This document shows, in pieces, positions 1-41,739 of a stretch of DNA of 41,739 bases. The stretch lies in the IMG/VR virus record IMGVR_UViG_3300011140_000001, positions 1 through 41,739 of that record. One strand, given 5' to 3'. The notes under the pieces are model-generated. The model did not search any database. It had not been told where the DNA came from and worked only from the letters and a program-made list of their open reading frames with translations. The stretch comes from a virus. The translations under genes were made by a program, and so were the position numbers. Position 1 is the first letter of the stretch; each line of letters opens with the position of its first letter.

Positions 1-77
1 ACCATAGACTTTACGTTGCCCATGGTAAGCAACTGCGGTGGGGTTAAATTCGAAAGGATTTCGGATTAATGGCGGGG
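1..77. repeat. Left copy of the 77-nt terminal overlap (identical to 41663-41739)
   Basis: Base-by-base comparison: accatagactttacgttgcccatggtaagc...ggattaatggcgggg occurs at both ends. Confidence 0.97.
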
Positions 78-861
78 TAATTGAACCGTTTGTTTCGATG
101 TTATCGTCAGTAAAACTTGTTTCTGTAGTTTCACCAATATAGCTTGCTAGACCAGATCGTAATTTGAAAATGTTATATCGAGTAGCCCCTGTGACAGTAT
201 CCCATGTAATTGTGTTGTAGTTACCCGCAAGAGTTAAATCGTTTTTAACAGTGACTTTTGTAGATGCAGCGGATTCATTTTGTTCATCAACTGCAGTAAC
301 TTGGTATGAGTAATCACGCTCAATATATGAGTCGTGCATATTACCGCCTTCTTTATACTTATCTTCAATATGTGCTGTTGCTGCAACGTTTTGTGGCGGA
401 ATTAATCCATAGCCAACATTTACAACTTCAGTGCTCCATTCAGTTGCGCCTTTACGAATAATTTTTCTTGGTGGGTAATCTGGATGCGTAATCGTCACGA
501 CATCAGCAGATTGAGCGTATCGAAGCTGCATTAAATGTTCTTCTGCATAAGGTAATTCAACTTCTAATGGTTGGCCCGCATCATTTAGAAGTATTCCCCC
601 TCTCGCAAAGAAGTTAACAGCACCGGCACGAATCGCTAAAACAACCGCTTGTTCTTCACTAAAAACAAATCGGATAAGACGCATCTTTCCTTGAGATTTC
701 GAATAATGGTGTACGTAGCGGAAGCCTGCACGATAGACAAGCCCGCCAAACAATTCAACATACATGTTTTTGCATTTAGCAACGCCTGTCTGATACTTGG
801 CTTGATCAATACGGCCAAACATATCGGGCGAAATTACACCACCATTAAACGAATATTGCAT
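1..861 (-). CDS. Tail tubular protein B-like (T7 gp12 position), N-terminal 287 codons. The gene continues across the circular junction into 41662..40487
   Basis: ATG at 859-861 directly follows the stop of the upstream gene. There are 287 sense codons (MQYSFNGGVISPDMFGRIDQAKYQTG...) and no stop before base 1. The frame is continuous with the ORF ending at 40487. Confidence 0.8.
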   Translation of the reverse strand, partial: MQYSFNGGVISPDMFGRIDQAKYQTGVAKCKNMYVELFGGLVYRAGFRYVHHYSKSQGKMRLIRFVFSEEQAVVLAIRAGAVNFFARGGILLNDAGQPLEVELPYAEEHLMQLRYAQSADVVTITHPDYPPRKIIRKGATEWSTEVVNVGYGLIPPQNVAATAHIEDKYKEGGNMHDSYIERDYSYQVTAVDEQNESAASTKVTVKNDLTLAGNYNTITWDTVTGATRYNIFKLRSGLASYIGETTETSFTDDNIETNGSITPPLIRNPFEFNPTAVAYHGQRKVYG

Positions 862-1416
862 TTATCGTGCCTCAAACATTGAGCCCGTGTGTTCTGGGCG
901 GGGTTCAATACGATGTTGCTGAAGATCAATAAAGACCGCTTGGCTGAGACTCATTGCATAACCACTCAACATTTGTCTTTGTTTTTCTTCACTCTGGGTT
1001 AACGGACCCGCTATTCGAGCCGCTAAAAGATATGACAAAGCCATTTGGAAAGAATCAGGTAATAAAGCCAAGTCTTTAACATCGTGGACGTATCGCAATA
1101 CTGGTGCAGGGTCATCTGTAAATAGGTGATTGCCTTCTACATAGAATCGACTGCCTGATTCAAGCTGAAATATACGGACCTTATCACTTGGCAAAACATA
1201 CGCTGTGCCAAACTCATAACCCGCATCGACATTTAAGCGAACGCGCTTAACGGCAAACGTCCATTGATGTTCGTTATCTAATAACTCACGTCTGCAAACT
1301 GGATAAAACGTGTTGCATAGATTTGCATGTTTTGTCGGTTCTTTTAGCTCTTTAACAACATAGCCCTGCGCGAGATGCGACAGGGCTAAATTGCAAAGAT
1401 CAACAATTGATCTCAT
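862..1416 (-). CDS. Tail tubular protein A / adaptor-like (T7 gp11 position)
   Basis: 184 aa. The N-terminal helix MRSIVDLCNLALSHLAQG resembles gp11-type proteins. Its size fits, and it sits immediately upstream of the large tubular B-like gene. Confidence 0.6.
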   Translation of the reverse strand: MRSIVDLCNLALSHLAQGYVVKELKEPTKHANLCNTFYPVCRRELLDNEHQWTFAVKRVRLNVDAGYEFGTAYVLPSDKVRIFQLESGSRFYVEGNHLFTDDPAPVLRYVHDVKDLALLPDSFQMALSYLLAARIAGPLTQSEEKQRQMLSGYAMSLSQAVFIDLQQHRIEPRPEHTGSMFEAR

Positions 1417-1431
1417 AGGAGTTACCCTGCT

Positions 1432-1797
1432 TTAGAACTTTTTGTCTAATTCGGCTTGATAAAGTTTTTCCTTCAACAAATACCCTTCTAACTGCCAAAT
1501 TTTTTCACGGGCATTTTTATACGCCACTTCTTGGCCAATAAACGGATCAAAGTTTTCAGGAGCTACACATGCACTCTCACCAGTAACAGTAAAACCATTC
1601 TCTAAAACGATTGTGCAAAAGGTTAAACAGCGCAATGTTTGATATGTCTTTTCATCCATAGCCTGTTTTGGGTCAATGGCTGCTAAAGGCGAATGGTAAT
1701 AAACTTGCTTAATTTTTGAATCAAGCTGATCAGGCGTTATGCGAGGAGCATTTAAACCTTTTGCTTGAATTTGTTGTTCGATTTGTTCTTCAGACAT
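1432..1797 (-). CDS. N4 Gp49 / Sf6 gp66 family-like small phage protein
   Basis: 121 aa. The core LTFCTIVLENGFTVTGESACVAPENFDPFIGQEVAYKNA resembles that family signature from memory. Confidence 0.6.
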   Translation of the reverse strand: MSEEQIEQQIQAKGLNAPRITPDQLDSKIKQVYYHSPLAAIDPKQAMDEKTYQTLRCLTFCTIVLENGFTVTGESACVAPENFDPFIGQEVAYKNAREKIWQLEGYLLKEKLYQAELDKKF

Positions 1798-1831
1798 TTT
1801 TGCACCTTTAGCTAGATTTGCTTTGTGTGGT

Positions 1832-1861
1832 AAAAGCCCGTACTGATACGGGCCCTTTTTT
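1832..1861 (-). terminator. Rho-independent terminator-like hairpin after the head genes (bidirectional shape)
   Basis: Stem GCCCGTA / TACGGGC (1836-1853) with a 4-nt loop. It is flanked by an A run and a T run, so a U tract follows on either strand. Confidence 0.65.
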
Positions 1862-1863
1862 AA

Positions 1864-2124
1864 TTATTCAGCCTTTAGAAGCTTAATAATTTGTGCTTTA
1901 GTTTCTGAACCAGTTAATGAAATACCCTTTTCAACTGCAACAATTGCGAGTTCTTCAGGTGTCATACTTGAGTAAGATTTAGCGGGATCAGTTTGTTTTG
2001 GTTCAACATCATCAAACCAAAGTGCGGTTTCTTCTTCAGGTACAGAAAAAACCTCGCCTTCTTGAACTAAGCGATCGTTATAGAATCCCTTTTGATTTGC
2101 TCGAACTTGCTTGTATTCCATCAT
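1864..2124 (-). CDS. Small head-module protein with a C-terminal HeH/Rho-N-like motif
   Basis: 86 aa. The start overlaps the upstream stop (TAATG). The C-terminus reads TPEELAIVAVEKGISLTGSETKAQIIKLLKAE. Confidence 0.6.
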   Translation of the reverse strand: MMEYKQVRANQKGFYNDRLVQEGEVFSVPEEETALWFDDVEPKQTDPAKSYSSMTPEELAIVAVEKGISLTGSETKAQIIKLLKAE

Positions 2125-2528
2125 TAAGCCCCCGCATAAACTGGATATGCTGCGTTAACATCGCGGCTATCAGAAATGTATGAGAACACAGACCCTGCTG
2201 TAAAAGGCCCGCTACCAACAGAATAGTTCAAACGAACATAGCGCTTAGGTTTCACTGGAAGCATAACCTCAGCAATTACACCTGAATTAAGTTCAACTGC
2301 CGTATAAGCACGCGAAGTCTCAATGGTTTCCCAATTGCTGTTATCGCTTGATTGTTGAAGCTGCACAGTAATGGTTGCCGTAGTTGGAGCTAAATTTTTA
2401 CCGCGTACTAAAACAGGCAAACGATTTACACTTGTTGATGCCTTTTGCAAATCAAGTGTGTCGGTAGATGTCGCAGTAACTGTAATTGCTTGGTCTTGCG
2501 ACATTACTAATAATTTATCAATAAGCAT
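2124..2528 (-). CDS. Capsid cement/decoration protein candidate (Bbp16-like)
   Basis: 134 aa, directly downstream of the major capsid gene. Beta-rich sequence. The family name is from memory of BPP-1-type head modules. Confidence 0.5.
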   Translation of the reverse strand: MLIDKLLVMSQDQAITVTATSTDTLDLQKASTSVNRLPVLVRGKNLAPTTATITVQLQQSSDNSNWETIETSRAYTAVELNSGVIAEVMLPVKPKRYVRLNYSVGSGPFTAGSVFSYISDSRDVNAAYPVYAGA

Positions 2529-2542
2529 AGCTAGGCTACTCC

Positions 2543-3538
2543 TTAAACCACGCGAGATTCAGTGTTTAAAATCGCATCGACACGACGAATAGGAATGCCG
2601 TCGAACTTAGTAACGCTACGACCGCCTTGCTCTTCAACAGTGATACGCACGTTTTTGTTGTTAACACTTTGGCGACGAAGGAAAGACGAAATAGTACGGT
2701 TGGCATAAATAGCAACACGACCACTTGTTTTACGAGGCAACAACTCAGCAGCTTGTGCCAATAAATCAAACAAGTCCGCACCCGCGCTTGCATCTTTAGT
2801 AAGCGCAGCAACATCAATGTTTGCAATACGAACTAATGCACGCCAATCACGAACGGTAACACCTGCATTCCACACGAAATGAGTGCGTAGAACTTGGTGC
2901 ATTAAACCGTTTTGGTCTTTGTCCGTTACTTCACCTAGATTACGGATTTGTAAACCCGCTTTAGTGCCTTTAGGATAAATTCCGTGAACAGTATCCTTAT
3001 GCCAAACAACAAACCAAATTGAAGTGTTGTTATTACCTGTACCGCCTGCATCCAAGATATTTCGCTTATTTGCGGGGTTAGTTTGAGAAATATCATTGAA
3101 TCTTGGTGCAAAACCAGTAAATGCCGCGGGGGTGTCACGCGCATTACCATAAACTAAGGTTTCGCCCATAGTTTGAGACATACCCTCTACAAACGCAGCG
3201 TCTTCACTTGCACGCCATTCTTGAGGGTTTTGCTCCATATCATAAAGTTGCTTATCAACTTCAGAATATGATTCAAGCAAACCGCACGTATCACGTACAG
3301 CAGCAGTTGCAGATTTTTCAGCGGGAACACCATAGTTCAACAAACGCCAAGCGCCTTTAGGCAAACCTGTACGGATTGTTGTTTTATGCCCAGTCCCGTC
3401 GTTTGCTTCAACCCAAACCATATCGTCAAGCAATTCGTTACTTGCACTAAGGATTTCAATAACTGCACTTTCGGGTGTTTGTCCGTAGCGTGCAGCTAAA
3501 TCCATTAAGGTAGGTTGTAATTGTGCGATTACAGACAT
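2543..3538 (-). CDS. Major capsid protein
   Basis: 331 aa. It lies after the scaffold-like gene and before the cement-like gene. Size is typical of HK97-fold podovirus capsid proteins. Confidence 0.8.
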   Translation of the reverse strand: MSVIAQLQPTLMDLAARYGQTPESAVIEILSASNELLDDMVWVEANDGTGHKTTIRTGLPKGAWRLLNYGVPAEKSATAAVRDTCGLLESYSEVDKQLYDMEQNPQEWRASEDAAFVEGMSQTMGETLVYGNARDTPAAFTGFAPRFNDISQTNPANKRNILDAGGTGNNNTSIWFVVWHKDTVHGIYPKGTKAGLQIRNLGEVTDKDQNGLMHQVLRTHFVWNAGVTVRDWRALVRIANIDVAALTKDASAGADLFDLLAQAAELLPRKTSGRVAIYANRTISSFLRRQSVNNKNVRITVEEQGGRSVTKFDGIPIRRVDAILNTESRVV

Positions 3539-3555
3539 ATTCAGCCCTCTGTTAG

Positions 3556-4239
3556 TTATTTATCATCGCCATACCAAAGTTTGCCGAGACTAGTTCCAGT
3601 TGTATTTGTGCCTTTGCCATGTGTCATGTTGTCAGCTTCTAACAACTTGCCAACTTCAGCCATAAAACCAATTACAGCCGGATGGTTTCCTAGTCCGCTC
3701 TTAAAGAGAATCTTAGAGATTTCATCACCTCTCGGTAAGCTAAAGGCACGTTGTGCTGTCAACAGGCTTTCTTTTAATTTATCCCCGCCGTATTCTGGGT
3801 CTGCTTTTGCTGCATCAAGCCATGAAGCAATTACTTTTTGCTGTTCTTGCACTTGTCGTTGTTGCATTTGAACACCCAAATCAACAAGCTTTTGAACTGA
3901 TTCTTGCGGCATTTTGAATTGCTGACCTAGCTCTTGAAGAACCTTTGAATCTTCAGCATTTAATGAATACCCATCTGGCATTGTGAAATCAGTATATTGA
4001 ATTGGTTGCTCAGCAGGCTGTTGTTCTGTGGGAGGTTGTTCGCCTCCTAACAGAACATCTGGTTTACCTTCTTGATTATCCGTTGTGGCTGAAGTTGTTG
4101 TTGTTTCAACCGCAGGTACCGTTGCCGATGTTGTTGTTGTGTTATCTGTCGGTGTAGTAGAAGTTGTATCTGTAGGTGCCGCAGCTGTTGTCGTAGTTGC
4201 GGTATTAGTTGCTGTCGTAGTTGTCGCTGCTTCGCTCAT
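3556..4239 (-). CDS. Scaffolding protein candidate with an N-terminal Thr/Ala-rich tract
   Basis: 227 aa between portal and capsid. RBS AAGGTGAG lies before the ATG at 4237-4239. The C-terminal half is helical and charged. The first ~56 residues are Thr/Ala low complexity. Confidence 0.6.
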   Translation of the reverse strand: MSEAATTTTATNTATTTTAAAPTDTTSTTPTDNTTTTSATVPAVETTTTSATTDNQEGKPDVLLGGEQPPTEQQPAEQPIQYTDFTMPDGYSLNAEDSKVLQELGQQFKMPQESVQKLVDLGVQMQQRQVQEQQKVIASWLDAAKADPEYGGDKLKESLLTAQRAFSLPRGDEISKILFKSGLGNHPAVIGFMAEVGKLLEADNMTHGKGTNTTGTSLGKLWYGDDK

Positions 4240-4537
4240 GGCTCACCTTCTCGTTAGTTTCTTTAAAATGTTGTTTTTGCATGTCTAACCATGCATCTGA
4301 ATTTGCTTGTGTAATTTCACCAATAATGAATAGTCCGAAATCTCTACGGCCCTCATAAAAGGCAAAATCACTGATTTGTGCACCAGTTCCGTAGGTCGGT
4401 TGTAAATAATTCGACCTATTGATTAAGCGCATTAAAAAACGTTTACCGCTTTCGGTATTAAGTAAAGCGCGAAGGTCATTTAACTCCTGGTCACGCTGTT
4501 TTTTGTTGTCACTGGTTTTCTTGTCTAAATCACTCAT
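4205..4537 (-). CDS. Small head-module protein (possibly Bbp19-like)
   Basis: 110 aa. It overlaps the portal stop and the scaffold start. Family assignment is tentative. Confidence 0.5.
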   Translation of the reverse strand: MSDLDKKTSDNKKQRDQELNDLRALLNTESGKRFLMRLINRSNYLQPTYGTGAQISDFAFYEGRRDFGLFIIGEITQANSDAWLDMQKQHFKETNEKVSHERSSDNYDSN

Positions 4538-6225
4538 TGCCCACCGCCTTGCAAGAACATATCTGATAAGGTTTCAGGGTCCGTATTGCTTACTGTTTGC
4601 AATGTATTTGCATTAGTGTTTTGAGTTTGGGCTTGCTGTTGTTCAATCGCTTGCTGTTGCGCAATTTGCAGTTGCTGTGCGCGTTGGTTGCGGATTTGAT
4701 CAACAACACGTTTAGGACGGAAAACATCAGGCGATACGCCGTTAATATCAACGTACTCAGCCAAGAATTTATCGGTATCGAAATTATCGAGTACTTGAGG
4801 GTCAACCTGTGCAACCTGTCCAATCATGGCAAGAGCACGTTCAAGAATTGCTGAACCTGAAGATTTTTGTGCAAGGGCAAGAATAGATACGAAGTTGATT
4901 TCTACGTCTGCATTTTGAATAGCTTCAGGTGCGATTTGGCGAAGATATTCGTTATTCGCTAAAACACGATCAACACAGATTTCTACAAGTGGACGTAACA
5001 GCTCATCAATCTGACGTTCAACAACTGGACCAAGCATAAGCATCTTTTCTGATTTGCGCTCATACACTTCTGTTGCTGTCATTTTCCCTTTGTCAAATGC
5101 ATCAAGCATCATAAACAGGTCAGTATGAAATGAGCGCTTAACGCGTTCTTGACATTGTGCAATTTGCATCATTACGCCGTTCAAATCGAATTGAACATTA
5201 AGCATTGATTGAACTTGTGCAACTTGACCTGTCGGCGAAGCTTGGTAGAACGCAATGCCGTTTGGCAATGTCTCCCGCTCATGGCCTTTGAGATAATCAG
5301 GTAATAGCAAAGGCGGTCGAACTTGATAGTCCACACCTACAGCAATTTGTTGATGCCCTTTCTGCAAAGCACGCAAGTCACCAATACAATCGCTTGCAGG
5401 GCCTTCACCATATACATCGCTGCTTGATACTGTCCAACGTCCGCAAATAACTTGAAAGCCCATCATTCCGCTTTCACGTAGCAATTTATCTGTTGAACTT
5501 GGTTCATAGTAGATCGATGCAAAAGGCATATTCTTTGGTCCATATCCTTTTGCATCTACGCGTTCATAAATTGCATGACATACTTCAAACTCTTGTTCAA
5601 AGTTATTGTTGTCATATGCACTTTTAACCGAATCAGATACGTTTTCTTTGCCAAACTGTTTGACCATATTGATGGTAGTCAATTTGAACTTACGATATAC
5701 GCCATTCGGCTTATTAAATTCGTCCGTTGTAATTGCGTATTCGCCAAATGTGAGGGGGATTAAATCCATCAATTCGGCTTTTGAATTACGCCCATGTTCA
5801 GGCGCAAGTGCTGCGCCAATACCGAATGCACCTTCTTGCATGTAGATATGATGTACAGACCGATAGACATTGCTCTTTGCAAAAGCGACATAGCATGCAT
5901 CCTCAACAGCTTTGAGCCATTGGCGCACCTCAATATCTTTTTGCAAAGCTTCATCAGCGGCCTCCAAAGTGAACCACTTACGGCTTGGCGAACAAGTGCC
6001 CGAAACCATCCCCGCGGCAAGAGTTTTTAACGAGTCTTTACCCGTGTTATCTACAATTTTTGACCATGCGGAACGGTCGTGCTTTTCTTGGTTTTTGATT
6101 GTCTTGATAGCAGAAGGCAAAACGTGTAGAGCCAATTCAGCACAATAGTCGTCCATATCACTAACACGTATCTGCCAAACGGCATCAAATCGTTTTTTTA
6201 GCGCTCTGATATCGTCTTCAGTCAT
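4534..6225 (-). CDS. Portal (head-to-tail connector) protein
   Basis: 563 aa located after TerL and one small gene, with a Gln-rich C-terminal tail. Size and order are typical of podovirus connectors. Confidence 0.8.
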   Translation of the reverse strand: MTEDDIRALKKRFDAVWQIRVSDMDDYCAELALHVLPSAIKTIKNQEKHDRSAWSKIVDNTGKDSLKTLAAGMVSGTCSPSRKWFTLEAADEALQKDIEVRQWLKAVEDACYVAFAKSNVYRSVHHIYMQEGAFGIGAALAPEHGRNSKAELMDLIPLTFGEYAITTDEFNKPNGVYRKFKLTTINMVKQFGKENVSDSVKSAYDNNNFEQEFEVCHAIYERVDAKGYGPKNMPFASIYYEPSSTDKLLRESGMMGFQVICGRWTVSSSDVYGEGPASDCIGDLRALQKGHQQIAVGVDYQVRPPLLLPDYLKGHERETLPNGIAFYQASPTGQVAQVQSMLNVQFDLNGVMMQIAQCQERVKRSFHTDLFMMLDAFDKGKMTATEVYERKSEKMLMLGPVVERQIDELLRPLVEICVDRVLANNEYLRQIAPEAIQNADVEINFVSILALAQKSSGSAILERALAMIGQVAQVDPQVLDNFDTDKFLAEYVDINGVSPDVFRPKRVVDQIRNQRAQQLQIAQQQAIEQQQAQTQNTNANTLQTVSNTDPETLSDMFLQGGGQ

Positions 6226-6226
6226 C

Positions 6227-6571
6227 TTAACCGCCTAATAAAGCTTTCTTGCCTAGACGCAAATCTTCTGCATTAACGCCTTGCGCATCTGTATAAAGCG
6301 TATTAGCAATGCCACCAGACATTGAGTTTTGGGCTTGCTGTACACGGTCGATTGTTGCCGATGAATCAGGCGATTTAGAATCTTGTCGAGTCGGTTGCTT
6401 TGGCGGTGCCTGTACTTGAACAGTAGGTTGCTTACCAAGTCCCAAAGCGTCACCAAGCTGACCGCCAATCATTCCACCCGTTAAAAAATCCAATGCTTTG
6501 TTTGTGCACATTTCAATAGCTCCAAAAACTTGTATTGACATTATGCTTTTGGCAAATGCCATTAGCGCCAT
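6227..6571 (-). CDS. Hypothetical protein between TerL and portal. The true start may be the ATG at 6511
   Basis: 114-aa ORF. The internal start MCTNK has GGAG 9 nt upstream, whereas the first ATG has no spacing to its AGGAA. The sequence is Gly- and Gln-rich. Confidence 0.55.
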   Translation of the reverse strand: MALMAFAKSIMSIQVFGAIEMCTNKALDFLTGGMIGGQLGDALGLGKQPTVQVQAPPKQPTRQDSKSPDSSATIDRVQQAQNSMSGGIANTLYTDAQGVNAEDLRLGKKALLGG

Positions 6572-6583
6572 TTCCTGTTGACA

Positions 6584-8206
6584 CTACGCATAAGGGTCGT
6601 AATCACGTCTAGCTGCTGATGCATTAATTGCCTGCATTATGTGGCGCTTAGGTGTATCAATTTGCGCATTGATAATTGCAGAGCCATAGTCGGGACTGCG
6701 GCCAATACGTTTAACAATATCTTCCCTTGATTCGACCTTGATATTTGTGCCTTGTAATGACCAACGAGGTGCGGTTAAGTCGGCTAAAAGTTCAGGTTCA
6801 GGAGGCAAAGCAACTGTGCTTCCATATGCAGGGTCTAAAGATTCGCGGAACTGCCACCAGAGTTGAGAACGCAAGTTGTAAAAACTAAGTTGGCCTGAGC
6901 GGTCGAAAGAAGTTGCAGCATTACGCACATCAACAGGCACAACATGAATACCTGATTGCTTTAAGAAATCGTAAGTACTTGCACCTACACCAATCACATC
7001 GACATGGATAGGCGCATGGTCACGAACATGCGAAACAGCAAATGATGCACTTGCGGGACCGTCTTTAGACTGAATGCCCTCTAGCACGTTTGCCTTGTTG
7101 TACCAAAAGACATGACGTGCATAACCAATTGTGTTGTCCTTACCACCACGTGCAACGTCCAATCCGTAAGAATCCATCTTGAAATCACCACGATGCAAAA
7201 TGCGCATGTCTTCAAGTGGTTTCCAACGTGCTTGAGCTGCTTCAACCCATTCTGTAGGAATAACTTGCCAAGGGTCATCTTCAATACCCGCACCGAAATC
7301 GCCGTATAACATTTGTGACCTCAAAGGTTCAGGCAATGCTTGCAAGGTACTCATGTAGCCTGTTTCCATGTAGTACTTGTTGTCGGTCACACGTGCAGGA
7401 ATGAACGTGCGCGATTTGGGTTTAATGATGTGTTCAGGCTTGTAATCCTTTGGGTCGAAGTCATAAACAATTTGATCATCAATAAGTACAAATGGTTTAT
7501 TGCTTTCAACTTCCTGCTCCTTGCCTTTTACCATCGCGAACCAACGCAGTTCACCGGGCTTTGCAGGGTTCGGGTGCCCCTTTTTAATCCAAGGTGCAAA
7601 GTAATCAATTACCCAACGCCCTTCGGCTGTAGTTGGTGGGTTGAAGGTCATTAGACATTTGGATTTGATTGTTGGGTCAGATGAACGATTCCAACCCATC
7701 ACAAAGCGGGCTTGTGATTCACGAATTTCTGTAGCTTCATCAAGTGCCTTGAAATCATGAGCACGACCTTGCCATCGCTTCTCATCACCCAAGTTATCAA
7801 GACCACCAAATTCGATTAAGCGACCATTACCCAAATTCCAGAATGATTTTTGCGAGTTATAGCCGTTCTTATGGCCTAAAATTTCTTCACAACGCTGTAC
7901 GATACCGTCTGTTTGCGCCTTCTCTCTACGTACAACTAAGCTACGCTTATGCACTGTTAAGAATGAACCAACGATTAAATCCGTTTTACCGCCACCTGCC
8001 GCGCCACCGTAGCCAATAACATCGGCTTGAGATAAATATGCAGCCATTTGCGGACCTTCCAATGGAAACCAGATAGGTGCATCGGCAAGTAGTTTTGCTA
8101 TTTCCGCTTGTTCATCTTCATCAAGCGTCAATAGATATTGCTCAATTTCTGATTCATCCATTTCGGCAAGCAGTGCAAGGATTTCGTCATCAGTTGTTTT
8201 GGTCAT
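6584..8206 (-). CDS. terL: Terminase large subunit
   Basis: Walker A GGAAGGGKTD. A nuclease-like C-terminal half. The start is moved to MTKTT, where GGGGAA lies 4 nt upstream of the ATG at 8204-8206. Confidence 0.9.
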   Translation of the reverse strand: MTKTTDDEILALLAEMDESEIEQYLLTLDEDEQAEIAKLLADAPIWFPLEGPQMAAYLSQADVIGYGGAAGGGKTDLIVGSFLTVHKRSLVVRREKAQTDGIVQRCEEILGHKNGYNSQKSFWNLGNGRLIEFGGLDNLGDEKRWQGRAHDFKALDEATEIRESQARFVMGWNRSSDPTIKSKCLMTFNPPTTAEGRWVIDYFAPWIKKGHPNPAKPGELRWFAMVKGKEQEVESNKPFVLIDDQIVYDFDPKDYKPEHIIKPKSRTFIPARVTDNKYYMETGYMSTLQALPEPLRSQMLYGDFGAGIEDDPWQVIPTEWVEAAQARWKPLEDMRILHRGDFKMDSYGLDVARGGKDNTIGYARHVFWYNKANVLEGIQSKDGPASASFAVSHVRDHAPIHVDVIGVGASTYDFLKQSGIHVVPVDVRNAATSFDRSGQLSFYNLRSQLWWQFRESLDPAYGSTVALPPEPELLADLTAPRWSLQGTNIKVESREDIVKRIGRSPDYGSAIINAQIDTPKRHIMQAINASAARRDYDPYA

Positions 8207-8459
8207 ACATTCCCCAATCTTCAGGTCCAAATACAATGCTGTAACCGATTACACAGATGAGCCAAATTTCAGAACGATCAATGTCTATCTTGTCGCCAAA
8301 CAACTTGAAATAAAGACCTATAAAGAAAATGAACAATACCCAAGTGAAATATGAAAAGGCTTTTTTTGGGCTGATAACTTTAAATTTGACCAATAGCAAA
8401 GTTCCCAAGGCAGCAATATTTGCTGTGATCAACACTAGAATAATTGTGGCAGTAGTCAT
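8190..8459 (-). CDS. Small membrane protein with three predicted TM segments
   Basis: The start ATG at 8457-8459 overlaps the upstream stop (ATATGA). Hydrophobic segments are TATIILVLITANIAALGTLLLV, FSYFTWVLFIFFIGLYFKLF and IWLICVIGYSIVFG. Confidence 0.6.
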   Translation of the reverse strand: MTTATIILVLITANIAALGTLLLVKFKVISPKKAFSYFTWVLFIFFIGLYFKLFGDKIDIDRSEIWLICVIGYSIVFGPEDWGMYDQNN

Positions 8460-8899
8460 ATTTCTGCAAGCTCCCACTCACCATGGCGATAACGTATATA
8501 TCTATTGCCTATCTCATCAACGCCTATGTCAAAGGTCTCATAGCCTTTTGTTTCAGTACCGATTTTGCGAATGATTGGCTGCTTGCAACATGGGCACTCT
8601 TCAAGCTCAGGTGGAATTACCCGATCGTTAGAATCAAATTGCAATTGGCCTAATGCAGACCAATAAATTTTGCGTAGTTCTGGTGTGTCTTGCAGGTTGT
8701 GAAATGCAAGTTCAAATTGATAGGTGCATGTTGTGTTGTGCCCATGTGGGTTGTTCTGACAGAGTTCCCATGCCAATTGCACAGCAGCTATTTTGTATTT
8801 CCCATCTTCATAAATAAAAAGACGTTCACCATGTTGGAATACAAGTTTTTGATAGCTTGGAGCGTTCTTAATATTTTGTTCAAATTGTTCACGCATCAT
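8456..8899 (-). CDS. Hypothetical protein with a CPCC motif
   Basis: The start is taken at MMREQ, where RBS AAAGGGGAAAG precedes it and it overlaps the TerS stop. No family recognised. Confidence 0.55.
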   Translation of the reverse strand: MMREQFEQNIKNAPSYQKLVFQHGERLFIYEDGKYKIAAVQLAWELCQNNPHGHNTTCTYQFELAFHNLQDTPELRKIYWSALGQLQFDSNDRVIPPELEECPCCKQPIIRKIGTETKGYETFDIGVDEIGNRYIRYRHGEWELAEI

Positions 8900-9638
8900 C
8901 TTTCCCCTTTGCTTTATCGGCCTTAGCCTTTGCTTTTTTAAGTTTGGCAAGCGCAGCAAGTTTTCTGCTTGATGCTTTGGTGTCAGTTAATGGGTTTTCT
9001 GGGTCGTTACTGTGTTCTACACGCTCTTTGAACATGCCAATGTGCTGACCTGCTTTAATCAAAGCTGCCACTTGGTCATTCATCTTGATTTCAATGCCGT
9101 GTTGAGATTCTTTAATGCCTGCATAAAGCATTTTTGCTTGGGCACTTACGCGTGTTGTATCCGCAACAGTTACATAACCGTTACCCTCACCTTTACACTC
9201 AGGGCAATCAGGGTTAGGCGCTTTGGTCTTATCAAAGTCAAAACCGCCATCACAATCGGGTTTAGGCTTCTGATTTACTAACGCGTTATAGCAGGCATTG
9301 TGATATTCACCCTTAGTCCACTGGTAATAGTGATCAACTCCCCAACAGTAACGACAGTTCACACGCACATATCTGATTAGCTCGTTAGGGTCAGCAGTTG
9401 CCATTTCCCATAGTCGATTTAAAACCTTGTCTTGAGTGATCTTATTGCGTTCGGCAAGCTCTTTTTCACCCTGCTCAATAGCTTCCTTAACCTTATCAAT
9501 CCTTAACAGACGAGACGCCATTACAGCAGCCACATCTTCGTTCTTAACTTTGTATCCTGCTCTGATATATGCCTGTGCTCCGTTACGATCTATCAGGTAT
9601 TCATTAACAAAGCGTTGTTGTTTCCCACTTAGAGCCAT
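8889..9638 (-). CDS. terS: Terminase small subunit with a Cys-rich C-terminal insertion
   Basis: The N-terminus LSGKQQRFVNEYLIDRNGAQAYIRAGY is the Terminase_2-type signature. A perfect RBS, AAGGAGGTGA, lies before the ATG at 9636-9638. Confidence 0.85.
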   Translation of the reverse strand: MALSGKQQRFVNEYLIDRNGAQAYIRAGYKVKNEDVAAVMASRLLRIDKVKEAIEQGEKELAERNKITQDKVLNRLWEMATADPNELIRYVRVNCRYCWGVDHYYQWTKGEYHNACYNALVNQKPKPDCDGGFDFDKTKAPNPDCPECKGEGNGYVTVADTTRVSAQAKMLYAGIKESQHGIEIKMNDQVAALIKAGQHIGMFKERVEHSNDPENPLTDTKASSRKLAALAKLKKAKAKADKAKGKDDA

Positions 9639-9853
9639 CAAATCACCTCCTTGTAGCAAACCTTGGTGCAAATACGTCTACACATCTCATGAGAAATATC
9701 GTACTTGTTCGCTAACTGACGATAAGACAAGCCTTGTGTATGCAAGGTTCTAATATTTTTTACATCTGATTCTGTTACCTTTGGTGTTGAATCGCGTTTG
9801 ACTTTGTCTTTCACGATGAACTCAGGTAGAAACGCAAGTACTGGCATAAACAT
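9638..9853 (-). CDS. Small HTH DNA-binding protein (candidate late-gene regulator)
   Basis: RBS AGGAGA lies before the ATG at 9851-9853. The HTH-like segment is GLSYRQLANKYDISHEMCRRI. It sits immediately upstream of terS. Confidence 0.55.
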   Translation of the reverse strand: MFMPVLAFLPEFIVKDKVKRDSTPKVTESDVKNIRTLHTQGLSYRQLANKYDISHEMCRRICTKVCYKEVI

Positions 9854-9858
9854 TTCTC

Positions 9859-10287
9859 CTAAACCCACATTCCCCAAATCAACATTCCCGCATCGCGTTG
9901 TTCTTGATTTGTTCGGCCTTGCCAACCTGTGATTCGGTTAAAATCATCTGAATTGACTTTAGTTTTAGTTGGTTTTACTTCGATAACGGCTAAACCCATG
10001 TGTTGAGCCATTTGAACAAGCAATTTACCTGTTGCATGGTTTTCACCTACACGCTTTGAAATCTGCTCATTTACAGCAAGGGATTTATTAGCGCCATTTC
10101 TAAAATTGGCTTTTTTATTTAACCAACCTGCTTCAATTACGACCTTTTTGATTAAGTCCTGTTCTGCTTTGAATAGCTCCACCACTTCTGCAAAGCTGAG
10201 ATTTTTTAATTCAAATTGTGATTTCCCAAGGATTGCAACACCTGACTTATCCAAATCAGGGTCAATGCCGATAATGATCTTAGACAT
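9859..10287 (-). CDS. RuvC-like Holliday junction resolvase
   Basis: The N-terminal strand is IIGIDPDLDKSG and there is a C-terminal RDAG acidic motif. The start at MSK has RBS GGTGGTGA. Confidence 0.6.
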   Translation of the reverse strand: MSKIIIGIDPDLDKSGVAILGKSQFELKNLSFAEVVELFKAEQDLIKKVVIEAGWLNKKANFRNGANKSLAVNEQISKRVGENHATGKLLVQMAQHMGLAVIEVKPTKTKVNSDDFNRITGWQGRTNQEQRDAGMLIWGMWV

Positions 10288-11065
10288 AATCACCACCTAC
10301 ACGAGCATCGGACCAATTGCACTCAACAGTACGTAAACCGTCATGCTGAAAGCGTGACCATAGACGGTCACCTAAATCAGTTTTGAGTTTGTTCATTGAA
10401 AAGTTTGAAATGAGCATCGTTGGTTTTTTACGGTCATAACGTGCTGTCAAAATCTTATGAATGATTTCAAGTCTGGTACCGCGGTCATGCAAACCGTATT
10501 CATCCAAGATCAATAAATCGTATGTAGTGAACTCATAAATTACCGATGCTTCTGACTGATCTTTTGTGTCCTTATCCCATGCATTCATGACACGCTGCGC
10601 AAGCTCTTCACTTGTGATGTATCGAACGTACAGGCCTTTTTTGAGTAGTGTTTTTGCAGTAGCACAACCTAGATGGGTTTTACCCGTACCAGTTGAACCA
10701 ACCATGATGAAATTGGATTTACTTGTAGGCTTAGGATTTTTTTTGTCATCGGCATAAGCTGCAAGTAATTCTTGTGCATATTCGATGCATTGTGTAAGTG
10801 TATTTGCTTGTGCATGGGTAAGTGTTTTGTAGTTATCAAATGCAGATTGAGCATGACGTTCAGGAAGCATTGCACCACCAAAATGTTTATCACGCACCAT
10901 TTGATCTACACGTGCTTGTTCACCTTGCTTTGAATCATGAACATGATTGATTGCACAGCTTGGGCAAATTTGATGTGGCCCCGCTTGTACTTTTTGTACC
11001 TGGTGTATTTCACAAAATCCTTCAGCTAATTTGAAGCCGTTTAAAAGATTCACCATCGCATTCAT
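10280..11065 (-). CDS. DnaC/IstB-like AAA+ helicase loader
   Basis: Walker A GSTGTGKTH and Walker B LLILDE. It follows the replication initiator gene. Confidence 0.8.
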   Translation of the reverse strand: MNAMVNLLNGFKLAEGFCEIHQVQKVQAGPHQICPSCAINHVHDSKQGEQARVDQMVRDKHFGGAMLPERHAQSAFDNYKTLTHAQANTLTQCIEYAQELLAAYADDKKNPKPTSKSNFIMVGSTGTGKTHLGCATAKTLLKKGLYVRYITSEELAQRVMNAWDKDTKDQSEASVIYEFTTYDLLILDEYGLHDRGTRLEIIHKILTARYDRKKPTMLISNFSMNKLKTDLGDRLWSRFQHDGLRTVECNWSDARVGGDYV

Positions 11066-11946
11066 ATTAAATCCTCCGGTATGTGCACAGTTCCTGTGAA
11101 CGGGCGATCATCTGATTTAGGCTCGTCTTTCCAAGCGTCATTGACGTTTCGTGAATCGTTAGCCGAATTTGTTTTATTAGCGGGTTTCGCTTTAGCAAGA
11201 CGACTTGCTTTCAAAGCATCGTCTTTCACCCACTGGATGTATTTCGCGTAAATCTTGTTTTCAATGAGACGACCTGAACGTATGTCAGGTGCGTAATGCG
11301 GTAGGAAGGTAATCATGAAGGTGTCAAACTCTTCCTGAGTTGTTTTAGGTAACCCCGCTCTTTGTCTCCAAGAGTTAATTTCATGAAGTGAGGGTTTCCA
11401 CAAACTCAGGTCTTCATCGAGGGAATTCGGCGTTTCTGATTGTGTATGTGTATATATAGATGAAGGTGACGATGAAGGGCATGACTCAAGCATACCTTGA
11501 GCATTGCTTGCATCATGCATATGCATTGCTTGTGCATATGCATTAGCATTGCTAGATTGATGCTCGTTAGATGCATTAGTATTGCTAGAATCTTGCTCTT
11601 TGTTCCATCGTGCTTCCGCTGCTTTCTTTGCACGCTCTGACTTTGAAGACTTATTACTTTCAGCTTGAGACTTTAAATCGTCCAAATATTTTGAAGATAA
11701 TTCACTGTCTTTTACTTCAAATAAATTTGAATTTATCAAGATAGTTTTTAAAGCCTTCGCCTTACTCAAATTTGAACGAATTACGCTTGCAATAACGTTG
11801 TTGTCATCTGGTATTGCACCATTGCGCCAATAATCCATCATGAGTAAAAATGACGCACCGATTTGCTCGGTGGTCATTCGAGTGGTCTTAGCAAGCATGT
11901 CGCCAATATAAATTGGCATCCAAATATCTACGTCTTGGTTGCTCAT
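11062..11946 (-). CDS. Replication initiator-like protein (DUF1376/YdaU-type N-terminal domain)
   Basis: The N-terminus WMPIYIGDMLAKTTRMTTEQIGASFLLMMDYW is DUF1376-like. A low-complexity Ser/Asn/Ala linker follows, and the gene lies upstream of the DnaC-like gene. Confidence 0.7.
   Translation of the reverse strand: MSNQDVDIWMPIYIGDMLAKTTRMTTEQIGASFLLMMDYWRNGAIPDDNNVIASVIRSNLSKAKALKTILINSNLFEVKDSELSSKYLDDLKSQAESNKSSKSERAKKAAEARWNKEQDSSNTNASNEHQSSNANAYAQAMHMHDASNAQGMLESCPSSSPSSIYTHTQSETPNSLDEDLSLWKPSLHEINSWRQRAGLPKTTQEEFDTFMITFLPHYAPDIRSGRLIENKIYAKYIQWVKDDALKASRLAKAKPANKTNSANDSRNVNDAWKDEPKSDDRPFTGTVHIPEDLI
11501..11588. repeat. Iteron-like direct repeats inside the initiator gene (candidate ori)
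   Basis: GCATTGCT(T/A)G-type cores at 11501, 11523, 11546 and 11579, spaced 22, 23 and 33 bp. The 18-mers ATGCATTAG(C/T)ATTGCTAG lie at 11538-11555 and 11571-11588. The TG/TA-rich run tgtgtatgtgtatatata lies at 11441-11458. Confidence 0.5.
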
Positions 11947-12698
11947 ACCACCTCACTAAATAATTCTGTTTGTTTAATTTCCACAGCATCAGCAAGGCGT
12001 TTTTTTGCTATTTCAAAGTACTTAACTTCTTTTTCAATACCGATAAATTTGCGGTCAGTATTGATGCAAGCGATACCCGTAGTACCTGAACCCATGCAAT
12101 TATCAAGAACTACTTCTCCAACATTTGTGTAGGTGCGAATCAAATACTCACAAAGGGCAACTGGCTTTTGTGTCGGATGTAGATTTGATTTTTGCTTGTC
12201 ACTACTGAAAAATTGTACAGAACGCGGGTAACGCTCTGTTGAGTCGTAATCTTTGATATTGAGCTGTTTGCCATAATGTTCTGAGCCAATATCTTTACGT
12301 TTGGCAGTTTTACGTTTATGGCCAGTAGTCTTTTGCGGGTTATAGGTCGGCTGTGATTTATAGAAAACTAAAATATTTTCATGTGCTCTTAATGGTTGTT
12401 TTTTTGCATTTAGAAAACCTGTTGCTGCAGGTTTTTCCCAAATCATTTCATAGCGGAACAATTTAAGATTTGAGGTAGCTAAAACTGGAGCAAAACGATT
12501 TGCAGCAAATAGAACAATTGCACCCTTAGGTTTGATGATTCGTTTGTAATGTGCCCAAAGAGGCTCAAATGGAATAACTGAATCCCAAGCACAACAAGTC
12601 GTACCATACGGCAAATCACATAAAATCATATCTATGGATTGATCTGGAATATTTGCCATGATCTCGAGGCAATCGCCATGATGTAATTTATAGGTCAT
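11943..12698 (-). CDS. DNA methyltransferase (N6_N4 family, beta-class motif order), orphan
   Basis: The motif IV variant ILCDLPYGT is N-terminal. HPTQKP and motif I DNCMGSGTTG are C-terminal. No adjacent endonuclease gene. Confidence 0.85.
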   Translation of the reverse strand: MTYKLHHGDCLEIMANIPDQSIDMILCDLPYGTTCCAWDSVIPFEPLWAHYKRIIKPKGAIVLFAANRFAPVLATSNLKLFRYEMIWEKPAATGFLNAKKQPLRAHENILVFYKSQPTYNPQKTTGHKRKTAKRKDIGSEHYGKQLNIKDYDSTERYPRSVQFFSSDKQKSNLHPTQKPVALCEYLIRTYTNVGEVVLDNCMGSGTTGIACINTDRKFIGIEKEVKYFEIAKKRLADAVEIKQTELFSEVV

Positions 12699-13063
12699 GA
12701 CCGCACCTCACTTGCTCGATACATAACTTGTCGGCCAGATATTTCACGTGAACCAAGTAAGCCTGCACCGATTACCCTACCTTCGCAGGTAGCGCACATA
12801 GGACGATTAGCGCTTGGTGTATCAAGTAAAATCCCTGTTCCTTTCCCTGTGCCACCGACACACATGGTCATGCCGCACCAACAATGCACGGCAAAATGTG
12901 ATTTATTTCGGAAAGTAATAAGCGTTACGTGGCGAACTCGATGTGTGTATTCACCACGACGTGCTTCAACAAAAGGAACTGATTGTTTTATTGCTTTGCA
13001 GTTTTCATTGCCAAAGCCTTTACGCTTCATGTAACGGCTTGGTTCAAGGGGGATCATTGTCAT
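12695..13063 (-). CDS. Hypothetical Cys/His-rich protein
   Basis: 122 aa with coupled overlaps on both sides. Motifs HCWCG and CATCEG. Confidence 0.6.
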   Translation of the reverse strand: MTMIPLEPSRYMKRKGFGNENCKAIKQSVPFVEARRGEYTHRVRHVTLITFRNKSHFAVHCWCGMTMCVGGTGKGTGILLDTPSANRPMCATCEGRVIGAGLLGSREISGRQVMYRASEVRS

Positions 13064-13638
13064 GTAATCACCTCGCTTAATTTCTTAAACTCGGCAATGA
13101 TTGAATCCACTATTGATTTGACATAAATATATTTTGGATTTTCTTTTTTTAGCGAACTATCAAATCCCCACTCTTCACCAAATAAGCTATCCATTGTTTC
13201 CTGCTCTTCAGAATCTAAGTGACGATATAGCTCACCTGCTGTATCAAATTGTTCACCAGATAAAGCATCACGAAGGCTTCTTAAAGCTTCTTTTGATAAA
13301 GATTCATCACCATATTCACGTGCAAGCTTTATTTCTTCTTCCTTTTCACGGTCAATAAGTTCAAGGATTGCGTCACCATCTTCAATGAAAATGGAATCAG
13401 GAATTTGATTATTCTGATTGAATAATTTATTCATCAAATAGCCTGAATTAGTTTTAGCAATGAACTCTTGAAACGTTTTAGTTCCACAGTGGCTGAAAAA
13501 TGCAGTACCTATATAATCCTCAAGTATCACAGTAATGCGACCACCACATTCACTGTAGGTATTGTTAGGCTCAATATAGATAGTTGCCCATGCATCCTGA
13601 TGTTTACCAAGATTTTTAATAGTTAGTTTTTCGATCAT
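13060..13638 (-). CDS. Hypothetical protein
   Basis: 192 aa with coupled overlaps and an acidic C-terminal half. No family recognised. Confidence 0.6.
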   Translation of the reverse strand: MIEKLTIKNLGKHQDAWATIYIEPNNTYSECGGRITVILEDYIGTAFFSHCGTKTFQEFIAKTNSGYLMNKLFNQNNQIPDSIFIEDGDAILELIDREKEEEIKLAREYGDESLSKEALRSLRDALSGEQFDTAGELYRHLDSEEQETMDSLFGEEWGFDSSLKKENPKYIYVKSIVDSIIAEFKKLSEVIT

Positions 13639-14492
13639 GGCTGCACCTCGAATACTTTTCTAAGTGCAGCAACCACTTGCTTTATTTCTTCTTCAGTTCG
13701 CCATGCTCCAAATTGAGCCCAAGTGTCATGACATAAACGAGAGACTTTGATGTAGCCACATTTTGAATCATGATCAATCACATAAAAGCTTTCATCTTGA
13801 TTTGGCTTAAAAGGTGCAGGAACTTCAACACCATTAATTAAAATGGTTTTAGGCTTAATGCGGAAAAAGACTTTTTGCACGCCTTCAGACATGCCAGAAA
13901 AGAAAACTTTAGTTGATAGATCATCTTCAAGAGGATTGAAGGTATCCCAATTTTTTTCTTCCCAAGGCTCAACGCTGATTTGAACTGTTTCACCTGCCAA
14001 AGCAGCAGATAAAGCAGCTTTGCCATCTACCAAACCTTCAAGGCCTTCAACTTTGATTGTCTTAAATTCAGTAGATGCGCCAGACGGTTGACCTTTAGGT
14101 AATAACGGTTTTTCCCACATTGCTTGGCGCATTTCATGGCGCTGCAATTCATCCCAACCACTTGAGCGAAAGATAAATGACTTATCATTGGAATCTTTAT
14201 AAATCTGGTCCCCGCCTTCTGTTTCCCAATTAGCATCATTAACATCATTGCGATGTAGGACAGCTTTATCACGTAGACCTGCAATAGTAATTTCAGTTGC
14301 TTCTTCTGTACCGCAGCCTACTTGTATGATTAACTTTTCTAATACTCTGCTACCGACTAACCAACGAATACACTTATCAGTTAATATTTTTTTATTAGTT
14401 GGTCTCGGCCATTGATAACCAAGCTCAAACAATATTTCCTGAGTCTCTTTACGCTCAGCTTCTGTTTTTACACGAATTTTATAGCTACTCAT
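13635..14492 (-). CDS. Hypothetical protein
   Basis: 285 aa with coupled overlaps. No family recognised. Confidence 0.6.
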   Translation of the reverse strand: MSSYKIRVKTEAERKETQEILFELGYQWPRPTNKKILTDKCIRWLVGSRVLEKLIIQVGCGTEEATEITIAGLRDKAVLHRNDVNDANWETEGGDQIYKDSNDKSFIFRSSGWDELQRHEMRQAMWEKPLLPKGQPSGASTEFKTIKVEGLEGLVDGKAALSAALAGETVQISVEPWEEKNWDTFNPLEDDLSTKVFFSGMSEGVQKVFFRIKPKTILINGVEVPAPFKPNQDESFYVIDHDSKCGYIKVSRLCHDTWAQFGAWRTEEEIKQVVAALRKVFEVQP

Positions 14493-14710
14493 GACACCTC
14501 TCCCATAGCTTGATGAGCACGGTTGAGATGCACCAAAACATCACGTGAAGAAACGCGACAGTTTTTAGAAACATGATTTTCAATGTGACGGTCATCGCCC
14601 ATATCTTCAATTTTCCGCGTTTCCACAGGTTGAACTAAACAGTGATTGCACTGCTCTCCTTTAAACTCAGGACATTTGTTTTTGCACTTATGTTCTGTTA
14701 AATTAGTCAT
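14489..14710 (-). CDS. Hypothetical small Cys-rich protein
   Basis: 73 aa. RBS GAAGGA precedes the ATG. Motifs CKNKC and CNHC. Confidence 0.55.
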   Translation of the reverse strand: MTNLTEHKCKNKCPEFKGEQCNHCLVQPVETRKIEDMGDDRHIENHVSKNCRVSSRDVLVHLNRAHQAMGEVS

Positions 14711-14741
14711 GTGATTTAATCCTTCTGGTTAATGAACAACT

Positions 14742-14770
14742 AAGCCTGATCCACGAAATCAGGCTTTTTT
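14742..14770. terminator. Strong hairpin at the 3' end of the cII-like gene. The canonical T tract is on the plus (antisense) strand
   Basis: Stem AAGCCTGAT / ATCAGGCTT (14742-14750 and 14758-14766) with a 7-nt loop. The T tract of six (14765-14770) overlaps the last two stem bases. On the minus strand the hairpin is followed only by UUAGUUGUU. Confidence 0.6.
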
Positions 14771-15125
14771 AATATCCAAGTTTTTCCTTTTTTCCGCTGA
14801 TTTCGTCATGAAATAGGTCATCAACAGTTTCAATACGGTTCATCCAACTTTTTGACATAACCAAAAGAGCAGCTACCCTTTCTTTATCAATACTTTGATA
14901 ATCCTTTGGTACCACCTTCAAACCTAAGCAGCTCAATAGCTCGCAAAAGTTCTCAATTTCAGTTAAGCCATTGCTTTTCTTGTCGTTTTTCATTCTCGAC
15001 AAAGTGCTCGCATCTACATTCAAATGCTCTGCGATTTCAATATTCTTGTTGGATGCAAGTGCTTGCAATATTCTGGAAACGCCATTTCTGGCACTTGCAG
15101 ACAGATCAACTAATAATTTGCTCAT
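14769..15125 (-). CDS. cII-like transcriptional regulator
   Basis: 118 aa immediately downstream of cro. The HTH IAEHLNVDASTLSRMKND resembles the lambda CII region GVDKSQISRWKRD. Confidence 0.55.
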   Translation of the reverse strand: MSKLLVDLSASARNGVSRILQALASNKNIEIAEHLNVDASTLSRMKNDKKSNGLTEIENFCELLSCLGLKVVPKDYQSIDKERVAALLVMSKSWMNRIETVDDLFHDEISGKKEKLGY

Positions 15126-15133
15126 GTGGTTTC

Positions 15134-15322
15134 CTAAGCAGTTTTAGACTGCATGTCAGCCTTAACTTGTCCCTTGGTTAAAACCTGAAAGGTTGCTTGT
15201 GTGCTAGTGGGAATCCCGCCACTGCGCCAGTAGGAAATTGTTGATCTAGGGCGTTTTAATTTGCGCGCTAAATCAGCATCACTTTTGACTTTGTAAAATT
15301 TAATTAAGTCATCAACAGTCAT
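15134..15322 (-). CDS. cro: Cro-like HTH repressor
   Basis: 62 aa, divergent from the cI-like gene. HTH LARKLKRPRSTISYWRSGGIP. Confidence 0.7.
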   Translation of the reverse strand: MTVDDLIKFYKVKSDADLARKLKRPRSTISYWRSGGIPTSTQATFQVLTKGQVKADMQSKTA

Positions 15323-15425
15323 GTTTAGTTTCCAAAACTATTATGTTTAGTTTATTGAACTATAAGTTTAGGAACATGTCAATTTAATTGTTTAGTATTT
15401 TGAACAAGAGTTTAGGAAGTTTTTT
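15323..15425. promoter_or_regulatory. Divergent immunity control region with operators
   Basis: Sites of the form AGTTT-N3-AAACT: tAGTTTccaAAACTa (15326-15340), tAGTTTattGAACTa (15348-15362) and the degenerate tAGTATtttGAACAa (15393-15407). GTTTAG recurs 5 times at 20-24 bp phasing. On the minus strand TTGACA (15377-15382) is followed after 17 nt by TTCAAT. Confidence 0.65.
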
Positions 15426-16151
15426 ATGCAAACTACTGCTGATAGAATTATTTTGAGAATGCAGGAACTAAAGGTTCAACATAAAGATATCGTTGCTGCC
15501 ACTGGTGCAAGCAAAGGTACTGTTACTAACTGGATTTCAGGTGTAAATGAACCAACTGGAAAACGATTACTTGCTCTTGCATCATTTTTAAAAACATCAC
15601 CTGACTGGCTGCTAACTGGAAAAATTGAAGAAGGTAGTAATGGCAAAATAACAAATGCTGAAGTGCAGCTATATGATGAAAATGATCCAGTGCCAGAAGG
15701 TTTCACAGCAATTGATTTTTATGACGAAATTTATGTTAGTGCTGGAAATGGTCATTTAAATATCGAAGTACCAAGTGTTAATAAATTTTTTGTCCCTACT
15801 GGTTTACTTTATGAATGCAATGTTGATTCAAAGTACGCAAAAGTAGTTAAGGTACGTGGTGATAGTATGGCTCCTGATCTTTTAGATGGGCAGCGTATAT
15901 CTGTTGATATTTCAGCAAGAAAAATCTTTGATGGGGAAATCTATGCTTTCCAAGTTGGAGATGATACTAAAATCAAATACTTGTTTAATTGGAATGAACA
16001 AGGTCCTGGTGGGTTCAAGGCAATCTCAAGAAATGAAGATAAACTTAGATTTCCTGATGAATATTATTCCCCTGCCAGAATCGAAGCTGAAGGGATTCAT
16101 GTTATTGGTCAATTTTGGATGAAGCTTGATACTAGAAAAATAAGAAGATAA
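15426..16151 (+). CDS. cI: CI-like repressor (XRE HTH plus S24 LexA-type autopeptidase domain)
   Basis: N-terminal HTH IVAATGASKGTVTNWISG. Ala-Gly site in VSAGNGH. RGDSMAP serine motif and a downstream Lys (KIKYL). Confidence 0.9.
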   Translation: MQTTADRIILRMQELKVQHKDIVAATGASKGTVTNWISGVNEPTGKRLLALASFLKTSPDWLLTGKIEEGSNGKITNAEVQLYDENDPVPEGFTAIDFYDEIYVSAGNGHLNIEVPSVNKFFVPTGLLYECNVDSKYAKVVKVRGDSMAPDLLDGQRISVDISARKIFDGEIYAFQVGDDTKIKYLFNWNEQGPGGFKAISRNEDKLRFPDEYYSPARIEAEGIHVIGQFWMKLDTRKIRR

Positions 16152-16153
16152 TC

Positions 16154-16459
16154 ATGTATTTAAAAAACTTTTTTGTTGCGCTTTTATTGGTGGGTTTGGT
16201 AGGTTGTGGAAAACCATCAATCACACAAGAAGATTATGACAATATGGTTTCAGAAAAGGATCAGCAAATAGCTGACTTAGAGGAACAAGTTACCAAATTA
16301 CACGAACATATATCAAATCTTGAGGCCAAAACGGAAGAAGTAAACAACCAATTTAAAAGATTTGAAAATGAAAATTGGCGCGATGTTGTTCCTGATGCTG
16401 ATAATGCAGTAGAAGAACTAAATACTGAAGTTGAAAACAATCCCGACGCATCATATTAA
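16154..16459 (+). CDS. Lipoprotein with a coiled-coil segment, co-transcribed with the repressor
   Basis: The ATG lies 2 nt after the cI stop. Signal plus lipobox LLLVGLVGC. The coiled-coil-like stretch is QQIADLEEQVTKLHEHISNLEAKTEE. Confidence 0.7.
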   Translation: MYLKNFFVALLLVGLVGCGKPSITQEDYDNMVSEKDQQIADLEEQVTKLHEHISNLEAKTEEVNNQFKRFENENWRDVVPDADNAVEELNTEVENNPDASY

Positions 16460-16475
16460 ACTTTTATAATTTTAC

Positions 16476-16498
16476 AAACCCGCTTTATGCGGGTTTTT
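16476..16498 (+). terminator. Rho-independent terminator of the cI-lipoprotein unit
   Basis: AAACCCGC tttat GCGGGTTT, then TT. Confidence 0.8.
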
Positions 16499-16500
16499 AA

Positions 16501-16612
16501 TTTTGTTTACTAAACAAAAAATAAAAAAAGTTCATTTTTCTAAACAAATCTATTGACCTACATTGTTCAGTTTACTAAACTGATTTCACCAACTACTAAA
16601 CTGAAAAGTTAG
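16501..16612 (+). promoter_or_regulatory. PL-like early promoter with palindromic operators
   Basis: A perfect 19-bp palindrome TTTTGTTTAcTAAACAAAA (16501-16519). A perfect 15-bp palindrome CAGTTTAcTAAACTG (16568-16582). TTGACC (16553-16558) is followed after 17 nt by TAAACT (16576-16581), which lies inside the second palindrome. Confidence 0.7.
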
Positions 16613-16621
16613 GTGAATGTT

Positions 16622-16996
16622 ATGCCAGTAAAGAACACTTCATTCAGTCGAACCCTAGCAAATCTTCAACGTGGCGACACGATTGAACAACTCGATGAGC
16701 TTTTGACTGAAGCACTCCAAGCTTCAAACGACACAGGCAAAGTATCAAAAGTAACCGTTACTTTGACAATTAAACCTAATGGTCGTGGTACTTACAAAAT
16801 TCAGGACGATATTAAGTCCACTCTTCCTAAATTCGATAAAGAACCAACTGTTTTATTTACAGATGGCGATCAACAGCTTGTGCGTGAAGACCCGCGCCAA
16901 CAGAAATTGAATCTTGAGCACATTGATGCGGGCACGCCAACTGAGCTCAAGCAAATTCCAACTGAAAATAAACCAACAATTAAGCCTTTAAGTTAA
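16622..16996 (+). CDS. Hypothetical first gene of the PL-like operon
   Basis: The ATG at 16622 has RBS AGGTGA 5 nt upstream. The GTG at 16613 given in the ORF track is less likely. No family recognised. Confidence 0.6.
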   Translation: MPVKNTSFSRTLANLQRGDTIEQLDELLTEALQASNDTGKVSKVTVTLTIKPNGRGTYKIQDDIKSTLPKFDKEPTVLFTDGDQQLVREDPRQQKLNLEHIDAGTPTELKQIPTENKPTIKPLS

Positions 16997-17063
16997 TTCG
17001 TTAGCTTACTTAATAACTGTTTTAAATAACTTTTTCTAAACAAGCCATTACAGGTAAAAATCA

Positions 17064-17945
17064 ATGAGCGAACTTAACAATATTGCAGAAACTAACTACA
17101 AGCTAGGTCAAACAAGCCTGCAAAATGTCACTCAATCAACAGGTGTATTGCCTTTTGTTGTAGTCCCTGAAGGTAGTAAAGTTCATGAATTTGAAGTTTT
17201 GCTACAACGTCCTCTTAATTTAGTTCAAGGCGTTACATTACATACGGCAAAAGACTTTATTGCCTATGTTTCACGATATGCAGATAAAAACTCTTTAGTT
17301 TTTGTTGATGTATTAAGAGGCAAATTTAAAGCTGTACTCGATTATCACGAAGTTGATAAGTCAAATGAAAACGTAGGCGCTGTGATTTCGCCACGACATG
17401 GCAAACATGCAGCACATTTTATTGCTGAAAAAACACCTGAATTTAAAAAAATTGAAGAAAAATCAGGTGAAAAATTCAGCCAAACAAACTTTGCTTTGTT
17501 CTTAGAAGATGTAATGCCTTACATCAATCAACCAGACGCAGCAGTTTTGTATGAAATCGTACAAACATTGAATGCAAAAACTAATGTTGATTTTAAATCT
17601 GGCATCCGCACGGATAACGGCCAAGTTCAATTGACTTACAACGAAACAATTGAAGCACGTGCAGGTACTGCGGGCAATCTCACTATCCCTGAAAAAATCG
17701 TTTTCGGTATCCAAGTACATCGTGGCGGCAATCACTATGCCCTGCCTGCTCGTTTCCGCTATCGCATTAAAGAAGGTGTGATTACGTTCTGGTACGACTT
17801 AGACCAACTTGAAAAAGCTATCGAAAAATCAATGGAAGACACCGTTGAATACATCCGTGACGGAAAAACCATTGCTGAAGATGGCCAAGAAATTGAGTTA
17901 GCAGGCCTGCCTAACTATGTGCAGATTCTTGAAGGTTCAGTTTAA
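17064..17945 (+). CDS. DUF2303 (YfdQ-like) prophage protein
   Basis: 293 aa. Overall resemblance to the YfdQ family from memory (…FIAYVSRYADKNSLVFVD…KAVLDYHE…). Confidence 0.55.
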   Translation: MSELNNIAETNYKLGQTSLQNVTQSTGVLPFVVVPEGSKVHEFEVLLQRPLNLVQGVTLHTAKDFIAYVSRYADKNSLVFVDVLRGKFKAVLDYHEVDKSNENVGAVISPRHGKHAAHFIAEKTPEFKKIEEKSGEKFSQTNFALFLEDVMPYINQPDAAVLYEIVQTLNAKTNVDFKSGIRTDNGQVQLTYNETIEARAGTAGNLTIPEKIVFGIQVHRGGNHYALPARFRYRIKEGVITFWYDLDQLEKAIEKSMEDTVEYIRDGKTIAEDGQEIELAGLPNYVQILEGSV

Positions 17946-18059
17946 TTTTTTCTAAATTTTAGACATAAGAAAGCCCCGAAATTTTGGCGAAGGACGGGGC
18001 GATCTAAACAAGCATTACTTATTCACTGTTATTCAACAGCTAAAGATAACGGGGTCATT

Positions 18060-18647
18060 ATGGAACAGAACATTATGGTTAGTCAAATTTCAAATAATCA
18101 TCGTAATCTGATTAAAGGATTAATTCGAAAACAAAAAGTAAAGCGTATTAAAAATGCTTTGCGTATTAAGCGCGACCAATTAATTGCGGCAATTAAAGAC
18201 GCATATAAAAACAGCCCTGCTTTAGGTTTTGGAACATGTTTTATTGGCGGGATTGTTGTTTTGGTGGTGACGATGAGTTTTGCGCTAGCTTCTGCTCACA
18301 TGGCTTATAAGAATTTAGGCCCACAGCAAATAAGTATTTTTTCACCTATTTACACAGTAGATGATTTGGATTTAGGACCTTACAACGACTGCCATGTTGA
18401 TTGTCATGCATCAATTCTTACCAGTGATATGCGTTTTCGTATTGAAGTTGGTTTTGACTTTTCAGGATACGACAACAGCAATGGTTTTAACAGTGCTACA
18501 GGCATTCAGATCGAACGTTTAGAGCCAATCAATGTTGTTGATGAAGATGGTGTTGTAAATGCCTATATCGACCGCTTTGAGCTTGTAAAGATTAATGAAG
18601 CGCTTGAAGACTCAATTGAAACTAAATTAGCAAAGTTGGGTGGCTGA
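18060..18647 (+). CDS. Single-pass membrane protein of unknown function
   Basis: 195 aa. A basic N-terminus, the TM segment FGTCFIGGIVVLVVTMSFALASA and a ~110-aa C-terminal domain. The 3' end overlaps the exonuclease start. Confidence 0.6.
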   Translation: MEQNIMVSQISNNHRNLIKGLIRKQKVKRIKNALRIKRDQLIAAIKDAYKNSPALGFGTCFIGGIVVLVVTMSFALASAHMAYKNLGPQQISIFSPIYTVDDLDLGPYNDCHVDCHASILTSDMRFRIEVGFDFSGYDNSNGFNSATGIQIERLEPINVVDEDGVVNAYIDRFELVKINEALEDSIETKLAKLGG

Positions 18648-19629
18648 TATGAATACACAAATTGACCGTGAAAAATTCCTAGAAAACCGTAAGAAAGGTA
18701 TTGGCGGTTCAGATGTGGCAGCCATTCTAGGTTTTAGCCCTTATAAATCACCTTATCAATTATGGCTTGATAAAACAGGCCGTAGTGAGCAGTCAGAACA
18801 AAATGAATCTGCTCACTTTGGTAATTTACTTGAAGATGTAGTTGCTAAAGAGTTTTCACGCCGATCAGGTATGAAAGTTCAGCGCGTAAAACAGCAATTA
18901 TTTTTAAAAAATCACCCTTGGGCGCTTGGCAATATTGACCGTGCTGTGATTAATCCTGAAATTTCAGGGAATGTACGATTTAAAGATGGTGCATTGACTA
19001 CAGATCAATTGCTTGAATGCAAAACAGCAAGTGAATACATGAGTAAATTGTTCGGTGAACAAGACACTGATCAGATACCAGACTATTACCTAACACAATG
19101 TCTTTGGTATCTGATGATTACAGGCTGTCAAGTTATTCATTTAGCTGTGCTGATTGGTGGCAATAAGTTCCGTATGTATCGCATCGAACGCGATGAGGAC
19201 CTTATTAAATCTATTTTTAACCAAGTCAAAGCCTTCTGGTTTAACCATGTTTTAGCAGATGTACCACCAGAACCAACATGCTTTGATGATGTTTTACATC
19301 GTTGGTCTAAACACGTGGTGGGTAAACAGGTAGAAGCAACACGCGATCATTTAAAACTAGCTGAAGAACTAATCAAAGTTCAACAGGCTAAAAAAGATGC
19401 GGAAGCTCGCGAAGAAGCTATCAAGTTAGAAATCGCAACTTCTATGCAAGATGCTGAAATGATGATTAGTCAAGGTAAAGCTATCTGCACCTATAAAGCT
19501 CAATCTTCAACACGCATTGATACCAAAGTGTTGAAGGAAAAAGAACCTGAACTTTTTGAAAAATATTGCAGTACTAGCAGTACTCGAGTTTTTCGCATCG
19601 CAACCAAATTTAAAGAATCTCTAATTTAA
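18640..19629 (+). CDS. YqaJ/lambda Exo-like recombination exonuclease
   Basis: GIGGSDVAAILGFSPYKSPYQLWLDKTG is the YqaJ N-terminal signature. PD-(D/E)XK-like NIDR...LECK. Confidence 0.85.
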   Translation: MADMNTQIDREKFLENRKKGIGGSDVAAILGFSPYKSPYQLWLDKTGRSEQSEQNESAHFGNLLEDVVAKEFSRRSGMKVQRVKQQLFLKNHPWALGNIDRAVINPEISGNVRFKDGALTTDQLLECKTASEYMSKLFGEQDTDQIPDYYLTQCLWYLMITGCQVIHLAVLIGGNKFRMYRIERDEDLIKSIFNQVKAFWFNHVLADVPPEPTCFDDVLHRWSKHVVGKQVEATRDHLKLAEELIKVQQAKKDAEAREEAIKLEIATSMQDAEMMISQGKAICTYKAQSSTRIDTKVLKEKEPELFEKYCSTSSTRVFRIATKFKESLI

Positions 19630-19640
19630 GGAAACTTATC

Positions 19641-20573
19641 ATGAATGCATTAGTTCAAAACACTGGCTTTTTAACTCCAACCACATTAGCTGAAGCAATG
19701 CAGGTTGCGGATTTATTGGCAAACTCTGAAATTGTTCCAAAGGACTACCAGAAAAAACCAGGCAACATTTTAGTTGCAATGCAATGGGGTGCTGAAATTG
19801 GATTACAACCACTTCAAGCAATGCAAAACATTGCGGTGATTAATGGTCGCCCTTCTCTTTGGGGAGACGCTGTGCTTGCTCTTGTGCGTAGCTCAGGATT
19901 ACTTGAACAGTTTGAAGAAACTCAAACAGAAGATATGGCGACTTGTACAGTTAAGCGTAAAGGCCAAAAAGCTGTAACCAAAACTTTCACTAAAGAAGAT
20001 GCTAAACGTGCAGGTTTATTAAGTAAGCAAGGCCCTTGGACACAATATCCTAAACGTATGATGCAAATGCGTGCACGTGGATGGGCATTACGTGATGAGT
20101 TCACCGATATTCTAAAAGGCTTTGGCGTAGCTGAAGAAGAGCGTGATAAAGAAATTGATGTAACACCTGAACCATCAAGACTTCCAAAACATCAAGGTGC
20201 TGCGGGGTTAAAGGCTCAGTTGGCAGAACGTGAAGAACAGCAAGACAAGGTGTTTGAATTAAAAGTCTCTTTTGATGTTGAAAAATGCATCGAGGATATT
20301 GGGAAAGTTGAAAATCTAGCAGATTTAAAAACACTTGGCTCAACCATTCCTTCTGATCTTGGCGAACCGGCACAGACTGAAATTAAAAACGCATACGCAA
20401 ATCAGAAATTCTATCTTCAGCTTGTAGATGATTTGGAAGTTGCAAACTCAATTGAAGCTATCAATTCAATTATGGAAAAGCAATTTGAACCGAATACATC
20501 ATTCTTAACTGATGCACAAATTGATTCTGTCAGTGCATTATTTGAAAGAAAAACGGCTGAATTAACCGCTTAA
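19641..20573 (+). CDS. recT: RecT-family single-strand annealing protein
   Basis: The core GLQPLQAMQNIAVINGRPSLWGDAVLALV plus PWTQYPKRMMQMRARGWALRD. It is paired with the exonuclease gene. Confidence 0.75.
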   Translation: MNALVQNTGFLTPTTLAEAMQVADLLANSEIVPKDYQKKPGNILVAMQWGAEIGLQPLQAMQNIAVINGRPSLWGDAVLALVRSSGLLEQFEETQTEDMATCTVKRKGQKAVTKTFTKEDAKRAGLLSKQGPWTQYPKRMMQMRARGWALRDEFTDILKGFGVAEEERDKEIDVTPEPSRLPKHQGAAGLKAQLAEREEQQDKVFELKVSFDVEKCIEDIGKVENLADLKTLGSTIPSDLGEPAQTEIKNAYANQKFYLQLVDDLEVANSIEAINSIMEKQFEPNTSFLTDAQIDSVSALFERKTAELTA

Positions 20574-20644
20574 CTCACCAACACTTTTTACGTAATTTTT
20601 ATTCGAGCGCCCTTAATTTTAAGGGTGCTTAGGGAAATTCACCC

Positions 20645-22126
20645 ATGAAACCAACTTTTGAACAAAAACAAGCCATTGATATGGCAATTAATGGTGAGTC
20701 TTGCAAGGTTACGGCTTATGCAGGCGCAGGGAAAACATCAACACTTAAATTGATTGGTAATGCTAAAAGCTATCAATCTGGTATGTACTTGGCATTTAAC
20801 AAAGCAATTGCTACTGAAGCAGAAAGCAAATTTAATCGAAACGTTCGCTGCAAAACTTTCCATAGTCTTGCATTTAATTCGGTACCACGTTGGTTTACCA
20901 AAAAACTTAGTAACCGTCGCTTAATGTCGAATCAAATTGCATCACGTCATGACCTTGAATCGTATCAAGTACCTGTGGCCTTAACTAAACAGCGTGGTGA
21001 AGATGACCAAAAACGTTTATTCAATAATAAACGTATGGCTACATCTTTAATTAATGCCATTGGTTATTTTTGCCGATCTAATTATTCAGAAATCCAGTTG
21101 GCACAAGTTTATGCTGCTCTACCTGATTGGATGGAAGAAACTTATCGAGCTGAACTTGCAAAAATTCTTTTACCTAAGGCCAATGATTATTGGCAAGACA
21201 TTCTTGACCCGTTCGGTGTTAACCGTTTAGAGCACGACCACTATTTAAAATATTGGGCACTCAGTAAACCAGTCATCAACACAGATTTTATTTTGTTTGA
21301 TGAAGCACAAGATGCTGACCCGATCATGCTTAACGTTCTAAATAATCAAGGCGCTCAGGTCATTTATGTTGGTGACAGACACCAACAAATCTATGCATTT
21401 CGTGGTGCTGTAAATGCAATGCAATCGCTTGAAATACCTGAAACCCGACTAAGCCAGTCATTCCGTTTTGGTAAAGATATTGCAGACCTAGCAAACAAAA
21501 TTCTATTCAATGTGCTAGATGAAGAAATTCCTTTACGCGGTTTTGAACAAATTGAATCACAAGTTTGTGAAGTTCATGACAGCGTTGCCGATGCAATTAT
21601 TTTCCGGACTAATGCCGCTGCCCTTTCGCACATGGTTGAGCTTATCCAGTTAGGGCGTGAACCACGTCTTGAAGTTGATACAGCTACTTTAATTAAAAAT
21701 ATTGAAGATGCCAAAAAGGTTAAAGCAGGTGTACGCGTAGCCGATGGAAGTGCATTTGAAGGATTTAGTACTTGGGAAGAAGTGCTTGAATACAGTCACG
21801 AAGTTTCAAACAGTGACCTCAAACCACTTGTGAGCTTGATTGAAAAAGTAGGCGAAAACGCACTTATTGAAGCTTTATTAAAAAGCAGTTCAAACGACTA
21901 TGACTGTGTTGTGACAACGGCTCATAAATCAAAAGGCCTTGAATTTAACAAGGTCAAGTTGGGCGGTGACTATTTCTATAAAGAGGCAGTTTCTGAAGGT
22001 GAAAAGCCATTAACACCAGATGAAGCACGCCTGTTATATGTGGCCGCAACCCGCGCCAAAAAACAACTGGATATTACCGCCCTCAACCCTCTTTTCAAAA
22101 TCATTAATGCAGGAGTAGCAGCATGA
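20645..22126 (+). CDS. UvrD/PcrA-like superfamily 1 helicase
   Basis: Walker A AYAGAGKTS, Walker B ILFDEAQD, then VGDRHQQIYAFRG, TAHKSKGLEF and LYVAATRAK. Confidence 0.85.
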   Translation: MKPTFEQKQAIDMAINGESCKVTAYAGAGKTSTLKLIGNAKSYQSGMYLAFNKAIATEAESKFNRNVRCKTFHSLAFNSVPRWFTKKLSNRRLMSNQIASRHDLESYQVPVALTKQRGEDDQKRLFNNKRMATSLINAIGYFCRSNYSEIQLAQVYAALPDWMEETYRAELAKILLPKANDYWQDILDPFGVNRLEHDHYLKYWALSKPVINTDFILFDEAQDADPIMLNVLNNQGAQVIYVGDRHQQIYAFRGAVNAMQSLEIPETRLSQSFRFGKDIADLANKILFNVLDEEIPLRGFEQIESQVCEVHDSVADAIIFRTNAAALSHMVELIQLGREPRLEVDTATLIKNIEDAKKVKAGVRVADGSAFEGFSTWEEVLEYSHEVSNSDLKPLVSLIEKVGENALIEALLKSSSNDYDCVVTTAHKSKGLEFNKVKLGGDYFYKEAVSEGEKPLTPDEARLLYVAATRAKKQLDITALNPLFKIINAGVAA

Positions 22127-22356
22127 CTACAACAACCGTTGTTTCACTCGATCAAATTAGAGCTGCACTTGAGTCCAACACAACCAATGCACATGCAGAA
22201 GTAATGGCACTCCTAGAAAAGCCTTTACTTGAAGAAACATTGATCAAAACACGGGGCAACCAAACTAAGGCAGCCGAATTGCTTGGCCTGAACCGTGGCA
22301 CCCTACGCCAACGTTTGAAAGCTCACAACATTTTAAAAACAAAGGTGGCAGCATGA
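22123..22356 (+). CDS. Fis-like HTH DNA-binding protein
   Basis: LEKPLLEETLIKTRGNQTKAAELLGLNRGTLRQRLKAHNI aligns closely with the C-terminal half of E. coli Fis (…[29 protein letters not shown]). Confidence 0.75.
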   Translation: MTTTTVVSLDQIRAALESNTTNAHAEVMALLEKPLLEETLIKTRGNQTKAAELLGLNRGTLRQRLKAHNILKTKVAA

Positions 22357-22670
22357 CAGATTTGCATAAGTTAAGAAGTGAGTTTGAGGAAGCTTATTTA
22401 AGTGTTGGCGGTAAGCAGCGCGAACTTGAACTTGAAGATGGTGAATATACAAATTCTAAGGCTCAACTAGGTTGGGAATTATGGCAGATAAAAGCCAAAG
22501 ATCAGGCGGTGCCAGAGGGTTACTGTTTGGTACCGAAAGAGATTCCAGACAGCGTTGTTAGCTGTTTAGAAAATAGTGGATTCCATTGGGGCGATGGGAC
22601 TCGTGATCATTACACGCCTATTTATTCTTTGATGGTTGAAGTGGCAAGCGAATCGGGAGCTGAGGGATGA
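22353..22670 (+). CDS. Hypothetical protein
   Basis: 105 aa with coupled overlaps. Confidence 0.55.
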   Translation: MTDLHKLRSEFEEAYLSVGGKQRELELEDGEYTNSKAQLGWELWQIKAKDQAVPEGYCLVPKEIPDSVVSCLENSGFHWGDGTRDHYTPIYSLMVEVASESGAEG

Positions 22671-23014
22671 TTAATCAATTAAAACCAACTGAGATCATCC
22701 GGGATGAAATGGGTTGTTGGGTACATCCTGAATTTCTTAAATATCTAGATGACAATCATGCTGATCAAGAATGGTTAAGTCAAGGCGATTGGGATCAACT
22801 AAAGGAGCACTTCAATATTGTCACTACTCGACTTTATTTAGAAGGAAGTGTTTCTGATGATCAATTTTTGGAAATTATGGACTCATCGGATTTATCTAAA
22901 TGGGATCCGATTGCACCACATGGTTTTTTCTTAATAGATATCGGTTTTACTGAAGATGGTGCAGAAGCTTTGTTTGCCAAAGAGAAACTAATAGAAGGAG
23001 CTGAACAGTCATGA
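22667..23014 (+). CDS. Hypothetical acidic protein
   Basis: 115 aa with coupled overlaps. Confidence 0.55.
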   Translation: MINQLKPTEIIRDEMGCWVHPEFLKYLDDNHADQEWLSQGDWDQLKEHFNIVTTRLYLEGSVSDDQFLEIMDSSDLSKWDPIAPHGFFLIDIGFTEDGAEALFAKEKLIEGAEQS

Positions 23015-23214
23015 AACCATTTTATTTAGTTTGGAGCGAGGGCCGCGGCAATCCTACTTATAAACATGAAAGTTATGCGAGTGCTGAACGTGAAGCACAT
23101 CGATTGGCGAAACTTAATCCTGGTGAAGAATTTCATGTTTTGGTATCAAGTTGCACCCTTCATATTCCTGACCCAGTTATTAAAACAGAGCATTTGGAAG
23201 ACATGCCTTTTTAA
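23011..23214 (+). CDS. Hypothetical small protein
   Basis: 67 aa with a coupled overlap. Confidence 0.5.
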   Translation: MKPFYLVWSEGRGNPTYKHESYASAEREAHRLAKLNPGEEFHVLVSSCTLHIPDPVIKTEHLEDMPF

Positions 23215-23318
23215 ATATTTCTAATGAACATTCTTAGCAATGTTCTACAGGTGTAATCGCATTGCTGACCCTCTGTGATTACTCCTGAGAACATTGCTAA
23301 AACATAAGGTGTATAAAG

Positions 23319-23615
23319 ATGGGAAAATATATTGTTGTAGTTGAATCTGAAAAACCGCCTCAAATTTTTATACATGACGATGTACCAAACATCGGTAAGG
23401 TTTTAGAAATTAAAGCGGAGGAAATACCAAACCGTGTGCCGGCTTCATGGTTAATGGAACGGTACAATTTATCAAGAAAAACCATTATTGATGAATTAAG
23501 AGCGTTTAATCTTGGCGGTGATGGGAAGCACCTTTATAGTCCCGCTACTGTCATGCCAATTTTAGATAATCTAAATAAGGCTAAAGCCCAAAGGCAAGCA
23601 AGACGGAAAAATTAA
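23319..23615 (+). CDS. Excisionase-like DNA-binding protein candidate
   Basis: 98 aa, the last gene of the PL-like operon and next to attP. The HTH-like segment is SWLMERYNLSRKTIIDELRAF and the tail is basic. Confidence 0.4.
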   Translation: MGKYIVVVESEKPPQIFIHDDVPNIGKVLEIKAEEIPNRVPASWLMERYNLSRKTIIDELRAFNLGGDGKHLYSPATVMPILDNLNKAKAQRQARRKN

Positions 23616-23616
23616 A

Positions 23617-23637
23617 AAAGGCGCTATATGCGCCTTT
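23617..23637. terminator. Bidirectional terminator between convergent genes
   Basis: AAAGGCGC tatat GCGCCTTT, with an A run before it and T-rich sequence after it. Confidence 0.75.
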
Positions 23638-23639
23638 AA

Positions 23640-23963
23640 TTATTTTAATCCACTGAAAAGTTGCTTTCTCATATAATCCGATGCTGCTTTTTTCTGTAAA
23701 TCAACGAAACTTTCAAACCTAGTGTTTTCCCTGATGAAATTGTCTAAATCTTCTTCAGGAATATTTTCAATTTGTTCAACTGTCTCAATTTCAAAACCCG
23801 CATGTTTAAATAAATCAAAGATATCACTGTAATCGGTATTTGAGCTTATAAAATCAGGATTCACAATTTCAGTAAAGGAAGCGCCACCCTTCTGTTTTAA
23901 TTTTTCAGCATTTTTAGTAAGCTGTTTTAAACCTTTTAAATTTCCCGTAATTTTTACAGACAC
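23640..23963 (-). CDS. Hypothetical moron-type protein adjacent to attP
   Basis: 107 aa. GTG start with AAGGA upstream. Its orientation is opposite to both neighbours and an AT-rich upstream region runs to attP. Confidence 0.55.
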   Translation of the reverse strand: MSVKITGNLKGLKQLTKNAEKLKQKGGASFTEIVNPDFISSNTDYSDIFDLFKHAGFEIETVEQIENIPEEDLDNFIRENTRFESFVDLQKKAASDYMRKQLFSGLK

Positions 23964-24117
23964 TATCTTTTTTCCTTTTGTTTATGTAATGGAATGTTAT
24001 TAATATCTATTTTGCTCATAAAACGATATAAAATAAATATTTTATTACAATAAAATCTCCCTGCCCCCACTGCGCCACCACTCAATTTTAAGCAATTGAT
24101 TTATTTAAAATATTATA

Positions 24118-24165
<48 letters not shown>

Positions 24166-24187
24166 AAATTTGTTGTTAAAAATCAAT

Positions 24188-24225
24188 AAGCTGAAAGGTT
24201 CCAGTAACCTTTTGGCTTGTTTTTT
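24188..24225 (+). terminator. Terminator just downstream of the tRNA fragment
   Basis: AAGCtgAAAGGTT ccagt AACCTTTtgGCTT, then G and TTTTTT. Confidence 0.7.
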
Positions 24226-24379
24226 ATTGTCGATAGGTCAGCTATGGATATTCAAAATATCCATATTTCACATTAAAAAACGCTTTATATTTCCGTGCCG
24301 CCGCCAAAAAAGTGGGTGTCATTTGTACATCTTCAATTTTTGTCGGCAGTGCGCCACCATGAAATTTGGAGTGTTAAAA

Positions 24380-25393
24380 ATGCAGAAACCGACCCGTCGC
24401 GGCAACGCTTGGCGTATTGAAGTTCGTTTTAAGGGCAAGCGCTACGCTGCCACTCGTGACACAGCAAGTGAGTGTGAACAGTGGGCAGCAACCAAACTAT
24501 TAGAATTACAGTCTGAACAACCAACATCAGAACCTGAAAAAATCCATATTTCTTTTCAAGCCCTTTTTGATAAGTATTATCAAGATGAAGGTCGCAAAAT
24601 GAAAAGCGCCCGTTTAATTGTGCAAATGCTTAAATGCTTAAAGAAAAATTGGGGCGAACTTGCAGATGAATCTATACACAACCTAACTCCTGCCCTAGTC
24701 AAGCAATGGCGTGATAAGCGCCTAAAACAAGTTAAAGGTGCAACAGTCATTCGAGAAATGGCTATGTATAGTTCAGTTTTTGACTTTGCAAGAAAAGAAC
24801 TATTTTTAACTAAAGAAAATCCATTCAAAGAAATTACAAAGCCTTCAGCACCTCCGCCAAGGCACCAACGTATTAGCGATGACCATATTAATAAGGTAAT
24901 TAAAGGCTTGGATTATGAATGGGGTAAAACACCAACACAGCCGAGACACCGTGTCGCGTGGTCTTTTCTATTCGCCCTTGAGACAGCAATGCGTAAAGGT
25001 GAAATTCTAAGCGTACAAAAGTCACTAATCTTTACCGACTTTATCCGACTATTAGACACCAAGAACGGCTCATCTCGTGACGTACCCCTAACAGCTAAAG
25101 CAAAAGAAATGCTTTCTTGGTTGCCAGACGATCTAAACGATAGTCGTATGGTCCCTTTAACATCAAACGCATTTAGACTTATTTGGCAGCGTAATTTACG
25201 CCGTGTTGGGTTAGATGGGGTTATTACTTTTCACGATTCAAGACACGAAGCAATCACTCGCTTTGTTCATGACTATCGTTTGCCTGTTGAGATTCTTGCT
25301 AAAATTACAGGGCACAAAACTATTAGTGTATTAGTTAATACATATTACAATCCGACTGCATCTGAAATAGCCAAAATGCTAAACGCCGCATAA
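24380..25393 (+). CDS. int: Tyrosine integrase
   Basis: The catalytic set: R in ETAMRKGE, HDSRHEAITRF, and GHKT...NTYYNP with the Tyr. The start is taken at MQKPTRR, with GGAG 8 nt upstream. The 70-codon TTG extension in the ORF track runs through a terminator. Confidence 0.9.
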   Translation: MQKPTRRGNAWRIEVRFKGKRYAATRDTASECEQWAATKLLELQSEQPTSEPEKIHISFQALFDKYYQDEGRKMKSARLIVQMLKCLKKNWGELADESIHNLTPALVKQWRDKRLKQVKGATVIREMAMYSSVFDFARKELFLTKENPFKEITKPSAPPPRHQRISDDHINKVIKGLDYEWGKTPTQPRHRVAWSFLFALETAMRKGEILSVQKSLIFTDFIRLLDTKNGSSRDVPLTAKAKEMLSWLPDDLNDSRMVPLTSNAFRLIWQRNLRRVGLDGVITFHDSRHEAITRFVHDYRLPVEILAKITGHKTISVLVNTYYNPTASEIAKMLNAA

Positions 25394-25397
25394 TAAG

Positions 25398-25424
25398 AAG
25401 CCCCTATTTAGGGGCTTTATTTTA
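25398..25424. terminator. Bidirectional terminator between int and the end of the late operon
   Basis: AAGCCCCT attt AGGGGCTT, then TATTTT. Confidence 0.75.
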
Positions 25425-25619
25425 AGTATCTTGTTTCTTGGCAAATTGCCACCAAGTTTTGTTGTAATAGACTTGGTTTTGCAAAAAGTTAATTTTTAAT
25501 TCATTGCCGTTATAATCATAGAGCTTGGTTACTTCACCGTTTTTGTTTATGTCAGCAAGCAAGTTGCATGTGTGCTCAGCCTTGCCTGCCTCCATAACCA
25601 TAATCATTACTTGCGCCAT
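25422..25619 (-). CDS. Hypothetical small protein, last gene of the late operon
   Basis: 65 aa with no TM segment or signal peptide. Confidence 0.45.
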   Translation of the reverse strand: MAQVMIMVMEAGKAEHTCNLLADINKNGEVTKLYDYNGNELKINFLQNQVYYNKTWWQFAKKQDT

Positions 25620-25628
25620 TTTATAAAC

Positions 25629-25754
25629 TCAAAGTGCCTTTACGCATAATGATACTTGAATATTGTTATTGATTGAATGCGCTGTGCATCCTGAAAACAG
25701 AATACACAATAGAGTGATAAAAGTTGCTAGCTTGGTTCTCTTACACAAAAACAC
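25629..25754 (-). CDS. Possible 41-aa prolipoprotein (o-spanin-like position)
   Basis: The GTG at 25752-25754 begins 1 nt after the endolysin stop. MFLCKRTKLATFITLLCILFSGC is a lipoprotein signal with lipobox LFSGC. The mature part is only 19 aa. Confidence 0.3.
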   Translation of the reverse strand: MFLCKRTKLATFITLLCILFSGCTAHSINNNIQVSLCVKAL

Positions 25755-25755
25755 T

Positions 25756-26304
25756 TTATGCGATCCGGTTGCTAATCCAACCATAGAAGAATTGCTCTTG
25801 CGTGGGATTGCGTTCGCAAATTTCAATATAACGTTGCCCTTGCATAATGTTCAGAACTTTAAGCATCACTTTCTCACCGTCTTTACCACGTTTAGCAAGG
25901 AAAATTTTTAATGCCCCTAACGTAGCTGACCCATAAATACCATCAATGGCTAAATCAGGCCAACCGCCTTTACCTTGGTTATTCAATAGATTCAATGCAC
26001 GTTGTAATAAAGGCTTTGCGAAAGCTACTCCACAGTTAACACCAGTATCAAGCAACTCTTCAGCAATTAAAGGAGATAAGGTATTAACCTGGTCAAAACG
26101 CGGATTAATCCAATATTGCTGTTTATAAATTTGCTTTGCCAAATCCAAAGGTAAATCACGCATTGGACCTTTCCAACCATTTACACGCGCAACTGCTTCA
26201 GTGATTCCATAATTAGTTGCACCGCCACGGTCGTTAGGGTTATTTACAAAACCACCTTCACGTTTGATAAGATCATCAATATATTTTTCTACTGACATTT
26301 GCAC
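25756..26304 (-). CDS. Endolysin (GH108-type muramidase with a PG_binding_3-like C-terminal domain)
   Basis: The N-terminus LIKREGGFVNNPNDRGGATNYGIT is the GH108 signature. It follows the holin-like gene. Confidence 0.85.
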   Translation of the reverse strand: MQMSVEKYIDDLIKREGGFVNNPNDRGGATNYGITEAVARVNGWKGPMRDLPLDLAKQIYKQQYWINPRFDQVNTLSPLIAEELLDTGVNCGVAFAKPLLQRALNLLNNQGKGGWPDLAIDGIYGSATLGALKIFLAKRGKDGEKVMLKVLNIMQGQRYIEICERNPTQEQFFYGWISNRIA

Positions 26305-26308
26305 TCTC

Positions 26309-26689
26309 CTATTTAAACAGCGCTTTGAAAGACTCTTTAACTTCAGTGATTAATTCACTGATTGTTTTGCCTTTCCATAACCTAATCGCTTGGTACCAGA
26401 TGCCAATTAAAAGCATTCCGAAAACTGCAAAAATCAACATGATGAAACCGTGTGTCATAGGGTGAAGATTCCCCAAATCTTGGTATTCAATAAAAGCAGA
26501 ACCGCCGTATAAGCTAATTGTGATGCTGATTGATAATTTAAGAATTACACTTAAATTAATTTTAATTTTTCCTTCAGTATCAATATCACCGCTAAGCATG
26601 AGAGCAAAAATGCCGCCCATTACCGCCGCCCAGATTTTAATTACCCAAGGTAAAGATTTAATAGTTAATGGGTCGTTCATTTTTGCCAC
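26309..26689 (-). CDS. Holin candidate (three TM segments)
   Basis: 126 aa, three hydrophobic segments and a charged C-terminal tail. It lies immediately upstream of the endolysin. Confidence 0.65.
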   Translation of the reverse strand: MAKMNDPLTIKSLPWVIKIWAAVMGGIFALMLSGDIDTEGKIKINLSVILKLSISITISLYGGSAFIEYQDLGNLHPMTHGFIMLIFAVFGMLLIGIWYQAIRLWKGKTISELITEVKESFKALFK

Positions 26690-26751
26690 CGTTTAATGTT
26701 TTCATTATTTTAGGTATTGGTGTTTTATAAGTATCGAAATCTGTTGACAGT

Positions 26752-26783
26752 AAAAAGCCCTAAGCTATTTAAAGCTAGGGCTT
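26752..26783 (-). terminator. Terminator after the tail fibre gene
   Basis: On the minus strand AAGCCCTAGCT ttaaat AGCTtAGGGCTT is followed by TTTTA. Confidence 0.7.
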
Positions 26784-26801
26784 GTAATGGTTTGATGTGT
26801 A

Positions 26802-29093
26802 TTAAAGATCAACCCAGTTCGTCCATGCGCCATTCACATATGATCGACTACTATTCGAACCGGGTGCTGTACTATAAGCGATCTGCTTACCTTCGGTTTC
26901 ATTTGTCTGTATCCATTGAATAGCTCCGTAAAAATAACTGCCGTTCGGACATGAACGACCCGAAACTTCATCTTCGCCAGTAATTGTCACTTGAGCAAAA
27001 CGAACACCACCACTGACAAACTTAAAAGTATCTAAAGATTTATTTATGATAGAGATATCGTTATTACCAATACCATACTTGTAAGATAAATCCCCCCAAG
27101 GTGACCATGCGCCATTCCTGTACTGTGAAACAAACTGTCTAAATCCACCATCTGAATAGAAAAAATCAGTCAATATAAGTAAACCGGTATCTTCAAAATC
27201 GTTTGCCATCGGCAACCATTGCACATTCCCGTAGAAGTCCTTATTTTTGTAAAAATCGGGTAATGATGCGTTTGCTGCTGAATTTGATGTAATTGTCACA
27301 ACTGCGGTTCTAAACCCGCCATTTTTAAAGTGAAAATCTTTAACAGATTTATTTTCAATGAATGTACCATTTGAGCCAATTCCCATTTTTGAAAGCGAAA
27401 GTTCAGCAACGCCTTGCTTAGCTACATCAATTGAAGTTTCCGTAAACCAACTCTGAACATCCCACGTGAAAAAAGGACTTTGGTTAACATATTCTCGATA
27501 TGATTGTTCAATGAAACCGCTGATATAGTTATAAGAGTTTTGATAAGTGTCAATTGGATTTGATTTTTCTGGAGAATACCAGCCAACTGCTTTGCCATCT
27601 GGTAAACGAGCATCGTCACGTTTTAAGTGTTCGCCACTGTATCCATAGCATTTAAAAGATTCACATGCCAACATATAGAAGGAGCATGAGCCATCAATAT
27701 GACCAAATCCAAATACACGTGTACGAGTTAATTTGTTTGTAACCGGATCATCAGCAAATCCTTTATCTGCGTACCACCCAATATTCACATGACGAGCATC
27801 AAAATTGAATACTTTGTGGTTATACATACCGTAAGCAGAGCCGTTAATTGAACGCGGGATATTCGATTTAATACCAATGTCAATATTTGCGGGGAAATAC
27901 CCATTTAAAACCATGAAACATGCTGATCGACGCAAAGATGTGTCCATCGGGTCATCTGTTTTTTCATAACCTAATGCTATACCAATCTGACCAGTTGAGC
28001 CTTTCCCATCCATAGCCAAAGTATCTTTAAATTCAACACGATCACGTAAGATACGGATGTATGTTAAATTATTTACTGTTGATACAAAACTAGCACCATT
28101 CATCGTCACTTCTGTGCGATCTGTTGGCATCCCCCAGTCTGCAGGATTTGGGACTGCATTAAAAACTAGCGTATTATCAATACGACATTTGAATGCTTTC
28201 TCAAAACCATAGCATGTGATTGCATTTGCCAATGCATAATCTATACATTTTTGGGCTCTTGTTGACTGATCGATATTATCATCAGTTACACCAAAGTGCT
28301 CAAACTTCAAATTGTCTTGTAATACCCACGTGCCAGATGCAACATTTGACGCTATGTAAGTACCGTCATTGTCGACTTTGCTTGAAAGTGATTCAAAACG
28401 ATAAATACCACCGCCGAAACCTTTTTTTGTATGACAGTTTGTCCGAACAAGTTGCCCATCTTTACGTACGTTTAACTGACGTAAGGCAGACACGTCTTGA
28501 ACTTCTTGAATATTTTTATCGTTAATCTCTTTTTGATTTTCTACCCCATCTGCTATAAGTTCCGCTAACCAACCTCTTTCAATTACAATATTTGTTATGC
28601 GATTAGCTAGGTCTTTTGAATATGAATCTATTTGATCAAGTGCTAACCCTTGTTCTCTGATTTGATTTTGAATCGCCTGATCTAAAATCTCTAAAGCTTT
28701 ATCGCGAGATAATTTTTCTAATCCCAGTGAATGCGCCCATTCTTGCAAGATAGAAGTTAACTTATCCAGGGAATGTTCGATAGCATCTGGATAGAAGTTA
28801 TCATAGTTAGTTATATCTAACGCCTGATCAACAGGAGTTTCACCTGCAATATAAAATTGAAATCCTACAACTGGTGCATTTAAAAAAGTAATATAACCGC
28901 CCAAGTTATCTTCATTAAGCGTTACCGTATAAAGATTTTCATCAACATTTTCGAAATCGGCCCCTACTTGATGCTTTACAGAAACACCCGTAGCATCCTC
29001 CTGATTAAAAACGCGAAAGGTAAAATCAAAACGTGTATTAGTCCCATTACCTTCGTACAAAGGACTAAGCCGTTCAGTAACAGAAACAGTCAT
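26802..29093 (-). CDS. Tail fibre / tailspike with two tandem C-terminal knob-like domains
   Basis: The start is taken at MTVSVTERLSPLYEGNGTNTRFDFTF (RBS GGTGAG). The central part is beta-rich. Two C-terminal repeats each end in NGAW(S/T)xW(G/V)DL. Confidence 0.8.
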   Translation of the reverse strand: MTVSVTERLSPLYEGNGTNTRFDFTFRVFNQEDATGVSVKHQVGADFENVDENLYTVTLNEDNLGGYITFLNAPVVGFQFYIAGETPVDQALDITNYDNFYPDAIEHSLDKLTSILQEWAHSLGLEKLSRDKALEILDQAIQNQIREQGLALDQIDSYSKDLANRITNIVIERGWLAELIADGVENQKEINDKNIQEVQDVSALRQLNVRKDGQLVRTNCHTKKGFGGGIYRFESLSSKVDNDGTYIASNVASGTWVLQDNLKFEHFGVTDDNIDQSTRAQKCIDYALANAITCYGFEKAFKCRIDNTLVFNAVPNPADWGMPTDRTEVTMNGASFVSTVNNLTYIRILRDRVEFKDTLAMDGKGSTGQIGIALGYEKTDDPMDTSLRRSACFMVLNGYFPANIDIGIKSNIPRSINGSAYGMYNHKVFNFDARHVNIGWYADKGFADDPVTNKLTRTRVFGFGHIDGSCSFYMLACESFKCYGYSGEHLKRDDARLPDGKAVGWYSPEKSNPIDTYQNSYNYISGFIEQSYREYVNQSPFFTWDVQSWFTETSIDVAKQGVAELSLSKMGIGSNGTFIENKSVKDFHFKNGGFRTAVVTITSNSAANASLPDFYKNKDFYGNVQWLPMANDFEDTGLLILTDFFYSDGGFRQFVSQYRNGAWSPWGDLSYKYGIGNNDISIINKSLDTFKFVSGGVRFAQVTITGEDEVSGRSCPNGSYFYGAIQWIQTNETEGKQIAYSTAPGSNSSRSYVNGAWTNWVDL

Positions 29094-29104
29094 AAACTCA
29101 CCAA

Positions 29105-29130
29105 TAAAAAAGGCCGTATTCTCTACAGCC
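29105..29130 (-). terminator. Terminator upstream of the tail fibre gene
   Basis: On the minus strand GGCTGTA gagaa TACGGCC (one G-U pair) is followed by TTTTTTATT. Confidence 0.7.
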
Positions 29131-29193
29131 AATTTTAGGTAAGCTTACAAATAATAGGATGGTTACAGATCGTGCAGTGTCAACAGACACTTA

Positions 29194-29433
29194 TCAAAAT
29201 GCTAAATCCAATGCATCTTCTTCAGTATCCGCGAAGCCTACAACTGTCATCCCTAAATCCTCTACCCCTTCCCAAAGCAATTTGTTGCTTGCTTCATCGT
29301 ATTTGTAAGACTCGACGCCTATAAACATTTCTTTGTTGCTTTTAAAAACAACAAATTCTTTACCACCTTGTCTGACGTTGCCTTTACCTAAATAAAAACC
29401 GTGACCTAGATTTTTAATAACTAAATAATTCAT
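29194..29433 (-). CDS. Hypothetical 79-aa protein with its own control region
   Basis: GGAG lies 8 nt before the ATG. Non-coding spacers flank it on both sides. The C-terminus is acidic. Confidence 0.6.
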   Translation of the reverse strand: MNYLVIKNLGHGFYLGKGNVRQGGKEFVVFKSNKEMFIGVESYKYDEASNKLLWEGVEDLGMTVVGFADTEEDALDLAF

Positions 29434-29440
29434 GCGAAAA

Positions 29441-29487
29441 ACTCCGTAATTTGGTTAGATATTGAACTATCAAAATTACGGAGTCAA
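29441..29487 (-). promoter_or_regulatory. 12-bp inverted repeat plus a PR-like promoter/operator element upstream of the 79-aa gene
   Basis: The arms are ACTCCGTAATTT (29441-29452) and AAATTACGGAGT (29473-29484). On the minus strand TTGACT lies at 29482-29487. The loop shares the 11-mer ATAGTTCAATA with the PR region (15353-15363). Confidence 0.5.
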
Positions 29488-29549
29488 CTATAATTTTTAG
29501 GCAAATTATTGTTAAATAACGAGAAATAACTATTAATCATGCCAAATAA

Positions 29550-32500
29550 TTACTTATCATCTTCAGATGCATGTTTTCCTGTAATCGTTCCGCGAGTTGC
29601 ATCGTAAATGCTGTCTGGTGCGTCCTTCTTACCTTGAGCTACATCTAGCCAATACCCAAAAGGCTTACCCAAAACAGCAAACGGGATACCAGTAGCAAGC
29701 GTCGCTGTATTCATTAAGTCTTTTGCCGCTTTACTTTGGTTTACTTCTTTGTCCTCATCCAAGGAACGTTTGAAATGTTGAATCAATGAAAGTCCACTTT
29801 CACCCATGCTGAACACTGGTGAAGCGGTATAACGGTCATTCATCACATTATTATCGGTGTTGCTAATCGCAGCGTTTACCACGTTACCCGCATAAGGAAC
29901 GAACGCAGAGAGCATTTTTAATTGTGATAAAGCGAGTCTTGCAGAAAGGTCATCCCACTTTTCGCCGTCTTTATCGTCATCTTGTAAACCGCCTGCAAAT
30001 ATTACACTTAGCAATTCAGACAACATAGAAGGGATTGAAACCATCATCAACGCAACATAGGCCAATCTAGGCGAAGCTTGCACCCATGAACCGTTACTTG
30101 CTTCAAGAGCTAACTTCGCTTCCGAAACAGATGTATTCCAAACCATATTGAACCAGTTGTAAAACATCAAAAACATACGTTTAGCAGGTGTACCGCGTTC
30201 AAGATTTGAAATACCTTCAGGTGACATATCTGTCATGTATTGGCGAATAACCGCATCAGCTGCATGCACTGCGTCATACTGTGTATATCCCTGCTCCGTG
30301 TAATGATTGAATGCAGCTTGCCAAGAAATCATTTCCATTGGTCGTTGTATCGTTGTTTGCAATACATAGGCATGTTTCATGGTGAAATCTTTCACTGTTT
30401 GAATTGCACCCTTTTGGAAAACAATTTCGTCCACGGCATAACGATATTCATCGGCCGCACGATCGAACCGTGTTTTCATGAAGTCAGACATTTCCATAAT
30501 GTTATTTGCCATGTCTTCACGCGTAGCCACAGACGTAAAATAATGTGCCTGTGCTTTCAGCAATTGTTTAGGCGGTACCGCCACTGAAACTTGTGTAAAC
30601 CCTGTGAATTGTTCAATGGCGTTTTTCAAGTTACCTGCCATAATTGCAATACCTGTATTACGACGTAACACACGGAAAATATTATCTAGCAAATGAACCC
30701 CTGAGCTTTCATCAACGGTCTGATTTGCGATTGCTTTTAACCAAGGGTTAAAGACTTGCTTAACACCGAAAGGCATCACACGTTCAATTTCATTTCTGAA
30801 ATCTTTATTTAGTAATAAACGTCCGATTTGTCGAATCTGTAATTCAAGATGAATGTAGCGCAGCTCTTTATCAAGATGACTTGGTAAACGGGACATATCC
30901 AATTCAAGTTGATCGTGATATCGATCCGCACGTGACTTAGTGAAGTTTGCGCCAGTGGTTGCAATATCTAAAGCCTGCAAGTTGTTTTCGGCTAAATTTT
31001 TATCTTGAATGCGGTCTTGCTCGTTTGAGCGCATACGGTCATAAGCAGCCGGCACATAGCCGCCTTCATACTCCCCAAAAGGCGTACTAATTGGTGTACG
31101 TGGTAACTCATCAAAATATCGACCGTTAATTTTCTTATGCGTGATTTGCGCTTGCTCTTTGTACTTATCAAATAGATTCCAAAGTTTTTGGATAGTATCC
31201 ATATCATTTTTGGTAATCACATTTTCATTAATCATACGATTAAAGAATTTATCCCAAGCACTGAAATCAACAGAGCCATCTTCTAGACGTGCGCCCCAAC
31301 CATAACCCAAAACTAAACGCTCTTTGTTGCTCATATTGCCTGTATGCAAAATGGCATGAAGTAAGGACTGTTTACCCACGAATGTAAAATTATTCAATTC
31401 AGGTGCGGCAATTTTTGAGTTATCCAACTTACCGAAACCTTCAAAGGTATCGACCACTTCTTTAAGCATTTTGGCCTTTTCAGTTCTGTATTTAGCCAAC
31501 GCGTCTTGCATAGGGTTGACTAAATAAGTGCGGAATTTACCGCTTGGCCCACCATCTAACCAAGTCACCACCTGGTCAACACGTTTTGCTGAAGCACCTA
31601 ATTCCATGAATTTTGCTTTGAGTTCGGCAGTCTTGTTTTTGCCAAGTAGATTTTGCTGAATTTTCTCAATACTTTTTTTGCCGCTTGATTGCTGTATTAG
31701 TTCTTCACGGACATGTTCACGTTCAAAAGCTTCATTGGTTGTATGCCAAATCTTATTTTCTTTAGATCGATGCCAAAGCGTTTCAACTGCCGACATAACG
31801 GCATTAAATTGCTCAAGCGTTAATTCACGATAGTTTTGGTTTTCAGGTAATGCGCCGATGTTCTGGATTTCAGCATAAGTGGTCGGGTCGTATTTACGAA
31901 TTAACTCTAATTGATGCTCGTAATTTGTAGATTCGCGGCCAAGATCATATTTACCCAAAATGCCACGTGCAGCGGTCACAAAATCAAAGTCACGGTTTTT
32001 AGCCAACTTCTCATTATTGCCAAAAACCTTCTTAACCATATCAAGGTGTTTTTGAATTTGGTCTTTTGCATCGTAACTGTATTTAGTCGCATAGAACTGT
32101 ACCAACTGGTTACGCTTATGGCGTGCGGCTTCTACGGTTTCACCCTTACGGAATGCATCATTAGCCATTCGCCCTAAACGTGCATCATCTTGTGCACGTA
32201 CATGTGGTCGAATATCTTTAATTTTTTGGCGCTGTACAATGTCTTGTGCAACCGCTTTTGCTGCTTCATTCAAAGCAGACTTACGACCAAGTAAACCATT
32301 TAGCGCGGCCATTTCTGCGGACAGCATGCGCGCACGAACATCATTGTGTAATGCTGCTTCAACTGCTTCAACAATACTTTGTTGATCGAAAAATTCAGAA
32401 TATTGCACAGCCATGCGCGCATCCGTGAGCTCATCAATTTTTTGCTTAGGACTTGGTGAATTAAGCAAATCACGAATCAATGCATCACCGCTTTCATAAC

Positions 32501-35500
32501 CGAACATTTCAGCAACAACATCGGGGTTTTCACCTCCACGCTGCGCAAAGCCATATGCACCTTTAGAAATGCTTTGGTAAATGTCACTGTCACGGCCGTA
32601 TTTAGCTTCTATCCAATCGAGTGACAATTTGCCTTTAGTTGTACGGCCTTCTGCAAAGCGTTGCAATAAATCCATGTCTTGCGAATAGTCTAATAATTCA
32701 GGGTCCACTTGATTAGAATATTGATTAACGCCGCGCAACTGGTCCGCAAACTTATCTTCAAGTTCGCTTGTATCAAATTTGCCGTGTTCATCTAAAGTTA
32801 AATACCCTTCTTCGCTAAGCTTCTCAGCCATTGATTCAATCGACAGGCCTTTTACTTTTGATTTTGAAGAACGCACAACAGGCTTGTTGCCAATACCTGA
32901 TTTTGTTTTAGAGGCCTCATCAATACCCCAAGTACTTTCTACTTCATTAGCATCCAGTCCGCCAAACTTGGCAATTGCTTCAAATAAATTATCGCGTTCA
33001 GGTTCAACCTTTGTTGAATCGCGTTTAACAACAGGGTCAAGCGGTTGACGTAGAAATGCCATAGCTTGATATACAGGTTCTTGCGCAATTTCTTTTGCCA
33101 TATCTTCACGAACGGCAGCGCGTTTTTTATCTGCTTCTTTTTGCAATGTTTTCAAATACTTAGACTTTTGTTTTTGGTACCAAACCATATTTCGAAGTGA
33201 TTTTTGCTCTAATGTATTTATAGATAATTCTGTAGCAATTTCATGATCTTGGCGCATTTCGTCATAATCTTTTGGCGAAATTCCAAGGCGCATTGCATCA
33301 TCTTGATGAATTAACATTTCAAGATTTGACGCGGCTTGTGCTTCAGCAATAGCGCTTGATGATGCAAGCATGCGGTCCATTACACCCGTAATATCGTTGT
33401 TCAATTCTGCACGGTCATTGATACCCATAAACTTTTCAATGTTCCGGTACACAGCAATCATGAATTGTCTGAAGCGATTGAAAACTTGCTTTAACGCCGC
33501 GCTTGGTGCTTTACCTGTAAATACATACTGTTCAAAAGTTTCTGCAAATTTTTCATGTACTTCTGTTTTTTCTGCATCGGTGAAAAAGTCCCACTCGCCA
33601 AGATCGGTTGTTTCTGGTGATGCCCACTTCATTACTGTTTCCATGTCAGCACGGACTTGTGCGGGCGCATCGGGACTTAATGCAAGTTCCATATTCATTT
33701 CTAAGAAATGATGCCCAAGCTCATGCACAAATGTAGAGAAGTCTGCATTTTTGCTTAGAACAATTGTTGAACCATCTTGACCAATTGTGAAAGTAATTGA
33801 ACCGCGTGTACCACCATTCGCTTGATTATATTTACGACCGTTTGGTGCACGGTACATGCTTTCAGAAATTTCATAGTCTTTATTGCGACCTTTGTTTTCA
33901 ACAAAACCAAGTTTTTTATAAAAATCTGTAAGTCTTTTTTTATTACTACCAAAATCAGAACTAGGCGTAAGGGCAATAGTTTTATTTTGTGAGTCTGCAT
34001 ATTTAATAATATCTTGCATTGCATTTGTACCAGTGCCTTGATTGCGCATTGCTTCAGGCACAACGATTTTATGCAATGAAAGAACATTACTTGATGGGCT
34101 ACCTTTTAGACCTAATTCAATTCCATATTGTTTTTTAATACTCTTAACAAAATCATCTACTGAGATTGTTTGTTCTGGTGTAGCACTTTGATTAAATGAA
34201 GTGCCCTTATCCGTGGTAGGCTCATCTGCAATACGAATCGGGTAACGGTCAAAAGCATCTTTTGCACTAATACCAAGTTTATCGCCCAAGGTTGAATAGA
34301 AAGCGGAAGTTAATTCCCCCGCAGCACGATTATACTTAGCTGTAAATGTTCCAACTTTAGCCAATTGGTTTTGCACTTCAGTCGCTACTAGCTCCTTAGC
34401 ACTTTCCGCATTTTCAAAACGCGCTTGCTCAGCCATATATGTATTGGCTTCTTGCTGCATTTGCTCAGTGGTTTTTGCAAGATTCTCTTGCGCTTCACGG
34501 TAAGTCGGCATATTAGGGTCTGAACGGACATTCTCAACAAAATCTGTTGGATGCTCAATGACAGACATTGCGGATACAAACTCATCTACGGGTATTTGCA
34601 CAGTGCCATTAAATGTTTCAGCGGTACCCAATTGATCTTGCAGACTCGGCGCACGTTCAAATAAATCGGTCGGCTCAATGTTGCGATCACGCAATAACTG
34701 GTTGAACGTTTGCCCATCTATGTAGACTTCGTTAACTGCACCGTGTTCTTCGATAGCTTGTTTAATAAAGGCTTGACTTGCGGCTTCATCACGCTGTGCC
34801 GTTTTACTCTCTTTATTGTTATCGATAAGATTATTAAGCACAGCAGCAAACGTGGTTGAGCGAACCGCATCTTGTTGCTGATCTGCTCTTAATTGGTCTA
34901 ATGCAAATTGTGCTGTACGCTGATTTTTAACTTTTTCAGCAGACATTATCGCCACTTCAGGCGCAGTGGTTGCAACCTCTAATAAACCCTCAAGGGCCAT
35001 TTCAACAGGGTCTGCCTTTTCTCCAACTGCATCGGCTGCACCTTTTACGGAATACATACCCGCAGCGGATTGAATGACAGCTTGACCACCTACAGTACGC
35101 AAAGGGCCGCCAAAAGTTACAGGCATTAACGCACCGCCTAAGGCTGAATATTTAACTGAACCCCAAGTTTTTGCAGCTGCATAATCAATCTGTTCTTGGC
35201 GAGTTAAGAACTTCTCACGGGCTTCTGCCATATTCTGCCCATATGACACCAAAGCATCTGCCGTGCCTGCACCTAATGCGCCTTGTGCTGCATTCCCTGC
35301 CGCAGTTACACCACGAACTAAATTAGCTGCCTTTTCTAAGTTCATCACCATTGGGGCGTATTTAGCTGTATTTCGGATAAGCGAATTTGATAAAAGCCCA
35401 CCCGCCCCCGCGCCTGCCCAATACCCAGCTAAAGCCGGAGGAGCTTGTTCAATTAAAAATTCACTTACTAGGCCCGCATCGGCATTGCTAACCAACTCTT

Positions 35501-36374
35501 GCGCAGCACCCAATACACCTGCATCATTTGTCTGTGCTGCAAGCTGCGCTTGATAAAGCGCTTGTGACATTTCTTGAGATGGTGCCGCTCTGTTTTTAAC
35601 ACGTGTTGCTAAATTAAGTAGGCTATCGTTTCCAGTGGCCGCATTGATTACTGCACCTTCAGTTTGACCAATTGCAGCTACAGCACGAATAGCCGCATTT
35701 ACGTATCGATTACCTTGCTCCTGTGGGTTAGAAGGTTCAGCGCTTGCAGTATGCTCCATCCAATAGACTTGGTTTTCATAATATTTTTTAAACCGTTCGG
35801 CAGACATTACACCCGCATTTTTCTTAATACGGTCATAGTTTTCTTTGAACACTTGCTCCGACGTTTGAGGAACTAATGTTGTGCTTAATGTATCTAATAA
35901 ATTAGGGTTAACATTTGGCTTGATCTGTTTTTGCGGTTCTTCGTAAACACCAAGTTCTTTTAATCGCTTTTTTTGTTCTGGTGAAGTGCCTTTATTTAAG
36001 ACTTGTTGGATGTCTTGATAAGTAATATTTTCATGCGGTTTATTAAGGCTTGAACCGAGTAACGAAACTTTATCACTAATGCCTTTTAGATTTTCAAAGT
36101 CATCAAGTGAAACCGCCGCTTGACTTGGGTTAAGAGCATATTTACCCAAGACAGGATCACTAGCAATAACTTCATTCACTCGTTTTTGTGTGTTGATTTC
36201 GTCAGCAACAGATACGACTTGCTCAGGACTTTCTGTTATTTTGCTGTAATCTAGCCCCAATGAGCGCGCAGCTTTTTGTGCACGGGCTTCAGTGTCCGCA
36301 ATTTGCGTTGGATTTTTGCCTTGGTTTAGTTCAAATAATTGACCAATTGTAAGATTTGCATTTTGATCAGACAT
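29550..36374 (-). CDS. Giant internal virion / ejection protein (T7 gp16 position) with embedded GNAT-like and HExxH metallopeptidase-like modules
   Basis: 2274 aa. GNAT motif VVPEAMRNQGTGTNAMQDII…FYKKLGF (residues ~737-828). HELGH at residues 884-888. Gly/Ala-rich hydrophobic region at ~220-480. Hydrophobic helices near the C-terminus. Confidence 0.8.
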   Translation of the reverse strand: MSDQNANLTIGQLFELNQGKNPTQIADTEARAQKAARSLGLDYSKITESPEQVVSVADEINTQKRVNEVIASDPVLGKYALNPSQAAVSLDDFENLKGISDKVSLLGSSLNKPHENITYQDIQQVLNKGTSPEQKKRLKELGVYEEPQKQIKPNVNPNLLDTLSTTLVPQTSEQVFKENYDRIKKNAGVMSAERFKKYYENQVYWMEHTASAEPSNPQEQGNRYVNAAIRAVAAIGQTEGAVINAATGNDSLLNLATRVKNRAAPSQEMSQALYQAQLAAQTNDAGVLGAAQELVSNADAGLVSEFLIEQAPPALAGYWAGAGAGGLLSNSLIRNTAKYAPMVMNLEKAANLVRGVTAAGNAAQGALGAGTADALVSYGQNMAEAREKFLTRQEQIDYAAAKTWGSVKYSALGGALMPVTFGGPLRTVGGQAVIQSAAGMYSVKGAADAVGEKADPVEMALEGLLEVATTAPEVAIMSAEKVKNQRTAQFALDQLRADQQQDAVRSTTFAAVLNNLIDNNKESKTAQRDEAASQAFIKQAIEEHGAVNEVYIDGQTFNQLLRDRNIEPTDLFERAPSLQDQLGTAETFNGTVQIPVDEFVSAMSVIEHPTDFVENVRSDPNMPTYREAQENLAKTTEQMQQEANTYMAEQARFENAESAKELVATEVQNQLAKVGTFTAKYNRAAGELTSAFYSTLGDKLGISAKDAFDRYPIRIADEPTTDKGTSFNQSATPEQTISVDDFVKSIKKQYGIELGLKGSPSSNVLSLHKIVVPEAMRNQGTGTNAMQDIIKYADSQNKTIALTPSSDFGSNKKRLTDFYKKLGFVENKGRNKDYEISESMYRAPNGRKYNQANGGTRGSITFTIGQDGSTIVLSKNADFSTFVHELGHHFLEMNMELALSPDAPAQVRADMETVMKWASPETTDLGEWDFFTDAEKTEVHEKFAETFEQYVFTGKAPSAALKQVFNRFRQFMIAVYRNIEKFMGINDRAELNNDITGVMDRMLASSSAIAEAQAASNLEMLIHQDDAMRLGISPKDYDEMRQDHEIATELSINTLEQKSLRNMVWYQKQKSKYLKTLQKEADKKRAAVREDMAKEIAQEPVYQAMAFLRQPLDPVVKRDSTKVEPERDNLFEAIAKFGGLDANEVESTWGIDEASKTKSGIGNKPVVRSSKSKVKGLSIESMAEKLSEEGYLTLDEHGKFDTSELEDKFADQLRGVNQYSNQVDPELLDYSQDMDLLQRFAEGRTTKGKLSLDWIEAKYGRDSDIYQSISKGAYGFAQRGGENPDVVAEMFGYESGDALIRDLLNSPSPKQKIDELTDARMAVQYSEFFDQQSIVEAVEAALHNDVRARMLSAEMAALNGLLGRKSALNEAAKAVAQDIVQRQKIKDIRPHVRAQDDARLGRMANDAFRKGETVEAARHKRNQLVQFYATKYSYDAKDQIQKHLDMVKKVFGNNEKLAKNRDFDFVTAARGILGKYDLGRESTNYEHQLELIRKYDPTTYAEIQNIGALPENQNYRELTLEQFNAVMSAVETLWHRSKENKIWHTTNEAFEREHVREELIQQSSGKKSIEKIQQNLLGKNKTAELKAKFMELGASAKRVDQVVTWLDGGPSGKFRTYLVNPMQDALAKYRTEKAKMLKEVVDTFEGFGKLDNSKIAAPELNNFTFVGKQSLLHAILHTGNMSNKERLVLGYGWGARLEDGSVDFSAWDKFFNRMINENVITKNDMDTIQKLWNLFDKYKEQAQITHKKINGRYFDELPRTPISTPFGEYEGGYVPAAYDRMRSNEQDRIQDKNLAENNLQALDIATTGANFTKSRADRYHDQLELDMSRLPSHLDKELRYIHLELQIRQIGRLLLNKDFRNEIERVMPFGVKQVFNPWLKAIANQTVDESSGVHLLDNIFRVLRRNTGIAIMAGNLKNAIEQFTGFTQVSVAVPPKQLLKAQAHYFTSVATREDMANNIMEMSDFMKTRFDRAADEYRYAVDEIVFQKGAIQTVKDFTMKHAYVLQTTIQRPMEMISWQAAFNHYTEQGYTQYDAVHAADAVIRQYMTDMSPEGISNLERGTPAKRMFLMFYNWFNMVWNTSVSEAKLALEASNGSWVQASPRLAYVALMMVSIPSMLSELLSVIFAGGLQDDDKDGEKWDDLSARLALSQLKMLSAFVPYAGNVVNAAISNTDNNVMNDRYTASPVFSMGESGLSLIQHFKRSLDEDKEVNQSKAAKDLMNTATLATGIPFAVLGKPFGYWLDVAQGKKDAPDSIYDATRGTITGKHASEDDK

Positions 36375-36452
36375 AATAAAAGCACTTAAGACTACGGTTA
36401 TTTGTAATCTTAAATGCTGTTATTGCTTAGACTGCCTTTTGCTGTTGACAGC

Positions 36453-37148
36453 TTAACTATTCAGTCCGCCCATCAAACTATCGCAAACCTGTTTTTGGTT
36501 TTCGGAATAGTCCATTCTAAATAAGTTACTTGTTCCGCCAGAACCACTACTTGACTGCCAAATCCCATACACTGCTTTTTTATTAGGCGAAGTTAAAAGA
36601 TAAGCTTCTTCAAAGTTCAATGCACCGAAATTTTTTTCACACACTTTTTTAAATTTAATATTTGCTTTAGTTAAAGACTTAAATGGGGAAAATTCACAAT
36701 TATCAAAATTTTCACCAAAACAGATATTTTCATTTTCACGTGATACCGTGGCAGGGTATAGAGAAATTGTGTTTGGACCAAATTTACCAACGGTACCCTC
36801 CATCATTACTGACCAAGGAAGTTCATAAGTACGATGGTCTACAATAGTGCTTTTCTTGCCAAGAACATTTACACGTGCAACACCCTTTCTACTTGAATGA
36901 AAAGTTCCATCTTCTAACTTTTTCTCAACATAAAAACTATCTAGCCAGATAATAGATTTATCATTAGAACGAAAATCCCAATATAGCTTTTCTTCATTTT
37001 TGTTGGGCATTAATTTATAAACTAATTGACCAAATTCCTGTTGAGGTAATTTTTTTAAAGTAACTGGGTATGGTTGTAAAGCAGCTTCAGCCGAAAAAAC
37101 TTGTAAAGGTAGAGCTAAAGTGCAGACCATTAAAAAACTTCGTTTCAC
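36453..37148 (-). CDS. Secreted (Sec signal peptide) Cys-containing protein of unknown function
   Basis: The GTG start overlaps the upstream stop (TAGTG) and has AGAAGAGG upstream. The signal is MKRSFLMVCTLALPLQVFSA / EAA. There are four Cys in the mature part. Confidence 0.65.
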   Translation of the reverse strand: MKRSFLMVCTLALPLQVFSAEAALQPYPVTLKKLPQQEFGQLVYKLMPNKNEEKLYWDFRSNDKSIIWLDSFYVEKKLEDGTFHSSRKGVARVNVLGKKSTIVDHRTYELPWSVMMEGTVGKFGPNTISLYPATVSRENENICFGENFDNCEFSPFKSLTKANIKFKKVCEKNFGALNFEEAYLLTSPNKKAVYGIWQSSSGSGGTSNLFRMDYSENQKQVCDSLMGGLNS

Positions 37149-39400
37149 TAGAAACCTCTTCTCATCATTGAATAATAAGCATTGATATATTCAGCATCCG
37201 TTACGTTATTCGGATTTCTACCCTGCTTTTTAAATATGTTATCAATTTTTGTTCTCATTGAGTCAGTAATATCGCTCTTACTTTTAACCTGATTATAAAC
37301 GCGATTCAATTCAACCTTATCATCAAAGAAAGGTCTTGAAGTGGTAATTTGAACTTGACGATTAACATTCTTCAATACAACACGATTCACTTGATCCCAA
37401 GTTAAATGACTCCCGTTTTTCGCTTCAGCTTCTAATAACGTTTGCATTAAATCTGTTTTAACAGCGTTATAGTGTTCTAACTGCTTTTTATCAGTAGTGC
37501 TAGTAATGCCGATCATTCCCAAATATGGTTTTAAAGCACTTGATATAGTAGAGTCATTTACCAAAAATGTTTCTTCTTCTTTTTTCTTGGCGTCCTTTAA
37601 ACCGTTTACTTCAGCATAAACCTTGGTTACTTCTTTATAATCAGTAGGCGATAATTTATCAGCATATTGATGTAGTACTGATTGCGGTTTACCTTTCAAT
37701 AATTCATCTTTATTCAGCATTATCATACTTAAAGTAATTGGGTCGGTTTTAACATCTTTTTCGTATGTTGCCTTACTTACTGACTTTAAACTATTAATTT
37801 GATTTGGTTCTAGGGCTGTGATATTTGCAGCGGGGATTTGCTCAAATGTGTATTGCCCAGAAATAATTCCATTGTACAAACTGCTATAGCTTTGATCTTG
37901 TTTATCCTTCTTGGCTTTATCGAGCCCACTATAATATCGATCAGTTGCTACTAAAGCTTTTTGCTTTACTTCAACAGGAGCGTTGCTATTCCAAATTTCG
38001 TTGTATGCAGATTCACGGGATTTAGCAGGTTGATTTGCATATTTGCCAAAATCATTTGTTAGCCATTTATCAATTCGTTGAATATAGTTTCGAGTTTCTG
38101 AAGCAGGTGGTTGCCCCCCTTTGAGAACTGCTGAAGCTGCATTAGCACCACCGTTGTAATAAGCAGCAATAACAATTGGGTCTTTAGTTTTATATTTTTT
38201 ACTAATCCAGTCTATAAAATCTAAAGAAGCGTCGATCGTATCTGCAGGATTATTAATATCTCGTTTACCACCGTTACTATATTCTTTCCAAGTATCAGGC
38301 ATAAATTGCATTACTGATTTTGCACCCTTCGGGGAGACTGCATCATTATTTGATTTTTCACCAGATAATCGAATAGCAAGTAAAAGCGGTGCTGCCCATT
38401 CCATGCCTTTTTCTTTTGCAGCATGAACGGTGTAAACATCTAAACGCTGATCATTGTATTTAATGTTTTTCATTTGATCAGGTGTAAGATTTTTAAGCTC
38501 TTGAGCAATTTTTGCAGATGCTTGAGGCGGAACATTTAAAGCAGGGTTACTACCTTCCTGCGTACCTGTTGTTGCGATATTAACTAATGCTTCAACTTGT
38601 TGGTCTTCTAACTTCTGATGAATGCGCTGATCTACTCTAAAGCTATCCGCTAATGATATTTCATCTTTATATTTATTTTTATACGCGAGAGCCGCTTTTA
38701 AATCTCCGTTTTCTACAAAAGCACTGATATTGGTAATGTGAGCACCAGAAACGTTTTTAAGATAAATATTATCTGCCTCTGTTGCTGCCTTGCCTTCCAA
38801 ATTCATGAGCTTACCTAAAGAAGCTTTTAGGTTAGCCCGACTCTCATCAATTTTATTGAAGTCACCAGGGTTATCATTTATCTCACGAATAAATCGATCC
38901 GCTGAAGAAGAATAAACGCTTTGTTGGTAAGTATCGTTTTCACGTACAAAATAGTTTTGTAATGAGCCTTTAAATTGCACTGCATCTTGAGCGGCCATCT
39001 CTTTAAATAATGAACGTTGGCGGTTGTTTCCAAGAGTGCTTACGATTTCTCCCACACCATCTTGGTATGCTTTAGCATAGTAATCTACAAAGCCGCCGCC
39101 GTTTCCATCATCAAAGCTAACAACATCCACGCCTTTTTTATTTATGTAACCATCGACTTCGTTGTTCTGTAGGTGTTGTTTTAGTTCTGCGAGTTTATTT
39201 TGCGCATCAATAACACGCACACGATCCGCTTCATCTTGATATTCTTGGTAAGCTTTTAATCCTGAGTTTAGCGCACCTACTAAACCATCTGTTCTGTTAC
39301 CGACTAAACTTGCAGCTCCACTTGGAGATACACCGCCAGAAACTTGAACACTAGGCACACTGTTATCTGAAACTTGACGATTAAATTGTGGTATACGCAT
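37148..39400 (-). CDS. Internal virion protein with a lytic transglycosylase (SLT) domain (T7 gp15 position)
   Basis: LSGEKS…SPKGAKSVMQFMPDTW…AAYYNGG at residues ~340-420 is the SLT signature. Confidence 0.85.
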   Translation of the reverse strand: MRIPQFNRQVSDNSVPSVQVSGGVSPSGAASLVGNRTDGLVGALNSGLKAYQEYQDEADRVRVIDAQNKLAELKQHLQNNEVDGYINKKGVDVVSFDDGNGGGFVDYYAKAYQDGVGEIVSTLGNNRQRSLFKEMAAQDAVQFKGSLQNYFVRENDTYQQSVYSSSADRFIREINDNPGDFNKIDESRANLKASLGKLMNLEGKAATEADNIYLKNVSGAHITNISAFVENGDLKAALAYKNKYKDEISLADSFRVDQRIHQKLEDQQVEALVNIATTGTQEGSNPALNVPPQASAKIAQELKNLTPDQMKNIKYNDQRLDVYTVHAAKEKGMEWAAPLLLAIRLSGEKSNNDAVSPKGAKSVMQFMPDTWKEYSNGGKRDINNPADTIDASLDFIDWISKKYKTKDPIVIAAYYNGGANAASAVLKGGQPPASETRNYIQRIDKWLTNDFGKYANQPAKSRESAYNEIWNSNAPVEVKQKALVATDRYYSGLDKAKKDKQDQSYSSLYNGIISGQYTFEQIPAANITALEPNQINSLKSVSKATYEKDVKTDPITLSMIMLNKDELLKGKPQSVLHQYADKLSPTDYKEVTKVYAEVNGLKDAKKKEEETFLVNDSTISSALKPYLGMIGITSTTDKKQLEHYNAVKTDLMQTLLEAEAKNGSHLTWDQVNRVVLKNVNRQVQITTSRPFFDDKVELNRVYNQVKSKSDITDSMRTKIDNIFKKQGRNPNNVTDAEYINAYYSMMRRGF

Positions 39401-40023
39401 TAACTAGCTCCGAACCAATTCCAATTATAATTTTGCCAAGATGCGCCTTGGGTACCATTGCCTGCGTTATAGAGACTTGATGCAAAGTCAGAACCGCTGC
39501 CCAACGAAGAACTTTCCGCTTGACCACCCAAACTACCTTTGCCCATGCTTGACCCATATGCTGACGCAGCATTCCCTGCTAAGCTTAAAAGCGTGCTTGT
39601 TAATGGTCTAATTGATTTTGCGGCAACACGATAATTTTCGGCTTGATTTCTAAAGTTTGTTTCTTGAACCTTATGGCCCCATGACTGCAAAGCGGCATTG
39701 TACTTAATCGAATCGATATCACCTTGCGCAAGCATTTCAGTAGATGCAAGTAAATCGACAGCCGAACCTTGAGTTACATCAATCCCATTTTCAGCGAGCG
39801 CGTTTATTTGGCTTGATTTAAATGCCGAAACATTACGTTGGTAATCGGTTACAGCATTAGTTCCATCTTCAATAGCTTGCCGCGCTTGATTATCCGAGAG
39901 CGTCGCATTAGATAAAGCAAGTTGTTCTTGCTGTTGAAGCGCCTTTTTTTGAGCTTTTAATTTGCCATAAGTAGATAGCGCCTCTACCCCCTTTACAGCA
40001 GCAAATGCATATGGATTTATCAT
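39400..40023 (-). CDS. Internal virion protein (T7 gp14 position)
   Basis: 207 aa, helical and Ala/Gln-rich, with a Gly/Ser-rich tail. The assignment rests on position. Confidence 0.5.
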   Translation of the reverse strand: MINPYAFAAVKGVEALSTYGKLKAQKKALQQQEQLALSNATLSDNQARQAIEDGTNAVTDYQRNVSAFKSSQINALAENGIDVTQGSAVDLLASTEMLAQGDIDSIKYNAALQSWGHKVQETNFRNQAENYRVAAKSIRPLTSTLLSLAGNAASAYGSSMGKGSLGGQAESSSLGSGSDFASSLYNAGNGTQGASWQNYNWNWFGAS

Positions 40024-40490
40024 GCTGCCCCCATTACAAACGGATGAAATAATTCATTGTTATTGCCGTAAGCTTCAGGGGCTTTTAGATCAAATCCTAA
40101 TTTTCTAAGAAAGCGAATTGCCTTTGCATTTTTCACATATACGTGATTAATGAGCACATCGTATTCCGACTTGATCTCATTCAAGATATTTTTAGATTGT
40201 TTATAAAACTCGATCGGATATTGCTTAATAAAATTGGTGCCAAGCAGCCAAGGGCAACCAACATTGCCAAGCAAGCTCGACATTCCGACACCACAAATGA
40301 AAAGCAACTTTCCATTAACTACTACGGTCCAAGCATCACTTGAATGCTTAATAGACATTTTAATCATCCAATGATAGTTATCATTGAAATATGCTTTCAT
40401 CTCATCTTTATCGGCTTCACGCAGGTTTTCAACAAGAATACGAATATCGCGCTCAGTCGGCTTACGAATTTCAATATTGTTTTTTCTCAT
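40020..40490 (-). CDS. Internal virion protein A-like (T7 gp13 position), possibly GNAT-like fold
   Basis: 156 aa. The C-terminal part, VYVKNAKAIRFLRKLGF, resembles the GNAT C-terminal signature. The assignment rests on position. Confidence 0.45.
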   Translation of the reverse strand: MRKNNIEIRKPTERDIRILVENLREADKDEMKAYFNDNYHWMIKMSIKHSSDAWTVVVNGKLLFICGVGMSSLLGNVGCPWLLGTNFIKQYPIEFYKQSKNILNEIKSEYDVLINHVYVKNAKAIRFLRKLGFDLKAPEAYGNNNELFHPFVMGAA

Positions 40491-41739
40491 TTGTATTCAA
40501 CCTCTAATGCCAATAACTTCATAGGTAAAGGTTTATCATGTTTTACAGTAATTTGAATGTCTCTTTCGTAAGTGCTGTCAACTGGTATTTCTACAAAGCC
40601 TGATATTAAATTTAATGGCGCTCCGTATGGTTCAAGATTACGGGGTTTGTATTCATCAATATCTGTAGGATTTGCAATCTCTTGATTCGCACCGACAAGA
40701 ATATTTTGTGTTTCACGAACTCTTAAAAACACTTTATTCACGACTTTCGGCTTAGTCGGACTGCTTTGTTCTCTATAAATCGGCAAGGTCTGCATTTCTG
40801 CTACATATGGCAAGCCAACTAAAACATTTGATAGTTTACGAGTAAGTTTAATTTTTCCATCTGTAACGACCGCTTCAGGCTTTACACCGCCATCAGCAAA
40901 TATAGAAACAGTTTGCCCTTCTAACCAATCCAATCCATTTAAAACATCCGTTGGTTCGCCTTTATATTGGATACTGCTGTCCAGATAACATTTATCTTTC
41001 ATGTCTAGTGGTTGGCGTGTGAGCATCCGTTCAATGGTGTAAAAACCATTACGCTCAATGAACGCATATAGAACAGATTGATCATCTTCAGGTATCTCAG
41101 CTACAGACAGAAATTTGCCGTCTGTGTGATGCTCTGCCCAAGCCCATACTTGTTGTTGCGGCTCGTAGGTTAATGAAAGCAACGCCCCATCATCTCGCAC
41201 AAAATATATAATATTCAATGGGTTGCGTATTGCAGCACAGTCTACAATTTTATGCCCATCAAAAAGTTGTGGACACATAATCGATAAATCTAGTGTCTGA
41301 TAAAAAGAAGCATTGTAACCACTTGCTAAAGATGCTTCATGCACATGGCCTGTTTGATCAGAAGCAAATACCGCTGCGCCATCCACTTCTACGGGTGTAA
41401 CATCATTCGCACCTGTACTGTATTGTTTATTCATGTTTACGCTTGCTGCGGTCATAGCCCCATCAGACGAAAGCTTCCACAAAGCGCCGCTAGTTAAAAC
41501 GAGTAAATCATTCAAAGTAATTAAGTGCTTAACGCCGTTACCATCACGGGCAGCAAACCGTATTTGGATTGAGTCAGTATCTTGCGTAGGAATGTGATAT
41601 CCGAAATTGTCGTCTGTTGCCGTGCGTGACATACGTATCCATTGCGGCGATTTGTACCCACCACCATAGACTTTACGTTGCCCATGGTAAGCAACTGCGG
41701 TGGGGTTAAATTCGAAAGGATTTCGGATTAATGGCGGGG
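40487..41739 (-). CDS. Tail tubular protein B-like, C-terminal part of the gene that starts at 861 (the unique part ends at 41662)
   Basis: The frame is open from 41662 (GGT GGG TAC AAA TCG…) down to the stop at 40487. The Met at 41632 in the ORF track is internal. Confidence 0.8.
   Translation of the reverse strand, partial: PPLIRNPFEFNPTAVAYHGQRKVYGGGYKSPQWIRMSRTATDDNFGYHIPTQDTDSIQIRFAARDGNGVKHLITLNDLLVLTSGALWKLSSDGAMTAASVNMNKQYSTGANDVTPVEVDGAAVFASDQTGHVHEASLASGYNASFYQTLDLSIMCPQLFDGHKIVDCAAIRNPLNIIYFVRDDGALLSLTYEPQQQVWAWAEHHTDGKFLSVAEIPEDDQSVLYAFIERNGFYTIERMLTRQPLDMKDKCYLDSSIQYKGEPTDVLNGLDWLEGQTVSIFADGGVKPEAVVTDGKIKLTRKLSNVLVGLPYVAEMQTLPIYREQSSPTKPKVVNKVFLRVRETQNILVGANQEIANPTDIDEYKPRNLEPYGAPLNLISGFVEIPVDSTYERDIQITVKHDKPLPMKLLALEVEYK
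41663..41739. repeat. Right copy of the 77-nt terminal overlap (identical to 1-77)
   Basis: Same 77-mer as 1-77. It lies inside an open reading frame. Confidence 0.97.

Follow-up and report, generated by a model that had tools for sequence, protein, structure and literature searches.

The phage polyvalent proteins described by Iyer 2017 (PMC5512222) include a group of giant multidomain proteins that are encoded among virion genes and bear the LPD22 domain, a hallmark of the phage type. Their metallopeptidase domains were argued to process the polyvalent proteins, an effector role being another option, and one of their GNAT families was described in gammaproteobacterial prophages, near an ART-PolyVal domain. 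Residues 700-1000 of one giant phage protein, Bbp10 of Bordetella phage BPP-1, served as a seed when CLCA_X was defined, a zincin-like family with the consensus HExxHxxxD; FFAS and HHalign comparisons link it to the zincins, and its characterised relatives CLCA_N, M64 and M3 are secreted proteases (Lenart 2013, PMC3650047). Bbp10 has also been listed as a divergent homologue of IVP-D, the class of T7 gp16 (Hardies 2016). Finally, gp47 of phage phi24B (2811 aa) is abundant in virions according to proteomics, is invisible in the reconstruction and was put forward as an ejection protein carried inside the capsid (bioRxiv 10.64898/2026.04.10.717836).

The DNA analysed here is IMG/VR virus record IMGVR_UViG_3300011140_000001, positions 1 to 41,739 (41,739 nucleotides, hereafter the window), and near-identical DNA was not found among GenBank phages. 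It contains the gene of a 2274-aa protein, assigned as a polyvalent internal-virion protein of the ejection type, at 29550-36374; the initial annotation had reported this ORF, and its strand, left unstated there, is the minus strand. The protein matches PHROG 9880 (phrog_9880) along its full length and, in tblastn searches, is 42% identical to a protein of Acinetobacter phage Ab9 and 26% identical to BPP-1 Bbp10 over 71% of the query (residues 524-2256), while a search of the PDB sequences with the whole protein gave no match. Residues 22-103 (36066-36311, minus strand) form an LPD22 domain (PF18834, 29.2 bits for a cut-off of 28.6), which is present in 16 of 19 diverse members of the giant-protein family and also in the homologues from BPP-1, CP2 and AF. 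Two further features proposed from the sequence, a Gly/Ala-rich hydrophobic region around residues 220-480 and hydrophobic helices at the C-terminus, were recovered in part. Residues ~200-500 (34875-35777, minus strand) do have the composition (28-34% G+A per 100 residues), but they are only weakly hydrophobic, with a mean hydropathy of about 0. The C-terminal half is long and helical and has one strong transmembrane-like segment, residues 2107-2125 (30000-30056, minus strand; Kyte-Doolittle 19-residue mean of 1.89), the few remaining candidates being weaker.

The giant gene lies between internal-virion genes and tail genes of the same strand, in a T7-like order: the nozzle comes first, followed by the gp13-like protein, the internal virion protein, the SLT-bearing protein, the giant protein and the tail fibre, in correspondence with T7 gp12-gp13-gp14-(SLT)-giant-fibre. 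The corresponding genes of Pseudomonas phage PfDIW6 have this order too. The gp13-like protein (40020-40490, minus strand) matches PF11090 (Phage_T7_Gp13) with 28.7 bits, and it and the gp14-like internal virion protein (39400-40023, minus strand) have, as a pair, matches to phrog_418 and phrog_308. Upstream of the giant gene, a 750-aa internal virion protein (37148-39400, minus strand) carries an SLT transglycosylase domain (PF01464, E = 2.6e-9) and matches phrog_10475 and phrog_342, 'internal virion protein with endolysin domain'. Downstream, the tail fibre or spike gene (26802-29132, minus strand) encodes a protein whose N-terminus matches phrog_1640 and other tail-fibre PHROGs. A 231-aa ORF of no assigned function is found between the SLT gene and the giant gene.

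The giant protein and T7 gp16 share their gene position: gp13-like and gp14-like genes and that of a large internal protein come before it, and the tail fibre gene follows. The transglycosylase of T7, however, is N-terminal in gp16, whereas here it resides on the preceding large gene, as the initial annotation had noted when it placed the giant gene in the gp16 position, and a Pfam scan found no SLT domain in the giant protein. The giant protein is also 1.7 times as long as gp16, with LPD22, the effector slot and the HExxH domain as extra parts. Homology to T7 gp16 and gp15 was not significant by hhalign against the single T7 sequences; for gp16, the best of four family sub-profiles gave P = 0.002 and a probability of 13.8% over 55 columns.

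On the strength of its LPD22 domain and of the T7-like synteny, the giant protein is therefore placed among the polyvalent proteins of Iyer 2017. It belongs to that published class instead of representing a novel type of system; its architecture had in itself been described in 2017 (PMC5512222), and the classification is unchanged. The protein is large and multidomain, with LPD22, GNAT and HExxH domains in a single chain. It shares with the class a RimI-like GNAT and an HExxH domain, and its relatives add ART, PBECR, MuF_C, Zeta toxin and RelA/SpoT domains; it differs in that its HExxH domain matches neither MPTase-PolyVal nor any other Pfam model. The polyvalent reading, already put forward from the sequence, is thus backed by an LPD22 score above the Pfam cut-off, the gene order, the GNAT and the published record of the GNAT family. 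Bbp10 resembles the giant protein in having LPD22, an effector just upstream of the HExxH motif (residue 797) and the pattern HExxHxxx[E/D], but its slot holds a PBECR1 RNase instead of a GNAT. Like the giant protein, gp47 of phi24B is an LPD-containing giant of a temperate podophage; it has LPD5, LPD1 and LPD38 instead, however, and is not among the tblastn matches.

The GNAT occupies a slot, residues ~716-848 (33831-34229, minus strand), whose borders were located by comparison with relatives: in blastp and blastn alignments the junctions fall at residues 715-729 and 847-853. Across 48 related Acinetobacter prophages the flanks of the slot are 91-95% identical, while its contents are an ART-PolyVal ADP-ribosyltransferase, an unrelated GNAT, MuF_C, a PBECR3 RNase, a GNAT and ART in tandem, or nothing, an empty slot being only a linker of ~40 residues. 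Elsewhere in the giant-protein family, Zeta toxin (Zeta_toxin), RelA/SpoT (RelA_SpoT) and PBECR1/3/5 domains occur. The cassette has a GC content of 34% for 40-44% in its flanks, and it coincides with a tract of 443 nt over which L001 is identical. The cassette has been exchanged recently among sister prophages. What is new here is this swapping of cassettes at a fixed position between near-identical Acinetobacter prophages; a limited literature search found no earlier description of such a polymorphism in them. DNA direct repeats that could serve as a recombination device were sought around the cassette, and none was found beyond chance. At the protein level, a short pattern, [FY][NKQ]Q[SATNGM], marks both borders: F727-N-Q-S on the left (34185-34196, minus strand) and Y849-N-Q-A on the right (33819-33830, minus strand), where Q851 is 92% conserved family-wide. 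Within the whole giant protein the pattern is found only at these two places, and it recurs at each cassette border in the relatives. Two occurrences for 0.68 expected are not significant in themselves; the placement alone is striking.

Immediately after the slot begins the HExxH domain, residues ~851-1010 (33345-33824, minus strand), the N-terminal part of the family-wide core as delimited by HMMER and conservation. The span on which the initial annotation had drawn attention, 33495-34166, corresponds to residues 737-960, and the motifs it quoted all lie at the residues it gave: FVHELGHHF is residues 882-890, with HELGHH at exactly 33708-33725, and EKFAETFEQY is residues 941-950. The order of FYKKLGF and FVHELGHHF is also as described, although the spacing is 57 residues and not 56, a trivial difference. 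An exhaustive HMMER search with the domain retrieved 8081 cluster representatives at E<=1e-3, nearly all of them giant phage proteins. Word-index searches with the HExxH region gave 4 matches from the single sequence and 10 from the alignment, all of them fragments that helped little. Among the best 150 of the 8081 representatives, H884, E885 and H888 of the motif H884-E-L-G-H888 (33711-33725, minus strand) are each kept in 148-149, and the whole motif in 149; with E892, the motif reads HExxHxxxE, and 138 of the 150 (92%) have E or D at position 892. Ten GenBank phages, whose hosts belong to eight genera, have the motif as well. Farther on, the helix H940-E941-x-x-A944-x-x-F-E948-x-Y950 (33525-33557, minus strand) could provide a third metal ligand: H940, E941, A944 and E948 are kept in 150/150 and Y950 in 143/150. 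E941 and E948 (100%) are candidates beside E892. The HExxH is the sole such motif in the giant protein (0.035 expected from composition) and, since it is kept in 149 of 150 representatives, it is therefore not a chance motif; a chance origin of the other motifs is likewise rejected on family conservation. The domain is under purifying selection, with a dN/dS of 0.04-0.11.

Taken together, the residues that do not vary (HExxHxxxE ... D ... W ... HExxAxxFExY) resemble the site of a metal-dependent hydrolase, whose activity is putative. In the AF2 model (pLDDT 86.4), two strands precede the HExxH helix (40-59 of the model), and a later helix (94-114) carries the invariant E941 and E948; the model is nearly all helical and runs into a 60-residue helix, and the strands before the motif helix are short and number only two, not three. 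In Foldseek searches, the best PDB match had an E of 0.85 and no peptidase was among the matches, while BFVD returned homologous giant phage proteins only. Profiles of the whole domain and of its core found no zincin among PDB sequences, only coiled-coil noise such as eL29. NCBIfam gave no peptidase match, Pfam applied to the window and to 37 family members gave no consistent one, MPTase-PolyVal included, and hhalign against the metallopeptidase region of N4 vRNAP was insignificant (P = 0.03). Of the metallopeptidase-like module proposed by the initial annotation, the motif and its conservation are confirmed, while the zincin fold was not recovered in the Foldseek and PDB searches; that annotation had taken a lack of similarity to GNAT or zincin folds as counting against it, and this lack applies to the zincin half. 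The peptidase assignment is putative and rests on the motif pattern and on the published profile comparisons of Bbp10 and CLCA_X. The tie of CLCA_X to proven proteases (CLCA_N, which cleaves itself, and M64) comes from profile comparison only and was not reproduced in the present searches. The domain is without a Pfam model and without a solved relative.

The reading that I consider the probable one is that the gene belongs to a temperate Acinetobacter podophage with a T7-like tail and encodes a polyvalent internal virion protein, with an effector in the slot and a processing protease next to it. According to this reading, the giant protein would be carried in the capsid and leave it together with the DNA, as T7 gp16 does, and its C-terminal half would contribute to a conduit spanning the envelope. 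As to packaging, analogy with the virion proteomics of phi24B gp47 suggests it; for the direct homologues of CP2 and phiGT1, nothing usable on virion proteomics was found in the literature. The HExxH domain would be a protease of the zincin type and cleave its own polyprotein in cis, and the cut sites may be the Phe/Tyr-Asn/Lys-Gln motifs of the borders, in which case the effector would be freed from the structural part. MARTX toxins and the payloads of Photorhabdus virulence cassettes are multi-effector toxins released by a built-in protease. Their logic is the same, interchangeable effectors beside a processing protease on one polypeptide (cf. Iyer 2017), but the delivery machines are unrelated, the protease of MARTX is of the cysteine class and processing is hypothetical here. 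A stronger version, in which the HExxH domain cuts at the border motifs to free one or more slot enzymes into the new host, each disabling a different defence and the GNAT acting like AcrVA5, seems a doubtful proposition; if true, cassette exchange would be the phage-side counterpart of defence-island turnover.

Another role for the HExxH domain deserves consideration. No part of the family core is more conserved than this domain, and proteins with an empty slot have it too; its function can therefore not be cassette release alone. Rather than autoprocessing, it might itself be an effector or a hydrolase that breaches the envelope. During ejection it might, for instance, attack lipoproteins, the peptides of peptidoglycan or a protein of host defence, and so complement the SLT domain of the preceding gene. 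A peptidoglycan role has been proposed for the peptidase-like domain of the giant virion protein of phi24B (bioRxiv 10.64898/2026.04.10.717836), the CLCA_N, M64 and M3 relatives are secreted (PMC3650047), and an effector role is listed by Iyer 2017 (PMC5512222). However, neither the PDB profiles nor Foldseek revealed any similarity of the domain to cell-wall peptidases already known or to a hydrolase of solved structure. Metallopeptidases acting on peptidoglycan mostly use motifs other than HExxH, which speaks against the envelope-breaching role, and proteins with an empty slot might still require processing at other sites. I regard this alternative as rather unlikely. The helical character of the model, with its 60-residue helix, its two short strands and its lack of a zincin match, would also suit a non-catalytic helical module of the ejection conduit, possibly stabilised by a metal, in which the motif is conserved for structure; but the invariant set H, E, H, E/D, D, W, H, E, E, Y is polar and active-site-like, unlike one kept for helix packing, and the published profile-profile links to zincins also oppose this reading, which I hold to be quite improbable.

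In the reading of an effector beside a processing protease, the slot enzyme would be an early effector that uses host acetyl-CoA to acetylate a host protein, most likely a component of defence or translation. The module concerned, residues ~739-842 (33849-34160, minus strand), is predicted to consist of a helix, two strands, a helix, a strand, a helix and one or more strands. When the segment was excised, Acetyltransf_1 of Pfam matched with 24.3-24.9 bits (cut-off 20.7), the match covering the C-terminal half of the profile only (56-116 of 116); in the full-length scan the score was 20.1 bits, just under the cut-off. NCBIfam gave a weak RimI match, and the matches of a PDB profile search with the cassette family were GNATs almost throughout. 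The best 50 Foldseek matches of the AF2 model (pLDDT 85.9) in the PDB are all GNATs (probability 1.00, E from 7e-4), PaiA, Ard1, Naa50, GCN5, AtaT and TacT among them, with TM-scores on the query of 0.43-0.52. RNQGTGTNAM, residues 777-786 (34017-34046), begins with the acetyl-CoA pyrophosphate-binding loop R777-N-Q-G780-T-G782 (R-x-x-G-x-G; 34029-34046, minus strand), in which, according to a 20-sequence family alignment, G780 never varies while R777 and G782 reach at least 90% conservation; FYKKLGF is residues 818-824. The acetyltransferase-like module of the initial annotation is in this way backed by profile, loop motif and fold. The structured part of the model measures only ~105 residues, and the N-terminal beta1-alpha1-alpha2 arm of the full GNAT fold is absent. 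By sequence and model, residues ~739-842 are thus a GNAT of minimal or truncated form whose acetyl-CoA loop is intact, and catalysis is putative. The same family adjoins ART-PolyVal in other polyvalent proteins. By hhalign, an origin of the cassette from the GNAT-like gp13-like protein (IVP-A) and a kinship with the alternative GNAT of L028 were both rejected.

AcrVA5 of Moraxella bovoculi prophages, a 96-residue chain that inactivates a defence protein by lysine acetylation (PDB 6IUF), is likewise a very small prophage GNAT. It is a weak profile match of the cassette family (E = 0.058), no stronger than many other GNATs, and it is a free-standing early gene product, whereas the GNAT here is part of a virion-type protein for which no CRISPR link was seen. 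That the GNAT is no host-acting enzyme but a degenerate or structural fold, as that of T7 gp13 appears to be, or that it modifies a phage component, could be argued from its truncated N-terminus in the AF2 and Foldseek results, from the GNAT-like internal virion protein without known catalysis already encoded in this module and from the fact that the slot may be empty, the cassette being therefore dispensable for virion function; yet the 20-sequence alignment shows strong conservation of the acetyl-CoA loop and of a C-terminal motif specific to the family, the dN/dS of the module is 0.08-0.14, the alternatives in the same slot (ART, RNase) and elsewhere in the family (Zeta toxin, RelA/SpoT) are toxin-like, hhalign gave no specific relation to gp13 and the comparably small AcrVA5 is active, which leaves that alternative little credit.

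If the mechanism proposed above is true, these prophages of Acinetobacter, a clinically important genus, would constitute a natural experiment, with one delivery scaffold and at least six alternative payloads at one position. They would allow one to study how phage enzymes act once injected, during the first minutes of infection, and which defences each of them counters. The HExxH domain heads the core in thousands of podophage giant proteins, and the slot could serve the engineering of therapeutic phages that co-inject chosen enzymes. Lastly, two short ORFs overlap the region discussed (33370-33711, plus strand, and 33755-34087, minus strand); they were set aside, since the frame of the giant gene shows conservation and purifying selection.

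The giant gene, a 2274-codon ORF on the minus strand (29550-36374), had been placed by the initial annotation at the position of T7 gp16, and synteny bears this out. From the tail nozzle gene (40487-41632) through genes for two internal virion proteins, one T7 gp13-like (40020-40490, PF11090) and the other of phrog_418 (39400-40023), and for a 750-aa internal protein (37148-39400), and then through the giant gene to the tail fibre gene (26802-29132), all are read from the minus strand in the T7 order gp12-13-14-15-16-17. The transglycosylase does reside on the preceding gene, as an SLT domain of the 750-aa protein; between that gene and the giant gene lies a 231-aa ORF (36453-37148, minus strand, phrog_24752), a position without T7 counterpart. 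The annotated gene order around the homologue in Pseudomonas phage PfDIW6 equals that of the window. Hardies et al. (2016) count Bbp10 of BPP-1, another homologue, among the divergent homologues of T7 gp16 (IVP-D), and hhalign against gp16, using a single T7 sequence, gave no significant homology score. An integrase (24170-25393, plus strand) and a GH108/PG_binding_3 endolysin (25756-26304, minus strand) adjoin this T7-like tail and internal-core module. Relatives occur as chromosomal prophages in Acinetobacter proteolyticus, A. higginsii, A. tandoii and Acinetobacter sp. ANC 3929, A. baumannii is the named source of a 94%-identical fragment, and one GenBank phage record, ranked below the best 40, is 80-90% identical to part of the giant protein. 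The integrase, the endolysin and the relatives in Acinetobacter chromosomes mark the window as a temperate Acinetobacter podophage or prophage, with Autographiviridae-like ejection genes. A 3125-aa homologue from Limnohabitans phage DC33 (PQ492659.1) lies in a podophage-like module under a taxonomy line reading Inoviridae, which is probably a mis-assignment.

Each motif quoted in the initial annotation was found once in the giant protein: RNQGTGTNAM at residues 777-786, FYKKLGF at 818-824, FVHELGHHF at 882-890 (HELGHH at 33708-33725) and EKFAETFEQY at 941-950, the span 33495-34166 corresponding to residues 737-960. The GNAT-like module proposed there holds up. The excised segment matches Pfam Acetyltransf_1 with 24.3-24.9 bits (cut-off 20.7), over the C-terminal half of the profile only, and three further GNAT families more weakly; in a scan of the full-length protein the score is 20.1 bits, just under the cut-off. 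NCBIfam returned a weak RimI match. In an alignment of the segment with 19 of the 23 cassette homologues found (n=20), G780 and Tyr819 are invariant, R777 and G782 nearly so, which gives the R-x-x-G-x-G acetyl-CoA loop, and the C-terminus carries a family-specific motif, FGFVENKGRNKD-x-x-ISESMYR. A PDB search with this alignment retrieved almost exclusively GNAT enzymes, at marginal E-values. The AlphaFold model (pLDDT 85.9, about 105 ordered residues) was matched by Foldseek to PDB entries of which the best 50 were all GNATs (probability 1.00, E from 7e-4), including protein N-acetyltransferases and tRNA-acetylating toxins. The model lacks the N-terminal beta1-alpha1-alpha2 arm, and the module is therefore a minimal GNAT. 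As far as sequence and model can tell, it is a GNAT-fold domain whose predicted cofactor site is intact.

This module occupies an exchangeable slot. Protein and DNA comparison of 48 related loci from an IMG/VR scan delineated conserved flanks, from residue 1 to about 715-730 and from about 847-853 to the end; in the closest set the flanks share 91-95% protein identity while the segment between them is simply different. Slot content was assigned by Pfam scan for representatives and by signature and length for the remaining loci. The window-type GNAT fills the slot in 26 of the 48 loci, a GNAT followed by a long ART-PolyVal in six loci and one partial locus, ART-PolyVal alone in four (two length variants), an unrelated GNAT in three, a PBECR3 RNase-like domain in two and MuF_C in one; in five, only a linker of about 40 residues is present. 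A specific kinship between the two slot GNAT types, or of either with the gp13-like protein, was rejected by hhalign. Compared with its closest IMG/VR relative, the giant gene shows 8.3% nucleotide differences, and the longest mismatch-free tract between them (443 nt, 33814-34256, residues 707-853) matches the cassette in position, which indicates recent exchange. Together with the lower GC content of the cassette (34% versus 40-44% in the flanks), this tract suggests that only the cassette has recently been exchanged horizontally. No DNA repeats were found flanking it.

The giant protein has just two matches to the motif [FY][NKQ]Q[SATNGM], at residues 727-730 (34185-34196) and 849-852 (33819-33830), that is, at both cassette borders. 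Relatives carry it at each cassette border, including the tandem junction and both ends of the empty slot: one tandem GNAT and ART relative has exactly three copies (727, 849 and 1085), one per border, and an empty-slot relative has it at 727 and 751. The count by itself is not significant (P ~0.15); it is the placement that stands out. Among 150 distant family members, 92% retain Q851, which is followed by R857-G858. The border motif is a candidate for either a protease processing site or a recombination joint.

Directly after the slot comes the HExxH domain. Of the GenBank podophage homologues among the matches listed, many begin to align only at residue ~843-870, so that the conserved core starts with this domain. 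Residues 840-1100, used as query in an exhaustive HMMER search, retrieved 8081 cluster representatives at E<=1e-3, of which 5225 reach E<=1e-10; the best 150 are nearly all 1900-3600 residues long, with the domain mid-protein. In these best 150 of 8081, a set of polar and other residues is conserved: H884, E885 and H888 (99%), E or D at 892 (92%), D910 (98%), W928 (99%), H940, E941, A944 and E948 (100%) and Y950 (95%). The domain's dN/dS is 0.04-0.11. The motif is also kept in 10/10 named phages checked, whose hosts are Acinetobacter, Bordetella, Limnohabitans, Pseudomonas, Vibrio, Caulobacter, Xanthomonas and Nostoc, and occurs once in the giant protein, against 0.035 expected from composition. 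The AlphaFold model (pLDDT 86.4) runs from two short strands through the HExxH helix, two short helices and an HE-x-x-A-x-x-FE-x-Y helix to long helices. The metallopeptidase-like reading of the initial annotation is thus upheld as regards the motif, but no peptidase was matched by profile or structure. Pfam gave no consistent peptidase match in the window or 37 members, NCBIfam none, and PDB-sequence searches with whole-domain and core-only profiles nothing; Foldseek found no match in PDB (best E 0.85), its BFVD matches were confined to homologues among giant phage proteins, and hhalign against the N4 vRNAP metallopeptidase region was insignificant. Residues 700-1000 of Bbp10, whose HExxH lies at residue 797, were the seed of 'CLCA_X' (consensus HExxHxxxD), which FFAS and HHalign linked to the self-cleaving CLCA metalloprotease domain (Lenart et al. 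2013, PMC3650047), and zincin-like domains are the commonest in polyvalent proteins, for which autoprocessing has been argued (Iyer et al. 2017, PMC5512222). Despite the negative searches, this published support makes a candidate peptidase plausible. Distant homologues in Pseudomonas phage AF (VVMHEVQHA, residue 807) and Xanthomonas phage CP2 (VVLHEVLHG, residue 926) have a second HExxH, which precedes the conserved one by 200-340 residues and gave no Pfam match.

The polyvalent-protein concept fits the family well. LPD22 at the N-terminus scores above the Pfam cut-off and recurs in 16 of 19 diverse members, which also carry ART-PolyVal, PBECR5, MuF_C, Zeta toxin, RelA/SpoT and ParB-N domains; Bbp10 has LPD22 and, just upstream of its HExxH, PBECR1, and the phage Ab9 homologue has GNAT and PBECR5. 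The GNAT module and its neighbours in relatives match the published description of the polyvalent-protein GNAT family (Iyer et al. 2017). The giant protein would be packaged in the virion and then ejected, like the comparable giant polyvalent protein of phi24B, which proteomics found in abundance in virions and for which an ejection role is proposed (bioRxiv 10.64898/2026.04.10.717836). The slot enzyme would work early inside the cell, the GNAT using host acetyl-CoA to acetylate a host protein; such a function has a precedent in AcrVA5, a prophage-encoded GNAT of very small size (96-residue chain in PDB 6IUF), which acetylates Cas12a. The HExxH domain would process the polyprotein. Alternatively, it could itself be an effector or envelope hydrolase, and its presence even beside empty slots favours a function beyond cassette release. 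It might also be structural. Lastly, the GNAT module could lack catalytic activity, as seems true of T7 gp13; its acetyl-CoA loop is conserved, though, and purifying selection acts on the module (dN/dS 0.08-0.14). The gp13-like protein of the window has weak GNAT matches of its own (Acetyltransf_3, E 0.061; FR47, E 0.15), which fit the remark that T7 IVP-A matches acetyltransferases (Hardies et al. 2016).

The architecture, the GNAT family, LPD22 and the zincin-like HExxH reading are already in the literature. What I add is the effector slot of Acinetobacter prophages, with its boundaries and its recent exchange, together with the border motif and the size of the HExxH-core family, as well as a negative result: the searches detected no solved or curated relative of this core.

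The helical C-terminal half may contribute to a conduit. Of the hydrophobic C-terminal helices described initially, one is a strong transmembrane-like segment (2107-2125) and the remaining few are weaker; the Gly/Ala-rich region is confirmed in composition (28-34% G+A, residues 200-500) but not in hydrophobicity, its mean hydropathy being about 0. The giant protein has no cysteine in 2274 residues, which may reflect unfolded transit via the tail channel and periplasm.

What the first reader, a model, noticed from the sequence alone, without database searches (positions are those of the whole stretch)
36453..37148. A Sec-exported, Cys-containing protein is encoded in the middle of the ejectosome operon
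The 231-aa ORF is translationally coupled to the transglycosylase gene (TAGTG overlap, AGAAGAGG RBS). It begins with a classical signal peptide, MKRSFLMVCTLALPLQVFSA then EAA. The mature part has four Cys, consistent with periplasmic disulfides. Virion-internal proteins are assembled in the cytoplasm, so an exported protein at this position is anomalous. Untested possibilities are a periplasmic inhibitor or regulator of the phage transglycosylase or endolysin, an exclusion factor against incoming ejectosomes, or a lysis accessory.
Basis: partly seen in the sequence, partly recalled or inferred. Interest (0 to 1): 0.65.

Follow-up and report, generated by a model that had tools for sequence, protein, structure and literature searches.

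The report
Exported cargo gene inside ejection-protein operon
A temperate Acinetobacter phage carries, wedged between two of its DNA-ejection protein genes, an extra gene for a secreted periplasmic protein of unknown function. The same gene family also travels on other phages, plasmids and chromosomes, so it is accessory cargo and not a part of the injection machine.

Summary
Window 36453-37148 (minus strand) is a real 231-aa gene. Its GTG start overlaps the TAG of the 750-aa SLT (gp15-like) gene by one base, and an AGAAGAGG Shine-Dalgarno site lies upstream. It has a Sec-type signal peptide and four Cys in the mature part; these four are (nearly) invariant across the family.

It is not an ejectosome component. 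Relatives Ab9 and Bordetella BPP-1 run straight from the SLT gene into the giant gp16-like gene, so ORF231 is an insertion. In close relatives this slot is hypervariable. It holds a 56%-identical allele between 92-94%-identical flanks, a transmembrane coiled-coil protein, a polytopic membrane protein, or a DUF6804 membrane protein.

Homologues also occur in unrelated siphovirus-type prophages, a phage-plasmid, a non-phage plasmid and chromosomal loci outside prophages. A profile search finds 317 clusters. In most of them the domain follows a signal peptide, lipobox or membrane anchor. Some are fused to DnaJ, kinase, PG-binding or Imm_superinfect modules.

The AlphaFold model is confident (pLDDT 93), yet it has no PDB or BFVD neighbour. 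No Pfam, NCBIfam or PADLOC family matches.

Best reading: a moron-like periplasmic binding protein, most plausibly an envelope-level exclusion factor. That function is inferred, not shown.

The parts
36453..37148 (-). ORF231: 231-aa precursor of an exported protein of about 209-211 aa (pI about 8.6, about 24 kDa). PHROG 24752, no Pfam family.
37083..37148 (-). Signal peptide, codons 1-22 (MKRSFLMVCTLALPLQVFSAEA). Predicted SPase I cleavage after A20 (FSA|E) or A22 (AEA|A).
   Evidence: Read directly from the sequence; hydrophobicity; conserved character in homologues
37155..37162 (-). Shine-Dalgarno-like AGAAGAGG, six bases before the GTG start and inside the last codons of the SLT gene.
37146..37150 (-). 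TAGTG: the stop of the SLT gene overlaps the GTG start of ORF231 by one base, an arrangement compatible with translational coupling.
36696..36722 (-). Codons for the family-invariant loop C143-FGENFDN-C151, a probable disulfide-closed loop.
   Evidence: pairing inferred from the secondary structure
36483..36641 (-). Span from the C170 codon (36639-36641, in a beta-strand) to the C222 codon (36483-36485, in the C-terminal helix), the probable second disulfide.
   Evidence: inferred pairing
36381..36418 (-). Perfect 15-bp hairpin followed by UUUUAUUAUG, between the ORF231 stop and the giant gene's ATG. It is terminator-like but belongs to the conserved backbone and marks the 3' boundary of the variable slot.
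   Evidence: (dG -28.9 kcal/mol, z -5.9)
37148..39400 (-). Upstream neighbour: 750-aa gp15-like internal virion protein with an SLT lytic transglycosylase domain (residues 335-423).
29550..36374 (-). Downstream neighbour: 2274-aa gp16-like giant protein (LPD22 plus a GNAT-like region), homologous to BPP-1 Bbp10.

Best explanation
ORF231 is a cargo gene of the moron type, not a working part of the ejectosome. It sits in a recombination-prone slot between the gp15-like SLT gene and the gp16-like giant gene of a BPP-1-like temperate Acinetobacter podophage.

It is read from the late structural transcript, translationally coupled to the SLT gene. Its product is sent through Sec, cleaved by signal peptidase I, and folds in the periplasm into a compact beta-rich domain held by two disulfides.

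The domain belongs to a large, unnamed family of extracytoplasmic modules. These also serve as the periplasmic part of membrane-anchored DnaJ, Ser/Thr-kinase, zinc-ribbon and Imm_superinfect proteins. It is therefore most likely a binding module, not an enzyme.

The function I think most likely: in the infected or lysogenic cell it binds an envelope component, or a component of an incoming phage's DNA-delivery apparatus, and hinders entry of competing phages. That would be superinfection exclusion at the periplasmic step, as done by T4 Spackle or P22 SieA through unrelated proteins.

Shown: gene, export signals, family-wide Cys conservation, status as an insertion, slot variability, spread across mobile elements. 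Inferred: periplasmic location, disulfides, binding role, exclusion function, time of expression.

My confidence is about 0.85 that it is exported accessory cargo and not an ejectosome part, and about 0.35 for the exclusion mechanism. The figure given below is for the mechanism.
For: Insertion: in Acinetobacter phage Ab9 and Bordetella BPP-1 the SLT gene is followed directly by the giant gene.

Variable slot:
- L011 has flanks 92-94% identical to the window, but an ORF231 allele of only 56% identity plus an extra 95-aa gene.
- L013 and L015 carry only a 105- or 112-aa transmembrane coiled-coil protein. L014 carries a 111-aa polytopic membrane protein.
- L053 carries a DUF6804 membrane protein plus an ORF231 homologue.
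- Contigs of public runs match the window up to 36451-36456 and again from 37143-37166, then differ in between.
- All slot occupants are envelope-targeted proteins.

Spread (call numbers in brackets):
- two different Acinetobacter siphovirus-type prophages, just upstream of the tape measure gene (12, 18)
- a Snodgrassella prophage, between head-completion and tail genes (49)
- a phage-plasmid and a non-phage plasmid carrying relaxase and MobC genes (89-91)
- chromosomal loci outside prophages (15, 48)

Export: signal peptides, lipoboxes or upstream membrane anchors are found across the family. Fusion partners place the domain outside the membrane, and include Imm_superinfect twice and PG_binding_1 once. 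Four Cys are invariant or nearly so.

Composition: ORF231 has the lowest GC of the operon, 33.9% against 39.7% for the window.

Precedents: a periplasmic or inner-membrane phage protein that blocks the entry apparatus of incoming phages is described for Spackle (PMC7677548) and SieA (PMC10461980).
Against: - No experiment or transcript data bear on this gene. No RNA-seq run of a lysogen with this sequence was found.
- No promoter of its own was detected upstream. The one-base overlap suggests late expression, whereas most prophage exclusion genes are expressed from the prophage.
- PADLOC, Pfam and NCBIfam give nothing.
- The family also occurs in chromosomal loci and as the sensor part of signalling proteins, so its ancestral role is not anti-phage.
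- The downstream hairpin belongs to the backbone, not to the cassette.
Confidence: 0.35

Rival explanations
1. Host-directed cargo unrelated to phage exclusion. The secreted domain binds a periplasmic or envelope ligand and changes the physiology or fitness of the carrier cell (envelope stress, adhesion, nutrient or signal binding). This would be lysogenic conversion in the broad sense.
For: The family occurs on a non-phage plasmid and in chromosomal loci with no phage genes nearby. It also forms the periplasmic part of kinase, DnaJ, Sel1 and PDZ proteins, as sensor or binding domains do.
Against: In at least five phage lineages the gene sits inside late structural operons, not near the lysogeny module. 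In the window it is coupled to a late gene. No promoter of its own was found.
Confidence: 0.25
2. Lysis or late-infection accessory. Made late and exported, it acts on peptidoglycan or the outer membrane at the end of the cycle. It could tune the endolysin or SLT, help outer-membrane disruption, or sense superinfection as T4 RI does.
For: Late-operon position and coupling. The same slot in relatives holds transmembrane coiled-coil proteins with C-terminal Cys, and these give weak Rz-like spanin matches (phrog_739, E 4e-5 and 3e-3). The window's lysis cassette shows a holin-like gene and an endolysin but no recognisable spanin pair. One family member is fused to a peptidoglycan-binding domain.
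Against: ORF231 has none of the spanin hallmarks: no lipobox, no membrane anchor after cleavage, no coiled coil. It lies 10 kb from the lysis cassette. Most homologues are outside any lysis context. The spanin matches cover only the membrane segment and are weak.
Confidence: 0.15
3. One reading: a dedicated periplasmic inhibitor of the phage's own SLT domain, analogous to Spackle or Ivy.
For: The gene is adjacent and coupled to the SLT gene. In the A. seifertii and Snodgrassella siphovirus-type prophages that carry homologues, the tape measure protein also has an SLT domain. There is an invariant disulfide-closed loop, CFGxxxxxC. Ivy is recalled from memory to use such a loop.
Against: The A. 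baumannii siphovirus-type prophage with the commonest homologue (82 member sequences) has a tape measure protein without an SLT domain. Plasmid and chromosomal homologues have no SLT neighbour. There is no sequence or fold similarity to Spackle, Ivy, MliC/PliC or PliG. Relatives with a nearly identical SLT protein carry quite different slot genes.
Confidence: 0.12
4. It is after all a virion or ejection protein whose N-terminal hydrophobic segment is a membrane-insertion element and not a signal peptide.
For: Position among the ejection protein genes. Its size is close to that of P22 gp7-class ejection proteins (229-230 aa in the table of PMC8954989).
Against: It is absent from Ab9 and BPP-1, which have the same gp13-16 set. 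The gp14-, gp15- and gp16-like roles are already filled. Homologues lie outside phages and serve as periplasmic domains of cellular proteins. Invariant Cys pairs are typical of oxidised extracytoplasmic proteins.
Confidence: 0.05

Closest known systems
Phage morons (extra genes between conserved neighbours, as defined for HK97/HK022; lambda lom and bor as exported examples; recalled from established knowledge)
   Same: An extra gene lies between two genes that are adjacent in related phages. It has a lower GC than its neighbours and encodes an envelope-targeted product. It is mobile between unrelated phages, plasmids and chromosomes, and the slot holds alternative cargo in close relatives.
   Different: No promoter of its own was found. 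It is coupled to the upstream late gene by a one-base overlap. The downstream hairpin belongs to the backbone. Expression from the prophage is unknown.
T4 Spackle (Sp), periplasmic inhibitor of the gp5 tail lysozyme (PMC7677548)
   Same: A phage-encoded protein with a signal peptide that acts in the periplasm. It is the model for how an exported protein could disarm the wall-cutting enzyme of an incoming phage.
   Different: There is no sequence or fold relation. ORF231 is larger and beta-rich. Spackle is an early gene of a virulent phage, whereas ORF231 sits in a late operon of a temperate phage. Inhibition is untested.
P22 SieA, superinfection exclusion aimed at ejection proteins gp16 and gp20 (PMC10461980)
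   Same: A temperate-podophage accessory protein of the envelope whose target is the trans-periplasmic DNA conduit. SieA types are very divergent, much as this slot is variable.
   Different: [quoted passage not shown] ORF231 is a soluble exported protein inside it.
PsbP / Mog1 / DcrB-like alpha-beta sandwich proteins
   Same: These are the best, though weak, Foldseek neighbours: CyanoP 2lnj with TM 0.35-0.41 and DcrB 6e8a with TM 0.28-0.38. DcrB is a periplasmic lipoprotein.
   Different: E-values are 0.04-0.5, far from significant, and no sequence similarity exists. At most this is a distant topological likeness.
BPP-1-like (Rauchvirus-type) structural module: Bbp12, Bbp11 (SLT) and Bbp10
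   Same: The window's gp14-like, SLT and giant genes are arranged like bbp12-bbp11-bbp10. The giant protein is 26% identical to Bbp10 over 71% of its length.
   Different: BPP-1 has nothing between bbp11 and bbp10, which overlap. The window has ORF231 there.

Membership tests
Sec / signal peptidase I secreted proteins | Positively charged n-region, a hydrophobic h-region of 10-15 residues, and small residues at -3/-1 | tested here: met
   MKR, then SFLMVCTLALPLQVF, then SAEA|A. It is the only hydrophobic peak in the protein. SignalP was not available, so this rests on the rules and on the homologues.
Sec / signal peptidase I secreted proteins | The signal is conserved in kind across homologues | tested here: met
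   All full-length close homologues have one. 129 of 204 family proteins have a signal peptide or lipobox, 35 have an upstream membrane anchor, and most of the rest are weak signals or truncated calls.
Sec / signal peptidase I secreted proteins | Export and cleavage demonstrated | not testable with these tools
   Needs PhoA or Bla fusions, fractionation and N-terminal sequencing.
Moron (accessory insertion in a phage operon) | The gene lies between two genes that are adjacent in related phages | tested here: met
   Ab9 has the SLT gene, a 38-base gap, then the giant gene. In BPP-1, bbp11 overlaps bbp10.
Moron (accessory insertion in a phage operon) | Own promoter and terminator | tested here: not met
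   There is no sigma-70-like site upstream on the minus strand. The hairpin at 36381-36418 is present whatever gene fills the slot.
Moron (accessory insertion in a phage operon) | Composition differs from the neighbours | tested here: inconclusive
   GC is 33.9% (GC3 23%) against 36.7% for the SLT gene, 41.4% for the giant gene and 39.7% for the window. It is the lowest in the operon, but the difference is modest.
Moron (accessory insertion in a phage operon) | Expressed from the prophage | tested here: inconclusive
   No RNA run of a lysogen with this allele was found. In one RNA run of a related prophage, contigs that run into the alternative slot sequence have depth 47-130 against 13-36 for the flanks. 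That is contig depth only and concerns another gene.
T7-type ejection / internal virion proteins (gp14, gp15, gp16) | Present throughout the phage lineage, with homology to a gp14/15/16 class | tested here: not met
   It is absent from Ab9, BPP-1, L013, L014 and L015. There is no Pfam or PHROG match to an internal virion family.
Lysozyme / lytic transglycosylase inhibitors (Spackle, Ivy, MliC/PliC, PliG) | Sequence or fold similarity to one of these families | tested here: not met
   Pfam gives none. A PDB profile search gives none at E up to 10. Foldseek against the PDB, run on both models, lists none of them.
Lysozyme / lytic transglycosylase inhibitors (Spackle, Ivy, MliC/PliC, PliG) | Binds and inhibits a muramidase or transglycosylase | not testable with these tools
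   Needs a biochemical assay with the SLT domain.
Spanins (i-, o- or u-spanin) | An N-terminal membrane anchor with a coiled coil, or a lipobox lipoprotein, or a lipobox plus a C-terminal membrane segment | tested here: not met
   The signal is SPase I type. LMVC at residues 6-9 is not a lipobox and Cys9 is not conserved. The fold is globular and beta-rich, with no second hydrophobic segment.
Known anti-phage defence proteins (PADLOC-DB) | Match to a defence-system model | tested here: not met
   No family at E up to 1.
PsbP / Mog1 / DcrB-like fold | Significant structural alignment | tested here: inconclusive
   Best TM is 0.35-0.41 with probability 0.6-0.8, but E is 0.04-0.5.

The most novel reading that the evidence does not exclude
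The ORF231 family may be a new class of periplasmic 'gatekeeper' with a previously unseen fold. Phages and plasmids would have captured it repeatedly. It would recognise the wall-cutting or channel-forming proteins that an incoming phage releases into the periplasm. The slot between the SLT and giant genes of these podophages would then be a dedicated, rapidly exchanging arsenal of envelope-level exclusion proteins placed next to the genes for their own targets.
Probability: 0.2. Interest if true: 0.7.

Novelty: new member of a known kind. Interest (0 to 1): 0.42.

Why it matters
Envelope-level blocks to phage DNA entry are few and poorly understood; Spackle, Imm, SieA and the recently described HXS system are the known examples. 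They matter for phage therapy against Acinetobacter baumannii, where prophages are common.

This finding gives a concrete and easily testable candidate. It also points to a defined hot spot in a widespread prophage type, where alternative envelope proteins can be compared side by side.

Independently of function, the work defines an unannotated extracytoplasmic domain family. It comprises more than 300 clusters at 50% identity and has four conserved Cys and a confident model without a structural neighbour. The family deserves a name and a solved structure.

If the protein proves to be a plain host-fitness cargo gene, the result is ordinary.

Tried and rejected
- tblastn of ORF231 against 50,697 phage records gave no match. 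The family is known only from prophages, which explains the PHROG hit.
- Pfam, NCBIfam, PADLOC and a PDB sequence profile gave nothing usable. The single NCBIfam line (Drt2, E 0.13, 11 bits) is noise.
- Foldseek on two models against the PDB, and on one against BFVD, gave no match below E 0.018. I do not take the PsbP/DcrB likeness as a finding.
- The second word-indexed search, run with the 87-sequence alignment, added only six proteins.
- RNA evidence for expression: no run holds this allele. Contigs came from related prophages with other slot genes.
- I considered a two-gene module of ORF231 with a 312-aa neighbour, seen in L008 and L053. I rejected it because the two 312-aa proteins are unrelated.
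- I considered the hairpin as the moron's own terminator. I rejected that because it is conserved with every slot content.
- I considered a lipoprotein reading with Cys9. I rejected it because there is no lipobox and the Cys is not conserved.
- An obligatory link with SLT-bearing injection proteins fails for the A. baumannii siphovirus-type prophage.

Full report
**1. The observation**

The window carries, on the minus strand, a run of structural genes. These are:
- the 3' part of a nozzle or tail gene (40487-41632)
- a T7 gp13-like gene (40020-40490)
- a gp14-like internal virion gene (39400-40023, phrog_418)
- a 750-aa protein with an SLT lytic transglycosylase domain (37148-39400)
- the ORF in question (36453-37148, 231 aa)
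- a 2274-aa giant protein with LPD22 and GNAT-like regions (29550-36374)

The junction reads AGAAGAGG-TTTC-TAG-TG on the coding strand. The SLT gene's stop and the ORF's GTG share one base, and a strong Shine-Dalgarno-like site lies six bases upstream.

The product begins MKRSFLMVCTLALPLQVFSAEAA. This is the only hydrophobic segment in the protein. Four Cys (143, 151, 170, 222) lie in the mature part. Only the strand was left unstated, and AEA|A is at least as good a cleavage site as FSA|E.

**2. It is a real gene with a confident fold but no name**

- Fifteen proteins of 46-98% identity, all named ones from Acinetobacter, were found.
- Their signal peptides differ in sequence but keep the K/R, hydrophobic and small-residue pattern. 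The four Cys are conserved.
- PHROG 24752 (function unknown) matches at E 1e-84.
- Pfam, NCBIfam, PADLOC and PDB sequences give nothing.
- AlphaFold2 gives pLDDT 83.7 and pTM 0.81 for the precursor, and pLDDT 93.4 and pTM 0.90 for the mature part. The model is a beta-rich domain with short helices at both ends.
- Foldseek finds no neighbour in the PDB or BFVD below E 0.018. The best topological likeness, PsbP/DcrB-type sandwiches at TM 0.35-0.41, is not significant.
- From the secondary structure, C143 and C151 would close a loop, and C170 (strand) and C222 (C-terminal helix) would pin the helix to the sheet. This pairing is inferred; I had no coordinates to measure.

**3. The phage**

The window encodes a tyrosine integrase (24170-25393), an endolysin (25756-26304), a holin-like membrane protein (26309-26689) and a tailspike (26802-29132).
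- Its head genes resemble Acinetobacter phage 4316.
- Its giant protein resembles Acinetobacter phage Ab9 (42% identity) and Bordetella BPP-1 Bbp10 (26%).

It is therefore a temperate podophage with a BPP-1-like ejection module.

**4. ORF231 is an insertion**

In Ab9 the SLT gene ('endolysin', locus 2477-4798) is followed after 38 bases by the giant gene. In BPP-1, bbp11 and bbp10 overlap. Both phages have the same order of internal virion genes and no gene in between. The gp14-, gp15- and gp16-like roles are already filled in the window. ORF231 is thus not needed to build this type of ejectosome.

**5. The slot is a hot spot for envelope proteins**

Among close relatives, with SLT proteins 59-95% identical, the slot contents are as follows.

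| Locus | Slot content |
|---|---|
| L004, L006, L054 | an ORF231 homologue alone |
| L011 | a 56%-identical homologue plus a 95-aa protein with a membrane anchor, coiled coil and C-terminal CxxxxxC; its flanks are 92-94% identical to the window |
| L053 | a 312-aa DUF6804 membrane protein plus a homologue |
| L013, L015 | only a 105- or 112-aa anchor and coiled-coil protein |
| L014 | a 111-aa polytopic membrane protein |

Contigs from public runs match the window up to 36451-36456, the ORF's stop. They match again from 37143-37166, just past its start. Between these points they carry other sequence.

The 3' boundary is a perfect 15-bp hairpin followed by a U-run and the giant gene's ATG (dG -28.9 kcal/mol, z -5.9). 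This hairpin is conserved whatever fills the slot. The 5' boundary is the conserved ...NAYYSMMRRGF end of the SLT protein. These conserved flanks would favour cassette exchange by homologous recombination; that is inference.

ORF231 has the lowest GC of the operon.

**6. The family is not phage-specific**

Homologues were found in these settings.

| Setting | Identity to ORF231 |
|---|---|
| A. baumannii siphovirus-type prophage, in a cluster of small genes (kinase, TonB_C, YdcA, DUF4236) before the tape measure gene | 53%; 82 member sequences |
| A. seifertii siphovirus-type prophage, before a YedD-like lipoprotein and an SLT-bearing tape measure gene | 55% |
| Snodgrassella alvi prophage, between head-completion and tail genes | 30% |
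| Chromosomal loci without phage genes in Acinetobacter sp. M5A5_2a and Vreelandella titanicae | 60% and 24% |
| Ten Acinetobacter plasmid records, including a non-phage plasmid (pAS74-3, with relaxase and MobC genes) and a phage-plasmid | 36-42% |

A profile search of 1.84 billion representatives found 317 clusters at E below 1e-3, and 228 below 1e-10.

Across 87 single-domain members the invariant or near-invariant positions are W57, W68, R87, G89, R92, G97, E109, W112, G124, C143-F-G, C151, F153, C170, G202-S-G-G and C222.

Longer members place the domain after a membrane segment. They carry DnaJ (3), protein kinase (2), Sel1 (2), Imm_superinfect (2), PDZ, MORN, PG_binding_1 or zinc-ribbon modules.

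By a simple hydrophobicity and lipobox rule, 164 of 204 proteins have a signal peptide, lipobox or upstream anchor. Most of the remainder are weak signals or truncated gene calls.

The domain is therefore an extracytoplasmic module. Its use as the outer part of signalling proteins suggests that it binds something.

**7. What it most likely does**

The shown facts are these. It is an exported, disulfide-type periplasmic protein. It is accessory cargo and highly mobile between elements. It sits in a slot that holds only envelope proteins, next to the genes for the phage's own envelope-crossing machine.

The most economical function is interference with other phages at the envelope. Precedents are T4 Spackle, a periplasmic inhibitor of the gp5 lysozyme (PMC7677548), and P22 SieA, which targets ejection proteins gp16 and gp20 (PMC10461980). 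I put this at about one in three.

Two points weigh against it. No promoter of its own was found, and the gene is coupled to a late gene. No transcript data for this allele exist. In an RNA run of a related prophage, contigs that run into the alternative slot sequence reach depth 47-130 against 13-36 for the flanks. That hints at separate regulation of slot genes, but it is contig depth and concerns a different gene.

**8. Rivals**

- **General host-fitness cargo (0.25).** This fits the plasmid and chromosomal copies.
- **Lysis or late-infection accessory (0.15).** It draws on the late position, on weak Rz-like matches of the alternative slot proteins, and on the lack of a recognisable spanin pair beside the endolysin. 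ORF231 itself has no spanin feature.
- **Dedicated inhibitor of the phage's own SLT (0.12).** Two SLT-bearing tape measure proteins next to homologues favour it. The SLT-less tape measure of the commonest homologue's prophage argues against it, as does the fact that nearly identical SLT proteins go with unrelated slot genes.
- **True virion protein (0.05).** This is unlikely for the reasons in sections 4 and 6.

**9. Novelty and verdict**

An exported accessory gene in a phage structural operon is a known kind of thing. The particular family is undescribed and has no structural neighbour. The hypervariable, envelope-only slot inside an ejection-protein operon is a neat and testable arrangement.

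The 'anomaly' is explained by insertion of mobile cargo. Interest is moderate at 0.42. It would rise to about 0.7 if an exclusion activity aimed at incoming ejectosomes were shown.

Noticed in passing
window 24115-24170, next to the integrase gene at 24170-25393 (+): Contigs from several runs match from 24115 onward and are preceded by GCGGGAATAGCTCAGTTGGTAGAGC, the 5' part of a tRNA gene. A phage-collection hit annotates tRNA-Gly at this spot. The window thus seems to carry the 3' part of a tRNA-Gly as its attachment site (attP-like). ARAGORN finds no complete tRNA in the window.
   Followed up: partly
window 29194-29433 (-), between the giant gene and the tailspike gene: A 79-aa ORF (phrog_35618, function unknown). 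Upstream lie a TTGACT...TATCTA promoter-like site and an inverted repeat, CCGTAATTT...AAATTACGG, that brackets it. This looks like a second, classical moron with its own regulated promoter.
   Followed up: partly
L011 1494-1781; L013 6255-6572; L015 6284-6622 (the same slot in related prophages): A family of 95-112-aa proteins with an N-terminal membrane anchor, a coiled coil and a C-terminal C-x5-C motif (CLIKNICI, CLHKNICL, CQVNNICV). They fill the slot instead of, or beside, the ORF231 homologue. Matches to Rz-like spanin phrog_739 are weak. No homologue exists in the window.
   Followed up: partly
window 25629-25826 (-), overlapping the 3' end of the endolysin gene: A small out-of-frame ORF ends in a lipoprotein-like signal (KRTKLATFITLLCILFSG|C) with a very short mature part. 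It may be an o-spanin-like remnant or chance. No i-spanin was recognised beside the holin-like and endolysin genes.
   Followed up: no
window 29550-36374 (-), giant protein, residues about 730-845: The giant gp16-like protein is mosaic. Relatives align at 67-83% on both sides of a central segment that does not align. Where the window has a GNAT-like region, they carry other polyvalent-protein domains (ART-PolyVal in L006, MuF_C in L004).
   Followed up: partly
P0002 compared with window ORF231, residues 1-22: A homologue that is 95% identical over the mature part has an unrelated signal peptide (MRKISLGLLFLISSVCAVSA). A recombination breakpoint therefore lies just inside the gene's 5' end.
   Followed up: no
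L002 6499-9969 and L003 (A. baumannii siphovirus-type prophage): A cluster of small non-structural genes lies between the tail tube and tape measure genes: a protein kinase, a TonB_C protein, YdcA, DUF4236 and the ORF231 homologue. This is a second cargo hot spot rich in exported proteins.
   Followed up: no
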